Source: a virus | Taxonomy: Duplodnaviria > Caudoviricetes | Length of the DNA: 64,000 bases | Virus record (IMG/VR): IMGVR_UViG_3300023283_000076 | Span: 64,001-128,000 of that record | Strand: one strand, 5' to 3' | Part shown: piece after piece, positions 1 through 64,000 of the stretch | How positions within the stretch are numbered: the stretch's first letter is position 1 | Layout of the letters: each line of letters opens with the position of its first letter | Notes under the pieces: model-generated | Seen by the model: only the letters and a program-made list of their open reading frames with translations | What the model was told of the DNA's origin: nothing | Database searches by the model: none | Program-made: the position numbers and the translations under genes

Positions 1-3
1 ATT

Positions 4-171
4 ATGAACAAACTTGAACAGCGTCTTATTGAATTAACTAAACAGTTATCTAATGCACGTAGAGATAATGATGAAGAATCTATTGAAGAATTAGAAGATG
101 AGATTGATGAATTAGAATATGAAATTGAAGAAGAATATAATCGACGTTATGAAACAGATTGGGATGATTGA
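4..171 (+). CDS. small acidic hypothetical protein (55 aa)
   Basis: ATG at 4, TGA at 169-171; MNKLEQRLIELTKQLS...ETDWDD; translated by hand. Confidence 0.6.
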   Translation: MNKLEQRLIELTKQLSNARRDNDEESIEELEDEIDELEYEIEEEYNRRYETDWDD

Positions 172-347
172 TAATTTTGTAATGGAGAAATAAACTAAAC
201 TGGAAACTGGGCTAGTTAAAAAGCCCCTGATATGGCTCATCAATATTAAGGTAAATTAGAAATGTGATCGGTATATTTTAGTTCGCAAATCTATAAATAG
301 AGCTATGTGCTGGTAGAGGTTGGAAAAGACATAAATGAAAAACTTAC

Positions 348-421
348 GCCGGTATAGTTAAATGGTATAACGAGGGATTTGTAACCCCTAATTTGCAGTT
401 CGATTCTGTGTACCGGCACCA
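348..421 (+). tRNA. tRNA-Thr(TGT)
   Basis: GCCGGTA/TACCGGC acceptor, loop TT-TGT-AA, GTTCGATTC T-loop, encoded CCA. Confidence 0.92.
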
Positions 422-430
422 GATTACAAA

Positions 431-504
431 GTCTCCTTGGTGAAATGGAATCACGGCATCCTTACAAGTTGCAGTAGGCGGATCGTAACCGTCAGGAGAC
501 ACCA
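431..504 (+). tRNA. tRNA-Val(TAC), atypical T-loop ATCGTAA
   Basis: GTCTCCT/AGGAGAC acceptor, loop CT-TAC-AA, encoded CCA. Confidence 0.85.
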
Positions 505-550
505 GCTATCATTTGACACTCTCTTAAAATTGTGATATAATTAATTCATA

Positions 551-1009
551 ATGAATAGGAAAAAGTTAAAAATGAAAAACCCCAAAACTATGCAAGAATA
601 TTTTAAACAGTCGTCCTTTACTGATGCCGAATTAAATTATATATACAATTTCATGGATACTCTTCAGAGAATGGTCAAAAGTCTAGGTATCGAATACAAT
701 GCAGTCTGGAGAACCATTTTTTCTGATATGCGACTGTTTGAAGAAATGATGTTTAAGCGTTTCAATATGATTTCGAATTATAGTAATTCAATTGAAGATA
801 GCCCTGAAGGGGTTGATAGTTTTTCAGTACCTTTTATTTTCAATGTAAATGTAAACGATAATACTATGCCTGATCACGTTCGTAATGAACTGTTCAGATA
901 CATATGGAATTTGACTGATGAAGAAATAGCTACAAAAATTTCTATTCCTGAAACAGAAGAAGATGAACCGGATGAAGATATTTTGAATGTTTTCCAAGAC
1001 AATTTATAA
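551..1009 (+). CDS. hypothetical protein
   Basis: ORF directly downstream of TTGACA..TATAAT promoter; no motif recognised. Confidence 0.7.
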   Translation: MNRKKLKMKNPKTMQEYFKQSSFTDAELNYIYNFMDTLQRMVKSLGIEYNAVWRTIFSDMRLFEEMMFKRFNMISNYSNSIEDSPEGVDSFSVPFIFNVNVNDNTMPDHVRNELFRYIWNLTDEEIATKISIPETEEDEPDEDILNVFQDNL

Positions 1010-1059
1010 ATTATGTGGTCATGATAGCATGGCTATGATCAGAACATACATATTGGAAC

Positions 1060-1578
1060 ATGGATAAAAAATTAATTTCATCTCTTAATATGCCTTCTAA
1101 ACATCTTAAGGCACTTCGAGATTGGCAAGCTACGAAAGTTAATACTTTTGAAGGTAAATGGTTCACAAAAGAACGTAAGATAAAAATTCCAACTGCCCTA
1201 GATATTATTAACAGATTAGAAAACCATTGGAATATATATGTTTCACCAATATTTCCAGAATATAAATGGCATAATTTTGGAGAAGCATGGCCGGTGAGTT
1301 ACAGATGTGTTGCAATAAATGTATCAGCAAAAGAATTATTCGCGTCGACCGTTATTCATGAAGTAAGTCATGGAATTGTGGAATGTGCAAAAACTTTTCA
1401 TAAAAATGGAAGAAAATTAAAAGATCCCGGCCATGGTGCTATATGGTGTGGGGTATATGCATATAATACAATGTTAATTACAAATAAAGATATCACAGGT
1501 CCTTTGGCCCTACATAATATTAAGCAGGTTAATCAAGATGACATATTAAAATTTCGAGACTATTTCAAAAATACCTGA
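1060..1578 (+). CDS. SprT-like HExxH zinc metalloprotease domain protein
   Basis: VIHEVSHGIVE zincin motif followed by GHGAIW. Confidence 0.6.
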   Translation: MDKKLISSLNMPSKHLKALRDWQATKVNTFEGKWFTKERKIKIPTALDIINRLENHWNIYVSPIFPEYKWHNFGEAWPVSYRCVAINVSAKELFASTVIHEVSHGIVECAKTFHKNGRKLKDPGHGAIWCGVYAYNTMLITNKDITGPLALHNIKQVNQDDILKFRDYFKNT

Positions 1579-1618
1579 AGTATGATACACTACCTAAACA
1601 CACAAAGGGATATTAGAT

Positions 1619-1876
1619 ATGAAACAAAATACAGATTATTCACCGACCACCAGAGTAACCCAGTTAGGAAAATTGGGTACTCTTACAACTACTATTAGAA
1701 ATTATAATGATGGAACATCTGAACTCCATCAGACACTTACCTTTCTAGATCAAAATCAAAATGTGCACGAAGTTGTATCTTCGACAGGCGACTTGATTTT
1801 TGGAAGTTTGAAAGATCTAAAAGAAGTAGAGGAGTTAACCGGGTGGATCTCTGGAAATTCAATTAGAGATGCTTGA
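1619..1876 (+). CDS. hypothetical protein
   Basis: co-oriented ORF; no motif recognised. Confidence 0.6.
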   Translation: MKQNTDYSPTTRVTQLGKLGTLTTTIRNYNDGTSELHQTLTFLDQNQNVHEVVSSTGDLIFGSLKDLKEVEELTGWISGNSIRDA

Positions 1877-1935
1877 CATTTATAATTTTATTTGATATTA
1901 TTAATGAAACATAAATCATAAGGATGTAAGAATTC

Positions 1936-2211
1936 ATGGATATTTATGGCATTATCCTAAGTATGGACCCGATGGAAAGATATATGTATGGGGTATCTGG
2001 GTTAGTATTTTTGATTCCGGGTGTAATTCCTTTTTTGCTTGCCAAGGTTCCTGATTTTGTATTTGATCGTTTGTTCTTCTTGTCACCGTTTTTAATCATA
2101 TATGTTCCAGTGTGTGTGTTTGTTATTGCCATTGGAGTTATATGTGGTATTATTTCTGGGATTGCTTTTACTTTTACTGGCATGAATATTATTCTTAACC
2201 TTAGCGGATGA
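1936..2211 (+). CDS. small membrane protein
   Basis: two hydrophobic segments; stop overlaps tilS start. Confidence 0.65.
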   Translation: MDIYGIILSMDPMERYMYGVSGLVFLIPGVIPFLLAKVPDFVFDRLFFLSPFLIIYVPVCVFVIAIGVICGIISGIAFTFTGMNIILNLSG

Positions 2212-2819
2212 TTACTCTACTTGGAAAAATTCCCGAAAAGATTGGAATTGCAGTATCTGGCGGAATTGATTCTATGGTTGCTTTGGACTTCATTCAAAGA
2301 AGTTATCGAGATATCACGGTTGTTCATATTAACCATGGTACAGATCATGCTCCCGATGCTCTAGAGTTCGTTAAAGAGCAATCTGAACGTAGAAAACTGA
2401 AGTTTTGGACAAATAAGGAAGATCAATATAAATTCAGCGTGGCTAATAATAAAGAAGAAGCATGGAGAAATTTAAGGTATTCTCACTTTGAAAAATTTGA
2501 TATTCCTATTGTTACTGCCCATCATTTGGACGATTGTCTTGAGACATGGTTATTTTCTACATTCAATGGAAAACCCAAAACAATTCCATATAAACGGGGA
2601 AATGTAATTCGACCATTTTTGTTAACTAAAAGACAATCAATTGTTAACTATGCTAGCAAACATGGTGTAGAATACATTAATGATCCATCGAATAATGATT
2701 GTAATTATATGCGTAATCAGATTCGACATAAAATTGTTCCAGAAGTATTGAAAGTTAACCCGGGTATTCATAAAATTGTGCATCGTATAATAAAGGATAG
2801 ATATGACAGAACTATATAA
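2208..2819 (+). CDS. tilS: tRNA(Ile)-lysidine synthetase, catalytic domain only (203 aa)
   Basis: IAVSGGIDS PP-loop, VHINHG, RNLRY, AHHLDD, IRPFL, DPSN, RNQIRH motifs. Confidence 0.9.
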   Translation: MITLLGKIPEKIGIAVSGGIDSMVALDFIQRSYRDITVVHINHGTDHAPDALEFVKEQSERRKLKFWTNKEDQYKFSVANNKEEAWRNLRYSHFEKFDIPIVTAHHLDDCLETWLFSTFNGKPKTIPYKRGNVIRPFLLTKRQSIVNYASKHGVEYINDPSNNDCNYMRNQIRHKIVPEVLKVNPGIHKIVHRIIKDRYDRTI

Positions 2820-3078
2820 TATCTTTCAAATTGTTATTGTATTAGTGGTTGGATATGTTATTGTATCTGCAGCGATAGCCTTTGAAAAAACAGTTTCTGA
2901 TCGTATACTAGCATTAATATATTTTTTATCAATGTTGGCAGGAATAGGACTTGCTCTAAAATTTTATTTAGAAAACAATCCTATGTTTTATTTGGCATTT
3001 TTTTTGATATTAATAATGTTTTATAATTTATATAAACTTATAATTGAAGCTATTGTTAAAAACTTTAGTGACAATTAA
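2803..3078 (+). CDS. small membrane protein
   Basis: three hydrophobic segments, overlaps tilS end. Confidence 0.65.
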   Translation: MTELYNIFQIVIVLVVGYVIVSAAIAFEKTVSDRILALIYFLSMLAGIGLALKFYLENNPMFYLAFFLILIMFYNLYKLIIEAIVKNFSDN

Positions 3079-3129
3079 GCTTGACTTCAGCATAGTTTTT
3101 TGATAGTATAATTAATACATTAAACAGGA

Positions 3130-3519
3130 GTGAAACAAATGAATGACAAAACAAACCCGAATCTAGTAACTCGTAATGGTCAACGAATCCATGTGATTCA
3201 TGATCGTGATAACCGTGCTAGTTATGGATATGTTCTACAACCGTCTGAAGATGGTCAAAATGTTCATGTTCGAGTAGCACGGTCTGTTTGTTCTAAGCAA
3301 GATAGCTTCAACAAGAAAGTTGCTATTCGTGTAGTAAAGAACCGTCTTGATTCTGGTCCTAAAGGTTCCAATCAGCATCGTATGTTTGATTCTACGATTG
3401 CGGTTCCAGTACCATCTAATTCTAATGAATGGCGTGAGCTAGACCAGACTATTGTTAGCCTTGCTAATTTGAAGCTTACTGAACCTGAAAAGATTCGCCG
3501 TTGGCATTCCAGTGAATGA
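3130..3519 (+). CDS. hypothetical protein
   Basis: follows TTGACT..TATAAT promoter and AGGAG. Confidence 0.7.
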   Translation: MKQMNDKTNPNLVTRNGQRIHVIHDRDNRASYGYVLQPSEDGQNVHVRVARSVCSKQDSFNKKVAIRVVKNRLDSGPKGSNQHRMFDSTIAVPVPSNSNEWRELDQTIVSLANLKLTEPEKIRRWHSSE

Positions 3520-3976
3520 AGAAATAAAACCATGTCCATTCTGCGGTAAATCCGTAGATATGGACGACGGCGACACATTATATCCAATTGGAGTATATTG
3601 GAGAGAAAGTGAATATGTTCCGGATGAAAGACATTATGTAGGGCACAAAGAACACAACCCTGAAACGGATCATCCATGTTACGGCATGCATTGTCCAGAG
3701 TCATCAGGGGGATGTGGAGCCCAAATTACTGGAGACTCATTAGAAGAAACTATTGACAATTGGAACACCAGAGTATATACTTTAAACATGTCTCAAAACA
3801 ATGAAAATTCTACAAAGGTAACACTTCAAAATAAGTATGGCACGTATACTGTTGAAGTTCCTAATAGTGACTTGACTATTAATGAAATGATGTCGCAGGT
3901 TATAGCTCCAGTATTAAAGGCTGCAACATATCCATCACAACTCGTAAACCAATACATAAACCCAGATATTAAATAG
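3512..3976 (+). CDS. Lar-like (restriction alleviation family) Zn-binding protein with C-terminal extension
   Basis: KPCPFCG ... CPESSGGCGA ... IDNWNTR pattern typical of Lar family. Confidence 0.55.
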   Translation: MNEEIKPCPFCGKSVDMDDGDTLYPIGVYWRESEYVPDERHYVGHKEHNPETDHPCYGMHCPESSGGCGAQITGDSLEETIDNWNTRVYTLNMSQNNENSTKVTLQNKYGTYTVEVPNSDLTINEMMSQVIAPVLKAATYPSQLVNQYINPDIK

Positions 3977-3987
3977 GAGATAATCTC

Positions 3988-4395
3988 ATGGGTACACGAA
4001 GCGTAACAAAATTTCAAGAAGATGGTGAAACCCTAGTAGCAATATACAGGCAGTATGATGGATACCCGGAAGTTGTTGGTAAAGAAATTTTTAATTTTTT
4101 GAATAGTATTACTATGGTAAATGGTATTCCTTGTACTGGTAAAGATGGAGTACGATATGCTAATGGTGTTGGATGTCTAGCTGCACAATTCATCGCAGAT
4201 AATAAGTATGATGTTGGCGGATTGTATATAACTACTCCAGATAATACACAAAAATTTAATTACACCATTAATTATCCTATTAAAGGTATGGGATATGATG
4301 ATCCTATTATTACAGTTGATGGGGAATATGGAGATTTGTTTTTCTCTGGTTCATTAGAAGAGTTTAAGGAATTTATTGAAAATTTCCAAGATTAA
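3988..4395 (+). CDS. conserved phage hypothetical protein
   Basis: AGGAG SD; MGTRS...YRQYDGYP...NGVGCLAAQ recurring phage pattern. Confidence 0.75.
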   Translation: MGTRSVTKFQEDGETLVAIYRQYDGYPEVVGKEIFNFLNSITMVNGIPCTGKDGVRYANGVGCLAAQFIADNKYDVGGLYITTPDNTQKFNYTINYPIKGMGYDDPIITVDGEYGDLFFSGSLEEFKEFIENFQD

Positions 4396-4404
4396 AAGTT
4401 TTTT

Positions 4405-4896
4405 ATGAATATATTCGACTTTAATGTTGGAGATTATGTAGTACTCGATTGTCCGAGTTATGACGGATTTGATCCTACAGATTTATATATGGTAAAAAAT
4501 GTTGAAAAATCTAGAATCATGATAGATAATTTAATTCGTGGGTTTCAATGGATAGGAGAAAATGGCCCGAAAGAATTGTCTCGCTGGCCTGAAGGTACAC
4601 AATTCAGAAAAGCATATAATCTAGAAATTGTGTTAGGGTTGATATACCATAGTAACGAACGTATATGTTTTTTTGATCATAAAATACCAGAACCTACGGC
4701 GAGTGATAAAGCAGTAGGTTTACTACTAGGTAAGTATATCGATGATGTGAAGAATTTTCCTTTGGATGATTATTTTCACAAAGCTTTTAGACAAATTGAT
4801 GTGATAAGAGAAAGTAGAATGGATGATATTGTTCATACTCTTTTGAATGATGCACCGTTGTTTTGGTATTATTTTGATAAATTCAAAGATGAATAA
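4405..4896 (+). CDS. hypothetical protein
   Basis: tightly packed co-oriented ORF. Confidence 0.65.
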   Translation: MNIFDFNVGDYVVLDCPSYDGFDPTDLYMVKNVEKSRIMIDNLIRGFQWIGENGPKELSRWPEGTQFRKAYNLEIVLGLIYHSNERICFFDHKIPEPTASDKAVGLLLGKYIDDVKNFPLDDYFHKAFRQIDVIRESRMDDIVHTLLNDAPLFWYYFDKFKDE

Positions 4897-4955
4897 AATG
4901 AATGATTTAATTGAAGCATCAATTTACGTAGGAGAAATTTAAAATAAATACAATT

Positions 4956-5708
4956 TTGAAATCATTTGATAGTTACTATATTCAGGCGTTTGAAGATGGG
5001 TCATGGAATGAAGTTTATGACCCGCATGTAGCAACTGTTTTCATATCAGAAAAAGCGGCAGAGGATTTTGCAAACAACAAAACCGATTTTAGTGAATATA
5101 TTACACTAATTAGTGGTTCTGATAATATTTTTGCAGAATACAATATTTTTGATGAATGGGTAGCTAATGGAATGATTCGTCGTCATTTTGAAGCTATGAA
5201 TCCTACATATAATGTCATGTATGATCCTGAAAAGCATGATTGCATGGATGTTCTGAAATGGAATTATCAGTTTGCTATCAAGGGCGATGATATGATGATT
5301 CATCAAGAAGTTTATAATTCATGGTGTAGTAGAATATGGGACCATTTCAATTTTATAAATGACTTCAACTCATATTGTTCAGGAGATTATACAGAAAAAT
5401 TTGTGAGCTTCGAAATCAAGGTTGATAGGAACGCAAAACTCGAAGACTTCAAAAAAGAATTAGATTTGGTTCTTGACAATTTTGAATTCAATTATGTAGA
5501 TAAAGATGGTGGGTTGATTATCAGTATCTTTGAACATGATCTTTGTGAAACTCGTTCTATGGTTCTCATTATGAATGATCGTGAAAACGATGAATGGAGT
5601 ATTGAAAACGAAAGATGTGGCTCTGCTTCACCTGTAATAAATCGAGAATCATTAGAAAAATGTTTCAAAAAAATTCGGAAAAAATATTGGTATTATAGTT
5701 ATTCATAG
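4956..5708 (+). CDS. hypothetical protein
   Basis: 250-aa co-oriented ORF, TTG start uncertain. Confidence 0.65.
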   Translation: MKSFDSYYIQAFEDGSWNEVYDPHVATVFISEKAAEDFANNKTDFSEYITLISGSDNIFAEYNIFDEWVANGMIRRHFEAMNPTYNVMYDPEKHDCMDVLKWNYQFAIKGDDMMIHQEVYNSWCSRIWDHFNFINDFNSYCSGDYTEKFVSFEIKVDRNAKLEDFKKELDLVLDNFEFNYVDKDGGLIISIFEHDLCETRSMVLIMNDRENDEWSIENERCGSASPVINRESLEKCFKKIRKKYWYYSYS

Positions 5709-5728
5709 TAGATTGGAGAAATATAATC

Positions 5729-5911
5729 ATGAAAACATTTAACAGTATATCATTTCCTGCTTTTATTTTTTTTGCAGTTATGTGTGTTATTCCATGGGGA
5801 TTTATGGTACACTCTTATGGAGTACTATATCAACTCGGTGGGGTAATTGTTCAACTAGTAGGATTGATTGGGTTGATTGGGTTAATTAAAATGTTTAACA
5901 AAAAGGATTGA
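5729..5911 (+). CDS. small membrane protein
   Basis: GGAG SD, two hydrophobic segments. Confidence 0.6.
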   Translation: MKTFNSISFPAFIFFAVMCVIPWGFMVHSYGVLYQLGGVIVQLVGLIGLIGLIKMFNKKD

Positions 5912-5956
5912 AAAAGTATACCACTATTAATTAAAATAAAAATCAAGAATAATATC

Positions 5957-5984
5957 TTGACAAAGTTTCTAAATAGTGTATAAT
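5957..5984 (+). promoter_or_regulatory. sigma70-type promoter with embedded CTAAATAG
   Basis: TTGACA-N16-TATAAT upstream of tRNA(CAT). Confidence 0.75.
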
Positions 5985-6108
5985 GTTTTATGTTGAATAA
6001 CAAACGAGACCTGACATGATCTTTCAGGCTCTGGACACTTTCGGGAAGGGAGTTGTTGTTCAACAATTTTAAAGTGCATAAGCAAGGTGTTACGAACACG
6101 ATTTTTAA

Positions 6109-6185
6109 GGGTCCATAACTCAATTGGTTAGAGTAAACCACTCATAATGGTTAAGTTGCAGGTTCGAGTCCTGCTGGACCCACCA
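6109..6185 (+). tRNA. tRNA with CAT anticodon (Ile2/lysidine or elongator Met)
   Basis: GGGTCCA/TGGACCC acceptor, AACCA-CTCATAA-TGGTT arm, encoded CCA; paired 1:72, so not initiator-like. Confidence 0.92.
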
Positions 6186-6322
6186 ATTAAAGGCACTAGT
6201 TCAATTTAATAATACTCAATGTATATAAGGTGACAGACCTTAAAGTATTTATTAATATAAACATGTAGGCAATTTCTCTTACTTTATCTTAAACTTTTTT
6301 AATAACATAAGGAGTTATTGAA

Positions 6323-6604
6323 ATGAATTTCGCAAATTTTAAAGATGCAAAGCATCCTAGTGCCAAAATGCGTAATGACGCGGTGGTGCATAAAGTGAAG
6401 GATTATGGATTTTCCGAAATCGGGGAAGAAAGAAGTTTTGGGATGTCATGTGCCATGGAAGTATTTCGTCTGTCGGAAAATTTCCTTCATCGTCAATATT
6501 ATCATCGTGATTGTGCTATCGAAGCATTGGAATCTGGTGATACTAATACTGCTCTAGAGCATTTGAAGAGTATTGGCGATAGTGGCCATGGAATAACAAT
6601 TTAG
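6323..6604 (+). CDS. hypothetical protein
   Basis: AAGGAG SD, co-oriented ORF. Confidence 0.65.
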   Translation: MNFANFKDAKHPSAKMRNDAVVHKVKDYGFSEIGEERSFGMSCAMEVFRLSENFLHRQYYHRDCAIEALESGDTNTALEHLKSIGDSGHGITI

Positions 6605-6799
6605 GAGTAAAAATGCTAAGTCATATTTTCAAATTCCCATATAACGAAAAAGAGTTACGTCAAATAACCCTTGAATCTATGGAAAATGACATAACATCCT
6701 TTATTAATGATATTATGTATGCTTTGTTATTAAATTAATTATTGACATTTACAATTCTCTGTGATATATTAGAAACTACACGCTAATTAGGATTTCTCT

Positions 6800-7078
6800 A
6801 TGAGATTTCTAAAGAATAAGAAACGTACCATCGAAGTATGGTTTTGGCATGGTGCGGTAAAGTTAAATAGGGCGCTAGTGCTCGAAATTCTTGCCTCTGA
6901 ATTACATAAATTGGAGTTGATGTATGAAGGGCCAGAACGTGACCAGAATGTACTAGGTATTCGATATTATGGGACAGTAGATGATTTTATAAATGCTCTT
7001 CCTAATCGTCCTGTAATGAAACTAAGCGATCCGGATATCATTTATACAACTCAATTTAGAAATTTCTCTCAAAGGTGA
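6800..7078 (+). CDS. hypothetical protein
   Basis: downstream of TTGACA promoter. Confidence 0.6.
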   Translation: MRFLKNKKRTIEVWFWHGAVKLNRALVLEILASELHKLELMYEGPERDQNVLGIRYYGTVDDFINALPNRPVMKLSDPDIIYTTQFRNFSQR

Positions 7079-7081
7079 ATA

Positions 7082-7660
7082 ATGGAATTTAAATTTATGC
7101 CAAACATACATAATATAGTTTATAACGCAATCCGTACCCCTGACGGGACCGTTCTTGAGTCTCGTCACCGTCATGATTATGTAGAATATACTGACGAAAA
7201 TGGTTATGAGTATATGGTGGACGGTGGTTTAGAGTATCTTCGTAGGGGATGGACACCTGATGCCCCTGATTATAAAGAATTGTCATTAGGTATTGATGAT
7301 CCTCATGGGAAAGTTCGTGAACATGCTAAATGGGGAACATATGGACCTAATGGAGATCAACCATTAAAATTTGTGACTATTAAAGAAATGTCAACAGATC
7401 ATATTAACGCATGTTTGGAAAATGTTCCTAGTATGTCTGATAAGATTCGTACTGTCATGGAAAATGAATTGACCATGAGAGAGCTTCCGCCAGTACCTAA
7501 AGGTATGATATACTTGGGTATGTCTGGTGATTTCAATCCTGTCCACGTCGATATTCGTGCATGTTTTTTGAAAGGTGATGAAGATTGGATGACATGGGAA
7601 AAAGATGTATTAGATGGTGATGGTTTTTCTTTACATTATGCCGGATATATTTCGAATTAA
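7082..7660 (+). CDS. conserved phage hypothetical protein
   Basis: NAIRTPDG..LESRHRHDY...VDGGLEYLRR recurring phage pattern. Confidence 0.75.
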   Translation: MEFKFMPNIHNIVYNAIRTPDGTVLESRHRHDYVEYTDENGYEYMVDGGLEYLRRGWTPDAPDYKELSLGIDDPHGKVREHAKWGTYGPNGDQPLKFVTIKEMSTDHINACLENVPSMSDKIRTVMENELTMRELPPVPKGMIYLGMSGDFNPVHVDIRACFLKGDEDWMTWEKDVLDGDGFSLHYAGYISN

Positions 7661-7694
7661 TTTAATTAAAAAGAAAACGAATAGAGTATAGAAA

Positions 7695-8027
7695 ATGATA
7701 TAAGAAACAGCACTAGATACCGTTTACGTTGTAAGGAAAAATGCGGATATGACCGAAGGCAGAGGCCCTATGGTTATTGTTTGTATATTCTCTGATCGAA
7801 AGGATGCAGAAAACTATATTGATAATAAACTGGGAGTAATGGGACGGAAAGCAGAGTGATCAACGGTGAAATATGGTGATTGGGATGTAAAAGAATATCC
7901 TCTCTATCATAGTTTAGAATTATTGGAAAAAAATGAGAAAGATGAGATGGCAGCAGAAGCTCACACAAGTGCTCTCAAAAAACTCACCGACAGAGAAATT
8001 GAAGCCCTTAAAAAAATAGGAATATAA
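7695..8027 (+). pseudogene. phage hypothetical gene with two in-frame stops (TAA 7701, TGA 7857)
   Basis: frame reads MI*ETALDTVYVVRKNADMTEGRGPM...GRKAE*STVKYGDW...KKIGI* and fills the gap between neighbours. Confidence 0.6.
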
Positions 8028-8030
8028 CCC

Positions 8031-8255
8031 ATGACATGTGAAAATAACACACGTAAAATGCCTAACGGTGAACTAACTGATAATGTATATGAATATCTAG
8101 ATAGTTGGCAAGAAATTTGCTCTGCTGTAGAAAAGAAAGGATTAACCGTAATCGGGTTTGATCCGGGGATAACAGTTCAAGACAAGGATCACCCTCACAT
8201 AACATGTGGTATGCCTCTTACTATTGTGAAAAAATTTCTTGACAATGGACATTAA
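8031..8255 (+). CDS. hypothetical protein
   Basis: co-oriented ORF. Confidence 0.6.
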   Translation: MTCENNTRKMPNGELTDNVYEYLDSWQEICSAVEKKGLTVIGFDPGITVQDKDHPHITCGMPLTIVKKFLDNGH

Positions 8256-8273
8256 AAATGGTATAGTATCAAA

Positions 8274-8486
8274 ATGAAAGTAAAAATTAGACATATAGAT
8301 AAAACGGTTTCAACATTTTTCACTGAATGTAAATTTACAGAATTTTATTTGATGATAAATTTTATCAATGAAGTTGGTGGAATTTATTATACTGAAACTG
8401 CGGAGTATGAACCAATCGTAACATGGTATCTTTGTGTTGATAATAATGAGTGTTATGCTGAAATTATCGTAGGAGAACATGAATGA
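8274..8486 (+). CDS. hypothetical protein
   Basis: co-oriented ORF after promoter. Confidence 0.6.
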   Translation: MKVKIRHIDKTVSTFFTECKFTEFYLMINFINEVGGIYYTETAEYEPIVTWYLCVDNNECYAEIIVGEHE

Positions 8487-8803
8487 TTAACAATGAATAC
8501 GAAACAGGACCAGGACCTCTTATGGTGCATATTACCTCAGAATATTATCAAACTCTTCTATGGGCTAGTGAGTCTATTCCAAAGCTGGTGGTAAATCTAG
8601 CAAAACGTGAACTTGAACTAGCTAATAAAAACCGTATTGATGAAAATGAATGGCCAGCGGGTCAAAGTTGGAAAGATTTAGGAAATTCAAGTAAACAAAT
8701 ATTCGTGCGTAGAGCATGTGAATCGGTTGAAATTGATCCAGAAAAATATATTAAGTTGATACGTGATCATACACCAGATCGTATTTTGAAAGAGATTGAT
8801 TGA
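8483..8803 (+). CDS. hypothetical protein
   Basis: ATGA overlap with upstream gene, AGGAG SD. Confidence 0.65.
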   Translation: MINNEYETGPGPLMVHITSEYYQTLLWASESIPKLVVNLAKRELELANKNRIDENEWPAGQSWKDLGNSSKQIFVRRACESVEIDPEKYIKLIRDHTPDRILKEID

Positions 8804-8864
8804 TGAATCATACATTAGAGTGTTGACACTTTTACTAAATAGTGGTATCATTATTTTATTAACT

Positions 8865-8941
8865 GCCCGAATAGCCCAATTGGCAGAGGCGTTTGACTTA
8901 GAATCAAAATGTTGGGGGTTCGACTCCCTCTTCGGGCACCA
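8865..8941 (+). tRNA. tRNA-Leu(TAG), short variable loop
   Basis: TTTGA-CTTAGAA-TCAAA arm, GCCCGAA/TTCGGGC, CCA. Confidence 0.92.
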
Positions 8942-8948
8942 AATTTTT

Positions 8949-9025
8949 GCGGATGTGACGGAATTGGCATACGTGTCAGATTCAAAATCTGAATTTTGTG
9001 GGTTCGAGTCCCACCTTCCGCACCA
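8949..9025 (+). tRNA. tRNA-Leu(CAA), short variable loop
   Basis: TCAGA-TTCAAAA-TCTGA arm, CCA. Confidence 0.92.
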
Positions 9026-9033
9026 ACATAAAC

Positions 9034-9111
9034 GGGCAGGTAGAGAATTGGAATATCGGCTGGACTTAAAATCCGGTGTCATTGTGGGTTCGAGTCCCAC
9101 CCTGCCCACCA
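9034..9111 (+). tRNA. tRNA-Leu(TAA), short variable loop
   Basis: CTGGA-CTTAAAA-TCCGG arm, GGGCAGG/CCTGCCC, CCA. Confidence 0.9.
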
Positions 9112-9180
9112 TTTCATAATATATGGAATTTAAATATATTAACTTTAACTCAAAATACTCATAGAAAAATTGAAACGTGC

Positions 9181-9402
9181 ATGGACGAAGCTTATACCAA
9201 GGTTATTGAGCTTCTTGCAGAAGAACTATGTGGAAAGCATGTAAGACTCTCAAATGGTGTTGCTATATTGGATGCGAATGGAGAGTATTACATAGATTCT
9301 ATTTCAGACTACAGCCCAAATGAAGAATCTGTTTATGTGGGTGTCCTTTCCAATGTTGATCCACAATTTTTTGATGAATTTGCATTAGTAGATGAAATAT
9401 AA
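9181..9402 (+). CDS. hypothetical protein
   Basis: MDEAYTKVIELL...; start moved from the ORF-track start, which lies inside a tRNA. Confidence 0.55.
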   Translation: MDEAYTKVIELLAEELCGKHVRLSNGVAILDANGEYYIDSISDYSPNEESVYVGVLSNVDPQFFDEFALVDEI

Positions 9403-9703
9403 TTAATATGGATTTAGTTATGTATCGTAATAATATAGATCCTATACCTAAAAGAGAAGAGGAAGAAGACTATGATTAGACGTATTATTTTAACATTTTT
9501 ACCTTGGTGTATACTTGTAACTATTGCATGTGTTATCGCAATCCAGATTAATGCAAGTTTATCTATTGCGATATTATTAGGCGGAATTTCAAGTACAATT
9601 GGCGTAGTTAGTGGAGTTTTAATATATGATAACATTGAGAAATGATTAATATAGAAGAAACTCTTGACAAAACTGCTAAATAGTGTTAATATTAATTGAA
9701 TAT

Positions 9704-9789
9704 GGGTGAGATGGGAGAATCGGTACTCCTGCCGGGCTGTAACCCCGGTGCCTTAGTGCATGTTGGTTCGAATCCAACCTCACCCACCA
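9704..9789 (+). tRNA. tRNA-Tyr(GTA)
   Basis: CCGGG-CTGTAAC-CCCGG arm, long variable arm, CCA. Confidence 0.88.
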
Positions 9790-9848
9790 GATGAAGAAAT
9801 ACTTGATTAAAGTTTTCAAAAGATGTAATATTAGATAAATAGAAACAT

Positions 9849-9925
<77 letters not shown>

Positions 9926-9931
9926 ATTTAC

Positions 9932-10007
9932 ACCCTTGTAGCTCAACTGGAAGAGCAAGAGATTTCTACTCTCTAGGTTGCGGGTTCGAGTCCTGCCGAG
10001 GGTGCCA
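9932..10007 (+). tRNA. tRNA-Arg(TCT)
   Basis: AGAGA-TTTCTAC-TCTCT arm, GCCA end. Confidence 0.92.
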
Positions 10008-10019
10008 GAATTTAAAAAT

Positions 10020-10103
10020 GGGTAAGTCTGGTACGGGTGAACCAAGCTGACTGTACATCAGTGTCCTCTGGACTTGGACGTTCGAGTCTCTCCCTACCCA
10101 CCA
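10020..10103 (+). pseudogene. degenerate second tRNA-Tyr(GTA)
   Basis: GCTGA-CTGTACA-TCAGT arm and CCA present; T-stem GGACG/CTCTC mostly unpaired, acceptor mismatch. Confidence 0.65.
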
Positions 10104-10280
10104 ATTGTTTTTATAAATAATGTTGCTTATATATTGAATATATGTTATCATAAATATAATAATGAATAATAGGTATCAATATAAAGCTAACTATTCTAAT
10201 AGAGTTTTACGATGGTTAAGAAATACTCCACGTAAAGAAATCTATGAATGGATTGAAGAGCAGAAGCGTAAGAAATATAA

Positions 10281-10406
10281 GGGTGTGTAGCTCAGCGGTT
10301 TAGAGCGTCCGACTGTGGAAGTTGTGGGATACGTAGATCAGGTTCAACTCCTGAAACTTCAAAGGTAATCGGATGGTCGTAGGTTCAAATCCTACCACGC
10401 CCTCCA
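10281..10406 (+). tRNA. tRNA interrupted in the anticodon loop by a 49-nt insert (Asn GTT or Thr GGT after removal)
   Basis: perfect D-arm GCTC/GAGC, TCCGA/TCGGA anticodon stem, GTAGG-TTCAAAT-CCTAC T-arm, GGGTGTG/CACGCCC-TCCA; extra sequence 10317-10365. Confidence 0.85.
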
Positions 10407-10410
10407 ATTT

Positions 10411-10701
10411 TTGACCCCCCTTCATGTTTTAGTTTGCCATACCTATAAAATCGAGAATAGTAATGTTAGTAAACAAACCTTAAAATCTAGATATTTGAAA
10501 CACAGGGAAACTCTTGACATTACTTTCGAATGTGATATAATAGACTGTAAAATATCAAAATGGTATGGTAAAAAATTGAATCTTCAATTAGATCATATCA
10601 ATGGTATAAATAATGATAACAGGTTGAAAAATTTAAGATTACTTTGTCCTAATTGCCATAGTCTAACGGAGACATTTGCAGGGCGAAAGAAATTACAATA
10701 G
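10411..10701 (+). CDS. HNH endonuclease (probably N-terminally truncated)
   Basis: LQLDHINGINNDNRLKNLRLLCPNCHS; internal TTGACA..TATAAT promoter near 10514-10541. Confidence 0.75.
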   Translation: MTPLHVLVCHTYKIENSNVSKQTLKSRYLKHRETLDITFECDIIDCKISKWYGKKLNLQLDHINGINNDNRLKNLRLLCPNCHSLTETFAGRKKLQ

Positions 10702-10770
10702 GTACGAGCATAGATTGCCGACCAGATTTGGAATCTGGGAGAGAGATTTCGATTATCTTCGCACCCGCCA
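10700..10770 (+). pseudogene. atypical tRNA-like gene, anticodon TGG, minimal D-arm
   Basis: CCAGA-TTTGGAA-TCTGG, GAGAT-TTCGATT-ATCTT, GCCA end; D-arm only GCA-TAGAT-TGC; two acceptor mismatches. Confidence 0.6.
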
Positions 10771-10786
10771 AATTAAAAATGTAATA

Positions 10787-10860
10787 GACAGGATGCCAGA
10801 GTGGTAATGGGCGTGGTTGCAACCCACGAGTCGAGGGTTCGATTCCCTCTCTTGTCTCCA
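10787..10860 (+). tRNA. tRNA-Cys(GCA)
   Basis: CGTGG-TTGCAAC-CCACG, U73, CCA. Confidence 0.92.
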
Positions 10861-10870
10861 AAGTTTCAAT

Positions 10871-10948
10871 GGTGAGTGTGGCGGAACTGGTAGACGCACC
10901 TGACTGTGAATCAGGCACTTGTGGGTTCGAGTCCCATCATTCACCCCA
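10871..10948 (+). tRNA. tRNA-His(GTG) with G-1:C73
   Basis: CCTGA-CTGTGAA-TCAGG, GGTGAGTG/CATTCACC, CCA. Confidence 0.93.
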
Positions 10949-10954
10949 ATTTAA

Positions 10955-11027
10955 ACAAGACTGGTCCTCGCATGACTGTCCCGATAGTAAGAGCAAAGGT
11001 CGTTAATTGATTTGCCACCAGTCTTGT
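10955..11027 (+). ncRNA. structured RNA of unknown family, copy 1
   Basis: 11-bp closing stem ACAAGACTGGT/ACCAGTCTTGT; near-identical copy at 17582-17653. Confidence 0.6.
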
Positions 11028-11043
11028 ATTTTCTTTAAACATA

Positions 11044-11118
11044 AAAATCATCCCGTTCGGGATGATTTTCTATTATTATCTGTTATTTTAATTGAATCAT
11101 CCCGAACGGGTTGATTTC
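11044..11118. terminator. pair of mirror-image hairpin terminators where convergent operons meet
   Basis: AAAATCATCCCG-TT-CGGGATGATTTT and AATCATCCCG-AA-CGGGTTGATTT. Confidence 0.7.
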
Positions 11119-11396
11119 ATGTTTATAATTTAATTACGCATTTCCTAGATAGTACTCTACTGGCGGCGCTTCTACACTAAAATCTGGTTCTTGCATTTTT
11201 TGCTGATTTTCTGCGCACTCATTAAACATTTTAATATGTTTTAATGCGCTGTCTAACGCATCTTTAGTTTTTTTCTTCATCAGTTAAAGGTTCACCATTA
11301 GAAGTACCTTTTCTAATATCAAGACTTTTGGACGCACCAGTAGTAGCCATAGCCATCCAATAATGTGCATAGAGTTCATGCATTTTCTTTTGATCT

Positions 11397-11687
11397 TCAA
11401 TTTTCATTAGTGTATCCTCTCATCCATTCTACGATACCTATAGCCCATTTCTTACCATAATCAATATGGCCATATGCATTACTTTCATATCGTTCAATTA
11501 TATTTAGGGTAGGTTCTTTTAGATTGTCTCTTTTAGCTATTTCACAAGCTTTTCTATAAACAGCAATCCGTTCACGTTTAATCCACTCATTAGAATGATA
11601 TTCTCTATGTTTTGCTACATCTTGAAAAGTATCATACAGTTCTGTAGTAATAGAATCATGTGTCGGTCTGAAAAAATCGTGTTTCAT
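11397..11687 (-). CDS. hypothetical protein
   Basis: part of minus-strand operon 11.1-13.7 kb. Confidence 0.65.
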   Translation of the reverse strand: MKHDFFRPTHDSITTELYDTFQDVAKHREYHSNEWIKRERIAVYRKACEIAKRDNLKEPTLNIIERYESNAYGHIDYGKKWAIGIVEWMRGYTNEN

Positions 11688-11902
11688 TATTTATCTCGCT
11701 GTTGAGCTGGCATAATTGCATCACATACTGCATGAGATGCCCCATTTTCGCATGTGGAAATTGTGACTAAAACAATAATAACCATGATAGGAACTATAAT
11801 TATGAATATCATTGGAAGATATCCAAGACCAGTCATAATATTTCCTACAGTATTGTCCAGAAAACTTCCTAACTGCTTGATATTTTTAAAATTATCACCC
11901 AT
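11687..11902 (-). CDS. small membrane protein
   Basis: hydrophobic segment; TAATG coupling. Confidence 0.6.
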   Translation of the reverse strand: MGDNFKNIKQLGSFLDNTVGNIMTGLGYLPMIFIIIVPIMVIIVLVTISTCENGASHAVCDAIMPAQQRDK

Positions 11903-11973
11903 TTCATTTGTTTCCTGTATTTAATGATTAATTATAATAACATATATATTTGTGGATGTCAATTGGAGGAAGG

Positions 11974-12064
11974 TGGAGGAAGGTGGAGGAATCGAACCCC
12001 TATCGGCTCTTCACCGATACCCCGGATTTCAAGTCCGGTTGCCAGCCACTTAGCGGCACCTTCC
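11974..12064 (-). tRNA. tRNA-Ser(TGA) with 8-bp acceptor / 4-bp T-stem
   Basis: GGAAGGTG/CACCTTCC, GGGG-TTCGATT-CCTC, CCGGA-CTTGAAA-TCCGG, long variable arm, U73-CCA. Confidence 0.85.
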
Positions 12065-12088
12065 AGTATATTGCGTTATTTATAATGA

Positions 12089-12165
12089 TGGTACGGGTGG
12101 TGGGATTCGAACCCACACTGTGCGGATTTTAAGTCCGATCTCTCTGCCAATTGGAGTACACCCGC
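12089..12165 (-). tRNA. tRNA-Leu(TAA), second copy, short variable loop
   Basis: CGGA-CTTAAAA-TCCG, GCGGGTG/CACCCGT, CCA. Confidence 0.88.
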
Positions 12166-12173
12166 TTAAAAAA

Positions 12174-12740
12174 TCAATTCGTATCGTCTTTTTTACCTTT
12201 TAATTCTGGATATTTCTTATACATTTTAGAAACAAAATCATTTATTTCTCTATCTTCCTCTTCATTATAAAGCGGGGCTATTTTATCATTAGTTTTTTGT
12301 TGAAATTCTGTAATAGTATCAATGATATTTAATGCATTAACATGAATATGTTTTTCGACCAGTATTCTATCATATAATTGATTAATTGTGGTATCTAAAT
12401 ATTTACTTTTGTTAAACATGGATATAAGTTTAATAAGCCCATATGCAGACACTAAAACTAATACCAATTGCAATAATGTATTATCGCTACCATTGGTAAA
12501 CATAAGAAATATAAAACTAGAAACAATAATATAAAATATTTCTTTTGTATGATAAAGAATTTTATGTTTGAAAATAAAATCAAATTGATTTTTATGTAAC
12601 ATTGTTTGAGAATGAACCTGAGACCATAAATTATTTTTAATTAACGTGAGTTCTCTATCATTCTTGAGTGCTTCGGAGTTTTCGTTATTCTTTAAATTAT
12701 TTTCAATTGTATTAATTAGTTTCTTAACTCTTTTATTCAT
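12174..12740 (-). CDS. membrane protein with two TM segments
   Basis: hydrophobic central region flanked by charged coiled segments. Confidence 0.65.
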   Translation of the reverse strand: MNKRVKKLINTIENNLKNNENSEALKNDRELTLIKNNLWSQVHSQTMLHKNQFDFIFKHKILYHTKEIFYIIVSSFIFLMFTNGSDNTLLQLVLVLVSAYGLIKLISMFNKSKYLDTTINQLYDRILVEKHIHVNALNIIDTITEFQQKTNDKIAPLYNEEEDREINDFVSKMYKKYPELKGKKDDTN

Positions 12741-12920
12741 TTCAAAACTCTTGTTAAAATAGTGTGTATAAATTGTACCATAAAAATACGAAAAAGCTAA
12801 TAGTGCATAACACTAAACAGCATTCTGGTAAATATTTTTTCATATTAATCCTATTATAAACATTCTAATTATAATTTATAAATTACAATTAGAGCATCCA
12901 ACCTAATCAGTTATTTATTT

Positions 12921-13154
12921 CTACGGCGAAATTTTGTTTCCCATATTATCTAAGATATAAACATGAGGAACATTTGCCATTCTAACTTCATGTTTATAAA
13001 AATCCAACATTTGTATAGATTCAAACATATTTGCCTCATTAACAATTCGATCATCTGAAATAATACGTGATGGATCAAACGAAACATGTGTGCCATATGA
13101 ATGAAATGTATAAGTAGAACGATTTTGTGATCTCTTACGTACAACTCTTTTCAT
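12921..13154 (-). CDS. hypothetical protein
   Basis: AAGGGA SD, co-oriented. Confidence 0.55.
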   Translation of the reverse strand: MKRVVRKRSQNRSTYTFHSYGTHVSFDPSRIISDDRIVNEANMFESIQMLDFYKHEVRMANVPHVYILDNMGNKISP

Positions 13155-13287
13155 GTGTATAGTTCCCTTCTTTTTATAATTTAAGTTAATAATTAAAGTA
13201 CGTAGTTAAGTATGTAATTAACTACTCGTTAAGTATATATGAATACGGGCATGTATGTCAAACCATTAACGTATGCGTTAGCAGTTT

Positions 13288-13701
13288 TTAGTGTTTGATC
13301 CATGCAAAGCCATTATGTGTAATACATATTACGATATGCTTGAACAACCGTAAAATTAAAACTCCTTCATCACAATCTTCAACAATAATTTCACTACTTG
13401 GTATTATAAGGAATTTTTCTTTGATTGTTTTCAATTGTACATTTTCCATAAAATCTGGTGTAAGAATCTTGATCATTTTCTTCAACGCTTTATCAGCATC
13501 TGGTCTTGGAAGAATTGTATCATATCCTGTTCCTACACATTCAGGACATTCCCATTCATCATAAGAGATATCTCCTATATCAGCATTGTCTATATATCCT
13601 AGACCCATACATTCAAGACACTTTTTAGAGTTCAATTTATTTTTTTCTTTATTGTATAGACTAGTGTCTTTTTTCATAAAACACTCCATTTGTAAATCCA
13701 T
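13288..13701 (-). CDS. protein with DnaJ-type Zn-finger motifs
   Basis: CLECMGLG and CPECVGTG (CxxCxGxG). Confidence 0.65.
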   Translation of the reverse strand: MDLQMECFMKKDTSLYNKEKNKLNSKKCLECMGLGYIDNADIGDISYDEWECPECVGTGYDTILPRPDADKALKKMIKILTPDFMENVQLKTIKEKFLIIPSSEIIVEDCDEGVLILRLFKHIVICITHNGFAWIKH

Positions 13702-14073
13702 TGCAAATGATTATCATTCTCTAAAAATTAATATTTAATTTACGAATACGAATCATTCGCATTAACTTGATTTCATATTTCACCCTTTAGTATAACAGAA
13801 AAAAAAATTAAATCAAGGGTTGACATTGTATGTATTATATGGTAAAGGTATTAAAATAGGAATTAAAAAAAGACTTGCATTCTTTTGGTGGATATGATAT
13901 ATTACACATTCGCATTCAAAATATTGGAGTTTAATACATGGAACATCGTTAATGGAGAAATATTCTGAAATGGTGTTTACCGAACCCAAGTAAAATAATT
14001 GTATATTGGTATTGACAACCGTATAATGCTGGTGTATACTGAGCACTCTCAACAATTAAACAGGAGTTAACAC

Positions 14074-14820
14074 ATGAAATTTGTCGTATATGAATCGGAG
14101 TCTGGTTGCAAGTTTCGTTGTACTGAGGCACAGCAAGAGACTCTGAGAAAGCTGGAAACAATCGTTAAAGGCGGTATTGGTACCGTTCATGGTTATACGA
14201 TGAAATCTGGCCGTGTGAAACCCGAAAAGGCCGATATCCAGTTTCTTACTGCATTCTCTACTGAGCGTCTTTATAAGCGTCGAATTGCAGCACTCGAATC
14301 TATCAGTTATGATGACATTGCTGATAATCTTCCAGACAATCCGAAGTTGACGAAACTGACAGAAGATGAGCGCAGAGAAGTGTTCAATACTCGCCGCCAA
14401 AAGGAAATCGAGAGTTATCAGAAGTCTCTTGATGGTGACCGTAGTGATTCGCATCGTCAAGCGCATGATCGGTGTTATTGTAAGATTGGACAAGGTGTTA
14501 AGGTTCACTATCGTACCGAAAAAGATGCTGATGGTATTCGCCAGCCGATTATGGTTAACGGTTTGCCTGTTGTAGAATCTATCATGCTGACGATTCTTGA
14601 AATCAAGCGTAAGGTAATCGAACCGGGCGAGTATAAGAAGGTCAATTCTGGCGCTCCGGTGCTTATCTCTAATACGATTAAGTCTACCATGAATCTTCGA
14701 TCAGTCGGTCTTAAGACTCTTTCACTGAAAGAAGATAACTTCGACAGGCTTGTACTGGACAAGACGGAGTTTTTGCCTGAACAGGTTGAAACCATTCCGG
14801 CTGACTTGTTTATCCGATAA
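14074..14820 (+). CDS. early phage protein of unknown function
   Basis: own TTGACA..TATACT promoter, AGGAG SD, hairpin terminator after stop. Confidence 0.8.
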   Translation: MKFVVYESESGCKFRCTEAQQETLRKLETIVKGGIGTVHGYTMKSGRVKPEKADIQFLTAFSTERLYKRRIAALESISYDDIADNLPDNPKLTKLTEDERREVFNTRRQKEIESYQKSLDGDRSDSHRQAHDRCYCKIGQGVKVHYRTEKDADGIRQPIMVNGLPVVESIMLTILEIKRKVIEPGEYKKVNSGAPVLISNTIKSTMNLRSVGLKTLSLKEDNFDRLVLDKTEFLPEQVETIPADLFIR

Positions 14821-14887
14821 AAGTTTGATATACTCCAAGGGTCAGTCGTTAATCGGCTGACCCATTTCTCAACACTTAGGAGAGCAA

Positions 14888-15193
14888 ATGAATAAACTTC
14901 AATTTAATACTGGTGGTGATGCATATGGTACGAGTTTGAGAGGATACGTCACGACTGTATTTGATCAACTCGTGGAAATTTTCGGGGAGCCTGAGCTTGG
15001 ACCCAATGCCGGTGATGATGACGACAAGGTTACGTGTGAATGGGTAATTACATTTGCCGATGGGGCAGTAGCTACTGTTTATGACTGGAAAACTGACGGC
15101 ACTCCAAAAACCTTGTATAATTGGCATATTGGTGGGATGAAAAACACTGACGTTGTAAATCGTATCAATGCATTGGTAAATAATTGTCTTTAA
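14888..15193 (+). CDS. conserved phage hypothetical protein
   Basis: AGGAG SD; FGEP...KVTCEW...TVYDWK...WHIGG recurring phage pattern. Confidence 0.75.
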   Translation: MNKLQFNTGGDAYGTSLRGYVTTVFDQLVEIFGEPELGPNAGDDDDKVTCEWVITFADGAVATVYDWKTDGTPKTLYNWHIGGMKNTDVVNRINALVNNCL

Positions 15194-15216
15194 TTATAGA
15201 ACATGAGAATTGACAA

Positions 15217-15405
15217 ATGACAGAACGAAAAACATACATTTGTAATCATTGTGGTAGTGATGAAATACTCTTTGATGCATGGGTTGCATGGGATGTTGAA
15301 AATCAATGTATGAGCATCACTACAACAATGGATAAAGGGCATGTATGCGAGAATTGCAATGGTATATCTACTGATCCTATTGAAGTAAATTTAAAGGAAC
15401 TATGA
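15217..15405 (+). CDS. small Zn-ribbon protein
   Basis: CNHCGS ... CENCNG. Confidence 0.65.
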   Translation: MTERKTYICNHCGSDEILFDAWVAWDVENQCMSITTTMDKGHVCENCNGISTDPIEVNLKEL

Positions 15406-15503
15406 TACTGGAACTCTTAAATGTACTCTCGGCAATTGCAGTAATCTTTGTTACAGGGATGATTGCAGGTGCTAAACTCATACTCAAATTGATGAAGAAA
15501 TAA

Positions 15504-15701
15504 ATGGAATTGAATCAATGTCAATATGGTGTTTTGGTTGAAAGCGAACATGGTGAAATTGGTATGATTGTTGGGATCACGAATAATGCAAAAAGCGCAG
15601 AGCTTTCTGTACGCAAGAAAAAAATTCATGCAATTCCAATAGTTCAATGGTCTTATGGAGAAACCAGCAGTATTCATTACGAAAACATCAAGAAACTCTA
15701 A
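15504..15701 (+). CDS. hypothetical protein
   Basis: co-oriented ORF. Confidence 0.5.
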   Translation: MELNQCQYGVLVESEHGEIGMIVGITNNAKSAELSVRKKKIHAIPIVQWSYGETSSIHYENIKKL

Positions 15702-15943
15702 TATTCTATTGAAAGGGGATAAGATAATTTTTATTCCTAACATAGAGCCTTTATCATATATTTTAAATAATGTCAAGAGTTTTTTTAGTTGACTTTTTGA
15801 GTATTCTATGATAATATTTTAAGAGTTTAAATAATGGAAACAATGAGGCAAAGTCATGTGTGTACATAAAGTCACGGTAAATTTAAATGTATTGAACCGT
15901 AAAAAAAGTTGACAATTGTTTCCCCATATGCGATACTACAGTT

Positions 15944-17344
15944 ATGAATGATAATATCCTAGTAGGAAAAGGCGAAGAGTCGCAAGTACATTTACTTGGA
16001 CAATATGCAAATCGTCATGGACTTGTTGCCGGTGCTACTGGTACTGGTAAAACTGTGACCCTGATGATGTTGGCCGAAGGGTTTTCCCGTATGGGTGTAC
16101 CTGTATTCATGGCTGACGTTAAGGGTGATATGGCAGGTTTGGCAATGCAAGGTAACGACAATCCAAAAATTCTCGAACGTGCTGAAAATATCGGTATTGA
16201 TAATTTTTCGTTTAATGGAAATCCTGTATCTTTCTGGGATTTATGGAACAATTCAGGCAATCCAATTAGAACGAGTGTCGAAAGTATCGGTGCCACCTTG
16301 ATGGCTAGAATGCTCGATGTTAGCGATGCTCAAGAAGGTGTATTAGATGTTGCATATCATTATGCAAGAGAACGTAATATTGCACTTAATACACTCAAAG
16401 ATTTTAGAGCTTTGCTGACGTACATGGCACAAAATAGAGAATTTATCAGCACCGAATATGGATTGATAAATTCAAATAGCATTGGAGCTATTCAGCGTCG
16501 ATTGCTCACACTGGAAAACGATGGAATCGATAATTTTTTTGGCACACCTGCATTAGAATTATCGGATTTTATGCGAAATCAAAATGGTAAGGGTATAATT
16601 AACATTCTTTCTGCCGAGAGTTTAATCTTGCGTCCTAGAATGTATTCTACCTTTTTGCTTTGGCTGCTATCAGAGTTGTTTGATAAGATGCCAGAGCTAG
16701 GTGATGTTGACAAACCTGAATTAGTATTTTTCTTTGACGAAGCCCACCTATTATTTGATGATTGTTCAGGTGCATTGCTTCGTAGAGTTGAACAAGTGGT
16801 GAGATTGATTCGTTCCAAGGGTGTAGGTGTATACTTTTGTTCGCAGAACCCTGATGATATTCCTGAGACTGTCCTAGGGCAGCTTGGAAATCGTGTTCAG
16901 CATGCTTTAAGGGCGTTCACGCCTAGAGACCAAAAGGCTGTTAGAGCGGCTGCTGAGACGTTTGTAGAGAATCCTAATTTTGATGTTGGTGATGTTATAA
17001 CCCGTCTAGGCGTTGGTGAAGCATTAACTTCAATGTTAGATGACAAAGGGATTCCGCAACCAGTTCAACGCACAATGATTTCTCCACCGCAATGTCGGCT
17101 TGGTACAATCAGCCATGAAGAGAGAATGCAAATTGTCGATAATGATTCATTGAAAAGAAAATATAGTAACGACAATAATGTAGACACTACTAATAAATAT
17201 GATCCACGGGATGACTTTGATGATACGATTGATTATTGGAACATTGAGCCATCAAAAAATATCAATCCTGAACCAGAGTCACCTGATAATTTTGTAACAC
17301 GGTTTATGAATGAATTTAGAAAAGCATTAATGTTTAAAAATTAA
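15944..17344 (+). CDS. HerA/FtsK-like ATPase of the DUF853 (YjgR) family
   Basis: ANRHGLVAGATGTGKT, ADVKGD, FFFDEAHLLF, RLIRSKGVGVYF, QLGNRVQHALRAFTP. Confidence 0.88.
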   Translation: MNDNILVGKGEESQVHLLGQYANRHGLVAGATGTGKTVTLMMLAEGFSRMGVPVFMADVKGDMAGLAMQGNDNPKILERAENIGIDNFSFNGNPVSFWDLWNNSGNPIRTSVESIGATLMARMLDVSDAQEGVLDVAYHYARERNIALNTLKDFRALLTYMAQNREFISTEYGLINSNSIGAIQRRLLTLENDGIDNFFGTPALELSDFMRNQNGKGIINILSAESLILRPRMYSTFLLWLLSELFDKMPELGDVDKPELVFFFDEAHLLFDDCSGALLRRVEQVVRLIRSKGVGVYFCSQNPDDIPETVLGQLGNRVQHALRAFTPRDQKAVRAAAETFVENPNFDVGDVITRLGVGEALTSMLDDKGIPQPVQRTMISPPQCRLGTISHEERMQIVDNDSLKRKYSNDNNVDTTNKYDPRDDFDDTIDYWNIEPSKNINPEPESPDNFVTRFMNEFRKALMFKN

Positions 17345-17445
17345 TTAAAAACAAATGATCAGAAATATTGTCGAAAAAGTCTTGACAATCTTTGATAAAT
17401 AGATTAGACTGTAGTTGTGATGATAAATCACACATGTAAACAATA

Positions 17446-17558
17446 CGATGAAAAAGCGGTGGACAAGAGTACATCGCGGGGCAACCCTACAGTATCGGCC
17501 ATGCTGATCCGGTGATGGTGACAAAGATACTGTGAGTCGGACGCCAAGCGACCGGCCC
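17446..17558 (+). ncRNA. candidate multi-stem structured RNA
   Basis: CGATG/CATCG, GGG-GCAA-CCC, ACAGTATC/GATACTGT and GTCG/CGGC stems downstream of promoter at 17382-17410. Confidence 0.5.
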
Positions 17559-17581
17559 AAAAAAATTCTCGTTAATAGAAA

Positions 17582-17653
17582 ACAAGACTGGTCCTCGCAT
17601 GACCGTCCCGATAGTAAGAGCAAAGGTCGTTAATTGATTGCCACCAGTCTTGT
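17582..17653 (+). ncRNA. structured RNA of unknown family, copy 2
   Basis: matches 10955-11027 except one T/C change and one T indel. Confidence 0.6.
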
Positions 17654-17919
17654 ATTTTAAAAATGTCCTTTCTTGGGCGGTATATCAGCAACTATAAAAA
17701 GCGCGGGGATGGACAGCCCCTTAATAAATGATATATTAACCCTTTTTCTTTTCACCTATAGGAGAAAAGGCCCGATTCATTTGGGCCTTTTATTTTTCCT
17801 ACACTAGGACCTTTACCATAAAACTGAATGTATTGTCAAGGAAAATAATAATAAATATCCCTTGACCTTTGAACGAATATTCGGTATAGTGTTATACATA
17901 ATTTAAGAAAGGAGTTGCA

Positions 17920-18087
17920 ATGAACACGTACAAGAAGATTTCTCGTTATGGTCCGGGTGGCCGTAATTGCAATTGTTGTGGTCCTGCTCCTCGGCATCGT
18001 AAGACACATGATCGTATGGTTAAGCGTCGTGAGCGTCAGTATACTAAGAAAGAAGTAGAACAGGAAATGATGAACGTAAATCTCTAA
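17920..18087 (+). CDS. small basic Cys-rich protein (55 aa)
   Basis: AAGGAG SD; MNTYKKISRYGPGGRNCNCCGPAPRHRK...; translated by hand. Confidence 0.7.
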   Translation: MNTYKKISRYGPGGRNCNCCGPAPRHRKTHDRMVKRRERQYTKKEVEQEMMNVNL

Positions 18088-18200
18088 AACCCCCTTGACA
18101 TATATGTTTTTTAAGATACAATAGTAAGTATAAATAAAGTAGTTCCGAAGAAACCCTTAATATAAGTCGATTTGAAAGGCTTAAAACAAAAACTCATGAA

Positions 18201-18330
18201 GAACAAACTAGACGCAGAATTAGAAACTCTGCAACGAAACAGGGTCCGGAGGGAATGCCGGTAGAATGGTAGGATAGCGCCTATCACGTTGCCCCGCTAG
18301 GTAATTGCCAATCCCTAGCCTAGTTTGTTC
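18201..18330 (+). ncRNA. candidate 130-nt multibranch RNA upstream of tRNA-Lys
   Basis: 11-bp closing stem GAACAAACTAG/CTAGTTTGTTC with several internal hairpins. Confidence 0.55.
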
Positions 18331-18343
18331 ATTTTTAATCTTT

Positions 18344-18420
18344 GGGTCTGTGGCGCAATTGGCTAGCGCAGTGGACTTTTAATCCATTGGTTGTGAGTTC
18401 GAGTCTCACCAGACCCACCA
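18344..18420 (+). tRNA. tRNA-Lys(TTT)
   Basis: GTGGA-CTTTTAA-TCCAT, GGGTCTG/CAGACCC, CCA. Confidence 0.95.
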
Positions 18421-18717
18421 ATTTTATTACATAGAAAGCCCATTGGAGAAAAAATGGACAGCCGAAAAGAAGGAATTACAGTAAAACAACACAGCGATGG
18501 GCAGAACAGGGTTTTGACATCGTGGGATATCATGGATATACTATGGGAAGTATATTTTTACTAATTAATGTATGGTATCTTCTTAGAAAGGTCCCGGATA
18601 ATGGAATTATGTATAGTGCATACCTTATGCGATGGGGTGATGATAATGTAGAAGCGATAGATGCAATTAAACCGAATTAACGCTTGACAGATGAAATGAG
18701 ATATGTATAATAGGTTG

Positions 18718-19049
18718 CAAGTGGTCGTTTCAGAGTAAAAGCCGTAATTCAATCGGGCTTTGTACTTTAGATTGAACTAGATATTGCTGGCTGTAGGGTA
18801 ATATCATCACGTATCTACAGGGCGAGGCTACCGTCTTAGCAGTCAACATATAGTCTCAGTCTCGCAGAGACTTTATAAAACCCAGTGAGCGCGAGATTAA
18901 CTGGAAAACAATAACTGGCAGGTTGGGAGAGCGACCCAATGCCCTTGGCGACAAGGTAGCGTAGTGTGACCAGATTATGTAGAGAACGTGCAAACCTTAT
19001 TCTAGATAAGTTAGGCTAGGAGACGAGAAACTTCGAAGAATCAAATTCA
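18718..19049 (+). ncRNA. candidate large structured RNA (about 330 nt)
   Basis: promoter TTGACA-N16-TATAAT at 18684-18711; many stems, GCGA tetraloop, loop-loop complementarity; no long ORF. Confidence 0.55.
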
Positions 19050-19191
19050 GGGCACATTGTAGCAGTCTGTGAAGCGTGGCCCGCGTGGAGACTGCTATTT
19101 CAATTTCAACGGTAAATGCTCTCACCGGAGAAAATATCCACCATCGAGGGTGGTGGGAGATGTAGGTACCAAATCCTACCGGTGCCCACCA
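19050..19191 (+). ncRNA. 142-nt tRNA-like RNA ending in ACCA
   Basis: GGGCAC/GTGCCC-ACCA, GTAGG-TACCAAAT-CCTAC T-like arm, CCACCA-TCGAGGG-TGGTGG arm. Confidence 0.65.
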
Positions 19192-19264
19192 TCTTTAAAA
19201 AATTCTTGACATTAAGATGACTTTGCATTATGATGTAAAATCATATCAATAAAGGATCATATAA

Positions 19265-19582
19265 ATGAAATCAATTGAAGAATGGAGCGCAACACGTTGG
19301 ATTTTTACCGCAATGGCATCTATCATTGCAATATCAGTATTTTTCTTTGTACTGGCATCTGCCGGATTGATCGGTGAAAAGGTGGTGGAGAGAGAAGTAT
19401 TTGAAAATAGTTTTCAATATAGTGAAGCACGAAAAACTGCCATCGCTACATATGAAGCACAGTTGGCTGAAATTGATTCCCAACTTCGAAGCACCAATCT
19501 TTCAGAACGTGAAAGAAGTAATCTACGCTCCCAAGCCGCCCGTCTAAGGGTTCTACTACAAACCGAAAGGAGAAAACAGTAA
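19265..19582 (+). CDS. single-TM membrane protein, partner of downstream lipoprotein
   Basis: N-terminal TM then VEREVFENSFQY and coiled segment. Confidence 0.75.
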   Translation: MKSIEEWSATRWIFTAMASIIAISVFFFVLASAGLIGEKVVEREVFENSFQYSEARKTAIATYEAQLAEIDSQLRSTNLSERERSNLRSQAARLRVLLQTERRKQ

Positions 19583-19740
19583 TGAAAAATATTTTTAATG
19601 TGCTAGCCGCAGTAGTCGTCGTCTTTGTCATGGAATGGAGCGCAACACGTTGGATTTTTACCGCAATGGCATTTATCATTGCAATATCAGTATTTTTCTT
19701 TGTATTATCATCTGCCGGATTGATCGGTGAACCCGTCTAA
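19582..19740 (+). CDS. chimeric 52-aa hydrophobic ORF made by local duplication
   Basis: first 17 codons copy the lipoprotein signal; remainder copies the TM segment of 19265..19582. Confidence 0.55.
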   Translation: MKNIFNVLAAVVVVFVMEWSATRWIFTAMAFIIAISVFFFVLSSAGLIGEPV

Positions 19741-19774
19741 GGGTTCTACTACAAACCGAAAGGAGAAAACAGTA

Positions 19775-20341
19775 ATGAAAAATATTTTTAATGTACTAGC
19801 CGCAGTATTCGTCGTCTTTGTCATGGCAGGCTGTCAAGATACGTCTACAACTGCCGAAAGTGAATCTGTCATGAAACAACAGAAGCAGATGCTTACTAGC
19901 CAGCCTATTCCATCATTCAACTGGTCATTGGAACGTGACCTTCTGATTCAGTTGTATAATATTCGTAATGAACGTGTCAGCACCCATAGTGTATGGCGCA
20001 GTAATCATGGAATGGTTGAAGGTGATTGTCCGTCTATTGGATATGGCATTCCCTATGATACTTCTTTGACCAACCCACAGCGAGCTACGGCCCAAGCTGC
20101 TGACAAACGATACACTTCTGAATCTCTAGCCACAATTGAACAAGCTGAACCTAATGGTATCTTCGCCAGTAAGAATACGGCAGCTACATGGGTATTCTGC
20201 GTGGGTAGTGCGGGGGCGTTGAATCCAGTATACGTCGAAACCAAGGTTACTGCATATCCGTATCCAGTTGAGGTTGATTATGAGACCAACAGGGTTACTC
20301 AAGCTGGTGAATCAAGTGTTAATGTGACAGTTAACCGCTAG
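19775..20341 (+). CDS. lipoprotein
   Basis: AAGGAG SD; MKNIFNVLAAVFVVFVMAG-C lipobox. Confidence 0.8.
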   Translation: MKNIFNVLAAVFVVFVMAGCQDTSTTAESESVMKQQKQMLTSQPIPSFNWSLERDLLIQLYNIRNERVSTHSVWRSNHGMVEGDCPSIGYGIPYDTSLTNPQRATAQAADKRYTSESLATIEQAEPNGIFASKNTAATWVFCVGSAGALNPVYVETKVTAYPYPVEVDYETNRVTQAGESSVNVTVNR

Positions 20342-20452
20342 ATTAATTGAAAAGTAGTCAATATAATAATGAAACAGGGGGCTCCCCTGTTTCTTTTTCA
20401 ACAGAATGTAAGTTTCCCTTGACATTTACAAAAATAATGGTATATTGAAACC

Positions 20453-21226
20453 ATGACGACATTAATCAAAAACCGAGAAATGTACGATACTTTCATTGAA
20501 TTGCTTCCAGAGTTGGAGCGTGATGAAGTTTATTTTCTTTCATTGTCAGCACGTAACAAATACCTAACCGAAAATGAACGTGAAGCCTATTCTCTTGGTA
20601 AAACTGAAATGTTTTCACGACACATTGCACATGATAAGGAAGGCATTGAATATGCTATCAAGAAAATGGAAGCCGAACTGGAAGTAAAGACTACTCGTGG
20701 TGGGCATAGAATTCCAGAGAAAGCATTGGTAGTATACTTTAATATTCATCCTTCTTCAATGATCAAAGCGTATACTTCATTCAAACAACAAATGAACTCG
20801 CATTACGATGAAATTATTAAATCATTGATGAAGGGAACTAATCCACATTGCCATCCATTCTTAGGAATGTGTACTAAGTTGATGAGTCATATACAAAAAT
20901 GCTCTTCAAGAAAGGAATGGGTGGATATAGATATTGATGCACCTGCTGAAGAAACCGCATTGCGATACTCTGCGGCTATAGCTAATGCTTTATTCATGCA
21001 TTCTATCAATAATGTGAAAATCAAGACTCAGGGTGGCATTCATCTTTTGGTGAATCGGAACGATCTTAACACAAAGCCAATGGACGTTCCGTTACATAAA
21101 CTTATTGAAAACATGCATAAAGAACTCAAAGAGTTAAATGGTGAATGCAAATTTAACGATAACGCTATGGTGCCGTTACCGGGAACTAATCAAGCTGGTA
21201 AATTGGTAGAACTCTTGACAATTTAG
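20453..21226 (+). CDS. protein with AEP (primase-polymerase)-like motifs
   Basis: VDIDID, TQGGIH, PLPGT. Confidence 0.5.
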   Translation: MTTLIKNREMYDTFIELLPELERDEVYFLSLSARNKYLTENEREAYSLGKTEMFSRHIAHDKEGIEYAIKKMEAELEVKTTRGGHRIPEKALVVYFNIHPSSMIKAYTSFKQQMNSHYDEIIKSLMKGTNPHCHPFLGMCTKLMSHIQKCSSRKEWVDIDIDAPAEETALRYSAAIANALFMHSINNVKIKTQGGIHLLVNRNDLNTKPMDVPLHKLIENMHKELKELNGECKFNDNAMVPLPGTNQAGKLVELLTI

Positions 21227-21273
21227 TTATGATTTGATATGATCTAATTTTACAAACAGGCATGGAAAAGTAA

Positions 21274-21741
21274 ATGAATCCCGGTACACATTATTCGATG
21301 GCATTTGATTTAAATCGTATGCAAACACTGTGTAATGAAGCTGCTTTTAAATTAAATGAATATCAAAAGGAAAATAAGTGTGACATTGTTTTCGTTTATT
21401 CTGGGATGTCTGGAATAGCTACAGCAACAGCATTGGCGCATTATCTATATTGTGGCTATGATATTGCTGCGCATATGATCTATGTACGTAAGGAAAATGA
21501 TATTAATCATAATGGATCAAATGTTGAATGGAGCGACAATGACCTAAAATATCATAAAGCTGTGGTCTTTTTTGTCGATGATCTTATTGAAAGTGGAGAT
21601 ACGTTTAATCATACACGAGATTATGCAAGTAAAGCAACGTTTATAAAAACAGAAAAACTTACTAATAAACATATAGGCGAAATTCTTATTGGATTTGATT
21701 TGAATTTTAATGTTCCTCAAAAACATACAATGATTGTTTAA
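21274..21741 (+). CDS. type I phosphoribosyltransferase-like protein
   Basis: VFFVDDLIESGDT PRPP-binding motif, SGMSG loop. Confidence 0.75.
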   Translation: MNPGTHYSMAFDLNRMQTLCNEAAFKLNEYQKENKCDIVFVYSGMSGIATATALAHYLYCGYDIAAHMIYVRKENDINHNGSNVEWSDNDLKYHKAVVFFVDDLIESGDTFNHTRDYASKATFIKTEKLTNKHIGEILIGFDLNFNVPQKHTMIV

Positions 21742-21761
21742 TTATGGCTGAGGATAGATAG

Positions 21762-21971
21762 ATGTTTGATAAAAGAACTTTTTATGGTAATATTGTTACA
21801 GTACATGTTAGATCTAACAATATTGTTCATGTTAAACATAACATATATGATTACGAACATGAAATACCATTAAATGATGCCATCAATAATGGTAAAATTA
21901 TCAGTGAGGATAGAACCAAACAATATCATTTCTCTCTGCCCATAATAGAATGGTTGAAAAATTTTAAATAA
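21762..21971 (+). CDS. hypothetical protein
   Basis: GAGG SD, co-oriented. Confidence 0.55.
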   Translation: MFDKRTFYGNIVTVHVRSNNIVHVKHNIYDYEHEIPLNDAINNGKIISEDRTKQYHFSLPIIEWLKNFK

Positions 21972-21982
21972 AGGAAAAATTC

Positions 21983-22195
21983 ATGAAAGAATATGGATAT
22001 ACACTGTATACAAATACAGGTAAAAAAATTAGAGGAACTGTCACGAGTAAGAATGAATCAATTGCAAATTCAACTGTGAAGGAAATTGAAAACTCTAGGC
22101 AAGATGTTGAGTTTGCTACAATTGATAGTCTTGATATGCCTTGTGATTATGATTGGGACGAAGAATGTAAGGCATGGCAGTCAAAAATGTTTTAA
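21983..22195 (+). CDS. hypothetical protein
   Basis: AAGGA SD, co-oriented. Confidence 0.6.
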   Translation: MKEYGYTLYTNTGKKIRGTVTSKNESIANSTVKEIENSRQDVEFATIDSLDMPCDYDWDEECKAWQSKMF

Positions 22196-22258
22196 TATGC
22201 TCTTGACAATATTTTAAAATAAAGGTATAGTTATATAATCACATAATACAACATAGGA

Positions 22259-22945
22259 GTGATACATATGGAAACACAAACAATAGAAGTACTTAAAAAT
22301 CATGGTCTTGAAATTAACGAAGAAGTTGATTCTGAAAATTTGGCATCTCAGCTAGGTGAAATGGATGTATGTGATCTGTGGCCTATTGTCGAAGACTTTA
22401 CTGGTGATGAAACTATCGGAATTGATGGAAACGAACAGATACAAGGGCTGACTCTTAGTTATGCTTTGGTTGATGCCTTTGAAAATAATCTTGATCATAT
22501 TGGACAGGCAGAAATCGACGGTGCTCTCAAAAAGGCAACTGAAACTGTTAATAAGATGACAGAAGAAGAAACTGTCACCGATGAGAGTGCTGAGAGTGCT
22601 ACGCCCAAGATTAATAAAAAAGATATCGTAAGTGGTCTTGTTCAAGAAAATCCTACTGCATTAGCTGATGAAATTGTCGCAATGGCTGTCGAAGCTGATT
22701 CTACCATCAATGAATCGACTGCTAAACAATATTATTATAATGTTCGAAAAGAGTTGAATATGGCACCTGTAGGGAAACGAGGCCGTAAACCATCCGACAC
22801 ACTTGATCGTATTAAGAGTATGCTAGAAGGAAACCTCGATACGCCCAAGGCAGAAATGGTTGAATCTATTGTAGATAAACTTGGTCTTACCGAGGGCACT
22901 GCAGCAACATATTACTCAAAAGTCAAGAAACAACTGAAATCGTAA
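22259..22945 (+). CDS. putative DNA-binding protein with duplicated helical domain; paralog of 34265..34999
   Basis: repeated ..TA..YY..V.K unit separated by GKRGRK; own promoter and terminator. Confidence 0.7.
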   Translation: MIHMETQTIEVLKNHGLEINEEVDSENLASQLGEMDVCDLWPIVEDFTGDETIGIDGNEQIQGLTLSYALVDAFENNLDHIGQAEIDGALKKATETVNKMTEEETVTDESAESATPKINKKDIVSGLVQENPTALADEIVAMAVEADSTINESTAKQYYYNVRKELNMAPVGKRGRKPSDTLDRIKSMLEGNLDTPKAEMVESIVDKLGLTEGTAATYYSKVKKQLKS

Positions 22946-23010
22946 ACAATTAACAAATAAAGGTGGGACCACGACAGTCCCACCTTTTAAATAATTAAAG
23001 GATATCATAT

Positions 23011-23208
23011 ATGAGAAAGAAGAATTTTCCAGAACGTAAGAAAGCTCGACGCCGTCAGGCTCTTGAACAAGTAAATGCACGTATTAAGCGTGGTGGTAAA
23101 GCTGCTAACTCTGATGAACGTGAAAGCAAGGGTATCACAGGAAATAAGGAAGCTCAACGTCTTGAACAGGCTAAGTATGAAAAAGCTCTACTAGAAAAAA
23201 GAGTTTGA
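23011..23208 (+). CDS. small basic protein
   Basis: AAGGA SD; K/R-rich. Confidence 0.65.
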   Translation: MRKKNFPERKKARRRQALEQVNARIKRGGKAANSDERESKGITGNKEAQRLEQAKYEKALLEKRV

Positions 23209-23393
23209 TGGAATCGTACTTAATAGAGTTGTGGAAGGAACTTGACCCATTGCGCAATATTTGGCTTTGGGTCGTTCTTGCTGGAATTCTTATATTTTTT
23301 TATTTGACGTTCAAGCTCTGGTTAGGTATAATTATCCTAATGGGAGCAATTACTGCTTATCGTAGATTTAACAAAAATCAACATAATCATTGA
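23205..23393 (+). CDS. small membrane protein
   Basis: hydrophobic core, overlap coupling. Confidence 0.55.
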   Translation: MMESYLIELWKELDPLRNIWLWVVLAGILIFFYLTFKLWLGIIILMGAITAYRRFNKNQHNH

Positions 23394-23435
23394 TCTCGAT
23401 GTGTCCAAGAACTTATGGCTTGACAGCGTAGCTTA

Positions 23436-23666
23436 ATGACATTAAACTGCTGGAACTCTTTTAAGGAATCTCTCATGAACGAAATGCGAAAGATTGAAGT
23501 GTCCAAGGGAAAATACATTCTTTACAATGGTACTTTTTTTGTCAAATCATGCGGCGAACATATTGTATGGACTTCTGCAAGACAGGATGCATATGTGTTC
23601 GATTCAAACATTCAAGTAGAAGATTGCCTTGAAAAAATAAATAAATTTCTTCGTAATAGTACTTGA
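23436..23666 (+). CDS. hypothetical protein
   Basis: co-oriented ORF; true start probably the internal Met. Confidence 0.5.
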   Translation: MTLNCWNSFKESLMNEMRKIEVSKGKYILYNGTFFVKSCGEHIVWTSARQDAYVFDSNIQVEDCLEKINKFLRNST

Positions 23667-24005
23667 CAGACATGAATTTTTCTGTATAATGGTTCACATG
23701 GTCATCGGGACCAGACATTAACATTAACCCTTCAATCAGGAGAATATAAAATGAGCAATCGTACTCGGGAATACACTCTAGAAGTCTATCGCAACAAGCG
23801 CTATCGTACCGTTCATGCTTCTCGCAAGATTTCACAATGTCTCAAGCGGGTGGAAAGCATGTATAATCGTTGCCGTATTCGCCTGAACGGGGAATCTGTA
23901 GTGCACCAGTTTGCTGCCCGTCAGTAATCCTCAACTCAAACGTGTGGGGAAGGAAATTCCTTCCTCATACTACCCAGTTTATAACATCTAATACGTGATA
24001 TATTA

Positions 24006-24197
24006 ATGTTTTCATTTCATAAAGGATCAAATTCCATGCAGACAAACTTTGATGTGTACCAAAATGGAAAACTAATTCACATTCTTCAATTTAACTATGA
24101 AGTAAGTCCACAAAAAATTCGTGAAGATATGCAAAATAGAGATGGATTTGAAGGTCCGCTTGTGATAGTTAAAAAACCTATGATTAAAACTAAATAA
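24006..24197 (+). CDS. hypothetical protein
   Basis: co-oriented ORF. Confidence 0.5.
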   Translation: MFSFHKGSNSMQTNFDVYQNGKLIHILQFNYEVSPQKIREDMQNRDGFEGPLVIVKKPMIKTK

Positions 24198-24221
24198 ATA
24201 AGTTATTTAAAAGGAAGACAA

Positions 24222-24782
24222 GTGAATAATATATTGAGAGATATAATATTAACCAGTATGTATATATTTTTATGTCTATGGATGTGTGTTCATGTATTCA
24301 TGGAAATTACCGGAAACTATTATTCTCGGGAAGTTCCTTTAGAAATTGAGCTTAACCCGGAATCACTTTATGATGGAGAACATATTGATATCGCATCCCC
24401 TGAAATTCTGTGCCTAGCTAAAAACATATACCATGAAGCTCGCGGTGAAGGAATTAAAGGAATGAGTGCAGTAGCTGCCGTAACATTGAATAGGGTAAAT
24501 TCATATTATTATCCTGATAATATATGTGATGTAGTATATCAACCATTTCAATTTTCATGGGTTTATGAAAACATGAAAATTGATTATACTAACCCCATTA
24601 ATTTAACATCGTGGGAAACTTCAAAAAAAGTAGCATTGATGATATTGAATAATGGAATCCCTTCTGATATGATAGATGTTTTACATTACCATGCTGACCA
24701 TATTAAACCTGATTGGTCTGATAGTAAAATTGAACATAAAAGAATAGCGAATCACATTTTCTATACGAATGCAGGAACTTAA
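24222..24782 (+). CDS. SleB/Hydrolase_2-family cell wall hydrolase with N-terminal TM
   Basis: CLAKNIYHEARGE, VTLNRV, ICDVVYQPFQFSW, YHAD..KPDW, NHIFY. Confidence 0.88.
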   Translation: MNNILRDIILTSMYIFLCLWMCVHVFMEITGNYYSREVPLEIELNPESLYDGEHIDIASPEILCLAKNIYHEARGEGIKGMSAVAAVTLNRVNSYYYPDNICDVVYQPFQFSWVYENMKIDYTNPINLTSWETSKKVALMILNNGIPSDMIDVLHYHADHIKPDWSDSKIEHKRIANHIFYTNAGT

Positions 24783-25193
24783 TTATGGTCGATCTCAACA
24801 CTAGAATAATTTTCTTTGATATAGATTAGGAGTATAATACATGTTAACTGAACATCAACGTAATATGATTAATGAGCTTCGTGATTGTGGATGTGCTGTT
24901 ACTGTCTTCCAACCAGAAGAGATGAAAGGTGTTGACCCTGAATTGATTGAAGAAGGGCTAATAGTTGAGGGTAACACTATTATTGAAAAGCTGTCTCAAG
25001 AATAATGGGTAACTTCTTGTCTAAAAAGGAAAAATGGACACTTGTAATTCTTTATGTGATAGTAATCATAGAATTTGCGGCTGTTATATATGCAGTTTTC
25101 AATCAATGAAGAGAAATTAATTGTAAATGGGGGTTGCAATATCTGAATTTTTCTGTATAATAGATTTCACATTCATTGATAGGAGAGTATTTG

Positions 25194-25700
25194 ATGCATA
25201 CCATTCGTGAAGCACGTTAAGAAGTTGAAAAGTGCCTTGAGCGTGCAAAGGAACTCTTTGGTTTTAACGCGGACATAGACATTTCTTTTGACAAGCGTGG
25301 TCGTATTGCTGGAACAGCACATAACTTGCCTAATGGATATGCCTTGAAATTCAATCATCAATTGCTCGAAAACGAACATTGGAGAGAATTGATTGATGAA
25401 ACGATTCCCCATGAGGTCGCACATATTGTCTGCTACTTTAATCCTACTCTTGGTAAGAATCATAACCAAGGCTGGCGTAGAGTATGCAGAATGTTGGGTG
25501 GTCGTGGTGATCGTACTCATAATATGCCGCTCAAACGTGCTAGGGTAACTCGCAAGGCAATCTATGATATCAATGGTAAGACTACCCATATCGGTCTTAC
25601 TGTACATCGTAGAATCCAACAGGGAAGGTCTTATACCATGCGTGGTGCTGGCAAGATTCACCCTACTCACTTCACTGGAGAGATTGTAGAAGTAAAATAA
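25194..25700 (+). pseudogene. sprT: SprT-family metalloprotease with in-frame TAA at 25218
   Basis: promoter and AGGAG leader, MHTIREAR*EVEKCLERAKELF...RIAGTA...ETIPHEVAHIV...HNQGWRRVC. Confidence 0.75.
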
Positions 25701-25968
25701 GACTTGACAAAACCCTCGATGGTTGATACTATTACAACCATCGAGGATGTTTTAAGAGTGACTTTAACACTGGCCTTACATTTTAAGACGCTGCCAGTCA
25801 CCCTTTCCTCAGGAATATTGGATGAGTTGATGAATGGTGCGGATTCAATAGCAATCCAATCTTGGAATCACGAGGATCATTCAGTAAGTTAGAGTCACTC
25901 TTAAAGCATTATAAGACTGTAATAAGCAGACTAATAAACTGGATTCAACATAGATACGGGACATAAAA

Positions 25969-26259
25969 ATGAGAACTCTAGAACAAATCGAACAAGAATA
26001 TCGGAGAGTTAGTGATATTCTTTCATGGGAAGCTGTTACGGAAGAAAGTTTGTTAGAACTTCCCTTCCCAGACGATGTAAACTTCGTGCAGTTTACAGGC
26101 CGTATGAATAACAGATTCGTGCGAGGTCGTCTTACTCGGGATCGTTCCGGTACTGTTAGTGTTAACATCGATCATACCATGTTGGCATGTAATTTACATG
26201 ATGCAATCAGAGCACTACACACCGAAGCAGGTGAAGTGTATTTGGCAAACAATTCTTGA
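25969..26259 (+). CDS. hypothetical protein
   Basis: co-oriented ORF. Confidence 0.6.
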   Translation: MRTLEQIEQEYRRVSDILSWEAVTEESLLELPFPDDVNFVQFTGRMNNRFVRGRLTRDRSGTVSVNIDHTMLACNLHDAIRALHTEAGEVYLANNS

Positions 26260-26282
26260 CAAATCTGGAATCTATTGTATAA

Positions 26283-26600
26283 TTGTTTCATCATTTAAAT
26301 AAAGGAACCATAATGTCAAAAGTATATCGATTCTATAGTGATCCCGGTCATGGATGGCTAGCAGTAAAAATTACTGATCTTGTGCGATTGGGCATTGTAG
26401 AAAAAATTACCAGTTTTTCATATATTCGTGGCAAGACTGCGTATCTTGAAGAGGATGCAGACTTATCCACCTTTGTTAAAGCATTAAAGGCCAATGGTGA
26501 AGAATTCTTAAATAAAGAGGGTTCATATAATGACTCTCGCAGTCATATTCGATCATATGATCAATATACACTACAAAAAGCATTGAATGCTATCAAATAA
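26283..26600 (+). CDS. conserved phage early protein
   Basis: FYSDPGHGWLAV...AYLEEDAD recurring phage pattern. Confidence 0.75.
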   Translation: MFHHLNKGTIMSKVYRFYSDPGHGWLAVKITDLVRLGIVEKITSFSYIRGKTAYLEEDADLSTFVKALKANGEEFLNKEGSYNDSRSHIRSYDQYTLQKALNAIK

Positions 26601-26794
26601 AGGAATCTCCAATGAATACACATGATAATAATCAAGCTATCTATGAAGAGCTTAAGAAACGATTTCCTGAACTCTGGACTGATGAACCTCTTCCCGGTGC
26701 AGATGCTGTAGATCGTCTAGTTTGGTGGAAAAAACAGCTTGACAACATTGACGAAGAATGATAATATACAATTAAATCAAACGTAAGGAAACCC

Positions 26795-27307
26795 ATGGAA
26801 GATTTTACTCGTATTGTCTGTCCCGGTGAAGCTTTTGTGAATGATACCATTTTTAAAAAGGTAATTTGCAGAATTTCATATGCTAATGGAAAATTGACGA
26901 TTACTGGTGTACATGGCCCGAAACGTAATGGCGATGCGTTTGGATCATGTGGTCAGATTAACCTTGAAAAACTCGATTTTGATTCATTCGAGGATGGATG
27001 GACGCAAGAGCGTCTTAACATGTTTATCAGTATTTGGAAAAGATTTCACCTGAATGATGTAAATGCTGGTTCACCTGCTCAACAGTTTTATTTGCAGAAT
27101 AATCCTATTGAGGGTGGCCAGTTGAACCATTACGAAAGGGCATGTGAAGCATTGGAGTTAGCAAGGTTGAACCCTGACCCTTATTATATTCATAATGGTA
27201 AGCCTTACTTATATGGCTCTGCATGGATTTCAATGGATGTACCTGAATGGGCATTGAAATGGCTCCACGATCTCCCGGAGACTAACAGAAATTACGCTTG
27301 GGTTTAA
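26795..27307 (+). CDS. conserved phage early protein
   Basis: GSCGQ...HLNDVNAG...YLYGSAW pattern. Confidence 0.75.
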   Translation: MEDFTRIVCPGEAFVNDTIFKKVICRISYANGKLTITGVHGPKRNGDAFGSCGQINLEKLDFDSFEDGWTQERLNMFISIWKRFHLNDVNAGSPAQQFYLQNNPIEGGQLNHYERACEALELARLNPDPYYIHNGKPYLYGSAWISMDVPEWALKWLHDLPETNRNYAWV

Positions 27308-27528
27308 GATTCCCTGTCAGTGAATGGTCAGTGGAATGTAAGGGCACAAAACATCGTGCCCCTTTTTTAATCGTATTCTAGGGCCTTTACTCCATCATAA
27401 TCCATTTGTCAAAAACTTTCGACGGAACTACATCACATAAAAAATTTACAATTATTTTCGGAAATCGGTTGACAGATTAATCATGATGCTGTATAATTGT
27501 ACTCACACTCACTGATAGAAAAAACAAC

Positions 27529-28029
27529 ATGCGAACAGTAAATCTTACATGTACACAATACTTCAATAATGCCGGTCAACTGTTCCTTACGGAATACAGG
27601 CTGAATGATCAACTTCATCGAGAAGATGGTCCGGCATATCAAGAATGGAATTATGCCGGTCAACTGATCCGTAAGGAATATTGGCTGAATGATCAACTTC
27701 ATCGAGAAGATGGTCCAGCAATCCAAAACTGGAATGATGCTGGTCAACTGATCCGTAAGGAATATTGGCTGAATGATCAACTTCATCGAGAAGATGGTCC
27801 AGCATATCAACAATGGAACGATGATGGTCAACTGTTCTTTGAAGCATACTGGTTGAATGATCAACTTCATCGAAAAGAGGGTCCAGCAATCAAAGGATGG
27901 AATGATGCTGATCAACTGATCCGTGAGGAATACTGGCTGAATGGAAAAATTGTTGACTCTTTGCCGGATTCATACGATAATAAAATCGTAGAGATTGATG
28001 GCAAGAAGTTTCGGCTTCAAAAGATTTAA
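27529..28029 (+). CDS. LHREDGPA (MORN-variant-like) repeat protein
   Basis: about 4.5 tandem 28-aa (84-bp) units. Confidence 0.85.
   Translation: MRTVNLTCTQYFNNAGQLFLTEYRLNDQLHREDGPAYQEWNYAGQLIRKEYWLNDQLHREDGPAIQNWNDAGQLIRKEYWLNDQLHREDGPAYQQWNDDGQLFFEAYWLNDQLHRKEGPAIKGWNDADQLIREEYWLNGKIVDSLPDSYDNKIVEIDGKKFRLQKI
27560..27945 (+). repeat. 84-bp coding tandem repeat
   Basis: TGAATGATCAACTTCATCGA recurs every 84 bp (about 27601, 27685, 27769, 27853). Confidence 0.9.
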
Positions 28030-28229
28030 TCCTAGTCAGTGAATGGTCAGTGGAATGTAAGGGCACAGAGCATCGTGCCCTTTTTTATTTTCTATTCTAC
28101 AACCTTTACCATATTATTCCCATACTGTCAAGTAAAAAATTAAAAAATAATTTCAAAAAACTATTGCATTTCTTAAATTGTTTAGTATAATTTCACTGCA
28201 CTTTCCAAAAACAGTTAAGGATATTCATA

Positions 28230-28760
28230 ATGGAACTGCTAGAATATTTTAAGGATTGCATGTCTGAGATTCACGAGAGAGTATCTAAGAGTATTGAACT
28301 AATTAACCATGGTGGTTGTGCTATCTTTGCTGTTGAACTTGTTAAGAGAATGCACAAATTGGGAATGAATCCAAGTATCAGAGTTTATGGAGAAGAAGAG
28401 GTAGACGTATCTTTAGCAGAACAGCACATTCTGGAATATGAAGAACCCATGGATGTTGAATCATGGAATGATAATGGTGTTGAATTTGTTCATATTGTGG
28501 TAGAATGGGCTGGATATCTATGGGACGCTGAGACTATAGAATCGATAGAAGATGCTTATGAATATGGTTGGCATGATTATCCTCTGCTCGCCGGTGAGAT
28601 ATCTTTTAATTCATTAAAAGAGATTGCATTGCAAAGAGACGGTTGGAATAGTACCTATAACAGATCACAAAACCCCATTCTGTATAACATTCTTGATGAT
28701 GTATTTGAACGTCTCGAAAATAATTTGGGGCAGGAACGGCAGGAACTGATTGCTGCTTGA
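28230..28760 (+). CDS. hypothetical early protein
   Basis: own promoter, AAGGA SD; GGCAIFA and HIVVEW motifs. Confidence 0.7.
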   Translation: MELLEYFKDCMSEIHERVSKSIELINHGGCAIFAVELVKRMHKLGMNPSIRVYGEEEVDVSLAEQHILEYEEPMDVESWNDNGVEFVHIVVEWAGYLWDAETIESIEDAYEYGWHDYPLLAGEISFNSLKEIALQRDGWNSTYNRSQNPILYNILDDVFERLENNLGQERQELIAA

Positions 28761-28815
28761 CAAACATGAAAATATCTGTATAATAGTTCATATTGTTGAC
28801 AGTTAAGGAATATCA

Positions 28816-29082
28816 ATGAACACTCGTGAACTTATGGTTAATCTCGAACTCATTCATAACCTTCTTATAGAAGGTAACCATAAAGAAGCAGAGCACAAGC
28901 TTCGCAATCTTCGTGCTCAGTTCGCGGAAACTGAAACTGTGTTGAATGGTCATGATTGTCGGGACATTATTACAAAATACGATGCTGGTAAAATTTCATT
29001 TGTATGTTTTGTTCGTGCTGTCCGAAACCGTACTGACGTGAGTATTGCTGAACTCAAACAATTTTGTGAAAAGTTTCGTTAA
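28816..29082 (+). CDS. hypothetical protein
   Basis: own promoter, AAGGA SD. Confidence 0.65.
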   Translation: MNTRELMVNLELIHNLLIEGNHKEAEHKLRNLRAQFAETETVLNGHDCRDIITKYDAGKISFVCFVRAVRNRTDVSIAELKQFCEKFR

Positions 29083-29146
29083 ACAGCCGTTGAAGCCTTG
29101 ACAAGCATGAAAACATCTGTGTAATAGGTTACAAGATTTAAGGTTT

Positions 29147-29230
29147 CAACAAGGTTTGTAGTCGAAGCCCTTAGAGCCGTGAAACCGGAGCTAGATTGAA
29201 AACTGGTCAAAACAAACCTTGTTGCTTTTT
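29147..29230 (+). ncRNA. candidate small RNA with 13-bp closing stem and U-tract
   Basis: CAACAAGGTTTGT/ACAAACCTTGTTG perfect stem, TTGACA upstream at 29099. Confidence 0.5.
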
Positions 29231-29704
29231 TATTTAATTAAAAGGATATTAGTCATGAACACAGTGTACCTGCTTGAAAGGGATATTCCCTATGAAGGAA
29301 ACACTATTAAATCTGTCCATAGCACTCTTTCAAAGGCTGTAGAAGCTCTTGCAGATATTGCAATGAGTGAAGGGCCAATGGGTTTTGCTTACACTGTGAA
29401 TTACCATATTTATTCTATGGAAACTGATGGTGAAGAAGAGAGCCATAATCATTTTTTTAGTGTTGGTGATAGTAACTTTTTTGTTCGAGGAGCAGATTCT
29501 GATGTAAAAAACTTCACCAATCTTACTCATAATGATATTGTCCATGCTATCAATACCAACATGGAACACCGTAAAGAATATCCACATACTACATTGAGCC
29601 TCTGCAACATTCTGTATTACATGGAGCAGTTCAATATAGATTATGATACTGCCTATCGGTGGTACGCTCAAGCTGATGAAAAATGGTGGAAAGAAAATTA
29701 TTAA
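29219..29704 (+). CDS. hypothetical protein (likely start at MNTVYLL)
   Basis: AAGGA before internal Met. Confidence 0.65.
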   Translation: MLLFYLIKRILVMNTVYLLERDIPYEGNTIKSVHSTLSKAVEALADIAMSEGPMGFAYTVNYHIYSMETDGEEESHNHFFSVGDSNFFVRGADSDVKNFTNLTHNDIVHAINTNMEHRKEYPHTTLSLCNILYYMEQFNIDYDTAYRWYAQADEKWWKENY

Positions 29705-29729
29705 ATCTGCTTGACAAACATGAAAACAT

Positions 29730-30092
29730 TTGTATAATGGATTTCAATGTCCCCCAAACAGGAACAAAAACATGAAAGCATTTTTGATTGATCCCCGAAA
29801 TGAAACCGTTACCGAAACAACGTATAACGGTAACATCGAAGATATCTACAATCAAATTGATGTACGAAATTTTGAAGTTGCAACAATCAACGATGAAGGG
29901 GATGGTGTATATGTCGATGGTGAGGGACTATTCTCAGATGAGCGTTTTGTGTTCACTGTAAGAGGGTATTCGGGACCACTTGTGAACCCGGCAATGGTTA
30001 TCGGTTGCAATCCTGAAACGGGTGAAAATCGTGAAGCGTCAGTGACACTAGAATGGCTTGAACGCAATGTAAATTTTATGGGCCGAGTGTAA
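29730..30092 (+). CDS. DUF3846-like phage protein (likely start MKAFLIDP)
   Basis: YVDGEGL motif. Confidence 0.65.
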   Translation: MYNGFQCPPNRNKNMKAFLIDPRNETVTETTYNGNIEDIYNQIDVRNFEVATINDEGDGVYVDGEGLFSDERFVFTVRGYSGPLVNPAMVIGCNPETGENREASVTLEWLERNVNFMGRV

Positions 30093-30368
30093 TAACTTAC
30101 TCGGATATTCTAAAGGAGACCTTAAAAATGCTTAGACGAAATAAAGATCCGCCCGCGAGGGTATAATTAGATGATTATTTTAAGATAATAAGAAAGATGA
30201 AAGAACCCGGTTCGTAGATGGCCGGGTTCTTTCTTTTTTATCCTATTCTAAAACCTTTATCATATGTTCAACATTATGTCAAGATATTTCTTGTTTAATT
30301 TTCCATTGCATTTTCTTTGGTTTTCAGGTAGACTATAATTATTAAATTACATGTTAGGAGTCTAAAAA

Positions 30369-30701
30369 ATGTCTGAGAAACCTCGTCATACATGCATGAA
30401 GAGAATTCATGTTCGTCAGGCTATCGAAGAAACAATCATGGAATCCGATTTCCATACTCATGTTGTACTGACAACATCGTGGACTTGGACTGAAGTAATC
30501 GATGGTGTCGTCAAATATTTCAGAGAACGTCCTAGTATGCAAGAAGAATATTTTTATGACGTGATCGAAATTGCTACTGAAATTGTAGGTGAAGATAGAT
30601 TAACAGAACGTGCTGCGCCCTATGGTGACGCTGATACAGGTCAGGCCATTAGCTTTCCTGCTTTCATCGAAACTATTGCGGGAGATGTGTTTGACATTTG
30701 A
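30369..30701 (+). CDS. hypothetical protein
   Basis: own promoter, AGGAG SD. Confidence 0.7.
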   Translation: MSEKPRHTCMKRIHVRQAIEETIMESDFHTHVVLTTSWTWTEVIDGVVKYFRERPSMQEEYFYDVIEIATEIVGEDRLTERAAPYGDADTGQAISFPAFIETIAGDVFDI

Positions 30702-30734
30702 GATATAGTATACTATTGTTTTACACTTAACAGG

Positions 30735-31046
30735 ATGATTATTATGGCTTCTGCAATTCATTTCCATGGCACCGATTTTTTTCTTGATCCGTCAGAACTG
30801 GATGGTAACATTCTGCAAGATTTGAAGGATTGTGGCGGTCAAGGTGACGCTTCCAGTGCAGTTGACTATGTAATGGACAATTATCAAATTACTGGAAATG
30901 AGCAGGATTGTCAAAACTATCTCAAGGGATATGGTGCATGGGAAGATCATGAACTTCAAGATCATCATGAAAATCTGCGTCGTCTTGTATGGCTTGCAGG
31001 ATGCGACTTAGATGAACAAAACGAAATATATTTTTCAACCTATTAA
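30735..31046 (+). CDS. conserved phage hypothetical protein
   Basis: YGAWEDHEL...RLVWLA pattern. Confidence 0.7.
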   Translation: MIIMASAIHFHGTDFFLDPSELDGNILQDLKDCGGQGDASSAVDYVMDNYQITGNEQDCQNYLKGYGAWEDHELQDHHENLRRLVWLAGCDLDEQNEIYFSTY

Positions 31047-31065
31047 AATTCAATGGAGATATTAG

Positions 31066-31485
31066 ATGTTTACACTTCAAGATTGCTTCAATGCTGCATG
31101 GCACCATTTTATCGAAAATCAAAATCCTCCATCCGTAGTATCAAGGACATGGGATGATAATAGCTATATGCCAGCATACAATAATGGCACAAATAAATGT
31201 GCAATTGGTCTATTGACTGATGATCTTAAAGATTGGGATGGTAGCATTGAAGAATTATTTACTCCGGGTCCTGAAAACGAAAAATTTAAAAGTCTTGTAG
31301 AACAATTTGATGTTGATCTTTCATCCGAAGAGAGTATTGAATCATGGCAAGAAGCGCAAAATAAACTCCATGATTTTCATATTGACTTCGAGTCTGGAGA
31401 ATGGGTTTGTTCATTTGAAGAGCTTAAAGATAACTATATTCGATTTGCTCATGAACATGCTTTGGATATCCCAAATGAACATTAA
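31066..31485 (+). CDS. hypothetical protein
   Basis: GGAG SD; KCAIGLL...QNKLHD. Confidence 0.7.
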   Translation: MFTLQDCFNAAWHHFIENQNPPSVVSRTWDDNSYMPAYNNGTNKCAIGLLTDDLKDWDGSIEELFTPGPENEKFKSLVEQFDVDLSSEESIESWQEAQNKLHDFHIDFESGEWVCSFEELKDNYIRFAHEHALDIPNEH

Positions 31486-31962
31486 TAAGATTTATGAAAA
31501 TCTGTGCATTCGTGATTCCAGAAATCCGATGTATGATGAATTGAAGGATTCTTATGAACCATATGATATCATGCCTGAACCTAGAGCCGATTGTGCTTGT
31601 GACAATTGTTTCTATGGTAGAGACAGATTAGCACTTGAAATTATTCGACTGCGTATTAAATTGGGGTTGTATCATTAGATTATTTTTTGTAGAATATACG
31701 TATGTCATTGTGGGCGAACGAACACGGATGGATCAACCCGATTAACCATGTTTTAGTATTTACAAAAACAGAACGGGATACGTTGAATCTACCCATGGGT
31801 GAACACTGGCACCGTATTGTTGGTTAAGTGTCCATATACCCTCTATATACCCCCTAATATATAACGCATGCGTTAGTAGTTAATGTATCATATTCTTTAC
31901 ACTATCTTACTTAATGTATAAAATGAGATACATTACCATCTAAAATCATTTTTAAATTTCTC

Positions 31963-32301
31963 TTGCATTGTTTGATTGATCATGCTATTATATATCCACG
32001 TTCACTAATCGGAGAAACTTACATGTCTGTCGAAATTGTTAACGAACGTTTCATGGTTTGTGTTGATTGCGCTATGTTTATTGCCAACGATGATCTTAGT
32101 GGGCTCGATTACCATTTTCTCTCCGATGAATCTGAACAGCGTGAAATCGCTATCCGCAACGGTGTTCAATATCAAAACGATCAAGATAATCATATTGTTA
32201 TGGGAAACTCTGATGATGATATTGAATTTTCCAAAAGCCCTTGCAATTGTTGTGGCGATCATTTACATGGATATCGTTATCATGCAGTTTTACTTAAATA
32301 A
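31963..32301 (+). CDS. Cys-rich hypothetical protein (likely start MSVEIV near 32023)
   Basis: CVDC and CNCCG motifs; GGAG before internal Met. Confidence 0.65.
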   Translation: MHCLIDHAIIYPRSLIGETYMSVEIVNERFMVCVDCAMFIANDDLSGLDYHFLSDESEQREIAIRNGVQYQNDQDNHIVMGNSDDDIEFSKSPCNCCGDHLHGYRYHAVLLK

Positions 32302-32318
32302 GAAACATTCCTACATAT

Positions 32319-32459
32319 AAATGAAAATCATTTTCATTTGGCAATGAGAATCATTTTCAATATCAAAAATGATAGCCATTCTCATTTGACAATAAAAACC
32401 ATTCTCATTTGACAATAAAAACCATTCTCATTTGACAATAAAAACCATTCTCATTTGAC
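32319..32459. promoter_or_regulatory. array of six Fur-box-like sites, last four as 23-bp tandem repeat
   Basis: AAATGAAAAT-C-ATTTTCATTT palindrome, TGAGAAT-C-ATTTTCA, then CCATTCTCATTTGACAATAAAAA repeats. Confidence 0.7.
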
Positions 32460-32558
32460 CTTATCTCGATTCAACCCTAGATGGTATCATATAACACCTG
32501 TAAATACAAAGATTTTTTTTTATCCTATTTTGGTACCTTTATCATATGCTGATACCTT

Positions 32559-32701
32559 TGTCAATACCCTAAAGAAAATATAATCAAAATCTATCAATCC
32601 ATCAGAGTTCATGCACAAATCGGATTTACAATTATTTTCAAAAATCGGTTGACGGATTGAGCATGTTGCTGTATGATCGGACTCACATTCACTGATAAAG
32701 G
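32559..32701. repeat. repeated intergenic promoter module (copies near 35095-35237 and 35603-35744, partial near 27444-27520)
   Basis: TGTCAATACCCTAA...AAATCGGATTTACAATTATTTTCA.A.ATC.GTTGAC...ACATTCACTGATA. Confidence 0.85.
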
Positions 32702-32710
32702 TAAATTGTT

Positions 32711-33019
32711 ATGCTAAAGATTGAACAGGAAATGATTAACGCCATTCAAAACAAGCGCAATTGGAGGTTCGGTAATACTTCGGTCGAATACTTGCCCGAG
32801 ATTGTTACACCTATGCGGGCACGTATTGAAATGGCAAAAGTTTATCTTTACAGTAACTGTATTGCCACTTATTCTTATCATGATAATACAGCTACTATCG
32901 TTCCCAGCACGCTTGTAGAATGGCCTACTGTTACAACCTTTTCTCGCCTTCGTGCTCTTGGACTTGATCCTAAATCGGAACTTAAGAGAATTGCAAATAA
33001 CATACAAGATGCAGCATGA
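32711..33019 (+). CDS. conserved phage early protein
   Basis: MLKIEQEM...GNT.V...TTFSRLRAL; own promoter. Confidence 0.7.
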   Translation: MLKIEQEMINAIQNKRNWRFGNTSVEYLPEIVTPMRARIEMAKVYLYSNCIATYSYHDNTATIVPSTLVEWPTVTTFSRLRALGLDPKSELKRIANNIQDAA

Positions 33020-33333
33020 AAAACAATTACCGCAAGTTAACCAAGAAACAATGGTATGACCTTGGCGGCTTCGCCAATCCATCATTGTTTCGTCGTGACC
33101 GTAGCAGGGGCTGGCAATACTATCAAGATATGGACCACCCTGCAAGTAATCATAACTATAGTGAATAAAGAATCGGGGCTTCGGCCCCCTTTCTTTTATC
33201 CTATTCTAGAACCTTTACCATACAATCAAAACAGTGTCAACCGATAAACGAAATAATTTATTTTTAAATAAGTATTGACTCCTCCAAAAATACCAGTATA
33301 ATTGTTTACATCATTTCAACAAGGGAAATAGCT

Positions 33334-33636
33334 ATGGAAAATGTAAAGTTTGCTGGCTTTGATTGTACCGTTGAATTTGCCACGTACTCGAATGGACGTA
33401 CCGCTATTCAGCTTCGTGATGCAAACGATGGCCAGCCAATTGCCACCGCAACAGTCAACCTTCCCGATGAACCGATGGCTGAGGATGAGGTTGCTATCAA
33501 GAACTATAGCGAAAACTCTGGCATGTTAGATATTTTAATAGACACTGGAGTGATTGCCAGCCCGCATCGTGAAATCCCTAGCGGCTTCGTCACCATACCA
33601 GTCTGCGCCCTTCTGGTCAATCCAAATCAATCCTAG
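33334..33636 (+). CDS. conserved phage early protein
   Basis: YSNGRTAIQL...ATVNLP...IKNYSEN pattern; own promoter. Confidence 0.75.
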   Translation: MENVKFAGFDCTVEFATYSNGRTAIQLRDANDGQPIATATVNLPDEPMAEDEVAIKNYSENSGMLDILIDTGVIASPHREIPSGFVTIPVCALLVNPNQS

Positions 33637-33723
33637 TCAGTGAATGGTCTAGGTGGGCACGGGAAACCGTGCCCTTTTTTATCCTATTCTAAAACCTTTA
33701 TCATATCTTCATTCTAATGTCAA
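33631..33723. repeat. about 93-bp trailer/terminator module, near-identical copy at 34066-34158
   Basis: TCCTAGTCA.T.AATGGTCTAGGT-GGGCACGG-GAAA-CCGTGCCC-TTTTTTATCCTATTCTAAAACCTTTATCATATCTTCATTCTAATGTCAA. Confidence 0.9.
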
Positions 33724-33806
33724 GAAAAATAATTTAAAATTTATTCTTGACACTCTCAAAAATATCTGTATAATAGAATGTACATTCACTGATAGGAATA
33801 ACATAC

Positions 33807-34043
33807 ATGAACACTCTCAAGAACATTTCATTAGATCGAGATACTATTTTAATGGAACACGGATATGATCCGAATGATCCTACCTTGCAGGTGCATGTTA
33901 GTGTATCTGAAATTGAACCTAACCCTGATGGCAATGAAGATTATCTCATCGATGGTTCTAGTGTCACTACATCATCAGAACTTATCGACGGCCGTCAAAA
34001 TGATGTTGATCTGAATATCGAAATTTTCCGAGAACCGCATTAA
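33807..34043 (+). CDS. small acidic hypothetical protein
   Basis: own promoter with shared leader. Confidence 0.65.
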   Translation: MNTLKNISLDRDTILMEHGYDPNDPTLQVHVSVSEIEPNPDGNEDYLIDGSSVTTSSELIDGRQNDVDLNIEIFREPH

Positions 34044-34264
34044 GTATCGGCTCCAATCAGTTTAATCCTAGTCAATAAATGGTCTAGGTGGGCACGGGAA
34101 ACCGTGCCCTTTTTTATCCTATTCTAAAACCTTTATCATATCTTCATTCTAATGTCAACCCTTCAACCCAAAAAATTTCTTACAAATAATTATTAAAAAC
34201 CCTTGCACTTTCCCGAAAAATCTTTATAATAGATTCTAACATCAACTGAAAAAGGATAGTAGGT

Positions 34265-34999
34265 ATGCCAAGTCAAGAAATCGTCGAAATTTTCCGCAAT
34301 CATGGCGTGAACATCACCGCTGATGATTCCAGTATGAAACTGGTCAAAGCGTTGAAAGAAGAAAATCCCGCAACACTATGGCCCATGCTTGAAGAGTTTA
34401 CTAACAACAAGCCTATCGGCCTCGATGGCTGTAACGAAACAATGCATCACTATACATTGCAATATGCCCTCGTAAGAGCATTTGAACAAAATCGTGATAG
34501 CATCACTCAAGACGATTTAGATGCTGCTCGTGAAGATGCTGCCAAATTAGCAGAATCCCTTTCTCATGGTTCGTCTACTCGTGATGATGAAATCGTTCAA
34601 AATGATTCCGAAAATGAAGATAATCAGAGTAACGTTGCTAAGCCTAAGAAAACCAGAAAACGAAATCGTAATCTGTATCCCATGATCCTTTCGTTAGTCG
34701 AAGATAATATGAAAGCAACGCCTAACGAAATTCTCGAAATGGTCAAAGAACGTGATCCCGCTGCAAACGATTCAACCGTCAAGGTATACTACAGCAAGGC
34801 ACGTAATGAACTCAACTTGCCGAAAATCGGAAAACGTGGCCGCAAGGGTTCAGGTATCTATGATAAGATCAAAGCATTGATTGAAGCTAACCCGAACGTT
34901 GAACGTGCTGAAATGATCGAACGCATCGTTAACGAACTTGGAGCCAAAGTCGGTACCGCTCAAGCCTACTACAGCAAGGCAATGAAAGAATTGAGCTAA
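34265..34999 (+). CDS. putative DNA-binding protein; paralog of 22259..22945
   Basis: KVYYSKAR...GKRGRK...AQAYYSKAMK duplicated unit. Confidence 0.75.
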   Translation: MPSQEIVEIFRNHGVNITADDSSMKLVKALKEENPATLWPMLEEFTNNKPIGLDGCNETMHHYTLQYALVRAFEQNRDSITQDDLDAAREDAAKLAESLSHGSSTRDDEIVQNDSENEDNQSNVAKPKKTRKRNRNLYPMILSLVEDNMKATPNEILEMVKERDPAANDSTVKVYYSKARNELNLPKIGKRGRKGSGIYDKIKALIEANPNVERAEMIERIVNELGAKVGTAQAYYSKAMKELS

Positions 35000-35245
35000 C
35001 CCCTAGCTTAACATCAAAAACTATTCAGGGACCATAGAACGGTCCCTGAATATTATCCTATCCTAATGCCTTTAACTCATCATCATCATCCATTTGTCAA
35101 TACCCTAAGCAAAATATAATCAAAACATATCAATCTATCCAAATCTATAGACAAATCGGATTTACAATTATTTTCAGAAATCGGTTGACGAATTGACCAT
35201 GTTGCTGTATGATCGTACTTACATTCACTGATAGGAGAAACACAA

Positions 35246-35515
35246 ATGGAAGATATTCTCAGGGAAGAGCGATTCAACAAAATTATGGAAGCAGGAAACA
35301 ATGGCCATTTCTTTTCTGTTCGCTTCATCAAGCGGTCTAACGGTGCCGAACGCTTCATGACCTGTCGCCTCGGAGTTACAAAACATCTCAAGGGTGGTAA
35401 CAAAGCATACGACGACAAAGTTCACAAACTTGTCACCGTCTACGATGTTCAAGCCAAAGGATACCGTTGCATTCCACTGGAAAGCATCTTTGAACTCAAC
35501 GGCGAACCTATCTGA
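35246..35515 (+). CDS. SH3/WYL-like beta-barrel phage protein
   Basis: FFSVRFIKRSNG.ER.M.CRLGV.KHLKGG...VYDVQAKGYR. Confidence 0.65.
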   Translation: MEDILREERFNKIMEAGNNGHFFSVRFIKRSNGAERFMTCRLGVTKHLKGGNKAYDDKVHKLVTVYDVQAKGYRCIPLESIFELNGEPI

Positions 35516-35752
35516 TAGGTTCAATCGTATCATCAAGAGGATGCGACTTGTTCGCATCCTTTTTTATCCTATCCTAATGCCTTTAACTCATCATCATTTA
35601 TTTGTCAATACCCTAAAGAAAATATAATCAAAACCTATCAATCAATAAGAATCTATAGACAAATCGGATTTACAATTATTTTCAGATATCAGTTGACAAT
35701 CCTGAAAATATCTGTATAATCCTTAATTACATTCACTGATAAGGGTAACACG

Positions 35753-36640
35753 ATGAACGGAAATCAAAAGATTCACAAGATTGTAGCGCAAGCTTTCATC
35801 GACCAGATCGAAGCAGGTATGGCGGATGGTAAATGGACCGCTCCATGGGCGAAGCTTGCCACAGACTTTCCGACCAATGCCGTGACAAAGAAGGCATACC
35901 GTGGTATCAATATCTTTTCATTGTGGGGCGCTGGATTCTCATCCCCGTACTGGGCTACCTTTAAGCAATGGAAGTCAGTCGATGCCACGATCAAGAAAGG
36001 ATCAAAAGGATCATTGATCGTTTTCTGGAAAATTATCGATTCCAAGAATCAATTCGATAGTGACGGCAAGCCAAAAAAGTTTCCCTTCCTACAGAAATCG
36101 AAAGTTTTCAATGCCGATCAAGTTGATGGCTGGACCGCTCCAACACTGGAAGATCGTCCTAAGCTTTCGACAAATGAAATCCATGCCGAATGCGATGCAA
36201 TGATCGCAGCGACGGGTGCTGAAATCCAGCATGGCGGAAATATGGCCTGTTATGTTCCAAGTCATGACCGTATACTTCTTCCTGAATTCAACGCCTTTCG
36301 GGATGCCGATTCATACTATCAGACCGCATTCCATGAACTGGCACATTGGACAGGTCATGCTTCACGACTGGACCGCAACCTTTCCACCCGCTTCGGAAGC
36401 AATGCATATGCATTGGAAGAACTGTTAGCAGAACTTACAGCAGCCATTGTGGGCGTCCGTATGGGCATCGATGCTACTACCCGCATGGACCATGCAAAGT
36501 ATGTAAAGAGTTGGCTTACGGCGCTTCGTGAACAGCCAGAGTGCCTCATGCATATCGCCAGCAAGGCGAGCAAGGTAGCGGATTACCTGATCGAGGGCGA
36601 AGCAGGTGAAACCAAACAAGATCAAGCGGAAGCCGCTTGA
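35753..36640 (+). CDS. ardC: ArdC-like antirestriction protein (ssDNA-binding plus zincin domain)
   Basis: W.APW, YRGIN, YWATFKQW, VFNADQV, FHELAHWTGH.SRL.R, YALEEL.AEL. Confidence 0.9.
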   Translation: MNGNQKIHKIVAQAFIDQIEAGMADGKWTAPWAKLATDFPTNAVTKKAYRGINIFSLWGAGFSSPYWATFKQWKSVDATIKKGSKGSLIVFWKIIDSKNQFDSDGKPKKFPFLQKSKVFNADQVDGWTAPTLEDRPKLSTNEIHAECDAMIAATGAEIQHGGNMACYVPSHDRILLPEFNAFRDADSYYQTAFHELAHWTGHASRLDRNLSTRFGSNAYALEELLAELTAAIVGVRMGIDATTRMDHAKYVKSWLTALREQPECLMHIASKASKVADYLIEGEAGETKQDQAEAA

Positions 36641-36739
36641 TCTATCATTGATAGACTAGACGAGGATGCGAATCATTCGCATCCTCTTTTTTATCCTACT
36701 CTAGAGCCTTTACCATATAACATATCGCTTGTCAATACC

Positions 36740-37350
36740 CTAATCCAAAAAACTGAAAACAAGTTTGGGAAATTTTGATTACCATATTTTTGAGATCTTG
36801 TCAAGGGGGTACGGGCTGTGCTAAGCAATTGAACAAAAATTAACCACTTTTTTATATAGAAAGTTTTTGAGAATTTTTGATTAGTTCTACAGGGGAATAT
36901 TAGACCCTTTTTTATTTTTTGCTATCATTTTTTATCATTTGCTATTATTTTTCACGATTTATAATAATTTGTGATTGTTTTTCATAAGTTGTGACTGTTT
37001 TTCATGAATATTGATAAACACAATTTGATTGTATAAACACAATACAATACTTTGGCATTGATTCTGCTAAACAGAATACAAGTTTCGGTTTTGTATATAT
37101 GGAAGAGGGGGGTCTTTTATATAAGGGTTTATATTATTGAAAAAATTTTCTCAGAATTTTTTTTATTACTCAGAGATTTTATATTCTGTTAGAGTTTATA
37201 AACTTTAATAAAATATTGTTTTTTAAAAAAGTATGATTTAAAACATCCGATGAATTGAAAGTTAAGTGAAATCTATGATAATGACCACAAGAATCAAGAA
37301 CTGATTCAAATGAACTAAATATTTGAAAGATCATTTCAATAGTCGTTGGA
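36740..37350. other. AT-rich non-coding boundary with short direct repeats
   Basis: TTGTGA(T/C)TGTTTTTCAT twice (36969, 36989), ATAAACACAAT twice (37014, 37033); no ORF in track. Confidence 0.55.
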
Positions 37351-37358
37351 ATTAACAT

Positions 37359-37727
37359 TTATTTTTTCCAGACACATTTTTCGTTATACCACTTTGCTAC
37401 TACGGTAGTTACTATAATTTTTGAATTATTTTTTACTTTACAGATAAAGAAACATGGTCCATTATTCACTACAACGAATTTACCGTAGCGTGTAAAGTTT
37501 CTATTCAGCCAGAACGGTGATTGTTCCCATTTGTCACAAATTCTTCCTTCTTTAACTTTTTCTGCAATGATTGAATTCCACATATATTTGGAAGATACTT
37601 TACTACTGTAGAAATATAATCTAAAGCGTTCCAAGAATCTATTATGTGCGTGATGTGTAACACGAATATCTTTTATATTAGCGTTTCGCACACAGTTTTT
37701 AAGAGAGGTGGTGTTTATATGTGTCAT
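37359..37727 (-). CDS. hypothetical protein, possible RelE-like fold
   Basis: VTHHAHNRFLERF ... IIVTTV pattern. Confidence 0.55.
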   Translation of the reverse strand: MTHINTTSLKNCVRNANIKDIRVTHHAHNRFLERFRLYFYSSKVSSKYMWNSIIAEKVKEGRICDKWEQSPFWLNRNFTRYGKFVVVNNGPCFFICKVKNNSKIIVTTVVAKWYNEKCVWKK

Positions 37728-37881
37728 TGTTATTTTTCGTTATTTTAAAAATTATTAGTTATATAATTTACGATTGGTATTATACCAATTGTTGAAGGGA
37801 TTGTCAAGCTTAAATGTTATTGATTGTAATTTGGTACTTATTGTGATATACTTATTTTAGAAATTTGTTAGGAAAAGATTA

Positions 37882-38274
37882 ATGTATAAGATGGATAACA
37901 ATTTACCTATAATTGGAGATAATTTTTCGGATAATGATTTTGGTAGAATATGTAAAGAATTATATTTATTTTTAGATGAAGAAAGTCGTGCTGTAGCGGA
38001 TGATATCGGAACTGATATTGAAAAATTTAATGTATTTTTGGCACAAATTCATCATTCTTATGGTCGTTTTTTGAGGAATGAATTTCATTTATGGAATTCG
38101 GACAATCCGATTGTATTGTGGAGTAGGGAAAAATACGGAATTGATCATGCTGATGATATTTCCAGTATTATTATTGCTGGGATAATATTTAATAAAGATC
38201 ATGAATTCAGAGATTTGGTAATTGATACATTAGTTAAGCGGTTTCATAAGCATTGGAGGATGTATGGAAACTAA
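37882..38274 (+). CDS. conserved phage hypothetical protein
   Basis: GRFLRNEFHLW...HADDISSII. Confidence 0.7.
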   Translation: MYKMDNNLPIIGDNFSDNDFGRICKELYLFLDEESRAVADDIGTDIEKFNVFLAQIHHSYGRFLRNEFHLWNSDNPIVLWSREKYGIDHADDISSIIIAGIIFNKDHEFRDLVIDTLVKRFHKHWRMYGN

Positions 38275-38495
38275 AGACTTGAAGACTATAGGCGCTCTTC
38301 AGAAGGCGGTTCAATTAGCTCGTATTGCTAGTGATTGGAATTTTGATGAAGTTGAGATAGACGAAGAGATGGTTAGTATTCATGAACTAATTGAAGAATT
38401 TGAAATGGTTATTAAAGAATTTGATTGAAAAGCGGTAGTGAAATCAAAATAGTTATTGGAATAAATAATATTGTCAGAGTGTTCCCGTAAGATAT

Positions 38496-39716
38496 ATGAA
38501 TATATTAAAGATATTAAAAGAGATTGATGGTTTCACTTATAATGAACTATTTAATATTTTAAATGAGAATTACAAGATTGCGTTAGACAAATTTTCATCT
38601 GAAGCAAATACTGATACTATCAAGGATTATTTTTCTAAGTTTAAGGAACTGGGGAAGAAAAATTTGATTAACAAGGACATATCTTATTGGATTCCCAAGG
38701 GTTGGGAAAAATTTAAAGCGGCGGTAGATGATGCAGAAGGATATGGTAAGTCTAGGACTGAGCATAAGCGTAGTAAAAATGCGGGTAAATCTATTACTAT
38801 ACATGAAGATAATAGATGGTTGATTGTTATTCCGTTAGATAAAGATGCAAGTTGTTTTCATGGTCGAAATACTGATTGGTGTACTGCCAAGCCCACTGAA
38901 TTGCATTTTATCAAATATTTTAATGAAAACAATATAATACTAATTTATTTCATAGAAAAATCTTCTAATGAAAAATACGCAATCTCATTTAATGAAGATA
39001 ATAATCAGGTAGAATTGTTTGATAAGAATGACAAGAGCATTAGTAGAGAAGATTTTAAATCAGGCACTGGACGGGATCCTTTAGATATTGTTAATTTGGT
39101 TGAGGATGAGTATTTAGAAAAAATAAAATCTTGGAAACAGAATCAGAAACAAGAGCAAAAAGAAGCTAAAGCGGATATTATTAAATACCGAGATGGTGAT
39201 TATTTTAAAAAGGATGCTCCCAAGAATAAAATTGAACACTATTTGAGAAATTCTCGTGATGTTGATAACTTGTCCGCTTATATACGAACTTTTGGTTCAG
39301 ATAATCCAGAAGAAGACATATTGATGATGGATTCTGGACTATCTACACAAATACTTGGTGATAAGGCACCTGAAAAGGTAAAAAGGGCGGCTATTAATTT
39401 ATCTCCCCTGAATATTATGTATTTGGATAATCCATCTGAAGAGCTTCAATTGATGGGTATAAAAAGTTTATCAGGTATTCGTTCTGTTTTTAGTGATCCC
39501 AAAAAAGAAATTTCTGATAAAGTGGCGTTGGCTGCGATAGATAGATTGCGAGGAGCGTATAATGGAGAATATCTCAAAGATATATTTACTCCTTATCGAA
39601 ATTATTCTGAGGATGTTCAGATTGCAGCAGCGAAGAAATATCCAGAAAAAGCATTAAAGTATATCATAAATCCTACGGATAAAGTTAAAAGGATGCTACA
39701 ACATAAAACACAATAA
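38496..39716 (+). CDS. putative virion-internal protein with C-terminal helical repeats
   Basis: N-terminus MNILKILKE; FHGRNTDWCTA motif; VQIAAAKK-type repeats. Confidence 0.7.
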   Translation: MNILKILKEIDGFTYNELFNILNENYKIALDKFSSEANTDTIKDYFSKFKELGKKNLINKDISYWIPKGWEKFKAAVDDAEGYGKSRTEHKRSKNAGKSITIHEDNRWLIVIPLDKDASCFHGRNTDWCTAKPTELHFIKYFNENNIILIYFIEKSSNEKYAISFNEDNNQVELFDKNDKSISREDFKSGTGRDPLDIVNLVEDEYLEKIKSWKQNQKQEQKEAKADIIKYRDGDYFKKDAPKNKIEHYLRNSRDVDNLSAYIRTFGSDNPEEDILMMDSGLSTQILGDKAPEKVKRAAINLSPLNIMYLDNPSEELQLMGIKSLSGIRSVFSDPKKEISDKVALAAIDRLRGAYNGEYLKDIFTPYRNYSEDVQIAAAKKYPEKALKYIINPTDKVKRMLQHKTQ

Positions 39717-39836
39717 AAATATTATCTTTTTAAACTAAATAAACATTTTTTAATACAGAAAAAGGTTGATAGGTAACAGATGTCCTGATTTATGGTATTG
39801 TGACGACTATAGCTTTTTTGATTGTCGACCACGATA

Positions 39837-39844
39837 TATAAATA
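39837..39844 (+). promoter_or_regulatory. T4-like late promoter TATAAATA (others at 46849, 55980, 58172 on +; 44863, 54847, 55974 on -)
   Basis: exact octamer shortly upstream of gene starts. Confidence 0.75.
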
Positions 39845-39875
39845 AGTTTAACATATGTAAGGCATTTTATTAACG

Positions 39876-40334
39876 ATGAAAGTTGGTATTATATTAGAAA
39901 GAGTTAACGCTGAACTAGGCATATTAACCGAAATGCCTGAAAAGGATTTAAAGGTTGTTATAAATGCTCTTGAAAAAGAATTCAAGAAATATGGGTTACG
40001 TATACATTTAACAAAGCATTTTATTAATTATGCATTACATTCGGCTGCTGAAGAGCGTAAAACGGTATCTGCTGCTGATTTATATAGAACCATAATGGAA
40101 TTTTTGAATAAGCATGGCACAAGGTTTGATGAATTTAGAAAGAGCAGAAAAAACTTCAAGATTGCTATAACCAACAAGAGAACTAATTTGACGATAAACT
40201 TAGTTATTGATTATAATAAGCCGCCTAGGGATTCGAATGTTCCATATGATGCGGCGTTACAGTCTATTATAAAGAAAGATGATTATCGTGCAGATAACAA
40301 TCCGGTAGATTTTTGGTCTAAAGTAAATGTTTAA
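39876..40334 (+). CDS. late protein of unknown function
   Basis: first gene after late promoter; MKVGIILE N-terminus. Confidence 0.7.
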   Translation: MKVGIILERVNAELGILTEMPEKDLKVVINALEKEFKKYGLRIHLTKHFINYALHSAAEERKTVSAADLYRTIMEFLNKHGTRFDEFRKSRKNFKIAITNKRTNLTINLVIDYNKPPRDSNVPYDAALQSIIKKDDYRADNNPVDFWSKVNV

Positions 40335-40347
40335 GCGGGATTAATTA

Positions 40348-41265
40348 ATGAAGATATTATTAGAATTACAACAAATAATAAATGAATCTAAAGTTCCATC
40401 TATAACATTACAACAAGCTAAAGACAATAATTTATTTGGTCCGGTATATCATGGGACTGATGAAAGTGGTCGAGATAAAATAGCCAAGGATGGGTTTAGG
40501 GTTATAATGAATCGTAAAGATGCGAGGCATGGGTATCCAGATCAGCCTTATTATGGTAGGTTACCCCCGCCCATTCATCATTTGGGATATGGTGTATATT
40601 TTACTACTGTTAAAGCCATTGGTAAAAAATTTAATGACAATTCTACAAAGGGATTGGAACAATATTATTTAGATATTCCTAATTTAGAGGTCATTAATTT
40701 TGCTGCACCTAGGACGATGATGAAATGGTGGCAAGAAAACGGATATGATTTTGATCCTTCTGTAAAGGATCGTGAAGCTGAGAGAATTCGCGCTACTAAA
40801 AAAATGACAGATAATTTAGCATCGAAATATGATGCTGTATTATTTAAAGGAAAGACAATTCACAAGGTTTTGGATGGTAATCAAATATGTGTATTTGATC
40901 CTTCAAATAAAATATACAGGATAGATAATTCATCTATTCAAGACATAGAGGTTGGTGCTAAAGTAAGATTCTCTATGGATTTGGATGAGGCCAAAAAGTT
41001 AATTTTGAAAAATATAAATACTATCCGTCAAAAAGTTAATCCTTCGGGAATGTTATCCATGGATGATATCACGGTAAGAGAAGAGAAAGATTTCTGGAAT
41101 ATAAGTAACATATTACATGTTCCCAAGGATCCCAAGAATTGGGGAACTATTATAGATTCTAGAAGTAGTCCGAAAGGATTATATAATATATCATTTGATA
41201 TTAAATGGAAGAAGGGCGGTACCAAGTTTGGTTATCTCAAGCCGATGTTAGAATTACATAAATGA
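40348..41265 (+). CDS. ADP-ribosyltransferase-like domain protein
   Basis: VYHGTD, LGYGVYFTT, YDAVLF...NQICVFDP. Confidence 0.65.
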   Translation: MKILLELQQIINESKVPSITLQQAKDNNLFGPVYHGTDESGRDKIAKDGFRVIMNRKDARHGYPDQPYYGRLPPPIHHLGYGVYFTTVKAIGKKFNDNSTKGLEQYYLDIPNLEVINFAAPRTMMKWWQENGYDFDPSVKDREAERIRATKKMTDNLASKYDAVLFKGKTIHKVLDGNQICVFDPSNKIYRIDNSSIQDIEVGAKVRFSMDLDEAKKLILKNINTIRQKVNPSGMLSMDDITVREEKDFWNISNILHVPKDPKNWGTIIDSRSSPKGLYNISFDIKWKKGGTKFGYLKPMLELHK

Positions 41266-41275
41266 TATATAAGCC

Positions 41276-41992
41276 ATGGATATTAAAAAACTAATTGAAA
41301 TAATTGAACCCAGAGTTAGTGATAAAAACATATCTAAAGATTTTACATCTGACGATGATAAAAAGATACAACAATCATTACAAAAGAGAGAATTAGGTTC
41401 TGGAAATTATTCTTCGGTTGCGCCTGATCGTGGTGATTCACATATGGTAAAGAAAACCTCTTATGGTTATTTAGACTCTGACAGAGAGGATCCATATTGG
41501 TTATATGTTAATCATATTATTAAAAATAAATTATGGGAGAATCCATATTTTCCTAGAATATATAAGCAGCGTAACGTGAAAGACTCTTCTGGTCATGTTG
41601 TCAAGCGTGCTCAAATGGAAAAGCTGGAACCGGTATCCGTATTATCTGATGAAGAATTGAAAGCCTTATTTCATAAAGTTTTAGGGATTTCTGACTATGA
41701 TAAATGGGCAAAAAGAACTGATAATATTGATAAGAATGTTAAAGATGTTGTAATAAATACAATATTGGATATAACGGAAGATGTCATAAAAACGGGTTCA
41801 TATAAAACATTTGCAACGTTTGCTATTGATGAATCTGATATTGATGACAATTTTAAAAGGGCATTAAATATATTATATAACTTATCTAAAACGGATAATA
41901 TATTTATGGGGCTTGATCTTTACGAGGATAATGTTATGGTTCGACGTGGTAAATATGGTTCACAATTAGTATTCACAGATATATTTGCATGA
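41276..41992 (+). CDS. protein kinase-like protein; paralog of 54093..54812
   Basis: LGSGNYSSV, MVKK, FPRIY, MEKL, DLYEDNVM, VFTD. Confidence 0.7.
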   Translation: MDIKKLIEIIEPRVSDKNISKDFTSDDDKKIQQSLQKRELGSGNYSSVAPDRGDSHMVKKTSYGYLDSDREDPYWLYVNHIIKNKLWENPYFPRIYKQRNVKDSSGHVVKRAQMEKLEPVSVLSDEELKALFHKVLGISDYDKWAKRTDNIDKNVKDVVINTILDITEDVIKTGSYKTFATFAIDESDIDDNFKRALNILYNLSKTDNIFMGLDLYEDNVMVRRGKYGSQLVFTDIFA

Positions 41993-42906
41993 AAATACAA
42001 AATATTTTTTTAACAGAAGCCATTTCTCCGATAGTGTTTCATCACACAAATTTGAGAAATTTATATGATATATTAACCAATAACAGAATAGAACTATCCC
42101 CCGGCGGTTTCACAAAAGATGTAGAAGTTCAGAAAGGTAAGGGAGGATATTTTTTATCTACTTCCAGAACTAGAACTGGAGGGTTCCATGTTACAAAACT
42201 CACCGGTGCATTAATAAAGTTAGATGGTAAAAAGCTATCGAATAATCTTGCTGGTAAAGCCATGGACTATTATCCTGATCATATGCGCCAATATAATCCT
42301 AGAGGTTTTGAACAAGAGGATCGTATATTTTCTCATAAACCTGTAATAGAAAACATTCAAAAATATATATTAAGGATTGACATTCTTATTTCCGATAATG
42401 TTGGGAGTGATATGTTTAAAAAGTATATCAATCAATTAGCATATATGGCGTATTCATTTGGAAAGAAGAATAACATTGATGTAAACATTTATGATAATAA
42501 AAAGAGTTTTATCAGTGGGTCAAATAATACGTTATCTTTTGAAGATATAAAGAAATTAAATACTAAAGACAAGACTGCCACGGAGGATAACAGGCGAAGT
42601 ATTAGTAAAAATGAATTAGATGAATTACGATTCATATATAAAGCACTTGCTTTCGATGATTTTAATAGATTATCTTCTAAAGAACAGGATACTATGAAAA
42701 AATATTTAAGATATTTTGAATCTGAAAAAAACAATCCGGGTGGTTTGATTACCACGCTTCATAACGTCACAAATACTCCCAAGGCTAAAAACATATTACA
42801 TAAAATATATGAAAAGATGAGGGGTTATGGTATAAAAAATATTAATCCTCAAAAAATTACTAAAGCCATTTATATAAAATGGAAACATATATTAGGTCCA
42901 GTTTAA
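41989..42906 (+). CDS. possible ART-like domain protein
   Basis: VFHHTN...DIL...YFLSTSRT. Confidence 0.45.
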   Translation: MKIQNIFLTEAISPIVFHHTNLRNLYDILTNNRIELSPGGFTKDVEVQKGKGGYFLSTSRTRTGGFHVTKLTGALIKLDGKKLSNNLAGKAMDYYPDHMRQYNPRGFEQEDRIFSHKPVIENIQKYILRIDILISDNVGSDMFKKYINQLAYMAYSFGKKNNIDVNIYDNKKSFISGSNNTLSFEDIKKLNTKDKTATEDNRRSISKNELDELRFIYKALAFDDFNRLSSKEQDTMKKYLRYFESEKNNPGGLITTLHNVTNTPKAKNILHKIYEKMRGYGIKNINPQKITKAIYIKWKHILGPV

Positions 42907-42976
42907 TTTTTTAACTTGACAATTTTTAGAATAGATACTATTATGTTACTTAATAATTGTAAAGAGGTATATTATT

Positions 42977-43219
42977 ATGGATAGTAAACAATTTAATAGA
43001 ATAAGGTCTAATGCATTAGATGAAGCATCTATGGAACACAGAAACCAAACGTTAAAAATAAATAAAATCACAAAAGAGTTAGATGAAGCGGGAGACATTA
43101 TTAATTCATTGATTGATAATTATGCGTTAAGAGAGAATGGTGTTTTTTTGCCTTATTCGAAGCAGCCAACTGAAATTCAGTCTGCGATAGATTTTGTAAC
43201 TGAGGTTACAAGTAATTAA
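42977..43219 (+). CDS. hypothetical protein
   Basis: TTGACA promoter, GAGG SD. Confidence 0.6.
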   Translation: MDSKQFNRIRSNALDEASMEHRNQTLKINKITKELDEAGDIINSLIDNYALRENGVFLPYSKQPTEIQSAIDFVTEVTSN

Positions 43220-43453
43220 GACAGGGTACAATAGTATTACGGCGAATGGAATTGGATAATATTAAAGGATATTTAATATGAAAAGAAAGCATCATGATGA
43301 AATAGTGGAAGAGAGTTATAGAGAAAAAGTTTTGGGGCCTCGGGCTAGAAATGTTGGAAAATCTAGGACTAAAAGTAAAAAGCACAAGAGGCCATCTTGC
43401 TCTATGTTACTTAAAAGTGCAATGAGAAAAGTTATGATAAAATAGTTATTCTT

Positions 43454-44164
43454 TTAGAGTTCAGATAAGTCTTTAACTGAATTTATTTTATTTTCAAACG
43501 CGACACATGCTTCACCACGATCTTTTAATAATTTTTCAAAATCTCTAAAGCGTATATACGCAATACCATGAAAGCCCCATGTAGAACCCCAAGAATTTTT
43601 AATTCTAAATAGTTCTTTATCCATATTTACGCCATTGAGAAGATATGCATGTCCTCCTGCGTTTCTTCCGGAAGGTCGTATTATATGCTGGGCACTGGTG
43701 GGATGATTCATTCCATCCGTCCATTTGGTACCAACAACCATAGGCCCCAGATATAACAAAGAATTAATAACATCATCTATAGTCTGAGCCCACCTATATT
43801 CTTTTACTATTCCCAATTTTTGAAACGTTTTGGCCCCTGCTCTAACTGTAGTTCCCTCATAATTAACGCCTTGTATATCATCATTTTGTTTAAATATTTC
43901 ATATAGTTGTGTAGTATCATATATTGGTTTTTGTCGGCCTACAATAGTATCTTGAATGACTGGACCATCTTCAAACCAATGTGACCAGCTATATGCCACG
44001 CATTCAGAACTTGCGCCCTGATTTCCTGTCCATCCATCAGCCCACCAAAATTTTTCCTTAATACTGGGCATATCAACAGTTTGTATAACTTCATTTACCG
44101 GGAAATTTAAATCCCTACTATCTTCTTTGTAAATTCTACCAAACCATGGCATTTCCTGACTCAT
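43454..44164 (-). CDS. papain-family (C1A) cysteine peptidase
   Basis: QGASSECVAYS, GGHAYLL, KNSWG..WG..G. Confidence 0.85.
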   Translation of the reverse strand: MSQEMPWFGRIYKEDSRDLNFPVNEVIQTVDMPSIKEKFWWADGWTGNQGASSECVAYSWSHWFEDGPVIQDTIVGRQKPIYDTTQLYEIFKQNDDIQGVNYEGTTVRAGAKTFQKLGIVKEYRWAQTIDDVINSLLYLGPMVVGTKWTDGMNHPTSAQHIIRPSGRNAGGHAYLLNGVNMDKELFRIKNSWGSTWGFHGIAYIRFRDFEKLLKDRGEACVAFENKINSVKDLSEL

Positions 44165-44198
44165 AATTCAAATTCCGTTAAGTTATTGTTTGTTGTAT

Positions 44199-44825
44199 TT
44201 ATCTCTTTTTATTTTGAGATGTTTTATATTTTGTTATGGCTTTATCATGGTTTATTTTTAATGTTTCCAACAAAGAAGCATAATCTTGTGGAAGTTCTAA
44301 TGTTTGCATTTTGAAAGTGGTCACAACATTATCTTTTTCGGAGCCGAATAAATATCTTAGATATGATGGGGTAATTTTAGGTTCATACGCTACAAAAACT
44401 ATACTACCATTTTCTAATTTATTTTGATAACTATGTGCAGCACTGAGGCGCGTGAGAACAACTTCTTTTAGATTACTTCCATTTCCGGTTCTAGCGTCAT
44501 ATGACTTTAATTTTGTTATCAAGGGATATATTTTTTTATATACTGGGGCTTTTTCAGATAATGGCTTCCAGTACGGTACGTCCATACAACGCATTAATAA
44601 AGATGTTAATTTAACTCGTGATGCTTCATGTATTCTATCTATTACAGAAGGTGATATGGTGGATAATTTATTGGCAGTAGTAACTACAATATCAACAGCA
44701 TTAACTCGCCGTTTAATTTTTTTCCATTCATTATACATTTGATTTATTATATCAATGGAATATTTAATTTCTTTATTCGCAGTTTTTTCTGCTTCCATTA
44801 AGGAAAATTCTTTAAATAGCTTCAT
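44199..44825 (-). CDS. late protein of unknown function
   Basis: TATAAATA upstream; MKLFKEFSLME N-terminus. Confidence 0.65.
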   Translation of the reverse strand: MKLFKEFSLMEAEKTANKEIKYSIDIINQMYNEWKKIKRRVNAVDIVVTTANKLSTISPSVIDRIHEASRVKLTSLLMRCMDVPYWKPLSEKAPVYKKIYPLITKLKSYDARTGNGSNLKEVVLTRLSAAHSYQNKLENGSIVFVAYEPKITPSYLRYLFGSEKDNVVTTFKMQTLELPQDYASLLETLKINHDKAITKYKTSQNKKR

Positions 44826-44875
44826 TCTATTATAAAATACATAAATATTTTTATCTAACAGGTATTTATAGTACT

Positions 44876-45160
44876 ATGAGCACATTTAAAACACTTACGG
44901 AAGAGGAATCGAAAAAGGTTTCGGCAATTAAGCCAAAAATTTATGAAGCGGTGGCCGCTAAACAAATGAATGAAATGGTTCCTTGTGACAAAAACAACCC
45001 CGCAAACTATGGCGGGGTAAATTTCTTTTTTTATCATGACAGTAATGGATCTTACATAATGTGGGATAAGCATGTAAACGAATGGAATGAAAAAGCCATA
45101 ATGCGTGATATATATGAGCAAGAACACTACATTGCAAAGTTAAAGGGATTAGTTGATTAA
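44876..45160 (+). CDS. hypothetical protein
   Basis: MSTFKTLTEE N-terminus. Confidence 0.6.
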   Translation: MSTFKTLTEEESKKVSAIKPKIYEAVAAKQMNEMVPCDKNNPANYGGVNFFFYHDSNGSYIMWDKHVNEWNEKAIMRDIYEQEHYIAKLKGLVD

Positions 45161-45345
45161 AGTTAAAATAATCCAATATAATCCCACTGGCCACATTATC
45201 CCTGATTGTAATGCTTCTTTAAGATCCTTAGTTTGATACAATACAATGCTAAAAGCTATAATAGTTCCAGCGGTCCATATCGCCAATAATATTAACAGTA
45301 TTGTTATAATTAATTCTAAATTCATTTATATTACCTTATTTTTTA

Positions 45346-45672
45346 TTAACTTACTAAATGTATTCCGCTAACCATTTCTCGATATTGTTTTTGTATATCT
45401 TTAGTAGGTCTAGCAGCGAACAATATATCCCTTTCATGTAAGTTGAGCATTGCATCTTTTGGGTCTCCTTCCATCATTAGACTCAGCGCATGCAAACCTG
45501 TAGCCAATTCTCCATTCTCATCTCTTTGCATTTGAATCAAGAATGGTGATGTAACCGTGAAACTATCAATATTTGATTTTTTTATTAGTTTATCTGCCAC
45601 ATCACCATCAACTTTGCATATAATTTCTGCAAAGCTAGCACTTAACTTTAATAATATTACTTCATCTTTCAT
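45346..45672 (-). CDS. conserved T4-like hypothetical protein (possible Sm-like fold)
   Basis: ILLKLS...EIICKV...P...QYREMVSGI pattern. Confidence 0.5.
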   Translation of the reverse strand: MKDEVILLKLSASFAEIICKVDGDVADKLIKKSNIDSFTVTSPFLIQMQRDENGELATGLHALSLMMEGDPKDAMLNLHERDILFAARPTKDIQKQYREMVSGIHLVS

Positions 45673-45683
45673 TTTTTTCTCCT

Positions 45684-46775
45684 TTAGTTTCCTATTGTAT
45701 TTGATTCGTTTATTGTATTATGCGTGTTATTTACTTTAATAAAAGTTGTACGTTTAGGTAGTTCTTTTATTTTATTTGCTCCCACATATGTACAGCAGCT
45801 ACGTATACCACCCAATATATCTTTAATTACAGTTTCAGTTGGTCCAGTTAATGGTATTAAAGCAGTTCTACCCTCACTACTACGATAATCTTTTAACCCA
45901 GTTCCATATTTATCCTGTGCAGTTTTAGATGACATACCATAATATACTCCATAGGTTACTGTTTTTCCATTTTCTGAAACGGTAGTTTTTTTGCAATCAG
46001 CTTCATTAGTACCAGCAAAGAATGAGCCAGACATAATAATATCTGCACCGGCACCAAATGCTTTTGCAAAATCTCCAACGTGAACACACCCACCATCTGA
46101 TATAATATGTCCCCCCAAACCATGGGCAGCGTCAGAACATGCATGTATTGCTGAAAGCTGGGGATACCCAACTCCAGCTTTCAGACGAGTGCTACATACG
46201 GAGCCATTTCCCACGCCTATTTTAACAACATCTGCTCCTGCGAAAATCAATGCTTCAGTCATATCAGGAGTAACTACATTTCCAGCGGTTATGACGGCAT
46301 TCGGAAAATCATCACGTATGCGCTTAATATGATCAACAAACTTTTCAGAATACCCATTGGCAACATCAATCATTATATTGGGTACTTCAGCGCTTAATTC
46401 TTTTCGCAAAAATGCGTTAACATCGTGGAGGATATTATAGGAATCATTATCTATGCCTATAGGAAAAAACATATGATCTAAATAATCATTAATTTTATTT
46501 TCCATTGAACGCAATTTTTTTATCCATTTATCAGTATCATGAAATTTATGTATTGTATATAAACAATTATAATTTTGTAATACATCTGCAACTCCGAATG
46601 TACCACATGTACCCATATTAGAATTCATTATTGGAATAGCGGTTATAGTCTTATTACTATGTTTAAAAGTCAATGATCGTTTAAGTGATACATCCTTTCT
46701 AGATTCTAATGCACTTCTCTTGGGACGTATCAAGACATCTGAAAAATCCAGCTTTACATCTTCTTCTATTCTCAT
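45684..46775 (-). CDS. guaC: GMP reductase
   Basis: MRIEEDVKLDFSDVLIRPKRS, IDVANGYS, GNVVT, GVGNGSVCSTR, GVGYPQLSA, SDGG, YGMSS, YRSSEG. Confidence 0.93.
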   Translation of the reverse strand: MRIEEDVKLDFSDVLIRPKRSALESRKDVSLKRSLTFKHSNKTITAIPIMNSNMGTCGTFGVADVLQNYNCLYTIHKFHDTDKWIKKLRSMENKINDYLDHMFFPIGIDNDSYNILHDVNAFLRKELSAEVPNIMIDVANGYSEKFVDHIKRIRDDFPNAVITAGNVVTPDMTEALIFAGADVVKIGVGNGSVCSTRLKAGVGYPQLSAIHACSDAAHGLGGHIISDGGCVHVGDFAKAFGAGADIIMSGSFFAGTNEADCKKTTVSENGKTVTYGVYYGMSSKTAQDKYGTGLKDYRSSEGRTALIPLTGPTETVIKDILGGIRSCCTYVGANKIKELPKRTTFIKVNNTHNTINESNTIGN

Positions 46776-46887
46776 ATATCTTGTTCCTTTGTTGGAATAG
46801 CAATATTAATATCTTAAGCCTTTATTGTCAACATTTATACACAAATCATATAAATAAAGTGTAAATGAACTACAAAGGTAAGTCGAA

Positions 46888-47451
46888 ATGAGCGAACTTT
46901 ATAATATCATAACTGAATTTGATGTTAGAATGACGGATAATGAAGAAGATGATACCGAGAACACTGGACTAGATTTTGAAAAAGAATTCGGCCCTGATCG
47001 TCATGGTAAGAGTATGACAGGTGATGATGTTAATGGACGAGATGACATCGAGGGTATGGGATCATCTGAAAATGGTGAAATGTCCTTCGACAGTGACGAT
47101 GATTTTGGAATGAATTATGGTAGTAAAGACCCTGACGACAGTGAGGATTATGATAGTGAAGAAAATGATATGTTTGCTGGGGAAAAGAGAACTGATATAA
47201 CTCACAAACTTAAGCAGATGCTTAAAAATCGTGGTATGTACAAAGATCTAGAAAGTGACAACGATGGGGAAGGTAGTGAAGAGCTTCCTGATTTAGATGA
47301 TCTTGATCTAGATTTAAGTGCCGATAGCGATTATGAGGAAGATGATGAAGATCCAGATTTTGACTATAGTGCATTTTCCGATGAAAGAAAGTCAGATCCC
47401 GAATCTGATAAAGAAGATAACGAATTTAACTTCGGTCCGGGAAACAGATAA
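46888..47451 (+). CDS. highly acidic late protein (possible head core/internal)
   Basis: TATAAATA at 46849; D/E-rich; MSELYNIITE. Confidence 0.7.
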   Translation: MSELYNIITEFDVRMTDNEEDDTENTGLDFEKEFGPDRHGKSMTGDDVNGRDDIEGMGSSENGEMSFDSDDDFGMNYGSKDPDDSEDYDSEENDMFAGEKRTDITHKLKQMLKNRGMYKDLESDNDGEGSEELPDLDDLDLDLSADSDYEEDDEDPDFDYSAFSDERKSDPESDKEDNEFNFGPGNR

Positions 47452-47478
47452 ATAAACATACAAAAGAGCAAAAATACT

Positions 47479-47880
47479 ATGAAAAATATTAATGTTTACA
47501 GTCTATTAGTTGAAGCTAAGGTTAATGATAATATCAATATAACTAAAAAGCAGTTCAACACTATACTCAAAGATATAAAGGAAGAAAAGGAGCTTTTTGA
47601 AACCCAATTCTCCGTTATAAATGAAGATCACAATATTGATACATCCGATATTAAAAAGGGATTCAGTAGGGCAGCAAAATCTTTGAAAGAAGCAAAAGCG
47701 CTAATTGAAGAGGCTGAAAAAAATAAGAGAAATAGTAATTTAAAGACTGCTAATGATCTTATAAAAAAAGCTCACAAGCACTTGAAATCTACTAAGAAGC
47801 TGTCTGAGAAAAATACAGAATCTTTTCATTCAGTTGTAACTATCGCTGAAAGTCTGGAGTCAGAAAGCAAAAATATATAA
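47479..47880 (+). CDS. charged helical late protein (possible head internal)
   Basis: MKNINVYSLLVE N-terminus; same late operon. Confidence 0.65.
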   Translation: MKNINVYSLLVEAKVNDNINITKKQFNTILKDIKEEKELFETQFSVINEDHNIDTSDIKKGFSRAAKSLKEAKALIEEAEKNKRNSNLKTANDLIKKAHKHLKSTKKLSEKNTESFHSVVTIAESLESESKNI

Positions 47881-47944
47881 TTTAACTATATAATTAATAA
47901 AAAGGGGGCGATGCCCCCTTTTTATTTCCCTTTTTTATCATGCA

Positions 47945-48304
47945 TTAAAATAATTGTGAAGAGATTTCATCTGTACGTATTGATCGTCTAATTCCGTTAC
48001 CAGAGCGAAGATTGTAATATTTGGTCTTATAACTTCCCTTTTTAGCTGTGGGTTTTAAAAATTTATTTCGGCTAATAGACCAAATTTTGTTATTGGGATA
48101 CGCAATATAATTGGAATACCCCGGAATCGCCTTTGGCATAGGAACATCCGAATAACTATCTCCAGATGCTACTCTACGAACGGTGGACGGAGAGGATTTA
48201 TATTTCTTGGCAACCGCTGTAGTGCCAGTATTTTCAATGTTTACGGCGTGACGTATGTTACATACCTGATTAGTATTAAATTTTCTCATATAGTTTAACT
48301 CCAT
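47945..48304 (-). CDS. NUMOD4-like DNA-binding protein with N-terminal HTH
   Basis: IPGYSNYIAYPNNKIWSI; KKYKSSPSTVRRV. Confidence 0.6.
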   Translation of the reverse strand: MELNYMRKFNTNQVCNIRHAVNIENTGTTAVAKKYKSSPSTVRRVASGDSYSDVPMPKAIPGYSNYIAYPNNKIWSISRNKFLKPTAKKGSYKTKYYNLRSGNGIRRSIRTDEISSQLF

Positions 48305-48694
48305 TAATTTAATTATATAATTTAATTATAGATCACCTATTGATCTATTTGAACCATTTTATATGTTTGAATACAATATGTCAACCTTGTTTTAAGTAGA
48401 TATTACAGTAATTCTATTTCCTACAAATCCACTAAATTTTTCTGCTGCTTGTATAGCAGTCCTAACTATATTCTCTCCATTTGAAACATCAATAGATTTA
48501 GTTGACATATGTTCAGATGCAACATGTAATGCACCAAGTGCGAATGACTGGCCACAACCAACACATGCAAAGGGCTCCTCAAATTCCATGACAGAGAAAT
48601 CATGTGATATGGTAAAAATATTATTTTCAAATGCTACAATGAACTCCCCGCCCGAAATTTCAGAAGCATCAGACTTTTTTATATACAAGTGATC

Positions 48695-50008
48695 TTGACA
48701 ACTCCCCTCGCTAAAGCAAGGGGATTCTTGTTTCACAGTCCTGTGCATTGCTCCATACAGGAGATTCAGTCTTATTTTGGACTCCACAAGCTAACTCCGT
48801 GTGCCCCACGGTTAAAATATTTTTAGCTGCATTAATATCTCGGTCATGTTCAACATGACACGATTCACAGCTAAATTTACGGACTGAAAGAGGCATTTTT
48901 GAATGCAAATGTCCACAACTGGAGCATGTTTTGGAACTAGGATACCATCGATTGACTTGATGGAATGTTCTGCCATACCATTCAGATTTATATTTCAGCA
49001 TGTCTACGAATGTTGACCATGCTGCATCTGAAATGGCTTTGCTCAATTTGCGGTTTTGAATCATGTTTTTAACAGCTAAGTCTTCTAATATGATCACTTG
49101 GTTCTCGTTGACAATATTAGAAGACAGTTTATGCAGAAAATCTTTCCTGCAATCAGCTATTTTAGCATGGACTCGTGCCACTTTCAGTTTTTGTTTCTTG
49201 AAGTTTTCACTTCCTTTTTGTTTCTTGCTTAAACGTCTTTGTTCAATTTTTAATTTCTGTGCATATTTTCTGGTGTTTCTCAGATTAGCAATCTTGTTTC
49301 CATTTGAATCAATCAGAAAATGTGTCAACCCAAGATCAATTCCAATCTTGTTTTGATTGACAGGTTTCAATTTCATGTCCTTCTCACCCTGAATAGAGAC
49401 GAAATATCTGTCAGCACTATCTTTTGAAACTGTGATTGAATTAATTTTTGACAAATCTAAGTCTCTTGACCATTTTATTTCTAATGGTTCTTTAGACTTT
49501 GCGATGTATAGCTTTCCGTCTTTAAAACGGAATCCACTATTGGTTAATCGAAATGATTGCTTTTTATGTCTATTTTTAAATTTTGGATATTTGGCTCTTC
49601 CCTTAAAGAAGTTAGAAAATGCAGTATCTAGATTGCGTAGTCCTTGTTGTAATGCCACATTACTTACATCATACAACCAGTCCAGTTCTTTTTTTAGCTC
49701 TGTGAGTTTTGCGCTCGTTTGATTATAATTAATTGAATTGTTATTTTGGTAATACTCATTGTGTCGGTATTCCAAAATATTGTTGTAGACAAATCGCACA
49801 CAGCCAAATGTCCGAGCGAGAAGTGTTTTCTGCTCATTGGTCGGATACACTCTATATTTGTATGCGATTTGTTGATTCAATTAATTGTTGCATATTTTTG
49901 TATTATACATCTATTTAGTAAATTTGACAAGTAGTAAATACTTTTGTCATATTATATTCTTTTAGAGTTTAACCCCTCCCTTAAGGAAGGGGTCTGTTTG
50001 TTTGGTTG
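48695..50008 (-). mobile_element. IS200/IS605-family element, TnpB only (IS1341-like)
   Basis: TTGAT target before left end CAAC; hairpins CCCCTTCC-TTAA-GGGAGGGG and CCCCTTGC-TTTA-GCGAGGGG; right end TCAA. Confidence 0.88.
48711..49880 (-). CDS. tnpB: TnpB RNA-guided endonuclease
   Basis: AYKYRVYP HTH, IGIDLGL, ILEDL, SKTCSSCG..CESC, DRDINAAKNI. Confidence 0.95.
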   Translation of the reverse strand: MNQQIAYKYRVYPTNEQKTLLARTFGCVRFVYNNILEYRHNEYYQNNNSINYNQTSAKLTELKKELDWLYDVSNVALQQGLRNLDTAFSNFFKGRAKYPKFKNRHKKQSFRLTNSGFRFKDGKLYIAKSKEPLEIKWSRDLDLSKINSITVSKDSADRYFVSIQGEKDMKLKPVNQNKIGIDLGLTHFLIDSNGNKIANLRNTRKYAQKLKIEQRRLSKKQKGSENFKKQKLKVARVHAKIADCRKDFLHKLSSNIVNENQVIILEDLAVKNMIQNRKLSKAISDAAWSTFVDMLKYKSEWYGRTFHQVNRWYPSSKTCSSCGHLHSKMPLSVRKFSCESCHVEHDRDINAAKNILTVGHTELACGVQNKTESPVWSNAQDCETRIPLL

Positions 50009-50618
50009 ATCAAATAAATCATATAAAGCTGGAACAAATGATTTCACCATATATTCCATATTATTGGTTATTACCTCAGGATCTAATCTAGGGACATTAA
50101 AATGATATTCTAGAATCTGTCCCATTCTAAATGATGTGGTATATCCAATTAATAAGGGCCTAGGATTAGCGTCAGGGTTTTTAATTGAAGTCTTATTTTT
50201 TAATTCTTTGGTAAAAATCTTTGAATGCGCGTATGATCTTTTTGCATAACTCTCTGAATCAGAATACGCAGCGATATCGTCTCCACCCATATAAATTCTA
50301 TCAATATCTTTATATGCTACTATACAAGTCATAAGTTTTCCATATTCTTTATAATAACTATATTATAATAGAATGTGAACTATATGTAAAGAACTAATCG
50401 ACTTCTCGGTCTTTAACTTCATCTTCTTCAATTTTATTTTCTATGCCACCGAAATCAGAAGAATATTTTCCTGACATTTTTTTATTAAGAACCGAAGAAT
50501 ATTTTCTTGACATTTTTTTACCGAACCCTAATAAACTTTGTATTATATTCATTTTTTGAAGTACTTTGACATAGAGCTATGTAGGTTGTAAAATATACGA
50601 AATGCTCTAAAATGATGT

Positions 50619-51185
50619 ATGAATAGAAGAATAGTAGTACTTAATTGTCCTCCTCAAAGTGGAAAGGATACTATTGCGGAAGAGTTCATTAACCGAAATG
50701 GATATACGATGATGTCTTTCAAATTTACCCTTATCAATATAGCATTAGTAATATCAAAAATACCTAAGGAAGAATGGGATGAAAGATATGTAGTGCATAA
50801 AGATTTGCCATGGGATAAATTGGGGGGATTGTCTCAACGAAACTATCTTATAAAGATAAGTGAAGAATGGGTTAAACCTGTTCACGGTAAAACTTACTTT
50901 GGTGAGTGTGTAAGAACAGATATAACAAGGCTCTCCAATAATGATAAGTTTATTTTACCGGATGGTGGATTTATAGAAGAAATAGAGCCATTATACGAGG
51001 AATTCGGACCAACATCTTTACTTATATTACAATGGGGTAGAAAAAATTGTAGTTTTGATAACGACAGTCGAGATTGGATTACCGCCTTTCCAGAAATAAC
51101 AAGAAAAGTTGATCGAGATAATGACACTACAATCGAAGATCATTATATAGCCGTAAAAGAGGTAATAGATGAATATTTTAAGTGA
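50619..51185 (+). CDS. deoxynucleoside monophosphate kinase-like P-loop protein
   Basis: LNCPPQSGKDT, R.YLI..SE...KP..G, DGGF..E, DSR. Confidence 0.75.
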   Translation: MNRRIVVLNCPPQSGKDTIAEEFINRNGYTMMSFKFTLINIALVISKIPKEEWDERYVVHKDLPWDKLGGLSQRNYLIKISEEWVKPVHGKTYFGECVRTDITRLSNNDKFILPDGGFIEEIEPLYEEFGPTSLLILQWGRKNCSFDNDSRDWITAFPEITRKVDRDNDTTIEDHYIAVKEVIDEYFK

Positions 51186-51759
51186 TAGAGAAATCATAGG
51201 AGTTGATGTAGATTTAACTACGTTAAGGTCTGATATAAATTGGTGGCACTGGCTTAAAAATATGTCAGAAGATAATGACTTGCCTTATAATATTCAGGAT
51301 TATATCGATGCCGGAAACAAAGTTAGGTACAATCTTTCCAGCCATTTTCCGGCAATGAAAAACTCTAATGTACATCCCATGGATTTTTGGAGACAAGAAG
51401 GTGTTTATGATACTATACAACCTGTTGATAACGCTGTAGAGTCTATTAAAAAGTTAATGAATGTTTACAATATAGTTTTTGTAACACACAATAAAGGAAA
51501 CGGAGGGAGATCAAAATTCAATAATTTAGTTAGGCTGTTTGGAAAGGGAAATTTTGGGTATGTTGTAACAAAAGAAAAATATTTAATAAAATTGGATTAT
51601 CTTATAGACGATAGACACAGTTTTTTGAACAAATGTAATGAATTTGGAATATGCCCGATTAAAATATGTACACCGTTTATACAAGAAGAAGATCCTGAAG
51701 AACATATTGTAGAAATAGATGGATGGAAAAACATAACTAAATTATTAATAAATAAATAG
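51169..51759 (+). CDS. HAD-family 5'(3')-deoxyribonucleotidase-like protein
   Basis: IGVDVDLT, FVTH, LIDDR. Confidence 0.75.
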   Translation: MNILSDREIIGVDVDLTTLRSDINWWHWLKNMSEDNDLPYNIQDYIDAGNKVRYNLSSHFPAMKNSNVHPMDFWRQEGVYDTIQPVDNAVESIKKLMNVYNIVFVTHNKGNGGRSKFNNLVRLFGKGNFGYVVTKEKYLIKLDYLIDDRHSFLNKCNEFGICPIKICTPFIQEEDPEEHIVEIDGWKNITKLLINK

Positions 51760-51782
51760 AACAGCATAGAAAATTTAATAAT

Positions 51783-52013
51783 ATGGCACCTATCGGAAAT
51801 TTTAGAACTATGGCATTATCTTTTAATCTTGGGAGATCAATGACTGATTCACAAAAGGAATGGTTGATTAATTGGGTGAAGTCAAATCTTTCCACGCCGA
51901 ATGAATTTGAAAAGGCTGCAACCATTGCATGGCAGTATGAGTTGCCGGAAGACGTGATAGAAAAAATTAAAAATCTTAAACCCGAAGAATCATATGACCA
52001 CGACGAATATTGA
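51783..52013 (+). CDS. hypothetical protein
   Basis: co-oriented ORF. Confidence 0.55.
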   Translation: MAPIGNFRTMALSFNLGRSMTDSQKEWLINWVKSNLSTPNEFEKAATIAWQYELPEDVIEKIKNLKPEESYDHDEY

Positions 52014-52057
52014 CGGTTTTAACGTAAAGTAGTATAATACAGAAAAGTAATATTCTT

Positions 52058-53116
52058 ATGGTTAGAAAAAAATTATTATTATTTACCGACGCGTATGAAC
52101 CACAAGTTAATGGCGTTGTTACTACATTAAAGCAAACTAAAAAGCATTTGGAATGTATGGACTATGATGTTACGATAATATCACCAAATGACTTTAAATT
52201 TACTGTACCTCTACCATTTTATAATCAAATACGCTTAGCGTTTCCATCGAAAAGGAAAATATCAAAAATTGTAAAAAGTATAAACCCTGATTATATACAT
52301 ATAGCAACCGAAGGACCTATAGGATATCAAGCTTCTAGAGTTTGTCAAAAAAATAGTTTCTCTTACACAACATCATATCATACGAATTTCCCAGAGTATA
52401 TAAATCAAAAATTTTCGTTTATCTCAGAGAAAATAATAAACAAATATCTTAGAATTATACACTATAATGCCAACTGCGTATTAGTGACTACAAACTCCAT
52501 GAAGAAGAAACTACATGATAATGATATAAGCCATATTATAAGTGTATGGGGTAGAGGAGTTGATACATCTTCTTTTAAGTTCTCAAATAAGATAAAAGAT
52601 AATAATAAAATAAGACTTCTGTATGTGGGAAGGGTATCTGACGAAAAGAATATAGAAAGTTTTTTAGATATTAATCAGAAATTTTTTGTTCCTAAACTGG
52701 AAAAGATTGTTGTAGGTGATGGACCGGCACTTAAAAAATTAAAAGAAAAATATGCTGATGATCAGTCGATACGATTTGTGGGATGTAAAAAAGATAGAGA
52801 GCTAGAAAAAGAATACCAAAACGCTGATATATTTGTATTTCCATCTAAGACCGATACGTTTGGTATTGTCATGTTAGAGTCTATGGCCTGTGGTACTCCT
52901 GTAGCTGGCTATAGAGTCATGGGACCGAAGGATATTATAATACCCGGAATAAATGGTCATATTGATGATGATCTAACTATCGCAGTTTTAAAATGTGTAG
53001 ATATAGATAGGGGGACATGCTCTAATTCAATTTCATTTTTAACATGGGATGAAATAACAAAAAATTTTAAAAATATAATAGAGCATGTTACTGAAAATAA
53101 ATATGACTTATCGTAA
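52058..53116 (+). CDS. GT4 glycosyltransferase, Agt-like (diacylglycerol glycosyltransferase)
   Basis: TDAYEPQVNGVV, IHIATEGP, YHTNFPEY, WGRGVD, YVGRV..EKN, FPSKTDTFG.V.LESMACG. Confidence 0.85.
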   Translation: MVRKKLLLFTDAYEPQVNGVVTTLKQTKKHLECMDYDVTIISPNDFKFTVPLPFYNQIRLAFPSKRKISKIVKSINPDYIHIATEGPIGYQASRVCQKNSFSYTTSYHTNFPEYINQKFSFISEKIINKYLRIIHYNANCVLVTTNSMKKKLHDNDISHIISVWGRGVDTSSFKFSNKIKDNNKIRLLYVGRVSDEKNIESFLDINQKFFVPKLEKIVVGDGPALKKLKEKYADDQSIRFVGCKKDRELEKEYQNADIFVFPSKTDTFGIVMLESMACGTPVAGYRVMGPKDIIIPGINGHIDDDLTIAVLKCVDIDRGTCSNSISFLTWDEITKNFKNIIEHVTENKYDLS

Positions 53117-53129
53117 TTTTGTATATAGA

Positions 53130-53399
53130 TTAATACTCCGGGAATCCTATTTCATTTAAAATTTCGTTCATTTTAAACAGACTTTCTTCATACATTACGA
53201 TTTTATCATCACTTTGATAATCTGGCAAATCTTTTTGTGTTATTGGGAATCCTGCAAGCCATATATATTCGCGGTCACCATTGTATACTATGAGTTCAGC
53301 TAAATTTCCTGTCATTTTGTCATATGCTTTTTTAACATAGTTCCCGTTGAGAAAACGATATGTTTCTAATGAAATCAAGGTATATAGATTATCGGACAT
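53130..53399 (-). CDS. hypothetical protein
   Basis: ORF in minus-strand block. Confidence 0.6.
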   Translation of the reverse strand: MSDNLYTLISLETYRFLNGNYVKKAYDKMTGNLAELIVYNGDREYIWLAGFPITQKDLPDYQSDDKIVMYEESLFKMNEILNEIGFPEY

Positions 53400-53598
53400 T
53401 ACTTTTAATTAATTCAAACTCTATTAATGCGTCTTCTTCGTCCATGGATTTCCAACGATTTCCTAGTATATTGATTATTTCTTTAATTTGAGCAATACTG
53501 ATTTCTTCCTTACCCGCTTCAGCTTCTGCTATATAAACTGCTAATTCGTTTAAATTTAAGTTTTTCATATGCCACCTCTATGTTTAAGATTATTTATA

Positions 53599-54096
53599 TC
53601 AGGAAAACGGGTTGTGTATTACTTTACTGTTGAACTGGCTTTCTAATTTATCTTTTATGTTTTTAATCCATTCATCCTCTATATGTCTAGCACGTATTTC
53701 AAATTTACCTCGAAGCACTAAATGAGTTTCAACCGGAACGTCTCCAAACTCGTCAAGTATAGAATACATTCTATTCCTGCCTTCGTGCCCTGAAACTTTT
53801 GCATGATCTGAGAAATCCTGTTCAAACCATCCATCTGGAATCTTTACGATAAGAAATGGAGAGCCAATTCCCTTACCAAATCTCAGTTTTTGACGTAGAT
53901 ACTCTACACTTTTTGTATCGGGTTTGAATACTCCAGTATCACTAGTTAATTTTAAAAATATAGAAGGTTTCATTTTCATGCGTTTTCCAAAATAATCTAT
54001 ATCTTGAGAGTATCCCGTAGCACCTATTCCGGTAGAAATGTTATTGTCTATTATAGGGGAATTTTGCTGTTCAAATAATATGTCAAAAATTTTCAT
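53599..54096 (-). CDS. ParB/Srx-like fold late protein
   Basis: VSGHEGRNRM motif; MKIFDILFE N-terminus. Confidence 0.55.
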   Translation of the reverse strand: MKIFDILFEQQNSPIIDNNISTGIGATGYSQDIDYFGKRMKMKPSIFLKLTSDTGVFKPDTKSVEYLRQKLRFGKGIGSPFLIVKIPDGWFEQDFSDHAKVSGHEGRNRMYSILDEFGDVPVETHLVLRGKFEIRARHIEDEWIKNIKDKLESQFNSKVIHNPFS

Positions 54097-54812
54097 AAAA
54101 AGGGATCCGTAAAAACAAGTTGTAAGCCATATGGTGTTCTTCTTACCATAATATTTTCTGAATGGATATCATATATCAATCCTCGTCCTCCTCTAATTGA
54201 CTTCTTTCCGGCTTGTTTTTCTTTTTTTCTAATCATTTGTAATATTTTTATCGCTTTTTTAAAAGAGTCATCAACTATTTTCAGTTTTGTTATCCCCTTA
54301 GAAATTTGCTCTATATCTTTAGCGAATCTATCAATATATGCTTTCTTTAATTCACTACTATCCAATCCAGCAGTATTTTGCATCAACGTAGGCAGCCCGT
54401 CTTGTCCAAATATTCTTTCAAATAAATGTTCAATTTCTTTAAGATTCAACTCTTTTAATGGTTCTAATTTTTCGATTTCACCACGAAACATCAAGTCTCC
54501 TGTAGAATCTTTAATCTTTTTTATACTATATACTCTAGGAAAATGAGGATTTTCCCATAACTTATATTTTATTACATAATCTATAAATGTCCAATACCCG
54601 TCTATTGTATCCATTCCGGGAACTTTAGAAGATTTTTTTACAGTGTGTGGGTCTGAGCCGGGTTTAACTGTAGAAAATCTACCAACACTCCTTCCTTTTT
54701 CTCTTTCATTTTGATCGTCTTCTACCTCCCAATCATCAGATTTAAATTTTCCTGATACCGAACGCTCTTTAGTTGAAGTTGATATTATCTCTAATAAGTT
54801 ATTGATTTTCAT
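54093..54812 (-). CDS. protein kinase-like protein; paralog of 41276..41992
   Basis: VGRFSTV, TVKK, LWENPHFPRVY, EKLEPL, DIHSENIM, LVFTDP. Confidence 0.72.
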   Translation of the reverse strand: MKINNLLEIISTSTKERSVSGKFKSDDWEVEDDQNEREKGRSVGRFSTVKPGSDPHTVKKSSKVPGMDTIDGYWTFIDYVIKYKLWENPHFPRVYSIKKIKDSTGDLMFRGEIEKLEPLKELNLKEIEHLFERIFGQDGLPTLMQNTAGLDSSELKKAYIDRFAKDIEQISKGITKLKIVDDSFKKAIKILQMIRKKEKQAGKKSIRGGRGLIYDIHSENIMVRRTPYGLQLVFTDPFL

Positions 54813-55204
54813 ATATGTAAGATATAAATTTACACAATATATAAGATATTTATAAAATATTAATTATATAATGGAGGTAGAAATAAATAAAATATATTAA
54901 ATAAAAAATTATAATGGAAGACGGTCCGGATATTTTAAATATTATAAATCTAATTACATTACTAAAAATATCGGGTTTTTTAGTAACAGCAATAGTTGGA
55001 ATTCCACTGTTCATACTTTTAGCATTTCTAATAATTATTAAAGTTGGAATACAAACAATAATTGAAGATTTCTTATCTTAGCAAAAATTATATATTTAAA
55101 TCAGTTACCTGTTATGTAGATAATACCATAATTTTTATCTCCTACGAAGAACAGACAGCGATGTCGTCTCCATCCATGTAAATTCTATCTGCTATTTATA
55201 CAAA

Positions 55205-55618
55205 TCATGATATTCTCTTATTCTCTTGCATAAATTCATCTTTTCCTATGTTTTCTTCTAAAAATATATATTTTTTGGCATATATATCTTTCCTCATGGA
55301 AATAATTATATTCTCATATGCATCCTTTATTTCATCGCCCCCATTGTCTATTTTAAACAAAAAATCATTTATGGCTCTGATGACTTTCGGTGGTGCATAT
55401 AACCAACATGTATCATAATGTAATTTATTACGCGTCTTCGCATTCAAAAACAACGGAGCGGAGCTATTACTTTCTTTACACTCTTGCAAAACCGTTAGTA
55501 TTTTAGCATAGTGATTTTCTTTATTGCGGTCTTGATCCCATAATCGTTGGCGTCGCGTATTAAACAACCACCCAGAAATTATGCCTACTGCAGACAATAT
55601 AATATTGTAATCTTCCAT
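55205..55618 (-). CDS. hypothetical protein with N-terminal hydrophobic segment
   Basis: AAGGAG SD; WLYAP..VIRAI..F. Confidence 0.6.
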   Translation of the reverse strand: MEDYNIILSAVGIISGWLFNTRRQRLWDQDRNKENHYAKILTVLQECKESNSSAPLFLNAKTRNKLHYDTCWLYAPPKVIRAINDFLFKIDNGGDEIKDAYENIIISMRKDIYAKKYIFLEENIGKDEFMQENKRIS

Positions 55619-55696
55619 ATTAAATACTCCTTATATTTAATGATAAGGGGTATAGTATAATAGGATACAAATTATGTGTAAAGGTTTTTATGGAAG

Positions 55697-55939
55697 TTAC
55701 TTTAAGCTAGGGTACCATTTCCGTGCCATCGCTTCTGATTCAAAAGAGTCAATATGTTCTTTCTTTTCAACCTTTCCGTCGACCTCGGTATTTTTATATA
55801 CCCAAAATTCACCTACAGCTTTTTTAGGCTCCATGGTGTAATATTCTTTTTTGTTTTCCTTTTTAGGTCTGTTCTCTTCTTCAAATATTCCGGACCATTT
55901 CTTTAAAAATGATAAATCATTTTCATCTAAGTGTTTCAT
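55697..55939 (-). CDS. late hypothetical protein
   Basis: TATAAATA on minus strand at 55974-55981, AAGGAG SD. Confidence 0.65.
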   Translation of the reverse strand: MKHLDENDLSFLKKWSGIFEEENRPKKENKKEYYTMEPKKAVGEFWVYKNTEVDGKVEKKEHIDSFESEAMARKWYPSLK

Positions 55940-56009
55940 ATAATGTAATCACTCCTTTTAGTTTAATTACATATATTTATATAAATATTCTTCAGTAAAA
56001 ATTAAACAT

Positions 56010-56525
56010 GTGATGGATATAGTTAATATATTAGAATCCTTTGATACTTCTCCTGTAAGCTGGAAGTGGATAAATAAAAAAGATAATAAGCATAATAGCC
56101 CATTAGCCCGAATAGCAGCATTTGTAATCGATGGCATAGAATATAAAGTCAATATAACTACAACCAATGACCCGAATGATAGAATATACGAAATAGCATT
56201 TTATATGGGAGACGACGATCAAGGCGACAATGATCGAATGACGAACACCGGAAACCAATATAAGGTTCTTTCTACTGTAATGGACATAATGGAATCGTTT
56301 ATTGTAAAGCACAAAAAGGTGATTAAAGGTATTATATTCGCAGCAAATAAACGTATATCAAAGTATGACTACGAGGAGTCTGATTCCCGTGATAAAGTCT
56401 ATAGGCGTCTAATATATAAAAATATTAAAAAACTCCCGGGTATTTGGTCAGTGACTGAAACGAACAATAAATCAGGAAACTTTATAGTTTTTCATTTACA
56501 TAACCATAATTTTAATGAACAATAG
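56010..56525 (+). CDS. late protein; paralog of 58203..58754
   Basis: shared NILESF, GNQYKVLSTV, VY.RLI..N.K.LPG.WS. Confidence 0.75.
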   Translation: MMDIVNILESFDTSPVSWKWINKKDNKHNSPLARIAAFVIDGIEYKVNITTTNDPNDRIYEIAFYMGDDDQGDNDRMTNTGNQYKVLSTVMDIMESFIVKHKKVIKGIIFAANKRISKYDYEESDSRDKVYRRLIYKNIKKLPGIWSVTETNNKSGNFIVFHLHNHNFNEQ

Positions 56526-56564
56526 GTAATTGACATTACTATATATTAATGGTATGATATTCTA

Positions 56565-57152
56565 ATGAAAATAAAATTAAATAATAGTAAAATACAATAT
56601 TGGGTGACATCAGATATGCACCTCGGGCATAAAAATGTTATAAGATATTCTAATAGACCATTTTCTTCCGTTGAAGATATGGATAATGCCCTCATTCATA
56701 ATTGGAACAGTACAGTAGGAAAAGATGATATTGTTTTTAATTTAGGAGATTTTGCGTTTCTCAATCAAGATAAAATTATAGAAATTTTGGAATGCTTAAA
56801 TGGGGCACAATATTTTGTATATGGCAATCATGATAGGCAAATGGCATCTGACGCCGTCCAAAATTTTTGTAAGAGAACTAAAAAAATTAAGTTATTCTGT
56901 GATGTTATAGAATGTAATTACAAAAAGATTCCAATATTTATGAGCCATTATGCCCATAGAGTCTGGAATAAGCATCATCATGGTGCTATACATTTGTATG
57001 GACATTCACATGGTTCATTGCCACAAATAGGACGATCAATGGATGTTGGTGTGGATAGTAATGATATGCCTACAAATTATTCCCCTCGATCATTAGATGA
57101 TGTTGTAGAATTTTTAAACACTCAACCCATTAACAAAGCTGACCATCATTGA
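56565..57152 (+). CDS. calcineurin-like metallophosphoesterase
   Basis: SDMHLGH, LGDFA, GNHD, SHY, GHSH. Confidence 0.88.
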   Translation: MKIKLNNSKIQYWVTSDMHLGHKNVIRYSNRPFSSVEDMDNALIHNWNSTVGKDDIVFNLGDFAFLNQDKIIEILECLNGAQYFVYGNHDRQMASDAVQNFCKRTKKIKLFCDVIECNYKKIPIFMSHYAHRVWNKHHHGAIHLYGHSHGSLPQIGRSMDVGVDSNDMPTNYSPRSLDDVVEFLNTQPINKADHH

Positions 57153-57218
57153 TGATTCATGTATGAGTCATTTAGAGGGCTTTTGATTTATGTATGAGTC
57201 ATTTAGAGAGCTTTTAAT

Positions 57219-57599
57219 TTATAATAGATCCAAAAAATTATCATTAATGGCTTTAGCAAAGTTGCTAGGTGTATCCACTATAAGGCTTCTTTTAGGTTTA
57301 TGCTCAGAGTCTATTAATTTCAACGCCTGTTCTGCTCTAAACAATTGATGTTTAAGTATGCGCGCCTGCGCCTTTTTCCGTTGTTCAAAGGATTCTAATG
57401 CTTTCTCAGGAGTGGGACAAGCGAACTTTTTTCTGGTATCAGCACGGACAAATTTTTTCTCTCCTGACTCTAATTTGATCCATGCTCCACAAGGTGTGTG
57501 TTTTATAACAGGATATTTTTTTAGCTTAATATCAAAACCTTGTACAGTCTTGAAATCTTCATATCTATACCAATATTTTCCGTCATCGAATAATCCCAT
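57219..57599 (-). CDS. hypothetical protein
   Basis: VIKHTPCGAWI...ACPTPEKALESF. Confidence 0.65.
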   Translation of the reverse strand: MGLFDDGKYWYRYEDFKTVQGFDIKLKKYPVIKHTPCGAWIKLESGEKKFVRADTRKKFACPTPEKALESFEQRKKAQARILKHQLFRAEQALKLIDSEHKPKRSLIVDTPSNFAKAINDNFLDLL

Positions 57600-57805
57600 T
57601 TTTTAACTCTCGTTATTATTTAAACGTTTTATAAACGTAACTATGGTGTAAAGGTCTTTCTCATTAAAATCTTTGTTAGGCTTAGGCCGAAATCTAAGTT
57701 CATTTTCAAATATGTTAATATACCCAACAGTATTTTCAAAATCGCCGTTTACAGATACAACCTCTCATCCGTAATCTCCACCCAATTCATAGAATCCAAT
57801 ATTGC

Positions 57806-58087
57806 TCATTTGTTATCCTGTTTTTGTCGTTCAATTCTATCAATTGAAGCAGCAATTAATGCCCCGGCCTTTTCTAGATTCCGAATTTTATTATCAGAGG
57901 GTTTCCACCATGAATCTGGCCATGGCCATGTGTGACCCTTTCCCGTTCCGTATATTGTGTGTCTTAAATATTCAAATGCAGCAGACTCTAATTCATTATG
58001 TTTATATTGGTTATCGTGTATACTATCAAAACCTTCTTCATTTATTTGACGGTTACGCTCTTGCTCAATTTTTTTAATTCCACTCAT
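57806..58087 (-). CDS. conserved phage hypothetical protein
   Basis: ERNRQI.EEG...HD...WPWP..WWKP...KAGALI. Confidence 0.75.
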   Translation of the reverse strand: MSGIKKIEQERNRQINEEGFDSIHDNQYKHNELESAAFEYLRHTIYGTGKGHTWPWPDSWWKPSDNKIRNLEKAGALIAASIDRIERQKQDNK

Positions 58088-58202
58088 ATTTTTTCTCTCC
58101 GGATTATGTTATATTATATTATAAATGATTTAAAATGTAATGTCAATATTTTAAAACTTTGTTTTTTGATCTATAAATATTATAATTAATAATAGTATAT
58201 AA

Positions 58203-58754
58203 ATGTATTTTTTAAATGAACTTAACAAAATTAATATATTAGAATCTTTCAATACTAATCCTGTGAATTGGACATGGACAGAGAAAAATGATTCTAAAGA
58301 CGCTATGGGCACTATCACACCGGAAAAATACACTGCTGATTTTTCTATCGATGACCACAAATATAAAGTACGCATAGACACGGATATGCCAGTTAAGTAT
58401 GTGCCTAGTCCGCATACATATGTAGTGGTTTTTGGTTTACTCACAGGACCCAATAAAATTAATATGGATATGACGCATGCTGGCAACCAATATAAAGTCT
58501 TAAGTACCGTTATAGATATACTTAAAAATTTTATTCAGAATAACCAAAAACATATTGGAGAAATACATTTTTCTGCAGAAAAAAAGGATTTTTTTAGTTC
58601 TGATCCAACTACTGATCCAAATAGTTTTAGTAAAAACAGAGCGAACGTATATGCTAGACTGATTAAAGAAAATTTAAAAAACCTGCCCGGAAATTGGAGC
58701 TTTATACAAAAAGATCATGAAGCAGAAGTTCAATTTAAACTTATACAAAAGTGA
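58203..58754 (+). CDS. late protein; paralog of 56010..56525
   Basis: TATAAATA at 58172; shared motifs. Confidence 0.75.
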   Translation: MYFLNELNKINILESFNTNPVNWTWTEKNDSKDAMGTITPEKYTADFSIDDHKYKVRIDTDMPVKYVPSPHTYVVVFGLLTGPNKINMDMTHAGNQYKVLSTVIDILKNFIQNNQKHIGEIHFSAEKKDFFSSDPTTDPNSFSKNRANVYARLIKENLKNLPGNWSFIQKDHEAEVQFKLIQK

Positions 58755-58766
58755 AAATTTTTAAGA

Positions 58767-59135
58767 TTAGTCAAATACTTCATCTTCCATATTTAATTTT
58801 TCTGCTAATTTAGCTAACACATCTCCGTGACATGGTAACGGATGACAAAAACAACCCAATCGTTTCCCATATAACTGTTTTACATTTGTCCTAAAGTCTG
58901 GGTCATTATTAATTCGTTTTATTGCATATTTTTCAAAGTTATTGATTCGGCTAGTTCTAGTCCCAACAGTAAACGGGTTACCAAAATAGCCATCCATACC
59001 ATGACCGGCGCGGCCAATATATACATCAAAGTCTTTATTGGTATTGATATTGACTACTGTTGTTTTTGGCATTTTATTATTATAGTATCTTAATTGTTTT
59101 TTGTCTACACATAGCATAAATAATAACGTCATCAA
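58767..59135 (-). CDS. DUF4326-like protein (likely start MPKTTVV)
   Basis: DVYIGR..G.FGNPF, GKRLGCFCHP.PCHGDVL. Confidence 0.8.
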   Translation of the reverse strand: MMTLLFMLCVDKKQLRYYNNKMPKTTVVNINTNKDFDVYIGRAGHGMDGYFGNPFTVGTRTSRINNFEKYAIKRINNDPDFRTNVKQLYGKRLGCFCHPLPCHGDVLAKLAEKLNMEDEVFD

Positions 59136-59146
59136 TTTTTGTATAA

Positions 59147-59359
59147 ATGAAAATTCAAAAACTCATGGAAGTCCCAGAAAAATATATTGATGCCTATAGA
59201 TATTTTAAACGAATGTCGGCCACTCAAACAAATATGACAAGAGATGCTATTATTACTACCGTTGCTAGAATGTTTGCCATCCCAAATATTAAACATTTTC
59301 ATAGCTATGTGTTACGTATGATTGAACGTGAAAAACAGGGTTTTATGACATATAGATGA
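59147..59359 (+). CDS. small hypothetical protein
   Basis: MKIQKLME N-terminus. Confidence 0.55.
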   Translation: MKIQKLMEVPEKYIDAYRYFKRMSATQTNMTRDAIITTVARMFAIPNIKHFHSYVLRMIEREKQGFMTYR

Positions 59360-59367
59360 TATATTAA

Positions 59368-60171
59368 TTAGTAATACTCAAGTTTTATATTTCCATGTTC
59401 ATCTTCATACAAATACGAGCAAAATTCCACCCAGCATCCACAATTTAAATATCTTATATCATCAATTATTTTGTCTTCCGCATAATGTATGTGCCCACAA
59501 ATAACGCCATCCGCATCATGTTCTGCAGCACAATTTACAACCAAATTTTCATAATTATTAATATATTGTACTGATCGTTTAACACTATTTTTCACCCATT
59601 GTGCCAAACTCCATTCCTTTAAATTAAACATTCGTCTAATTTTGTTTAGTAGTCTATTTAAGATTATAATAAGTTTATAGCTACAGTTTCCTAATGTATA
59701 TATAATAGGATACATTCTAACTAATCCATCGAACTCGTCCCCGTGAAGAATAAAAAATCTGTCACCGTTTTTTGTAGTATAAACGTCATTATATTTTATT
59801 GTTATTCCATTAAAAGTTACACCTGCGGGAGACTCTTTTAAAAATTCTTCTGATAAAAAGTAATCATGATTCCCTCTTATATACGTTATTTGCACTCCCT
59901 TGTCTGCCATACGAAAGAACTTTTTAATTATTTTTCTATGTTTAGACCAAAAAACCCTATGATTAAATCCTGTCATATCTATAATGTCACCAACAAGGAA
60001 AATTTTATTAATAATATAACCTCCCTCATTGTTTTCTAAAGATTTGAGAAATTCATATAATTTTTCATGTTGGCAATTAGGATTTCCAAGGTGAATATCA
60101 GATAACCATATAGACTCAATATGTGTATTTTTATTTTTTTCGTTTTTCATTCGTGGGCGGTCACTTGTCAA
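59368..60171 (-). CDS. LpxH/PlcP-like metallophosphoesterase (putative phospholipase C)
   Basis: SDIHLG, LVGDIID, RGNHD, LHGDEFD, WSL...K..VK..V..I, GVICGHIH, G.WVE.C. Confidence 0.85.
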   Translation of the reverse strand: MTSDRPRMKNEKNKNTHIESIWLSDIHLGNPNCQHEKLYEFLKSLENNEGGYIINKIFLVGDIIDMTGFNHRVFWSKHRKIIKKFFRMADKGVQITYIRGNHDYFLSEEFLKESPAGVTFNGITIKYNDVYTTKNGDRFFILHGDEFDGLVRMYPIIYTLGNCSYKLIIILNRLLNKIRRMFNLKEWSLAQWVKNSVKRSVQYINNYENLVVNCAAEHDADGVICGHIHYAEDKIIDDIRYLNCGCWVEFCSYLYEDEHGNIKLEYY

Positions 60172-60232
60172 CTGCTGATTTATTTATCTTCTTGTTATAG
60201 AAGTTACTATATTACAAAACAGTTACAACAAA

Positions 60233-60320
60233 TGGTGCGGATGGTGGGATTCGAACCCACAAGACCCAATCGGGCCATATGTCCCTCAAACATACGTGTC
60301 TGCCATTCCACCACATCCGC
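60233..60320 (-). tRNA. tRNA-Leu(GAG), long variable arm
   Basis: TATGT-TTGAGGG-ACATA, GCGGATG/CATCCGC, CCA. Confidence 0.92.
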
Positions 60321-60396
60321 TTGACTTTCCCCTTCATTAATGAAGGGGATTTCTAATTCATCGAAACTTACATTGTTTTTGATAAATGGGAGGGGA

Positions 60397-60468
60397 TGCC
60401 GTTGAAAGGATTCGAGCCTTTAACTTTTTCCTATCAAGGAACTGCTCTGCCAATTGAGCTACAACGGC
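60397..60468 (-). pseudogene. degenerate tRNA-Ile(GAT)
   Basis: GCCGTTG/CAACGGC acceptor and D-arm intact; 6-nt anticodon loop TTGATA, T-loop CTCGAAT, no CCA. Confidence 0.7.
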
Positions 60469-60483
60469 AATTTATATTATTTA

Positions 60484-61050
60484 TTATCCACCCCAATTGC
60501 GCAGACGATAATCTTCATACTCTGGTTCAAGTCTATGTACCACTACACTATACATGTAAACTTCTGGATTGTCATTCCACTTTTGACCTTCTTCATGATC
60601 TAAATCCCATTCATACGCAAATCTCCATATTTCAAGAGGTTTCTTTTTAAAGTCGTCCGGCATTTCATTATCAATTTTTTGTGGAATAGATTCATTAAAT
60701 ATTCCAGTGTTAATGGCTTCCTTCTTGCCAATATTCTTCAATTTTTTGGTATCTATTGCTACACATTCTAAAGCATATCGGGCATAAGACTTTTTCATTT
60801 TAGATGATTCAATCCATTTTGGGTCTTCTTTTTTATAGAAGTCTGTATAATATTGTATTGTTTTTGTTTTGTTATTCTGAACTATTCTATATTTTTCCGG
60901 AACCCAATAATATGCATCTTTTTCCAAAGAGGGTTTCTTTTTCTTTCCCACCGGTTCTAATATAATTCTAGGTGTATTTCCAAACCTATATCGAATAAAT
61001 TTGAAGAACCTATATGGAATTTCTATAGGAAATTTTTTATTGGGGTCCAT
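60484..61050 (-). CDS. ASCH/PUA-like phage protein
   Basis: KMKKSYARYALE...LKNI...EAI..GI...W..NP.V pattern. Confidence 0.55.
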   Translation of the reverse strand: MDPNKKFPIEIPYRFFKFIRYRFGNTPRIILEPVGKKKKPSLEKDAYYWVPEKYRIVQNNKTKTIQYYTDFYKKEDPKWIESSKMKKSYARYALECVAIDTKKLKNIGKKEAINTGIFNESIPQKIDNEMPDDFKKKPLEIWRFAYEWDLDHEEGQKWNDNPEVYMYSVVVHRLEPEYEDYRLRNWGG

Positions 61051-61261
61051 TAATATGCCTGTATTCTACCTTTTGGATTCTATGAGGTGGATACCACATA
61101 CCAACAGTAGTTTCTACCTTTTCAAAAACTCCTATATTTTTGATTTCATTTAATCTAGTTTCTAAAGTCAATCTACCTTGAATAATTTGCTCTTCGATTA
61201 TGGGTGCAGGTTTCCCTGTTATAAAAATTTTGAATCTTAAATATTCTCTGGTATCTTCCAT
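61037..61261 (-). CDS. hypothetical protein
   Basis: AAGGA SD, overlap coupling. Confidence 0.6.
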   Translation of the reverse strand: MEDTREYLRFKIFITGKPAPIIEEQIIQGRLTLETRLNEIKNIGVFEKVETTVGMWYPPHRIQKVEYRHINGPQ

Positions 61262-61280
61262 AATATATCCTTTTTTAAAT

Positions 61281-61373
61281 TGGCGGAGGGGGAGGGATTT
61301 GAACCCTCGTGGCGTTTCGCACGCCGCACTCCTTAGCAGGGAGGCTCAATTAACCAGACTCTGACACCCCTCC
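61281..61373 (-). tRNA. tRNA-Ser(GCT)
   Basis: CTCC-CTGCTAA-GGAG, long variable arm GGCGT-GCGAA-ACGCC, GGAGGGG/CCCCTCC-GCCA. Confidence 0.92.
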
Positions 61374-61412
61374 GATTATCTAATGATACATTATTATCGC
61401 ATAGATGTCAAA

Positions 61413-61910
61413 TTATTTATATTTTTTAAGCTTATTTTTATGCTTAATAACAAATCTACGGGCATGTGGTGCATTACTTTGTAATATTTTTATAATTTGA
61501 TTTTTTTCTTGTTTATTTTCGAGTATTTTAAAAGTAGAATCTACTTCTGCAACTCTTATTTCTTTAATGTTTTCATTATATAACAAAGATCTTGTTTGAG
61601 ATTTTAATTCACAGTCCCACATTTTTAGTGTATTTTTAATACATTTAGTGTTTGATAACATCGAACCTATTATCGGTATCAATAAACAATGCTTAACTTT
61701 CCATTTTATTTTAAATATCTCGGCGGCGATTATGGCTGCAGGGTACTTATTATTTGGATGTACTGTGATTTTAAATAAATTACCATGATATTTTTGCTTA
61801 ATATCTTTTATTTCTATCTTCAACGGACAAAAGTTATATATTAATAAATATATAATAATTACAATACCTATTCCTATTGTTGTACTAGTTACAATTAGCA
61901 TGTATTTCAT
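61413..61910 (-). CDS. hypothetical protein with N-terminal TM
   Basis: hydrophobic N-terminus, GGGGA SD. Confidence 0.6.
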   Translation of the reverse strand: MKYMLIVTSTTIGIGIVIIIYLLIYNFCPLKIEIKDIKQKYHGNLFKITVHPNNKYPAAIIAAEIFKIKWKVKHCLLIPIIGSMLSNTKCIKNTLKMWDCELKSQTRSLLYNENIKEIRVAEVDSTFKILENKQEKNQIIKILQSNAPHARRFVIKHKNKLKKYK

Positions 61911-61978
61911 ATCCCCTTTTTTTATCTAAATATCTTACAGTTATTAATTAATAAGGATTTAATTCATTACATTTTAAA

Positions 61979-62296
61979 ATGATTACTAAAAAAGAATTTA
62001 AACAACTATTAAATAATTTAAAAGCATCTGCTAAAAAACGTAACATCCCCTTTGAATTAACAACGGAAGACATAGATTATATAGGAATACCATTAACATG
62101 TCCAGTATTAAACATACCTATATATTTTAACAAGGGTCAACCGAAAGATAATTCGATATCATTTGACAGAATAGATTCAAGTAAAGGATATACTCGGGAT
62201 AATGTGGTAATAGTATCACACAGAGTTAATAAACTTAAATCCAATGCGGCATTCGAAGAAATGCAGAAAATATTTGAATTTTATAAAGATCTATAA
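61979..62296 (+). CDS. His-Me finger (HNH-like) endonuclease-like protein
   Basis: RNIPFELT, TCPVL, SFDRIDSSKGY..DNV.IVS.RVN.LK. Confidence 0.75.
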   Translation: MITKKEFKQLLNNLKASAKKRNIPFELTTEDIDYIGIPLTCPVLNIPIYFNKGQPKDNSISFDRIDSSKGYTRDNVVIVSHRVNKLKSNAAFEEMQKIFEFYKDL

Positions 62297-62343
62297 AAAA
62301 GCCCCCATCCGGGGGCTCTCGGTCGGTATAACAGAGCTAAAAA

Positions 62344-62685
62344 CTAACTAGCTCCGCATGTCCCCTCACCACATGCTCCTTCTTCATCTTCTGATTCTTC
62401 ACCACAAGATCCCTCACCGCATGATCCTTCTTCATCTGCAGATTCTTCACCACATGCCCCTTCACCACATGCCCCTTCAGAATCTTCACTATCGCCTTCT
62501 TCACCACAGGAGCCTTCACCACAAGAACCTTCCTTGTCATCTTCTGTAGCATTTAGTGGCATGCCAGTAGTCTCCGCCATGAATGGATTAACGCCATTTT
62601 CTAAACCTAGTTCCGAGGCCGATGCTACTCCTGCCATAGTGGTTAGTCCTGCTAGTGTTGCAATTGTTAATTTATTAGACTTCAT
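62344..62685 (-). CDS. HvfA/BufA-like RiPP metallophore precursor (EGxCG repeats)
   Basis: signal peptide, NPF motif, eight EG(S/A/T)CG units in acidic linkers. Confidence 0.75.
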   Translation of the reverse strand: MKSNKLTIATLAGLTTMAGVASASELGLENGVNPFMAETTGMPLNATEDDKEGSCGEGSCGEEGDSEDSEGACGEGACGEESADEEGSCGEGSCGEESEDEEGACGEGTCGAS

Positions 62686-62788
62686 ATTATACTTCTCCTT
62701 TTTTGTGTTTTTAACTTATCGTTCTATTAGAATGTTCATATTACTATAAAGTTCAATTAATTACCATACGTAATTATACATATGATGA

Positions 62789-63229
62789 TTAGTGAGCTAA
62801 CTTATATGGCTTTATTATATTATACAATTCCACATCCTTTTCGGTTAAATGTGGGTATGTATACATATTCAAATCCATATTATTATTATATATGGACTCA
62901 GGTAGCACAATCCCAACGGAGGTTAATGCACCATTTAATGCGCCCTTTTCCTCTGTAAAATATGCAACAGGATAATCCGTGCCTTTATTTGTATTGATAT
63001 TCAACATATTGATCAAATCTTGTAAGTTTTTCTGCGGGCCTCCGTTTAAAAGGATCATAGTTTTATCTTCTTCCATCCATCGATTAAATATTTTACTAGC
63101 CACATTACTCGTAACCTGATTATATTTGGTCGCCATCACTTGAATAACATGGGCTGCTTGTATTCCATGTTGTATGGAAGAAAGATACATGTTTCCGAAA
63201 AAATATCCTATGCAATTTTCATTATTCAT
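62789..63229 (-). CDS. PTH2-like fold phage protein
   Basis: LSSIQHGIQAAH, KTMILLNGG, F.EE..ALNGALT.VG. Confidence 0.55.
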   Translation of the reverse strand: MNNENCIGYFFGNMYLSSIQHGIQAAHVIQVMATKYNQVTSNVASKIFNRWMEEDKTMILLNGGPQKNLQDLINMLNINTNKGTDYPVAYFTEEKGALNGALTSVGIVLPESIYNNNMDLNMYTYPHLTEKDVELYNIIKPYKLAH

Positions 63230-63509
63230 ATTCTAAACCTTTTATTTTAATTTCTCTATCAAGCGGTATGGTTTGACAATTAAATTCTTTTAAGACTGCA
63301 CCTTCAGCGAAAGCTATAGCCCAACAATCTTCTACCGTAAGAACAGGTGAGTTTTTGCAATAGGAATATGCGACTCTTTTATCCAGTGTAGCTCTTATTA
63401 ATGCTTGAATGATTGCTTGTTCCGGTGTTTTCTTTGATGGATCTATAAACGTTTGATATATAAGATAAATATAACCAGATTCTTCAGTATTTAAATTTTC
63501 TTTGGTCAT
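63222..63509 (-). CDS. hypothetical protein
   Basis: overlap-coupled ORF. Confidence 0.55.
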   Translation of the reverse strand: MTKENLNTEESGYIYLIYQTFIDPSKKTPEQAIIQALIRATLDKRVAYSYCKNSPVLTVEDCWAIAFAEGAVLKEFNCQTIPLDREIKIKGLEYE

Positions 63510-63780
63510 TTTTTCTTACCCAATTTACGAATACCATTAGCTTATCATGAGATCTTAATTTTGTCAAGTTATTATATTCTTTAGCTAAATCCTTGTTCGA
63601 TATAAATTTATGGATAGCCCCGTGACAATCATGGCAAATAAAAATTTTGTTATTCTTCATTTCTTCAAGAGTAAATGTTTTTTTACACCATTTTTTGTTG
63701 TGCATTTCCTTTGGTATAAGATGGTGTTCCGTAAGTTCTAAATTACGTTCACATAATTCACATTTTTCCATTGATGGCAA
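63484..63780 (-). CDS. small HNH-like protein
   Basis: CELCER..LTEHHLIP...CHDCH.AIH. Confidence 0.75.
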   Translation of the reverse strand: MPSMEKCELCERNLELTEHHLIPKEMHNKKWCKKTFTLEEMKNNKIFICHDCHGAIHKFISNKDLAKEYNNLTKLRSHDKLMVFVNWVRKNDQRKFKY

Positions 63781-64000
63781 CTATCCTTTCCTTTAAAATT
63801 AGTAACTATTGGACCGTGGTAGTCGGTCGATACACTATCCATGGGAAGAATTCATGGGCAGGCTGCATTAAACTATTAAAACTCGTTATCATACAATTTC
63901 TTCAACTTTGTGAAAAGCGGGGGAGGCAGGCCCCCGCTCAGTATTTTTATACAATATATTCACTACTAATTTCCGTTATATTCATCGGTGTAATATCACC

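Follow-up and report, generated by a model that had tools for sequence, protein, structure and literature searches.

A stretch of DNA in an uncultured T4-like jumbo phage begins at a strong promoter and contains no evident gene, which raises the question of whether it encodes a structured noncoding RNA and, if so, where this RNA ends and to what kind it belongs. The sequence-only reading of the locus had described a promoter-driven RNA of about 330 nt with a kissing loop. Its central proposal, a promoter-driven noncoding RNA, gains indirect support from an early promoter, the lack of coding constraint, a raised G+C content, a second copy that preserves pairing, and an insert polymorphism. We consider the locus to be probably a genuine, early-transcribed gene for a structured noncoding RNA, carried as optional cargo on a promoter-bounded cassette and present in two copies in one phage.

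Genomic setting of the locus

The window, that is, the whole 64,000-nt stretch of DNA that was analyzed, corresponds to bases 64001-128000 of a 270,653-bp IMG/VR virus record with a genome G+C content of 34.5%. The T4 Gp23-type major capsid protein of this phage shares 62-65% identity with its counterparts in the jumbo Xanthomonas phages XacN1 and Xoo-sp13 and in the Stenotrophomonas phages CM1 and RAS14, XacN1 being the nearest capsid relative. The nearest cellular relatives of a HerA-like ATPase (see below) hint at a host in or near the Xanthomonadales, in agreement with the closeness of the capsid protein to that of XacN1.

Across the genome, 99 early-type promoter sites match at least 11 of the 12 consensus positions (20 of them perfectly), compared with about 19 in shuffled sequence. 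Nearly all of these near-consensus sigma-70 promoters fall into two groups, one between 0 and 50 kb on the minus strand and the other between 60 and 120 kb on the plus strand. Since they cluster by strand and region in this manner, the set is the early-promoter class of the phage, and the strand-wise clustering indicates two divergent early arms. The RNA element occurs once in each arm, as copy A in the window and copy B in inverted relative orientation 67 kb away.

A HerA-like (DUF87/HerA_C) ATPase is encoded at window 15944-17344 and has a paralogue near genome position 17.3-18.7 kb. The two ATPase copies are 80% identical in amino acid sequence and lie inside a 3-kb inverted duplication, and the closest cellular proteins (about 67%) come from Wenzhouxiangella and Arenimonas. 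From the HerA-like gene to tRNA-Lys, about 1 kb of DNA (17345-18340) is gene-free, carries four more early-type promoters and a clean terminator (17765-17791), and is partly conserved in the relatives L017-L019; on account of these features, it is a dense island of small transcription units. Elsewhere in the window, ARAGORN reported a tRNA to which it assigned no identity at 60394-60469, beside tRNA-Leu(GAG); its 'anticodon' has two bases (ga).

Promoter, ends and extent of the predicted RNA

The layout of the unit and of the DNA up to the next gene is as follows.

18684-18711, plus strand: promoter P1 (TTGACA, 16-nt spacer, TATAAT), 12/12 match to the consensus
18718-18738, plus strand: predicted transcription start (C18718 or A18719) and 20-nt 5' leader, which is also found in copy B after its own copy of P1
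19059-19107, plus strand: probable terminator and 3' end, a hairpin of 10 bp enclosing a 5-bp stem, and then an interrupted U-rich tail
19108-19205, plus strand: 3' appendix, present in copy A only, with two hairpins closed by CACCGG/CCGGTG and lying outside the conserved core
19206-19234, plus strand: promoter P2 (11/12), which drives a 105-aa gene at 19265 and forms the right end of the cassette

The dedicated promoter claimed for this RNA is present as the sigma-70-type P1, which is orthologous to the promoter directly preceding the 105-aa gene in the relative L054. The transcription start was placed by its spacing to the -10 hexamer. At the other end, the hairpin at 19059-19098 is strong (-19 kcal/mol, z = -2.3) and is the last part that copy A shares with copy B. 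By the usual marks of a small RNA gene, the unit shows a clear promoter and a strong hairpin, but its U tract is interrupted, and this interruption and an overlong loop keep a simple terminator scan from calling 19059-19107. The hairpin together with its U-rich tail is nevertheless the likeliest terminator.

The similarity between the two copies extends from window 18739 to about 19117, in addition to the promoter and leader at 18716-18738. As this similarity continues past 19049, the conserved unit includes the hairpin at 19059-19098. The end at 19049 and the length of about 330 nt that had been proposed are therefore too short, and the predicted RNA is about 360-380 nt long, running from near 18718 to near 19100. 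The G+C content of the unit is 45.8%, which is at the 96th percentile of the 380-nt windows of this genome.

Coding potential

The absence of a sizeable sense ORF was borne out, as no ORF of at least 30 aa is present on the plus strand between 18680 and 19069 and each plus-strand frame contains 7-9 stops in both copies. One antisense frame is nearly open, with 2-3 stops in copy A and a single stop in 129 codons in copy B. This frame has no ATG, opposes the local direction of early transcription, and carries an extra stop (TAA) in copy A, and of the 18 substitutions that separate the copies, about 15 would be non-synonymous in it. A word-based search of the antisense frame against 5.8 billion predicted proteins, including the gene calls of the genome itself, gave no match. 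Coding was thus rejected on either strand, by the stops on the plus strand and by the lack of an ATG, of purifying selection and of any protein match on the antisense strand.

Searches for known families and relatives

With Rfam 15 (cmscan), only tRNAs were found in the whole window at gathering thresholds, and a permissive search of 18400-19300 (E ≤ 10) returned nothing on the plus strand within 18700-19200. The earlier failure to match the RNA to GOLLD or ROOL was reproduced in this search. GOLLD was rejected for lack of a model match at the gathering threshold or at E ≤ 10, and ROOL on the same ground and by size, the unit being about 380 nt against about 580 nt. T-boxes, riboswitches, introns and ribozymes likewise had no Rfam support on the plus strand of 18700-19200 at E ≤ 10. 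On the minus strand, a Mg-II riboswitch candidate at 19123-19184 scored 22.6 bits against a cut-off of 40 and is probably spurious. Two other candidates were discarded by comparison with shuffled sequence: an rRNA mimic, where the best matches to E. coli 16S, 23S and 5S rRNA were 9-10 nt, the same as in shuffles, and a trans-antisense regulator, where 12-mer matches to the genome were about as frequent as in shuffles once the copy-B leader was discounted.

No homologue outside the phage's own genome was found in any collection searched. The 50,697 GenBank phage records showed no similarity by blastn, and exact-word scans of IMG/VR, JGI metagenomes and GTDB genomes gave no true match; as the large collections were scanned by exact words, these searches are far from exhaustive. 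Three word hits (L056, inside a long ORF; L058, in a bacterial contig rich in G+C; and L066) were chance matches of 18-23 nt. Capsid and HerA relatives led to 34 whole viral records, in which BLAST at the DNA level detected no homologue. A covariance model built on the central domain (R1) recovered the two own copies at E ~1e-48 and nothing else among the nearest three cultured phages (XacN1, Xoo-sp13 and RAS14) and 14 IMG/VR records. As judged from sequence, the RNA is an orphan without a described family and falls within the general kind of tRNA-island-associated phage RNAs.

Predicted fold

The elements of the predicted fold are listed below.

18739-18826, plus strand: 5' domain, with a terminal hairpin (18739-18760) and a 9-bp hairpin (18780-88/18797-805)
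18827-18960, plus strand: central multi-helix domain, spanning 134 nt and closed by helix 18827-32/18955-60
18848-18876, plus strand: hairpin H1, a 6-bp AGUCUC/GAGACU stem extended by AUA/UAU
18882-18904, plus strand: hairpin H2, with 5 bp and a 13-nt loop
18917-18955, plus strand: hairpins H3 (18917-43, 7-nt loop) and H4 (18944-55, GCGA tetraloop)
18961-19050, plus strand: 3' domain, with hairpins 18996-19010 and 19019-34

The individual helices that had been named from the sequence were all located. H1 is formed by AGTCTC (18852-57) and GAGACT (18867-72) around a 9-nt loop (18858-66) that repeats the 5' strand of the stem, and H2 by CCAGT (18882-86) and ACTGG (18900-04) with GCGAGATT at 18891-98 in its loop. 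The GGCA..TTGGG/CCCAA..TGCC hairpin is present at 18917-43, and the GCGA tetraloop caps a CTTG-GCGA-CAAG hairpin at 18944-55. CTGTAG (18791-96) and CTACAG (18815-20) are also present; in the 5' domain, the former is a loop segment that could pair with the latter as an H-type pseudoknot.

In the ensemble of the full RNA, H1 in the register read earlier (p ~0.8), H2 (~0.9) and H4 (~0.8) are dominant, and H3 has pair probabilities of 0.4-0.6. All pairs of the 5' domain (z = -1.3) are invariant between the copies, as are H3 and H4. The folding energy of the whole RNA is ordinary (z = -0.73), and the z-scores of the three core domains (-0.5 to -1.3) are unremarkable. Based on this modeling, we infer a fold consisting of a 5' hairpin domain, a closed central domain of four hairpins and a 3' domain. 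The resemblance between the 3' domain and the small ORF upstream (repeats D2-D4) is not significant (P = 0.07).

Candidate kissing loop

The loop of H2 (18891-98) is complementary to that of H1 (18858-65) over eight consecutive pairs including one G-U, with a loop-loop duplex energy of -12.3 kcal/mol, and a match this good between any two hairpin loops occurred in only 1.5% of 400 dinucleotide shuffles (P = 0.015). The order of motifs in this region is AGUCUC-AGUCUC-GCA-GAGACU ... GC-GAGAUU, and because the motif is repeated, slipped and nested pairings compete. RNAalifold favors one long nested helix here, and imposing this helix on the local segment costs only about 1.6 kcal/mol. Copies A and B are identical across the region. 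Of the earlier kissing-loop claim, the 8-nt complementarity therefore stands, but the contact in the form proposed does not draw support from loops that are invariant and open to nested alternatives. The H1-H2 contact is a plausible candidate. H1 and H2 are joined by a linker of about 9 nt, which we estimate from geometry to be marginal for an end-to-end intramolecular kiss; if real, the contact may be intermolecular.

A second copy and its substitution pattern

Copy B (G000:C1:15310-15692, minus strand) has a core about 95% identical to that of copy A, from which it differs by 18 substitutions and one 12-nt indel. It sits in an inverted segmental duplication of about 3 kb that also includes the HerA-like helicase paralogue, other small RNAs, the tRNA-Lys gene and the 105-aa gene. 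Two pairs changed in a compensatory manner, A18830:U18957 in helix 18827-32/18955-60 and A18999:U19007 in hairpin 18996-19010, both becoming G:C in copy B, and three further substitutions are wobble-compatible. In hairpin 18996-19010, three copy-B substitutions keep all pairs (A:U to G:C, U:A to U:G), and in hairpin 19019-34 a G-U of copy A is a G-C in copy B. None of the pairs predicted by RNAalifold is broken by the substitutions, while in the explicit model the terminal pair of H2, C18882-G18904, is lost in copy B.

When the same substitutions were moved to random positions of like base and the sequences refolded, at least two compensatory pairs arose in 3.3% of 300 randomizations (P = 0.033). 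The compensatory changes are suggestive of the fold, not decisive for it. The covarying closing helix 18827-32/18955-60 has a low probability in single-sequence ensembles, and the 3' domain of either copy can also form a longer alternative hairpin, maintained by a register shift.

Copy B is a rearranged derivative. Its core is separated from the shared leader by a 268-nt insert, and the sole promoter-like site upstream of that core, a poor one with a spacer of 19 nt, goes undetected in the scan. A 12-nt insert precedes its 3' hairpin, right after GGGCACA. Copy B lacks the 3' appendix and P2, so that the 3' hairpin abuts the RBS of the downstream gene, fused to this makeshift RBS via a 17-nt stretch matching window 19148-19164. 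The 268-nt insert (G000:C1:15693-15960) corresponds to L002:1875-2142 on the minus strand; it has no Rfam match and carries a terminator-like hairpin on the opposite strand, and it may be another small cassette or RNA.

These comparisons bear on the alternative that the region is a transcribed spacer without function, a decayed ORFan or cargo remnant between two early promoters with as much structure as any sequence of 46% G+C. Such a spacer would readily account for an element that is an orphan in every search and missing from close relatives, for folding z-scores near the shuffled mean, and for a copy B that is visibly undergoing rearrangement; the few stops in the antisense frame would also fit a recently decayed gene. 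With only 18 substitutions between the copies, however, a spacer would not be expected to show two compensatory changes and three that are wobble-compatible (P ~0.03). Raised G+C is typical of structured RNAs in AT-rich genomes, and the antisense frame, with no start codon, no purifying selection, no protein word match and an orientation against early transcription, makes a poor gene remnant. We regard the spacer explanation as unlikely, though not to be taken lightly.

Insertion cassette and relatives

The nearest relative of the downstream 105-aa protein is P0122 (83% identity), encoded on the 1,030-nt contig L054. On this contig, the end of the small ORF that lies upstream in the window and the orthologue of P1 lead straight into the leader, the RBS and the 105-aa gene. 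In the window, the L054-type leader and RBS stand after P2. Because the promoter of L054 directly adjoins the gene, the segment from about 18716 to about 19245 (about 520 nt) is a promoter-bounded insert, made up of the RNA, the hairpin, the 100-nt appendix and P2, and lying between two early promoters. Relatives that share the flanking genes either end their contigs at the tRNA-Lys gene or lack the RNA, as L019 does, and the more distant homologues of the 105-aa gene, on four other contigs, show no such upstream element. As close relatives are without the element, the RNA is dispensable in them. The region of the 105-aa gene itself (window 19280-19826) has internal tandem repeats of 96-98% identity, in which 19280-19378 corresponds to 19633-19731 and 19539-19633 to 19732-19826; this suggests that segments of the gene were recently duplicated in tandem.

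In T4-type phages, hyperplastic regions have been documented to exchange PeSL (promoter-early stem-loop) cassettes (Arbiol et al. 2010, PMC2839356; Comeau et al. 2014, PMC4122927). With this exchange, the present locus shares a hyperplastic early region in a T4-like phage and a presence/absence polymorphism whose breakpoint, when a close relative is compared, falls at the promoter. In particular, a 12/12 P1 and an 11/12 P2 bound the insert, stem-loops precede P2, L054 supplies the polymorphism, and the capsid is of the T4 Gp23 type. The insert is best classed as a PeSL-type mobile cassette by its layout and polymorphism. Unlike the cassettes published so far, whose shuffled cargo consists of small protein ORFs, this one carries no ORF.

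The position of the RNA in front of the 105-aa gene also allows for a long 5' leader or attenuator of this membrane-protein gene, with 19059-19098 as a regulated terminator. In copy B, the hairpin is indeed followed directly by the RBS and gene with no promoter between them, and the weak U tract makes read-through plausible. In copy A, on the other hand, the gene has its own P2, and since the leader after P2 matches that of L054, the copy A arrangement is the older one. Moreover, homologues of the gene in the four other contigs do without such a leader, and no riboswitch or T-box model matches. A cis-acting leader is therefore improbable.

The 3' appendix

Together with GGGCAC at 19050-55, the appendix can be drawn as a tRNA-like fold with an ACCA end at 19191, and the 143-nt stretch 19051-19193 folds unusually well. 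Within it, window 19123-19184 can form a three-way junction closed by CACCGG/CCGGTG that holds an 8-bp CCACCAUC/GGUGGUGG hairpin; on the minus strand, a T-rich tail follows this hairpin, and the two together score as a terminator (19156-19138).

One could therefore propose a composite transcript, 18718-19191, with a tRNA-like 3' module ending in ACCA, or a non-canonical tmRNA. RNase P would then cut at 19049/19050 to yield a 330-nt RNA and a 142-nt tRNA-like RNA, as in MALAT1/mascRNA; to our knowledge, maturation of this type has not been described in phages. The proposal draws on the pairing of GGGCAC with 19182-87 just ahead of ACCA, on the four-hairpin junction that this stem closes over 19051-19193 (z = -3.0), on the apparently ancestral layout of copy A, and on a tmRNA at 18756-19187 that ARAGORN proposes when its threshold is lowered to 80% (-ps80). 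At that threshold, however, ARAGORN makes 32 calls in the genome and 32-35 in shuffled genomes, so this call is noise. A standard or permuted tmRNA was rejected, as ARAGORN finds none at default or with -ps and Rfam has no match at E ≤ 10. The only acceptor-like stem (19050-55/19182-87) has G-C as its third pair, lacking G3:U70, and about 330 nt of transcript precede its 5' strand. A tRNA or tRNA-like appendix at 19050-19191 was rejected too: RF00005 does not match at E ≤ 10, the T-like loop has 8 nt and no UUC, and the ACCA end and 6-bp stem are the only tRNA features found. In addition, the 3' half of the module is missing from copy B although the core is retained, and 12 extra nucleotides stand right after GGGCACA. 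The composite transcript is thus a shade less credible still than a cis-acting leader, and an RNase P-processed tRNA-like 3' module is a minor possibility.

It is highly improbable that the element acts as DNA, as an R-loop-primed replication origin or other cis site duplicated in inverted form in the early arms: a strong promoter followed by gene-free DNA and inverted copies 67 kb apart in oppositely transcribed early regions would suit such a site, but the G-over-C skew is ordinary for the region (67th percentile), neither an AT-rich unwinding element nor iterons are present, and close relatives lack the element.

Model and comparison with known phage RNAs

In our preferred explanation, a structured noncoding RNA gene, host RNA polymerase would transcribe the RNA from P1 early in infection, and transcription would stop at the strong hairpin 19059-19098. 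The gene would have arrived as optional cargo in a hyperplastic region where tRNA and noncoding RNA genes abound, taking its place between two early promoters. PeSL cassette shuffling could have brought it in, with later duplication within the 3-kb inverted segmental duplication. Once folded, the RNA would work in trans as a particle that either binds proteins, serving as a scaffold or decoy, or associates with itself. We infer from its anatomy that such a trans-acting particle is most likely, in preference to an antisense regulator or a cis leader.

ROOL and GOLLD are large ornate phage and prophage RNAs in which kissing contacts hold homo-oligomeric cages together (Kretsch et al. 2025, PMC12286853). 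The RNA described here resembles them as a large phage noncoding RNA beside a tRNA island, with many hairpins and complementary loops. However, it is only about 380 nt long, compared with about 580 nt for ROOL and more than 800 nt for GOLLD, it belongs to no known family and has no known covariation, and its oligomerization is pure conjecture. A new self-organizing class of phage RNA, forming loop-joined dimers or rings, or alternatively RNase P release from a downstream tRNA-like module, seems a very slim prospect. In the self-organizing case, the loops at 18858-65 and 18891-98 would join molecules head-to-tail, as in the ROOL and GOLLD cages.

Among the tRNA genes of T4-type phages, there are also non-tRNA stable RNAs of unknown function, namely T4 species 1 and 2 (rnaC and rnaD), which are 119-139 nt long and processed from a tRNA precursor. 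In contrast to these, the RNA described here has its own promoter and is about three times longer.

The general importance of the finding is limited, as the RNA is an orphan from a single uncultured genome and dispensable in close relatives. Large phages carry many structured RNAs, and well-delimited examples that offer a clear promoter, defined ends and a tertiary contact open to testing are candidates for structural and functional work. The locus would further mean that PeSL-type shuffling is not confined to the small protein genes for which it is known in T4-type phages but can relocate an RNA gene as well.

What the first reader, a model, noticed from the sequence alone, without database searches (positions are those of the whole stretch)
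19050..19191. 142-nt tRNA-like RNA with a greatly expanded D-arm region
The 3' half is tRNA-like: a 6-bp arm with 7-nt loop TC-GAG-GG (the real Leu(GAG) here has TT-GAG-GG), a 5-nt variable loop, a T-like arm and GTGCCC-ACCA pairing with 5' GGGCAC. About 83 nt, including a 10-bp GTAGCAGTCT/AGACTGCTAT hairpin, replace the D-arm. T4 encodes CCA-ended stable RNAs of about 120-140 nt and unknown function. Inference: a tRNA mimic or decoy. This is the second tRNA scaffold carrying an insertion in this window.
Basis: partly seen in the sequence, partly recalled or inferred. Interest (0 to 1): 0.65.

Follow-up and report, generated by a model that had tools for sequence, protein, structure and literature searches.

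The report
tRNA-derived CCA-ended RNA in jumbo phage
An uncultured giant phage carries a 142-base RNA module whose back half clearly comes from one of the phage's own tRNAs and whose front half is a long extra hairpin. It resembles the old, unexplained "species 1" RNA of phage T4, but it occurs in this one genome only, so its function is unproven.

Summary
19050-19191 folds as described: a 6-bp GGGCAC/GTGCCC closing stem, a 10-bp hairpin, a CCACCA/TGGTGG arm with loop TCGAGGG, a 5-nt linker, a GTAGG/CCTAC arm and an encoded ACCA (dG -56.1, z -3.8).

It folds independently within a roughly 473-nt transcript from a perfect promoter at 18684-18711. The last ~36 nt are significantly similar to this phage's own tRNAs, so that part is tRNA-derived. 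The T loop has 8 nt (TACCAAAT versus TTCAAAT).

It is not a tRNA or tmRNA by any test: Rfam and ARAGORN find nothing, there is no D arm, position 33 is C, and there is no G3-U70.

Conservation is poor. An inverted paralogous copy in the same genome keeps 18739-19109 but lacks the whole tRNA-like 3' part. Two related strain contigs lack the entire 18429-20380 cassette. No homologue turned up in phage, IMG/VR or JGI metagenome searches.

Best reading (about 0.4): a non-decoding, tRNA-derived module cut out by RNase P and 3' trimming. It resembles T4 species 1 RNA in architecture but is not homologous to it. The main rival (about 0.3) is a functionless tRNA relic.

No look-alike was noted on other DNA.

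The parts
18684..18711 (+). Perfect sigma-70-type promoter (TTGACA, 16-nt spacer, TATAAT); transcription should start near 18718
   Evidence: 12 of 12 matches; sequence
18718..19049 (+). About 330-nt non-coding upstream RNA, co-transcribed with the module; no ORF longer than 45 aa on either strand
   Evidence: kept in the paralog; two compensatory changes in the two-copy consensus fold, but the single-sequence folds disagree
19050..19055 (+). Acceptor-like 5' strand GGGCAC; inferred RNase P site between 19049 and 19050
   Evidence: the cleavage is inference
19059..19098 (+). Long hairpin: 10-bp stem plus an inner 5-bp GC stem, sitting where a D arm would be. It is followed by UUUCAAUUUC, so it could also act as a weak terminator of the upstream RNA
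   Evidence: fully kept in the paralog, where one U-G to C-G change keeps the pairing
19099..19137 (+). A/U-rich 39-nt spacer with a weak 4-bp hairpin. Homology with the paralog ends at 19109
19138..19156 (+). Anticodon-like arm: 6 bp with loop UCGAGGG (C at position 33). It can close to 8 bp with a GAG triloop. Its 3' strand GAGGGTGGTGG is the ribosome-binding site of the ORF in the paralog
   Evidence: the same UC-NNN-GG loop occurs in the phage's tRNA-Pro(GGG)
19157..19161 (+). 5-nt variable-loop-like linker GAGAT
   Evidence: aligns with GAGAC of tRNA-Met
19162..19179 (+). T-like arm: GTAGG/CCTAC with 8-nt loop TACCAAAT. Several tRNAs of this phage have GTAGG-TTCAAAT-CCTAC
19180..19191 (+). 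CG, then the acceptor-like 3' strand GTGCCC, discriminator A and encoded CCA
   Evidence: 44 of 48 tRNAs of this phage also encode CCA
19206..19234 (+). Next promoter (TTGACA, 17-nt spacer, TATGAT) driving the 105-aa membrane/coiled-coil ORF at 19265-19582. No terminator lies between the CCA and this promoter

Best explanation
This is a non-decoding RNA module derived from a tRNA. It forms the 3' domain of a roughly 473-nt primary transcript made from the strong promoter at 18684-18711.

Proposed mechanism. The acceptor-like stem stacked on the T-like arm gives 6 bp, an A-G mismatch and 5 bp, followed by an encoded ACCA. That is the minimal shape that bacterial RNase P and the tRNA 3'-trimming nucleases recognise. 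RNase P would therefore cut between 19049 and 19050, and the AU-rich trailer would be trimmed back to CCA. This would yield a stable 142-nt CCA-ended RNA and free the ~330-nt upstream RNA from the downstream mRNA.

It cannot act as a normal tRNA. It has no D arm or elbow, an 8-nt T loop, and an anticodon-like loop that collapses to a triloop.

What is shown: the fold, its independence from the rest of the transcript, the tRNA ancestry of the last ~36 nt, and the promoter context. What is inferred: the RNase P cut, the CCA end, stability, and any role in trans.

It works like T4 species 1 RNA (rnaC), whose function is also unknown.
For: Fold z -3.8, with no shuffle folding as well.

All helices have pair probability 0.9-1.0 within the transcript 18718-19191, so the module folds independently of the upstream RNA.

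The linker, T arm and acceptor strand are similar to the phage's own tRNAs well beyond shuffles: 19 versus 9.7 +/- 1.3.

All three short stems are perfect Watson-Crick, while the departures from a tRNA sit in loops and junctions.

CCA is encoded, as in 44 of 48 tRNAs of the phage.

This is the only non-tRNA module of this kind in the genome, against 0.067 expected by chance.

The layout 'perfect promoter, then a long structured non-coding RNA, then a tRNA-shaped element' repeats the neighbouring unit, where the 18095 promoter is followed by a ~210-nt leader and tRNA-Lys at 18344-18420.

No terminator lies between the CCA and the next promoter, so an end at the CCA would have to come from processing.

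T4 rnaC has the same architecture and is kept in 740 phage records.
Against: No conservation. The paralogous copy (genome 15310-15692, minus strand) keeps 18739-19109 but lacks 19110-19264: the 5' strand of the anticodon-like arm, the T arm, the acceptor 3' strand, the CCA and the promoter.

The related strain contigs L041 and L042 lack the whole 18429-20380 cassette. A relative carrying the downstream ORF has the promoter directly before the ORF.

No homologue was found elsewhere.

The 5' strand and hairpin are continuous with the upstream RNA and show no tRNA similarity.

The hairpin followed by UUUCAAUUUC could instead terminate the upstream RNA.

The T loop is non-canonical, and one extra nucleotide plus a mismatch separate the T stem from the acceptor stem.

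If the trailer is not removed, an alternative pairing of 19152-19157 with 19185-19190 competes: tRNA-like fold 0.33 versus 0.58.

Confidence: 0.4

Rival explanations
1. It is a functionless relic or chimera. On this reading the real gene is the ~390-nt upstream RNA, which ends at its own hairpin and U-rich tail (19059-19109). The stretch 19110-19191 is a decaying 3' fragment of a phage tRNA left by recombination in a very plastic cassette region. The 6-nt match between GGGCAC and GTGCCC is then either chance or inherited from a disrupted tRNA.
For: Homology with the paralog stops exactly after the hairpin and its tail, at 19109.

The 3' part is dispensable in the paralog and the whole cassette is absent in related strain contigs.

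The region is full of indels and shuffled promoter-plus-RNA cassettes.

The T loop and position 33 depart from the tRNA rules. Rfam and ARAGORN find nothing.

A 6-mer partner within 150 nt is expected by chance in roughly 3-10% of such modules.
Against: All three short stems are still perfect, which is not what random decay predicts.

The closing stem sits exactly where the module becomes an independent domain with probability ~1.0.

The paralog itself looks degenerate: its ORF is truncated to 76 aa and it has several indels. Its loss of the 3' part therefore says little about the window copy.

The tail after the hairpin is a poor U tract, and the terminator scan did not flag it.
Confidence: 0.3
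2. It is one uncut ~473-nt RNA with a tRNA-like 3' end, comparable to a tmRNA or to the 3' tRNA-like structures of plant RNA viruses. The CCA end would be charged, or used to recruit tRNA-binding factors, for the whole RNA.
For: A single promoter drives the whole unit, and there is no terminator or obvious processing signal other than the tRNA-like shape itself.

Against: There is no match to any Rfam tmRNA family, even at E <= 10; the only permuted-tmRNA hit lies on tRNA-Lys.

ARAGORN in tmRNA mode finds none in the window or the genome.

Position 3-70 is G-C, not the G-U needed for alanine charging.

In a tmRNA the 5' end of the whole RNA pairs with the 3' end. Here the partner lies 142 nt from the 3' end, which is the geometry of an RNase P substrate with a long leader.
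Confidence: 0.1
3. It is a cis-acting leader. The hairpin at 19138-19156 hides a Shine-Dalgarno-like GAGGG that is followed by AUG-UAG (19162-19167). On this reading the stretch is what remains of, or still acts as, a translational control element for the downstream membrane-protein ORF, not an RNA gene.
For: In the paralog the same GAGGGTGGTGG lies 4 nt before the ATG of the ORF and is not sequestered, because the CCACCATC strand is missing there.
Against: In the window the ORF has its own promoter and its own ribosome-binding site downstream (19206-19264). These match the arrangement in the relative L034, so the hairpin cannot control the ORF from that promoter.

The T-arm, acceptor and CCA similarity to tRNAs is left unexplained.
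Confidence: 0.07
4. It is a working tRNA (anticodon GAG, leucine codons) that tolerates a large insertion in place of its D arm.
For: The loop UC-GAG-GG is one base away from the real tRNA-Leu(GAG) loop. C33 also occurs in the phage's high-scoring tRNA-Pro(GGG). ACCA is encoded.
Against: It has no D arm and no G18-G19 elbow partner, and its T loop has 8 nt.

It has a short variable region, whereas bacterial leucine tRNAs are class II, and the real one here is 88 nt.

Rfam tRNA model: no hit at E <= 10. ARAGORN: no call even after 1040 in-silico deletions.
Confidence: 0.03

Closest known systems
Phage T4 species 1 RNA (rnaC, 139 nt; AF158101 70908-71046)
   Same: Almost the same size (139 versus 142 nt). 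Encoded in or next to a phage tRNA cluster.

Same architecture in the predicted fold: the 5' and 3' ends form an acceptor-like stem stacked next to a T arm, a long hairpin occupies the 5' half, and a second hairpin sits where the anticodon arm would be.

Function unknown in both.
   Different: No sequence or covariance-model similarity.

T4 rnaC has a canonical T loop (UUCGAAU), and no CCA is encoded after its annotated end.

rnaC is kept in 740 phage records, mostly at 95-100% identity. The element here is confined to one genome and is already lost from its own paralog.
Canonical tRNA (Rfam RF00005), including this phage's own 48 tRNAs
   Same: The linker, T stem, acceptor 3' strand, discriminator A and CCA are homologous to the phage's tRNAs. 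The anticodon-like arm has tRNA dimensions and spacing.
   Different: No D arm. 8-nt T loop. 6-bp acceptor stem with one mismatch and one extra base. About 82 nt where 17-19 nt are expected. Not detected by Rfam or ARAGORN.
tRNA-like 3'-end processing modules of long non-coding RNAs (MALAT1/mascRNA, NEAT1/menRNA, Arabidopsis GUT15; PMC8457004, PMC6152437)
   Same: A long structured non-coding RNA is followed directly by a tRNA-shaped element. Cutting that element with RNase P would create the 3' end of the upstream RNA and release a small tRNA-like RNA.
   Different: Those are eukaryotic, and their CCA is added after cleavage. Here the CCA is encoded and processing is only inferred. No bacterial or phage example is known to me.
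tmRNA and bacterial or phage Y-RNA-like (YrlA) RNAs with tRNA-like domains
   Same: Non-decoding RNAs that contain an acceptor/T-arm mimic.
   Different: No Rfam hit to any of these families. No G3-U70. No tag reading frame of the usual kind. The tRNA-like domain is closed locally, not by the ends of the whole RNA.

Membership tests
tRNA (RF00005) | Match to the tRNA covariance model or a tRNA-finder call | tested here: not met
   No RF00005 hit on 19050-19191 at gathering score or at E <= 10. No ARAGORN call, nor for any of 1040 constructs with the expanded region deleted in silico.
tRNA (RF00005) | D arm with G18-G19, and a 7-nt T loop (UUCRANY) forming the elbow | tested here: not met
   The D-arm position holds a 40-nt hairpin plus a 39-nt spacer. 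The T loop is UACCAAAU, 8 nt.
tRNA (RF00005) | 7-bp acceptor stem with discriminator and CCA; 5-bp anticodon stem with a 7-nt loop and U33 | tested here: inconclusive
   Six Watson-Crick pairs plus an A-G mismatch and one extra C; ACCA is encoded. The anticodon-like stem has 6 bp and a 7-nt loop, but position 33 is C, and the loop is predicted to close to a triloop. C33 also occurs in the phage's real tRNA-Pro(GGG).
tmRNA | Match to a tmRNA model or an ARAGORN tmRNA call | tested here: not met
tmRNA | G3-U70 alanine identity pair, and a tag reading frame ending in a hydrophobic ...AA tail | tested here: not met
   The third pair is G-C. The only frame through the spacer would end ...GWWEM (read), which is unlike known tags.
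T4 species 1 RNA (rnaC) | Sequence or structural-profile homology to rnaC | tested here: not met
   blastn of 18400-19300 against 50,697 phage records gave no match. The covariance model of the element finds nothing in the T4 genome.
T4 species 1 RNA (rnaC) | About 140 nt, in a phage tRNA region, with a terminal acceptor-like stem, a T arm and an expanded 5' half | tested here: met
   side by side; tRNA context. This shows likeness of design, not membership.
RNase P-released tRNA-like module (mascRNA type) | RNase P cleavage at the 5' end of the tRNA-like fold, releasing the upstream RNA | not testable with these tools
   No expression data could be obtained. Only the substrate-like geometry is seen.

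The most novel reading that the evidence does not exclude
The phage has converted one of its own tRNA genes into a non-decoding, CCA-ended tRNA mimic that acts in trans. It might act as a decoy or sponge for a host factor that binds the acceptor/T-arm half of tRNAs, such as a tRNA-cleaving defence nuclease, RNase P, or a CCA-end-binding enzyme. At the same time it would serve as the RNase P-dependent 3'-end maker of the ~330-nt upstream RNA. That would be an independent re-invention of the T4 species 1 design and a first handle on what such RNAs do.

Context: the module lies 630 nt downstream of tRNA-Lys(UUU), and the phage carries an Rnl-type RNA ligase.
Probability: 0.08. Interest if true: 0.7.

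Novelty: new variant of a known kind. Interest (0 to 1): 0.35.

Why it matters
T-even phages have carried a conserved ~140-nt tRNA-like stable RNA (species 1) for as long as they have been studied, and nobody knows what it does.

A second, unrelated example is visibly derived from a phage tRNA and sits behind its own strong promoter and a long structured RNA. It would suggest that phages repeatedly turn tRNA genes into non-decoding, CCA-ended RNAs, and it would give an independent system in which to ask why.

It would also be the first bacterial-world candidate for the MALAT1/mascRNA trick of using a tRNA shape to cut a long non-coding RNA free.

The weight of this is limited. The element is known from a single uncultured genome, it is not conserved, and nothing is known about its expression.

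Tried and rejected
Homologue searches that found nothing:
- blastn of 18400-19300 against 50,697 phage records.
- Exact-pattern scans of IMG/VR with two stretches. One gave no hit. The other gave a single chance hit in a high-GC provirus, sharing only a 26-nt stretch.
- Two scans of JGI metagenome contigs, with the T-arm/acceptor/CCA stretch and with an upstream hairpin.
- The covariance model R1 of the 142-nt fold on the Xanthomonas phage XacN1, Xoo-sp13, Stenotrophomonas phage RAS14 and T4 genomes.
- DNA search of the same three relatives and of five IMG/VR fragments with 73-93% identical capsid genes.

Relatives reached through neighbouring genes:
- The HerA-like ATPase gave contigs L028-L030, L041, L042 and L045. 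The 105-aa ORF gave L031-L034 and L036.
- None carries the RNA.
- L037 and L038 are the same phage at 100% identity and add nothing.

Other attempts:
- The tmRNA reading was rejected.
- A simple 'tRNA with an insertion' was rejected.
- tRNA ancestry of the 5' part is not significant: 10 versus 9.9 for shuffles.
- No loop-to-transcript complementarity of the T-like or anticodon-like loops was found.
- Literature searches for the T4 species 1 RNA found no held paper. What I say about it rests on the GenBank annotation and my own folds.
- The apparent extra conservation of the RNA in the paralog (92.7% versus 84%) is an artefact of indels. Excluding gaps, the RNA and the adjacent ORF are both about 96% identical.

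Full report
WHAT IS THERE. The window is bases 64001-128000 of a 270,653-bp IMG/VR record of an uncultured T4-type jumbo phage. Its gp23 capsid protein is 65% identical to that of Xanthomonas phage XacN1. The genome has 48 tRNA genes.

The stretch 17345-19264 has no ORF longer than 63 aa. It contains several consensus promoters, tRNA-Lys(UUU) at 18344-18420, and the finding.

The minimum-energy fold of 19050-19191 has these parts:
- a 6-bp GGGCAC/GTGCCC closing stem;
- a 10-bp hairpin with an inner GC stem;
- a weak 4-bp hairpin in an A/U-rich spacer;
- the CCACCA/TGGTGG arm;
- the GTAGG/CCTAC arm;
- a free ACCA end.

The fold has dG -56.1 kcal/mol, against -41.5 +/- 3.9 for shuffles (z -3.8). 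In the context of the whole predicted transcript, 18718-19191, all these helices keep pair probabilities of 0.9-1.0, so the 142 nt form a self-contained domain. If the trailer up to 19264 is kept, an alternative pairing of GGUGGG (19152-19157) with CCCACC (19185-19190) competes: 0.58 against 0.33.

IS IT MORE THAN CHANCE? A loose tRNA-shape descriptor finds 0.55 chance hits per random genome of this composition, so the shape alone is not compelling. A stricter one requires a perfect T stem, a T-loop-like motif, NCCA and a perfect 6-bp 5' partner within 150 nt. It expects 0.067 hits per genome, and this is the only hit in the real genome that is not a called tRNA.

The stronger argument is homology. 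The last ~36 nt (linker, T arm, acceptor strand, ACCA) align with the phage's own tRNAs at a local score of 19. Shuffles give 9.7 +/- 1.3, with a maximum of 15 in 200. Several phage tRNAs have GTAGG-TTCAAAT-CCTAC where the element has GTAGG-TACCAAAT-CCTAC. tRNA-Met ends CGGACCCACCA where the element ends CGGTGCCCACCA. So the 3' part descends from a phage tRNA, with one extra base in the T loop and one in or before the acceptor strand.

The anticodon-like loop UCGAGGG differs from the real tRNA-Leu(GAG) loop (UUGAGGG) only at position 33. C33 is not unique to this element: the phage's tRNA-Pro(GGG), a 57.8-bit Rfam hit, has the loop UCGGGGG.

The 5' part (GGGCAC plus hairpin) shows no significant similarity to tRNA 5' halves: 10 versus 9.9.

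WHAT IT IS NOT. Rfam finds no family on the + strand, even at E <= 10. The only hit in the stretch is a sub-threshold Magnesium-II match on the opposite strand. ARAGORN calls neither a tRNA nor a tmRNA. Removing the expanded region in silico in 1040 ways never gives a tRNA call.

The third acceptor pair is G-C, not G-U. There is no plausible tag frame, and the closing stem is local rather than formed by the ends of the 473-nt RNA.

CONTEXT. A perfect promoter (TTGACA, 16-nt spacer, TATAAT; 18684-18711) lies about 340 nt upstream of the module. The next promoter (19206-19234) starts 15 nt after the CCA and drives a 105-aa membrane/coiled-coil ORF. No terminator was flagged between them.

The unit is thus: promoter, ~330-nt non-coding RNA, tRNA-shaped module. 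The unit just upstream has the same layout: promoter at 18095, ~210-nt leader, tRNA-Lys. Of the phage's 48 tRNAs, 44 encode their CCA.

COMPARATIVE EVIDENCE. The genome contains a large inverted segmental duplication of its tRNA region. The second copy (genome 15310-15692, minus strand) keeps window 18739-19109, which covers the upstream RNA, GGGCAC, the hairpin and the following TTTCAATTTCAA. It has a 12-nt insertion right after GGGCACA and lacks 19110-19264. There, GAGGGTGGTGG, which is the 3' strand of the anticodon-like arm in the window, sits 4 nt before the ATG of the ORF as its ribosome-binding site.

A relative with an 83% identical ORF (L034) has the promoter-RBS-ORF arrangement seen in the window at 19206-19267. 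The window arrangement is therefore probably ancestral, and the paralog probably arose by deletion between the two ATGs. The paralog looks degenerate in other ways: its ORF is truncated to 76 aa and it has further indels.

Excluding indels, the RNA and the ORF are both about 96% identical between the copies, so the RNA is not specially conserved. A consensus fold of the two copies of 18737-19112 shows two compensatory pairs and no broken pair. However, the single-sequence folds disagree with it, so this is only suggestive for the upstream RNA.

Two related strain contigs, whose HerA-like gene is 91.5% identical in DNA to the genome's second (paralogous) HerA copy, run straight from tRNA-Lys to window 20381. 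The whole cassette 18429-20380 is therefore dispensable. L034 has no RNA between promoter and ORF. No homologue was found in any collection searched.

HOW IT MOST LIKELY WORKS. I commit to the following, at about 0.4. The module is a tRNA gene derivative that has lost decoding ability but kept the half of a tRNA that the processing machinery reads. That half is an acceptor-like helix stacked on a T-like helix, 12 layers counting the A-G mismatch, with a 3' ACCA.

RNase P would cut between 19049 and 19050, and the AU-rich trailer would be removed back to the CCA. This would give a stable 142-nt RNA and release the upstream ~330-nt RNA from the mRNA of the next gene.

The fold, its modularity, its tRNA ancestry and the promoter context are shown. 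Cleavage, stability and any trans-acting role are inferred from what is established about RNase P minimal substrates and tRNA 3' maturation in bacteria.

The main rival (about 0.3) is that it is a relic. On that view the upstream RNA ends at its own hairpin, and the downstream tRNA fragment is debris in a region where promoter-plus-RNA cassettes are visibly shuffled. Homology with the paralog ends exactly after the hairpin tail, which fits this. The perfect state of all three short stems and the poor U tract do not.

Three further readings are less likely: an uncut 473-nt RNA with a tRNA-like end (0.1), a leftover translational hairpin (0.07), and a working tRNA (0.03).

COMPARISON WITH WHAT IS KNOWN. 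The closest known thing is T4 species 1 RNA (rnaC). In its GenBank annotation it is a 139-nt 'small, stable RNA' at the end of the T4 tRNA cluster. Folded here, it shows a terminal acceptor-like stem next to a canonical T arm (CCGGG-UUCGAAU-CCCGG), a ~60-nt hairpin in the 5' half and a second 10-bp hairpin. That is the same plan as the present element.

It is conserved in 740 phage records. There is no detectable homology between the two, so this element is like rnaC in design but is not a member of its family.

The annotated rnaD end ...CACC is followed by A, but rnaC ends ...CGUA and is followed by CAA.

The MALAT1/mascRNA-type arrangement is the closest mechanistic parallel for the 'long RNA plus tRNA-like cutter' layout, but it is eukaryotic.

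VERDICT. The feature is real, structurally sound and tRNA-derived. It is a new variant of a known kind: the phage tRNA-like stable RNA. It is confined to one uncultured genome, lost from its own paralog, absent from the nearest relatives and without expression data. Interest is moderate to low (0.35).

Noticed in passing
window 18429-20380: The whole cassette is absent from related strain contigs L041 and L042, which join tRNA-Lys directly to window 20381. The cassette holds a small ORF, a promoter, the ~473-nt RNA, a second promoter, the 105-aa ORF and two further ORFs. It is an accessory, probably mobile module that is present in both arms of this genome's inverted duplication.
   Followed up: partly
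window 18740-19049 (and L002:1560-1886, minus strand): This is the ~330-nt promoter-driven upstream RNA. A consensus fold of the two genomic copies shows two compensatory changes: A-U to G-C in a GCUACC/GGUAGC helix whose strands lie about 125 nt apart, and one in a short hairpin. There are three one-sided wobble changes and no broken pair. The single-sequence folds do not agree. No Rfam match.
   Followed up: partly
L002:1887-2160, minus strand (genome about 15693-15960): In the paralog the first promoter copy and the first 25 transcribed bases are followed by a different ~270-nt non-coding insert. That insert ends in a GC hairpin plus a T run. A second promoter then drives the conserved RNA. 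Promoter-plus-RNA cassettes seem to be shuffled as units.
   Followed up: no
L043:84-157, minus strand (genome 131380-131456, outside the window): The phage's tRNA-Pro(GGG) scores 57.8 bits against the Rfam tRNA model but has C instead of the near-universal U at position 33 (anticodon loop UCGGGGG).
   Followed up: partly
window 15944-17344: This HerA-like ATPase (HerA_C, E 4e-184) is 64-67% identical to chromosomal proteins of Wenzhouxiangella and Arenimonas. That points to gene transfer from, and probably a host among, Xanthomonadales-like Gammaproteobacteria. A second copy with 80% amino-acid identity lies in the other arm of the duplication.
   Followed up: partly
genome about 16-38 kb (minus) versus window 348-18420: There is a large inverted segmental duplication of the tRNA-rich region. 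The same tRNA order (Thr, Val, Met, Leu x3, Tyr, Pro, Arg ... Lys) appears on both arms. One aligned stretch downstream of the HerA gene is about 84% identical.
   Followed up: partly
window 19147-19167: GAGG is followed 9 nt later by AUG-UAG, a start-stop pair inside the tRNA-like module. It is probably the relic that became the real ribosome-binding site and start codon of the ORF in the paralog.
   Followed up: partly
window 17920-18087: This 55-aa Arg/Lys- and Cys-rich small ORF has its own promoter. Genes of the same 55-aa size are called at a similar position on related contigs (L028, L030; L038 is this same phage). No Pfam match.
   Followed up: no
genome 146239-146314, minus strand (outside the window): This 76-nt stretch next to tRNA-Gln fits the tRNA-shape descriptor with an encoded CCA, but ARAGORN does not call it. 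It may be an unusual or missed tRNA.
   Followed up: no
genome 48375-48989, minus strand (L044): An Rnl-type RNA ligase domain (PF09414, 70.8 bits) lies in a 410-aa open frame. No CCA-adding enzyme (PF01743) was found in the 79%-complete record. The phage may have tRNA-repair capacity.
   Followed up: no

What the first reader, a model, noticed from the sequence alone, without database searches (positions are those of the whole stretch)
25169..35744. Shared early-gene leader and complementary 3' trailers: a possible phage-wide antisense switch
Seen: the leader ACATTCACTGATAGGA, which includes the SD, precedes early genes at 25169 (one C-to-T change that keeps a G:U pair), 27505, 32685, 33782, 35221 and 35729, with a weaker copy near 31997. 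The trailer TCCTAGTCAGTGAATG follows stop codons just before terminators at 28030 and 33631, with variants at 27311 and 34066. It pairs with the leader over 15 bp with one bulged G. The 27.3 and 28.0 kb trailers add a second anti-leader, TCAGTGGAATGT. Some trailers sit on genes lacking the leader, which favours action in trans. Inference: 3'-UTR-derived sRNAs shut off translation of the early regulon, or 5'-3' pairing closes mRNAs; alternatively these are inverted repeats used in cassette movement.
Basis: partly seen in the sequence, partly recalled or inferred. Interest (0 to 1): 0.8.

Follow-up and report, generated by a model that had tools for sequence, protein, structure and literature searches.

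The report
Anti-leader elements in phage early cassettes
In an uncultured giant phage, many early genes share the same first 16-17 mRNA bases, including the ribosome-binding site, and several gene ends carry the mirror-image sequence just before the terminator; related phages with a different leader carry a matching different mirror, so it is probably an untested RNA brake on early translation built into mobile promoter-terminator cassettes.

Summary
The leader ACATTCACTGATAGGA starts 6-8 nt after the -10 box of sigma70-type promoters. It occurs at 8 sites in the window and 8 more in a diverged inverted copy of this region elsewhere in the 270-kb genome. Its reverse complement, with one extra G, lies between stop codon and intrinsic terminator at 4 window sites and 1 in the other arm.

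Leader, promoter, terminator and trailer are parts of repeated regulatory cassettes like the PeSLs of T4-type phages. Two gene cassettes are bracketed by direct repeats of the trailer-terminator module and are missing from relatives.

The new part is the anti-leader:
- It pairs with the consensus leader at -20 to -26 kcal/mol.
- More distant relatives have a different leader (…TCAACGGAGG). Their pre-terminator elements carry CCTCCG(TTGAA), which matches their own leader and not this phage's.
- General 5'-3' mRNA closure is not supported.
- Small-scale variation is not compensatory, and the trailer also forms its own hairpin.
- No expression data exist.

Most likely it is an RNA element that hides the Shine-Dalgarno sequence of early mRNAs, acting in trans or on read-through transcripts. 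A recombination by-product remains a serious rival.

The scan noted a similar anti-RBS tract before a terminator in a T1-like coliphage (e1-1908429).

The parts
25134..25185 (+). Promoter (TTGCAA-16-TATAAT) plus leader ACATTCATTGATAGGAG (25169-25185) before an SprT-like gene
27311..27368 (+). Trailer family A (TCCCTGTCAGTGAATG plus second copy GTCAGTGGAATGT, 27311-27341), then an intrinsic terminator at 27342-27361 and a T run. It follows the 170-aa gene 26795-27307
27469..27520 (+). Promoter (12/12 consensus) plus leader variant ACACTCACTGATAGAA (27505-27520) before the repeat-protein gene 27529-28029
28030..28086 (+). Trailer family A copy (TCCTAGTCAGTGAATG plus GTCAGTGGAATGT, 28030-28060), then a terminator at 28061-28080. 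With 27311-27390 it forms the 80-nt direct repeat that brackets the inserted 719-bp cassette
   Evidence: (D12); the cassette is absent in L048 and L050
31963..32013 (+). Promoter plus weak leader copy ACGTTCACTAATCGGAG (31997-32013)
32649..32700 (+). Promoter plus leader ACATTCACTGATAAAG (32685-32700) before genes 32711-33019 and 33016-33168
33631..33680 (+). Trailer family B (TCCTAGTCAGTGAATGGTCTAGGT, 33631-33654; its TCC TAG is the last codon and stop of gene 33334-33636), then a terminator at 33655-33674. The trailer folds into its own 8-bp hairpin with loop GUGAA
33747..33797 (+). Promoter (12/12) plus perfect leader (33782-33797) before the 78-aa gene 33807-34043
34066..34115 (+). Trailer family B variant (TCCTAGTCAATAAATGGTCTAGGT), then a terminator at 34090-34109. 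With 33612-33723 it forms the 112-nt direct repeat bracketing the inserted 435-bp cassette, which is absent from the other genome arm
   Evidence: (D9)
34205..34256 (+). Promoter plus degenerate leader ACATCAACTGAAAAAGGA (34239-34256) before the 244-aa gene 34265-34999
35185..35236 (+). Promoter plus perfect leader (35221-35236) before the 89-aa WYL_2/Sm-like gene 35246-35515
35693..35744 (+). Promoter (12/12) plus leader ACATTCACTGATAAGG (35729-35744) before the ArdC-like gene 35753-36640
33674..33731 (+). One of 9 copies of the post-terminator box (TTTTATCCTATTCTA…CCTTTATCATAT…TGTCAA) that joins terminator and promoter in the cassettes. The other copies start at 27363, 30233, 32515, 33191, 34109, 35048, 35559 and 36686
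   Evidence: D2, D4

Best explanation
The leader and trailer are the two outer ends of PeSL-like mobile regulatory cassettes, ordered anti-leader, terminator, spacer box, sigma70-type early promoter, leader with SD. The host is a jumbo phage with a T4 gp23-type capsid protein.

Shown:
- The leader is the first 16-17 nt predicted for the transcript and contains the SD.
- The trailer lies directly 5' of an intrinsic terminator.
- The modules are repeated and bracket gene cassettes that are present or absent among relatives.

Inferred:
- The trailer is an RNA anti-leader. It is carried in the terminator-protected 3' end of early transcripts, partly displayed in a hairpin loop.
- It base-pairs with the shared leader/SD of the roughly 16 leader-bearing early mRNAs and blocks ribosome binding, possibly also creating an RNase III substrate.
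- I favour action in trans, or generically on any leader-bearing RNA, because the trailers match the consensus leader better than the leader of their own or their neighbouring gene.
- The same pairing would also silence the downstream gene on terminator read-through transcripts.
For: - Position: all leader copies start 6-8 nt after -10 boxes of several different promoter subtypes.
- Pairing strength: -20 to -26 kcal/mol for 6 of 7 trailer variants. At most 1% of random 26-nt windows reach this.
- Lineage matching: relatives L042 and L045 have the leader …(A/T)TCAACGGAGG. After the ortholog of gene 26795-27307, L045 has CCCTCCGTTGAAATT directly before the terminator. All 5 sense-strand CCTCCG in L042 and L045 lie within 15 nt 5' of terminator hairpins.
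- Own-versus-cross matrix: this phage's trailers give a mean of -21 to -23 on its own leaders and -7 to -13 on theirs. Their trailers give -12 to -18 on their leader type and -7 to -10 on ours.
- The conserved part in L042 is the anti-SD only. That is an RNA-level feature, not a DNA one.
- Trailers fit the consensus leader better than their own gene's leader.
- Read-through RNAs fold with a trailer-to-downstream-leader helix in 4 of 5 cases.
- Architecture is sRNA-like: a seed in a loop or single strand, then a terminator with a U tail.
- Negative controls behave: XacN1 and RB49 cassettes show no such enrichment.
- PeSL-like nature; definition taken from PMC2839356 and PMC4122927.
Against: - No expression, 3'-end or processing data exist.
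- Small-scale variation is not compensatory. One change is G:U-compatible against about seven that break pairing.
- The 34066 variant keeps its local hairpin but loses leader pairing (-10.5).
- The L035 change T to C strengthens the local hairpin and weakens leader pairing.
- Families A and B differ by two compensatory pairs in that hairpin's lower stem. The hairpin may therefore be what selection keeps.
- Only 5 trailers serve 16 leaders, and both are made from early promoters, so a temporal switch is not evident.
- In L042 the match is only 7 nt and is not energetically exceptional.
- The closest cultured relative by capsid protein, XacN1, has similar leaders but no anti-leader.
- Trailers A and B share one origin, so the independent events are few.
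Confidence: 0.38

Rival explanations
1. Recombination by-product. The anti-leader is an accidental inverted copy of the leader that became part of the terminator module. It spread because that module is the homology block used in cassette exchange, and its RNA complementarity has no regulatory role.
For: Trailers lie inside 80-112-nt repeated modules that bracket two cassette insertions. Families A and B share one origin (TCAGTGAATGGTC). A recombination breakpoint lies inside the trailer in L048 (TTTTCAG|TCAGTGAATGG). Small-scale variation is not compensatory. XacN1 and RB49 do well without it.
Against: It does not explain why distant relatives with another leader carry their own matching anti-SD or anti-leader before terminators, in several different terminator modules. 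It also does not explain why L042 keeps only the anti-SD part.
Confidence: 0.24
2. Read-through insulation only, as for T4 genes e, soc, 49 and I-TevI. On transcripts that pass the terminator, the trailer pairs with the next cassette's leader and hides its SD. The gene is then translated only from its own promoter, whose transcript starts exactly at the leader and lacks the anti-leader.
For: Every trailer is followed 150-195 nt later by a promoter and a leader-like sequence. The MFE of read-through RNAs contains the long-range helix in 4 of 5 cases, with 11-23 expected long-range pairs. The 244-aa gene is preceded by an anti-SD trailer in four lineages, whatever gene lies upstream. The TSS coincides with the first leader base. 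The T4 precedent is described in PMC3014915.
Against: Trailers fit the consensus leader better than the ancestral neighbouring leader. In L045 the values are -18.9 against -10.9, and for arm L -15.7 against -23. The terminators are strong, so read-through may be rare. Upstream and downstream promoters are both early, so the benefit is unclear.
Confidence: 0.2
3. The selected feature is the trailer's own hairpin (8 bp, loop GUGAA) stacked on the terminator. It would act as a 3'-end stabiliser or a protein-binding site, and the resemblance to the leader would be a relic of its origin.
For: All three family B variants keep or improve the hairpin. The lower stems of A and B differ by two double, pair-preserving changes.
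Against: The hairpin is weak (-6 to -10 kcal/mol, z about -1.5 to -2.7). It is lost in two of seven variants that keep leader pairing. It does not explain the L045 and L042 elements.
Confidence: 0.08
4. 5'-3' closure of the same mRNA (icaR- or hok-like). Each mRNA's leader pairs with its own trailer.
For: Transcript 27505-28086 is predicted to close, with about 10 expected pairs. The precedent is icaR (PMC3868564).
Against: Resident trailers sit on genes with a non-matching leader (-5.7 to -8.6 kcal/mol). No closure is predicted for 33782-34115 or for the 33334-33636 transcript. Most leader-bearing genes have no trailer.
Confidence: 0.05
5. A DNA site. This would be either an operator at +1 to +16 for a phage or host repressor, with extra sites at gene ends, or inverted repeats of an invertible promoter segment.
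For: The position at +1 to +16 is typical of operators. The core TCAnTGA is palindromic, and family A has two copies 11 bp apart. The arms flank a promoter-bearing segment.
Against: The complementarity includes the SD in every lineage, and in L042 only the SD. The extra G changes the half-site spacing. No strand-switching joints appear in the contigs of two metagenomes, though that is weak evidence. No recombinase gene is adjacent.
Confidence: 0.05

Closest known systems
PeSL (promoter-early stem-loop) mobile regulatory cassettes of T4-type phages (Arbiol et al. 2010, PMC2839356; Comeau et al. 2014, PMC4122927)
   Same: Repeated composite elements made of a terminator stem-loop, an AT-rich spacer, a near-consensus sigma70 promoter, the SD and the start codon. 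They sit between small orphan genes in a plastic early region and lie at the borders of insertions and deletions between close relatives. The phage has a gp23-type capsid gene.
   Different: The PeSL papers describe no sequence complementary to the leader, and the word 'complementar' does not occur in PMC2839356. RB49 PeSLs that I inspected have a shared leader but no anti-leader. Here the cassette begins with an anti-leader/anti-SD 5' of the stem-loop. Mini-circles could not be tested. The phage is only distantly T4-like; the nearest capsid match is XacN1 at 66%.
icaR mRNA 3'-UTR anti-SD (UCCCCUG) pairing with its own SD in Staphylococcus aureus (PMC3868564)
   Same: A 3'-UTR motif complementary to the SD region. 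The proposed outcome is blocked initiation and a double-stranded RNase III substrate.
   Different: icaR is one gene acting on itself. Here a few trailers face about 16 mRNAs with a shared leader, mostly on other transcripts. Self-pairing is predicted for only one cassette.
Translational silencing of read-through transcripts of T4 genes e, soc, 49 and I-TevI (reviewed in PMC3014915)
   Same: An upstream sequence sequesters the SD on long transcripts. The gene's own promoter starts downstream of the inhibitory arm, so its transcripts are translatable.
   Different: In T4 the two arms are close together and the promoter is late. Here the loop is 135-180 nt and holds a terminator plus an early promoter. 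The same arm sequence is reused at several cassettes.
3'-UTR-derived and terminator-sharing sRNAs of enterobacteria (CpxQ, DapZ, SroC; from my knowledge) and the c4 antisense RNA of P1/P7 (Rfam RF01695)
   Same: A seed directly 5' of the mRNA's own intrinsic terminator, or displayed in a loop. The target is a ribosome-binding region.
   Different: No evidence that a fragment is released. No Rfam family matched. No Hfq or ProQ gene was found above threshold. The target is a private leader shared by phage early genes.

Membership tests
PeSL cassettes of T4-type phages | Stem-loop acting as a terminator next to a strong sigma70-like early promoter | tested here: met
   Consensus promoters (up to 12/12) lie 60-130 nt after G+C hairpins with T runs. 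Function in vivo was not tested.
PeSL cassettes of T4-type phages | The element extends to a conserved SD and the start codon of the downstream gene | tested here: met
   A shared 16-17-nt leader with SD lies 5-9 nt before ATG at 8 window sites and 8 in the other arm.
PeSL cassettes of T4-type phages | Many copies between small orphan genes in a plastic region, at borders of insertions and deletions between close relatives | tested here: met
   There are 9 box copies. Cassettes 27391-28109 and 33724-34158 are bracketed by module repeats and are absent in L048, L050 or the other arm.
PeSL cassettes of T4-type phages | Formation of mini-circles by recombination between neighbouring elements | not testable with these tools
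   This needs inverse PCR on infected cells. Contigs show only 'goes back' joints at repeats.
PeSL cassettes of T4-type phages | Host genome is a T4-type myovirus | tested here: inconclusive
   The Gp23 family matches at E=7e-97, but the nearest cultured capsids are XacN1-like jumbo phages at 64-66%.
icaR-type 5'-3' UTR pairing within one mRNA | The 3'-UTR motif pairs with the SD of the same transcript | tested here: not met
   Pairing with the own leader is -5.7 to -8.6 kcal/mol for resident trailers. Closure is predicted in 1 of 3 transcripts.
T4 gene e-type read-through silencing | An upstream arm sequesters the SD on long transcripts, and the gene's own promoter starts inside or after the arm | tested here: inconclusive
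   The predicted helix appears in 4 of 5 read-through RNAs, and the TSS falls at the first leader base. There are no transcript data, and the fit to the neighbouring leader is weaker than to the consensus.
c4 antisense RNA (Rfam RF01695) and other curated RNA families | Match to the covariance model at the gathering score | tested here: not met
   An Rfam scan of the whole window returned only tRNAs.
3'-UTR-derived sRNA | A stable 3' fragment with the seed 5' of the terminator, released or separately transcribed | not testable with these tools
   The architecture fits. No RNA run holds this phage.
Invertible promoter segment (inverton) | Both orientations present in a population, with a recombinase | tested here: inconclusive
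   No strand-changing joints appear in the contigs of two runs, but contigs drop rare variants. No recombinase gene is next to the region.

The most novel reading that the evidence does not exclude
The cassettes carry a self-contained, co-evolving leader/anti-leader pair. Any gene captured by a cassette would then be wired automatically into a regulon-wide antisense circuit: stable 3' ends of a few early mRNAs titrate the shared 5' leader of all early mRNAs and so set the timing of early-gene shut-off. Related phages would run orthogonal versions with their own leader/anti-leader code.
Probability: 0.25. Interest if true: 0.8.

Novelty: new variant of a known kind. Interest (0 to 1): 0.55.

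Why it matters
PeSL-type cassettes are known as drivers of gene shuffling in large virulent phages, and they have been treated as promoter-terminator units only. If the anti-leader is functional, the cassette also carries a post-transcriptional control that moves with it. That would give a simple RNA-only route to coordinate or silence a whole set of unrelated early genes. It would also add a phage example of 3'-UTR-to-SD regulation at regulon scale.

The lineage-specific leader/anti-leader pairs (ACATTCACTGATAGGA with its trailer, against TTCAACGGAGG with CCTCCGTTGAA) provide ready-made orthogonal pairs for a clean reporter test in E. coli, without needing the uncultured phage. If it is only a recombination scar, it still marks the exact homology blocks used in cassette exchange.

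Tried and rejected
- Expression: no RNA holder is listed for this stretch, so transcript ends and levels are unknown.
- Contigs of two DNA runs: they break at the repeats and mostly reflect the paralogous arm. No strand-changing joints were listed, so inversion has no support, but contigs cannot exclude it.
- Close relatives: none in the phage collection or IMG/VR, and one useless hit in JGI metagenomes. Relatives came only from protein look-ups.
- L052, L053, L115 and L116 are unrelated phage types.
- Rfam returned only tRNAs.
- RegB, RegA and ProQ families were not found, and Hfq gave only a sub-threshold 15.9-bit hit. The record is about 79% complete.
- Control 16-mer from a relative's leader: 45 chance hits in IMG/VR, none in a promoter context.
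- Leader 17-mer in prokaryote genomes: 13 hits, mostly chance.
- No paper holds the leader sequence.
- The MAFFT alignment of trailers did not align the 3' arms. Hairpins were compared by folding instead.
- XacN1 and RB49 show no anti-leader.
- A minus-strand promoter reading into the trailer was considered and rejected, because the only -10 candidate is TAAAGG.
- A transposon with terminal inverted repeats was considered and rejected. There is no target duplication, and the bracketing repeats are direct.

Full report
**Context.** The window is bases 64001-128000 of a single 270,653-bp virus record with 34.5% G+C. CheckV rates it 79% complete. It carries a T4 gp23-type major capsid gene (E=7e-97). 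By that protein its nearest cultured relatives are XacN1-like jumbo phages at 64-66% identity. The window holds 18 tRNA genes. Window 20001-38686 has a diverged copy (78-92% identity) in inverted orientation at genome 15027-1, with cassette-sized gaps. This serves as an internal comparator.

**Observation.**
- The leader gives 5 matches against 0.03 expected, and the trailer 4 against 0.04.
- The exact core CATTCACTGA occurs 13 times in the genome, only in the two arms.
- In the orientation of the local genes there are 16 leader copies, 8 in the window. Each starts 6-8 nt after a -10 hexamer and ends 5-9 nt before ATG.
- These copies sit behind at least four promoter subtypes that differ in -35 box and spacer. 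The independent promoter and terminator scan agrees.
- So the leader is the predicted 5' end of the mRNA, through the SD.
- Five trailers (27311, 28030, 33631, 34066, and genome 5844-5861 in the other arm) lie between a stop codon and a G+C hairpin with a T run.
- At 33631 the first six bases are the last codon and the stop of gene 33334-33636.

**What the repeats are.** Leader and trailer are not isolated motifs. They are the ends of longer repeated units:
- trailer plus terminator plus a 58-nt box (9 copies);
- promoter plus leader (83-146-nt families).

This matches the published definition of PeSLs: stem-loop terminator, AT-rich stretch, sigma70 promoter, SD and start codon, in the plastic regions of T4-type phages, at the borders of insertions and deletions (PMC2839356 and PMC4122927).

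Two insertions show it directly:
- The 719-bp unit with the repeat-protein gene 27529-28029 is bracketed by 80-nt trailer-terminator repeats. It is missing in relatives L048 and L050, where the 170-aa gene is followed at once by the 176-aa gene.
- The 435-bp unit with the 78-aa gene is bracketed by 112-nt repeats that are 91% identical over 112 nt (D9) and 98% over their 95-nt core. It is missing from the other arm.

These are direct repeats, as expected from the mini-circle integration model, not inverted ones. A shared leader is therefore ordinary for such cassettes. RB49 PeSLs also share a leader.

**What is not ordinary.** The element 5' of the terminator is the reverse complement of the leader.
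- Duplex energies with the consensus leader are -20 to -26 kcal/mol for 6 of 7 trailer variants.
- Among random 26-nt windows of the same strand, at most 1% reach these values. Other terminators of the region do not.
- RB49 and XacN1 show nothing comparable, so the test does not produce hits by itself.

**Relatives.**
- Closer relatives (75-82% protein identity: L035, L048, L050) keep the same trailers with a few substitutions.
- More distant ones (L042 and L045; 63-68% on the 89-aa protein, 46% on the 170-aa protein) have cassettes of the same build but another shared leader, …CATCAACGGAGG or …ATTCAACGGAGG.
- In L045, after the ortholog of gene 26795-27307, the 3' UTR has CCCTCCGTTGAAATT directly before the terminator. 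This is an 11-nt complement of that phage's own leader, with CCUCC in a small loop.
- Across L042 and L045, all five CCTCCG hexamers on the sense strand lie within 15 nt 5' of terminator hairpins.
- A cross-matrix shows lineage matching:

| Trailers | Mean kcal/mol on own leader type | Mean kcal/mol on the other lineage's leaders |
|---|---|---|
| This phage | -21 to -23 | -7 to -13 |
| L042 and L045 | -12 to -18 | -7 to -10 |

- Because the part kept in L042 is just the anti-SD, the constraint looks RNA-level rather than DNA-level.

**Which partner?**
- Pairing of each trailer with the leader of its own gene is poor for the resident trailers (-5.7 to -8.6). Whole-transcript folding predicts 5'-3' closure only for 27505-28086. 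General mRNA closure is therefore not supported.
- On read-through RNAs the trailer pairs with the next leader in 4 of 5 cases. The 244-aa gene is preceded by an anti-SD trailer in four lineages, whatever gene lies upstream. This recalls T4 genes e, soc, 49 and I-TevI (PMC3014915).
- Yet the trailers fit the consensus leader better than the ancestral neighbour's leader. In L045 the values are -18.9 against -10.9. This points to a generic, possibly trans, action.
- I therefore commit to an RNA anti-leader that hides the SD. Trans action is somewhat more likely than read-through silencing, and the two are not exclusive.

**Evidence that tempers this.**
- Small-scale variation gives no compensatory support. 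One leader change keeps a G:U pair, whereas about seven changes in leaders or trailers break pairs.
- Family B trailers fold into their own hairpin, CCUAGUCA-GUGAA-UGGuCUAGG.
- The three B variants keep or strengthen this hairpin while weakening leader pairing.
- Families A and B differ by two pair-preserving double changes in its lower stem.
- Conversely, two variants lose the hairpin and keep leader pairing.
- Trailers A and B share one origin, so independent events are few.
- There are no RNA data.
- A by-product of cassette recombination therefore remains a serious rival.

**Comparison with the known.** The cassettes meet the sequence-level criteria of PeSLs. The anti-leader is not part of that description. 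Functionally the nearest precedents are:
- the icaR 3'-UTR anti-SD (PMC3868564), though here it is mostly not on the same mRNA;
- the T4 read-through hairpins;
- terminator-sharing 3'-UTR sRNAs and c4 RNA, for which there was no Rfam match.

Earlier notes of this scan describe a similar anti-RBS tract before a terminator in a T1-like coliphage (e1-1908429), and anti-SD RNAs in other phages. I treat these as leads, not as support.

**Verdict.** The leader is an ordinary cassette feature. The anti-leader is a new variant of known 3'-UTR/SD antisense themes, supported by lineage-level matching but untested. The finding is of moderate interest and is directly testable with reporters.

Noticed in passing
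L002:2503-2518 (-), L009:1623-1638 (-), L107:4221-4237 (+): The exact 16-17-nt leader also sits 6-8 nt after consensus sigma70 promoters and 5-8 nt before ATG in two unrelated IMG/VR contigs and one Anaerolineaceae MAG contig. The flanks show no similarity. A control 16-mer gave 45 hits, none in a promoter context. It could be convergence, cassette spread or chance; this is unexplained.
   Followed up: partly
window 20001-38686 versus genome 15027-1: A large diverged inverted duplication (78-92% identity) of the early region, with cassette-sized insertions and deletions. Together with another note (e1-5367676), it suggests that about 100 kb of the record is one imperfect palindrome.
   Followed up: partly
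window 25195-25700: The SprT-like gene behind the 25169 leader has a TAA at codon 9 (25219-25221), where the paralog in the other arm has CAA. The window copy may be N-terminally truncated or dead.
   Followed up: no
window 25704-25910: A TTGACA-17-TACTAT promoter is embedded in a strong hairpin (25710-25745), followed by about 160 nt without an ORF and with 22-nt inverted arms (25747-25768 / 25888-25909). It is conserved in the other arm, in L048 and in L050, and is a candidate small RNA.
   Followed up: no
window 35246-35515 (paralogs at genome 4172 and 4713, minus strand): An 89-aa protein behind a perfect leader has three paralogs and matches WYL_2 (Sm-like SH3 barrel) at E=1.6e-4, below the cut-off. 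It could be an RNA-binding helper of the proposed pairing.
   Followed up: no
window 36641-36655: A perfect palindrome TCTATCATTGATAGA, identical to the core of the tetO1 operator as I recall it, lies between the ArdC-like gene and its terminator. It is absent from the paralogous arm.
   Followed up: no
window 27556-27975: Four to five tandem 84-nt repeats encode a 28-residue repeat (…YWLNDQLHREDGPA…) in the 166-aa protein of the inserted cassette. No Pfam or PHROG family matches.
   Followed up: no
XacN1 AP018399.1 1-66 kb (L119-L122): About ten copies of a promoter (TTGACA…TAAAAT) followed by GGATGGCAGGCCGGG… are scattered on both strands of the terminal repeat. This may be a family of small RNAs.
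   Followed up: no
window 33674-33690 and 8 other box copies: The box just after the terminator T run contains TCCTAT, the exact complement of the leader's ATAGGA, in 7 of 10 copies. This is a second short anti-SD that would be present only on read-through RNA.
   Followed up: no

What the first reader, a model, noticed from the sequence alone, without database searches (positions are those of the whole stretch)
32319..32459. Array of six Fur-box-like sites at about 23-bp spacing: possible DNA sponge for host Fur
Seen: centres at 32329, 32352, 32377, 32400, 32423 and 32446. The first is a perfect 10-1-10 palindrome, the second is TGAGAAT-C-ATTTTCA, and the last four share ATTCTCATTT half-sites in a tandem repeat. 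Known: Fur binds the 7-1-7 TGATAATnATTATCA motif. The array does not overlap the next real promoter (about 200 bp away), although each repeat carries a TTGACA without a -10. Inference: as phage DNA replicates the array titrates Fur and derepresses host iron uptake, or it makes local early transcription iron-responsive.
Basis: partly seen in the sequence, partly recalled or inferred. Interest (0 to 1): 0.75.

Follow-up and report, generated by a model that had tools for sequence, protein, structure and literature searches.

The report
Tandem Fur-box array in jumbo phage
An uncultured T4-like giant phage carries, just after a small early gene, six closely packed DNA sites that look like binding sites for the bacterial iron sensor Fur. 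They belong to a set of about 20 such sites confined to its early region, so the phage probably reads or soaks up its host's iron regulator, but nobody has shown binding.

Summary
Six Fur-box-like sites have centres at 32329, 32352, 32377, 32400, 32423 and 32446. The last four lie in a perfect 23-bp tandem repeat. The array sits between the stop codon of a 92-aa Cys-rich gene and a degenerate terminator, about 190 bp from the next promoter.

On a weight matrix I built from ten E. coli Fur-regulated promoters, the six units score 20.3, 18.6, 16.8 and 16.4 (three times) bits. That is inside the range of the real operators.

The array is not alone. The 270-kb phage record has 20 sites of 14 bits or more at 7 loci, against 2.1 expected. 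All lie outside credible genes and all lie in the first 97 kb, the early arms with host-type promoters. The record encodes no Fur homologue. T4, with similar base composition, has none of these sites. T5 (in its injection stop signal), phi92 and rV5 have clusters.

Close relatives carry 2, 3, 4 or 6 units, so the array expands and contracts by slippage.

Best reading: host-Fur binding sites (about 0.45). The three perfect units have a damaged left half and may be weak or neutral copies. The sponge idea is quantitatively plausible but untested. This scan has already noted Fur-box arrays in other phages.

The parts
32023..32301 (+). 92-aa Cys-rich small early gene (P0003; CxxC ... CxCC ... H). 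The array begins right after its stop codon. Function unknown.
   Evidence: Translation. PHROG 8253/3034, function unknown; no Pfam family. A paralogue at 84% identity and a relative at 75% are always followed by an array. The structure model has low confidence.
32297..32315 (.). Unit 0: a degenerate relic of the repeat (AATAAGAAACATTCCTACA) that contains the TAA stop codon. In the paralogue and in relatives, the first and best palindrome sits at this position and overlaps a TGA stop codon.
   Evidence: Repeat family D1; comparison of loci.
32320..32338 (.). Unit A: AATGAAAATCATTTTCATT, the core of the perfect 10-1-10 palindrome at 32319-32339. It is the best Fur-box-like site of the array (20.3 bits; 2 mismatches to AATGATAATCATTATCATT).
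32343..32361 (.). Unit B: AATGAGAATCATTTTCAAT (18.6 bits). It has weaker overlapping sites shifted by 6 bp, as in natural Fur operators. The identical unit is the first box of the array in relative L017.
32368..32386 (.). Unit C: AATGATAGCCATTCTCATT (16.8 bits). It marks the transition into the perfect repeat.
32391..32455 (.). Units D, E and F: three identical AATAAAAACCATTCTCATT cores (16.4 bits each) at 32391, 32414 and 32437. The right half-site is good and the left half-site is degenerate. Each is followed by TTGACA (TTGACC after unit F).
32376..32459 (.). Perfect 23-bp tandem repeat (3.7 copies), the slippage-prone part of the array. Copy number differs among relatives.
   Evidence: TRF. 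Relatives carry 2, 3, 4 or 6 units.
32462..32484 (.). A 23-bp segment that is absent from an otherwise identical variant contig (L010), so it is dispensable.
32485..32523 (+). Degenerate terminator region (weak stem plus T9 run). The relative L017 has a clear GC hairpin plus T-run at this position. The array therefore lies in the transcribed 3' trailer of the 92-aa gene.
   Evidence: Sequence comparison. The terminator hairpins of the same module elsewhere are shown.
32515..32704 (+). Repeated intergenic module (several copies in the genome) carrying the next promoter, TTGACG-N17-TATGAT (32649-32677), and the shared leader and SD of the next gene.
32711..33019 (+). Downstream 102-aa early gene (P0002; phrog_554, Pfam Kyano_Gp96).
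13700..13718 (.). Another Fur-box-like site of the same family inside this window (ATTGCAAATGATTATCATT, 17.7 bits). It lies in the leader of a minus-strand gene within a divergent promoter region. Its paralogue is at genome 20889.

Best explanation
The array is a tandemly amplified block of Fur-box-type operator sites. It belongs to a family of about 20 such sites at 7 non-coding loci, all in the host-RNA-polymerase-transcribed early arms of a T4-like jumbo phage.

The most likely ligand is the host's iron-loaded Fur dimer, because the phage record has no Fur gene.

At this locus the sites overlap no promoter. They lie in the transcribed trailer between a stop codon and a weak terminator. Bound Fur would therefore act in one of two ways. 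It could be a roadblock or insulator between two early transcription units. Or the array could simply be a high-density landing pad that, once the phage DNA is replicated, removes Fur from host operators (titration).

Units A-C are probably the strong sites. Units D-F are recent slippage copies with one good half-site. They would bind weakly or only cooperatively.

Shown: the motif, its statistics, its genomic distribution, the copy-number variation, and the absence of a phage Fur gene. Inferred: that Fur binds, and what follows from binding.
For: 1. Match to real operators. A matrix from 15 sites in 10 E. coli K-12 Fur-regulated promoters gives the six units 20.3, 18.6, 16.8 and 16.4 (x3) bits under the phage's background. 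The training sites score 8.5-19.3.

2. Genome-wide enrichment. There are 20 sites of >=14 bits against 2.1 +/- 1.2 in second-order Markov genomes (maximum 4). Of 1000 column-permuted palindromic matrices, none reaches 20 sites and 6 reach 7 loci.

3. Location. No site lies inside a credible gene. Fifteen touch no ATG-ORF of >=60 aa, although such ORFs cover 82.5% of the genome; the other five touch only gene ends or two short doubtful ORFs in long gene-free stretches. All are in the first 97 kb of the 270-kb record.

4. Operator-like positions at other loci. At 45.9 kb and 52.3 kb the boxes flank a TTGACA-N17-TACGAT promoter. At 855 a box abuts a -35. At 20889 and 77700 the boxes sit between promoter and start codon.

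5. Retention after duplication. Paralogous loci in the two diverged arms of the inverted duplication keep the motif while the box sequences and box numbers change.

6. No phage Fur gene. The record has no PF01475 match, while the control genomes do.

7. Other phages. The pattern AATGANAATSATTNTCATT with <=2 mismatches gives 20 hits here, 8 in T5, 9 in phi92, 4 in SSBI34, 2 in rV5, and 0 in T4, T7 and Xoo-sp13. The reversed-pattern control gives 0 everywhere. All eight T5 hits lie in its two terminal repeats, and the cluster within 7-12 kb falls in the annotated injection stop signal. These unrelated coliphages share a host, not a known regulator.

8. Iron-related phage genes. The phage encodes an iron-dependent NrdB and a Bfd-like ferredoxin. 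This gives it a stake in host iron, although the link is circumstantial.

9. Published consensus. Literature supports the 19-bp consensus AATGATAATAATTATCATT and the 7-1-7 model. It also shows that predicted E. coli Fur sites form clusters of 1-14 sites each (PMC7536154, PMC2189734).
Against: - No binding data exist.
- The host is unknown. Only indirect hints point to a Gammaproteobacterium. The host-type promoters and SD sequences do argue, from general knowledge, against Bacteroidota.
- The array overlaps no promoter, so it is not a classical operator.
- Units D-F deviate at G4 and T9 of the left half. Published EMSA work found T9 important in itself, and found the double change A14G/C16A, which includes G4's mirror position C16, to weaken binding (PMC7536154).
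- Units D-F lack the overlapping 6-bp-shifted sites typical of natural Fur clusters.
- My matrix was seeded from the consensus and rests on only 15 sites, so it penalises these changes only mildly.
- Perfect identity of the units and copy numbers of 2-6 among near-identical relatives fit neutral slippage as well as selection.
- The seven loci reduce to about four independent ones once the inverted duplication is taken into account.
Confidence: 0.45

Rival explanations
1. The sites are operators or iterons for a phage-encoded dimeric DNA-binding protein, such as an early-gene repressor. Its AT-rich palindrome would merely resemble the Fur box.
For: - Head-to-tail repeats at 23 bp are typical of iteron-like arrays.
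- The array is always linked to the same small Cys-rich gene.
- The sites are restricted to the phage early region, as expected for a phage regulon.
- Most phage genes here have no known function.
Against: - The match to E. coli operators is at the level of the whole matrix, not just AT-richness.
- A 24-nt stretch that differs at one base, AATGAGAATCATTATCATTTGCA(A/T)T, occurs in T5. Clusters also occur in phi92 and rV5. No regulator shared with these phages is known.
- Distant homologues of the 92-aa protein in SSBI34 and FBKp34 have no such sites within 2.5 kb.
- The 92-aa family shows no DNA-binding signature.
- Five of the seven loci lack a copy of that gene.
Confidence: 0.22
2. Only the first one to three boxes are functional. 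The perfect 23-bp units are a neutral minisatellite, produced by replication slippage of a unit that happens to hold a half-site, and have no function of their own.
For: - The three to four units are 100% identical.
- Copy numbers of 2, 3, 4 and 6 occur in contigs whose flanks are nearly identical.
- Concerted evolution within arrays: all units of the paralogue share the A-to-G change.
- The amplified unit is the one with the poor left half-site.
- A 23-bp deletion right beside the array in variant L010 shows that the region is mutationally unstable.
- The 52.3-kb cluster also gained exactly one box through a 30-bp insertion.
Against: - Every member of the family keeps at least two units.
- The amplified unit still scores 16.3-16.4 bits in most arrays, though its counterpart in the most distant relative, L017, scores only 12.5.
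- Both diverged paralogous arms have kept an array rather than losing it.
- This rival is compatible with the best explanation for units A-C.
Confidence: 0.25
3. The array is the iteron block of a replication origin, as in T4 oriE, lambda ori or plasmid origins.
For: - Direct repeats with a period of roughly two helical turns.
- A T-rich stretch about 50 bp downstream.
- From memory: T4 oriE contains short iterons.
Against: - The record has no iteron-type initiator (Rep_3, phage O).
- There are two arrays plus five further loci with the same motif, rather than one origin.
- No DnaA boxes were seen by eye, and the flank is not unusually AT-rich.
- The window shows no clear GC-skew turn at the array.
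- Copy number varies freely among relatives.
Confidence: 0.05

Closest known systems
Multi-site Fur operators of enterobacterial iron genes (fepA-fes, fepB-entC, fhuF, ryhB, cirA; 19-bp Fur box, 7-1-7 model)
   Same: The same 19-bp AT-rich inverted repeat. Scores fall in the same range as the real operators. Sites cluster in non-coding DNA. In units A-B and at the other loci there are overlapping sites shifted by 6 bp (PMC2189734).
   Different: Here the sites are on a virulent-type phage genome. At this locus they overlap no promoter and lie next to no iron gene. They are arranged as head-to-tail 23-bp repeats with a variable number of units.
Palindrome and repeat block of the phage T5 injection stop signal, and the clusters in phi92 and rV5
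   Same: The same motif. One T5 box plus its overlapping neighbour differs at one base from the box at genome 45895 here. The clusters lie in gene-free DNA of virulent phages. phi92 also has two boxes 23 bp apart.
   Different: The phage lineages are unrelated and the host here is unknown. In T5 the boxes lie in the terminal repeat, where DNA entry pauses; here they lie within an early gene array. In no case has Fur binding been published, and no paper in the searched library holds both 'injection stop signal' and 'Fur'.
DNA titration loci: Fur titration assay (FURTA) plasmids, E. coli datA (titrates DnaA), P1 incA iterons (titrate RepA)
   Same: It would work like these: many copies of a binding site lower the free concentration of a regulator. 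FURTA shows that a Fur box on a multicopy replicon is enough to derepress Fur-controlled genes (from memory: Stojiljkovic 1994; in vivo selection of Fur-binding fragments is cited in PMC2189734).
   Different: No titration has been measured here. datA and incA titrate the replicon's own initiator, not a host metal sensor.
Iterons of plasmid and phage origins (lambda ori, R6K, P1; T4 oriE)
   Same: Direct repeats of about 20 bp at roughly two-turn spacing, and variable numbers.
   Different: There is no initiator gene. The motif is palindromic and is shared with promoter-proximal sites elsewhere in the genome. There are two arrays.

Membership tests
Fur box / Fur operator | AT-rich inverted repeat matching the 19-bp consensus (GATAATGATAATCATTATC / AATGATAATCATTATCATT), or 7-1-7 TGATAATnATTATCA | tested here: met
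   Units A-F have 2, 3, 3, 4, 4 and 4 mismatches out of 19. E. coli training operators have 2-7. Units A and B match TGAnAATnATTnTCA exactly.
Fur box / Fur operator | Weight-matrix score within the range of experimentally supported operators and above the genomic background | tested here: met
   The units score 16.4-20.3 bits against 8.5-19.3 for the training sites. Sites of >=14 bits: 20 observed, 2.1 expected. Permuted matrices never reach 20 sites.
Fur box / Fur operator | Both half-sites intact, since Fur binds as a dimer and single heptamers do not bind | tested here: inconclusive
   Units A, B and C keep both half-sites. Units D-F have AATAAAAAC as the left half (G4->A, T6->A, T9->C). 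EMSA work found T9 important and found the double change A14G/C16A, which includes G4's mirror C16, to weaken binding (PMC7536154).
Fur box / Fur operator | Overlaps or adjoins the promoter of the regulated gene | tested here: not met
   There is no promoter in the array, and the next one is 190 bp downstream. This feature is met at other loci of the same genome.
Fur box / Fur operator | Bound by metal-loaded Fur in vitro or in vivo | not testable with these tools
   Needs EMSA, footprinting, FURTA or ChIP.
Fur box / Fur operator | The host encodes a Fur that recognises this box | not testable with these tools
   The host is unknown. The TnpB-based search was uninformative. The phage record has no Fur gene.
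Origin iterons | Direct repeats of 17-23 bp at about two-turn spacing | tested here: met
   23-bp period, with 3.7 perfect units plus 3 diverged ones.
Origin iterons | A cognate initiator gene (Rep or O type) in the replicon, usually adjacent | tested here: not met
   PF01051 and PF04492 are absent. The adjacent 92-aa protein has no DNA-binding family match. The record is only 79% complete.
Origin iterons | A unique origin locus with an adjacent DNA-unwinding element | tested here: not met
   There are two arrays and five other loci with the motif. No exceptional AT-rich element was seen by eye in the sequence read.
Structured RNA or 3'UTR element | Significant fold or a known RNA family | tested here: not met
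   The MFE z-score is -1.04. There is no Rfam match at E<=1.

The most novel reading that the evidence does not exclude
The array is an expandable Fur sponge. Together with about 14 other Fur boxes per genome, it titrates the host's Fur as the phage DNA replicates. This switches on the host's iron-uptake regulon to feed phage iron enzymes such as NrdB and to work with the phage Bfd-like ferredoxin. Slippage of the 23-bp unit (2 to 6 copies in co-occurring variants) tunes the dose. More broadly, Fur-box arrays in T5, phi92, rV5 and this salt-pan phage would mark a general, undescribed way in which virulent phages use a host metal sensor.
Probability: 0.13. Interest if true: 0.8.

Novelty: new variant of a known kind. 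Interest (0 to 1): 0.55.

Why it matters
Fur is the master iron regulator of most bacteria, and a Fur box on a multicopy replicon is known to derepress its regulon. A virulent phage that carries about 20 good Fur boxes, all in its early region, would either sense host iron before committing to its programme or reset host iron uptake as it replicates. I found neither described for lytic phages in the papers searched.

The same motif clusters sit in the unexplained T5 injection stop signal and in phi92 and rV5. The question can therefore be tested at once in E. coli with standard assays. This uncultured phage shows that the phenomenon reaches beyond coliphages. Copy-number variation of the array among natural variants offers a built-in dose series.

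Tried and rejected
- **Close relatives in the cultured-phage collection.** blastn of the locus found none.
- **Exact-unit search in IMG/VR.** It gave two single chance matches inside coding DNA.
- **The search for related loci.** Queries with the downstream protein and with the HerA-like ATPase found no relatives in IMG/VR.
- **Relatives and metagenome contigs in the genome search.** I could not scan whole related genomes.
- **Host inference from the TnpB gene.** The best matches were about 41% identical, in Firmicutes, which is uninformative.
- **Sequencing runs.** No RNA holder is listed. I did not lay reads.
- **The 92-aa neighbour as array binder.** There is no Pfam family. The PHROG families have unknown function. 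Atlas look-alikes are unnamed phage proteins. The AlphaFold model has pLDDT 48, too poor to search. Distant homologues have no Fur-like sites nearby. The idea is not supported.
- **RNA element in the 3' trailer.** The fold is not better than shuffles (z = -1.04), and there is no Rfam match.
- **Coding or CRISPR readings.** A 23-bp period is not a multiple of three, and the units abut without spacers.
- **Promoter array.** The TTGACA boxes have no -10 partner.
- **A second palindrome family.** I first took GAGGATGCGAATSATTCGCATCCTC for operators. The copies are intrinsic terminator hairpins followed by T-runs.
- **Supplement of PMC2189734.** The site lists are not held, so I built my own matrix from K-12 promoters.

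Full report
**Setting.** The window is bases 64001-128000 of a 270,653-bp linear IMG/VR virus record, estimated 79% complete. It is AT-rich, at 30-40% GC, and the window carries 18 tRNA genes. It is packed with small plus-strand genes behind host-type TTGACA/TATAAT promoters. Notes from this scan describe the record as a T4-like jumbo phage from a salt pan with a large, diverged inverted duplication of its early region. My self-comparison confirms a roughly 5-kb inverted paralogue of the segment studied here, at 77-90% identity.

**The observation.**
- A perfect 10-1-10 palindrome lies at 32319-32339. Chance would give 0.15 of these per window, and two occur.
- TGAGAAT-C-ATTTTCA lies at 32345-32359.
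- A perfect 23-bp tandem repeat, CCATTCTCATTTGACAATAAAAA, runs for 3.7 copies at 32376-32459.
- No promoter lies inside the array, and the next one (32649-32677) is 190 bp away.

Two points add to the description. First, the left part is made of older, diverged units of the same 23-bp repeat (family D1). The six sites are therefore one array: a relic unit 0 over the stop codon, then units A to F. Second, the array starts directly after the stop codon of a 92-aa Cys-rich gene. It ends about 25 bp before a degenerate terminator. In a relative (L017) the same position holds a clean GC hairpin with a T-run. The array is thus in the transcribed 3' trailer of that gene.

**Is it Fur-like by more than eye?** I took ten Fur-regulated promoter regions of E. 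coli K-12: fepA-fes, fepD-entS, fepB-entC, fhuA, ryhB, cirA, fiu, tonB, fhuF and fecI. From them I refined a symmetric 19-bp weight matrix on 15 sites. With the phage's own base composition as background, the training sites score 8.5-19.3 bits. The six units score 20.3, 18.6, 16.8, 16.4, 16.4 and 16.4.

The matrix was seeded from the published consensus and rests on few sites, so it is lenient. Units D-F read AATAAAAAC in the left half where the consensus reads AATGATAAT. They have lost G4 and T9. Published gel shifts with Aliivibrio Fur found T9 important, and found that the double change A14G/C16A, which includes G4's mirror position C16, weakens binding (PMC7536154). Units D-F also lack the overlapping 6-bp-shifted sites that accompany natural Fur operators. 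Units A-B and the other loci of this genome do have them (PMC2189734).

**The array is part of a genome-wide set.** The record has 20 sites of 14 bits or more, against 2.1 +/- 1.2 (maximum 4) in second-order Markov genomes. Of 1000 matrices with permuted columns, none reaches 20 sites and only 6 reach 7 loci.

The seven loci are at genome positions 855, 6982-7028, 20889, 45895-46055, 52299-52466, 77700 (window 13700) and 96320-96437 (this array). None lies inside a credible gene. Fifteen of the 20 sites touch no ATG-ORF of 60 aa or more, although such ORFs cover 82.5% of the genome. The other five touch only gene ends or two short, doubtful ORFs in long gene-free stretches. All are in the first 97 kb, and the remaining 173 kb has none.

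At the other loci the boxes sit where operators sit:
- One abuts a -35 at position 855.
- Boxes lie between promoter and start codon at 20889 and 77700.
- Boxes lie on both sides of a TTGACA-N17-TACGAT promoter at 45.9 kb and 52.3 kb.

The loci pair up across the inverted duplication: 7.0 kb with 96.3 kb, 20.9 kb with 77.7 kb, and 45.9 kb with 52.3 kb. There are therefore about four independent origins. In each pair the motif has been kept while the box sequences and numbers changed. For example, the 52.3-kb arm gained exactly one box through a 30-bp insertion.

**Who binds?** The record has no Fur-family gene, while the same search rings in all 14 control genomes, 12 of them above the family's cut-off. 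It also has no Rep_3 or lambda-O type initiator.

The adjacent 92-aa protein belongs to a widespread phage family of unknown function. Its distant homologues in Salmonella phage SSBI34 and Klebsiella phage FBKp34 have no such sites within 2.5 kb. Its structure model was too poor to use.

A simple pattern search, AATGANAATSATTNTCATT with up to 2 mismatches, gave these counts:

| Genome | Hits |
|---|---|
| This phage | 20 |
| T5 | 8 |
| phi92 | 9 |
| SSBI34 | 4 |
| rV5 | 2 |
| lambda | 1 |
| T4 | 0 |
| T7 | 0 |
| Xanthomonas jumbo phage Xoo-sp13 | 0 |
| Acinetobacter phage MD-2021a contig | 0 |

The reversed pattern gave 0 everywhere. T4 has, from general knowledge, about the same base composition as this phage, so the motif is not a by-product of AT-richness.

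All eight T5 hits lie in the two terminal repeats. In the 7-12 kb stretch that I scored with the matrix, the cluster lies inside the annotated injection stop signal. One T5 box with its overlapping neighbour differs at one base from the one at genome 45895 here. T5, phi92 and rV5 are unrelated to each other but share a host whose Fur box is this motif. That favours a host protein over a phage one.

These checks confirm earlier notes of this scan on T5, phi92-like and rV5-like phages. The scan has therefore seen this phenomenon before on other DNA. In the paper library I found no paper that connects Fur boxes with lytic phage genomes or with the T5 signal.

**Dynamics.** Exact-protein look-ups recovered contigs of close relatives from salt-pan metagenomes. 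The array always begins at the stop codon of the 92-aa gene. Apart from the relic unit 0 in this window and in L010, its first unit is always the best palindrome. In the paralogue lineage the TGA stop is itself the TGA of the box.

| Copy | Number of units |
|---|---|
| L012, L013, L014, L016, L017 | 2 |
| This genome's own paralogue | 3 |
| L011 | 4 |
| This window, and L010 | 6 |

Units within an array are identical to each other but differ between arrays, which indicates concerted evolution by slippage. One variant also lost exactly 23 bp beside the array.

**Interpretation.** The most economical reading is that these are binding sites for the host's Fur (confidence 0.45). For the promoter-proximal loci this would make a subset of early transcription iron-dependent.

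For the array studied here, which touches no promoter, two actions are plausible. The first is a protein roadblock in front of a weak terminator, insulating two early units when iron is plentiful. The second is titration. A single Fur box on a multicopy plasmid is enough to derepress Fur-controlled reporters; this is the basis of the Fur titration assay, which I cite from memory. A replicating phage with some 20 boxes per genome would present thousands of sites, so some titration would be hard to avoid if Fur binds at all.

The phage encodes an iron-dependent ribonucleotide reductase small subunit and a Bfd-like ferredoxin. This gives a motive but no proof.

**Rivals.**
- A phage-encoded regulator with a look-alike motif (0.22).
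- Neutral slippage copies attached to one to three real boxes (0.25). This is compatible with the main reading for units A-C.
- Origin iterons (0.05).
- An RNA-level role finds no support: the fold z-score is -1.04 and there is no Rfam family.

**Verdict.** The sponge mechanism is possible (about 0.13). It is a new variant of a known kind of element: Fur operators used on a virulent phage genome, here as a slippage-prone tandem array. The case is worth a simple bench test, most easily in the coliphages that carry the same clusters.

Noticed in passing
window 36664-36684; genome 2786 and 3879: GAGGATGCGAATSATTCGCATCCTC followed by a T-run. These are perfect-palindrome intrinsic terminators (apparently bidirectional) that belong to the repeated intergenic module. 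At first sight they look like a second operator family.
   Followed up: partly
window 32534-32544 and 32693-32703: An 11-nt perfect complement, TACCTTTATCA / TGATAAAGGTA, 148 nt apart. The second arm holds the SD of the next gene. Read-through transcripts could hide the ribosome site while promoter-proximal transcripts leave it free. The same module recurs at several early genes (window 35053-35243 and 35560-35755; genome 4188-4371 and 4714-4834).
   Followed up: no
genome 45780-46110 and 52230-52570 (before the window): Two homologous mirror-image control regions flank the unique centre of the inverted duplication. Each has a TTGACA-N17-TACGAT promoter with one Fur-like box upstream and 3 to 5 downstream, and each faces the central spacer. 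The 52.3-kb copy has a 30-bp insertion that adds one box.
   Followed up: partly
window 13700-13930 and genome 20780-20950: Paralogous leader regions share a conserved block (gggtgaaat ... AATGCGAATnAnTCGTATT-cgtaaattaaat) followed by a Fur-like box just before the start codon. The box sequences differ between the two copies, but both stay Fur-like (15.5 and 17.7 bits).
   Followed up: partly
window 32462-32484 versus L010: A variant contig from the same sample series lacks exactly 23 bp immediately after the array. This equals the repeat period, although the deleted sequence is not a recognisable unit.
   Followed up: no
phi92 (NC_023693) 136991-137102 and both terminal repeats; T5 (NC_005859) 9552-9715; lambda 48450: Clusters of the same Fur-box-like motif in unrelated coliphages. 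In phi92 there are four boxes within 110 bp, two of them 23 bp apart. T4 and T7 have none. A single good site lies about 50 bp from the right end of lambda.
   Followed up: partly
genome 139377-139511 and 152029-152907: The phage encodes a Bfd-like [2Fe-2S] ferredoxin (PF04324, 31 bits) and a class I ribonucleotide reductase small subunit (PF00268, 181 bits). These are iron-related functions that could link to the Fur boxes.
   Followed up: partly
window 48711-49880 (-): An intact IS605-family TnpB/OrfB gene (HTH_OrfB, OrfB_IS605 and Cas12f1-like TNB domains) inside the phage. The best bacterial matches are only about 41% identical, so it gives no host clue.
   Followed up: partly
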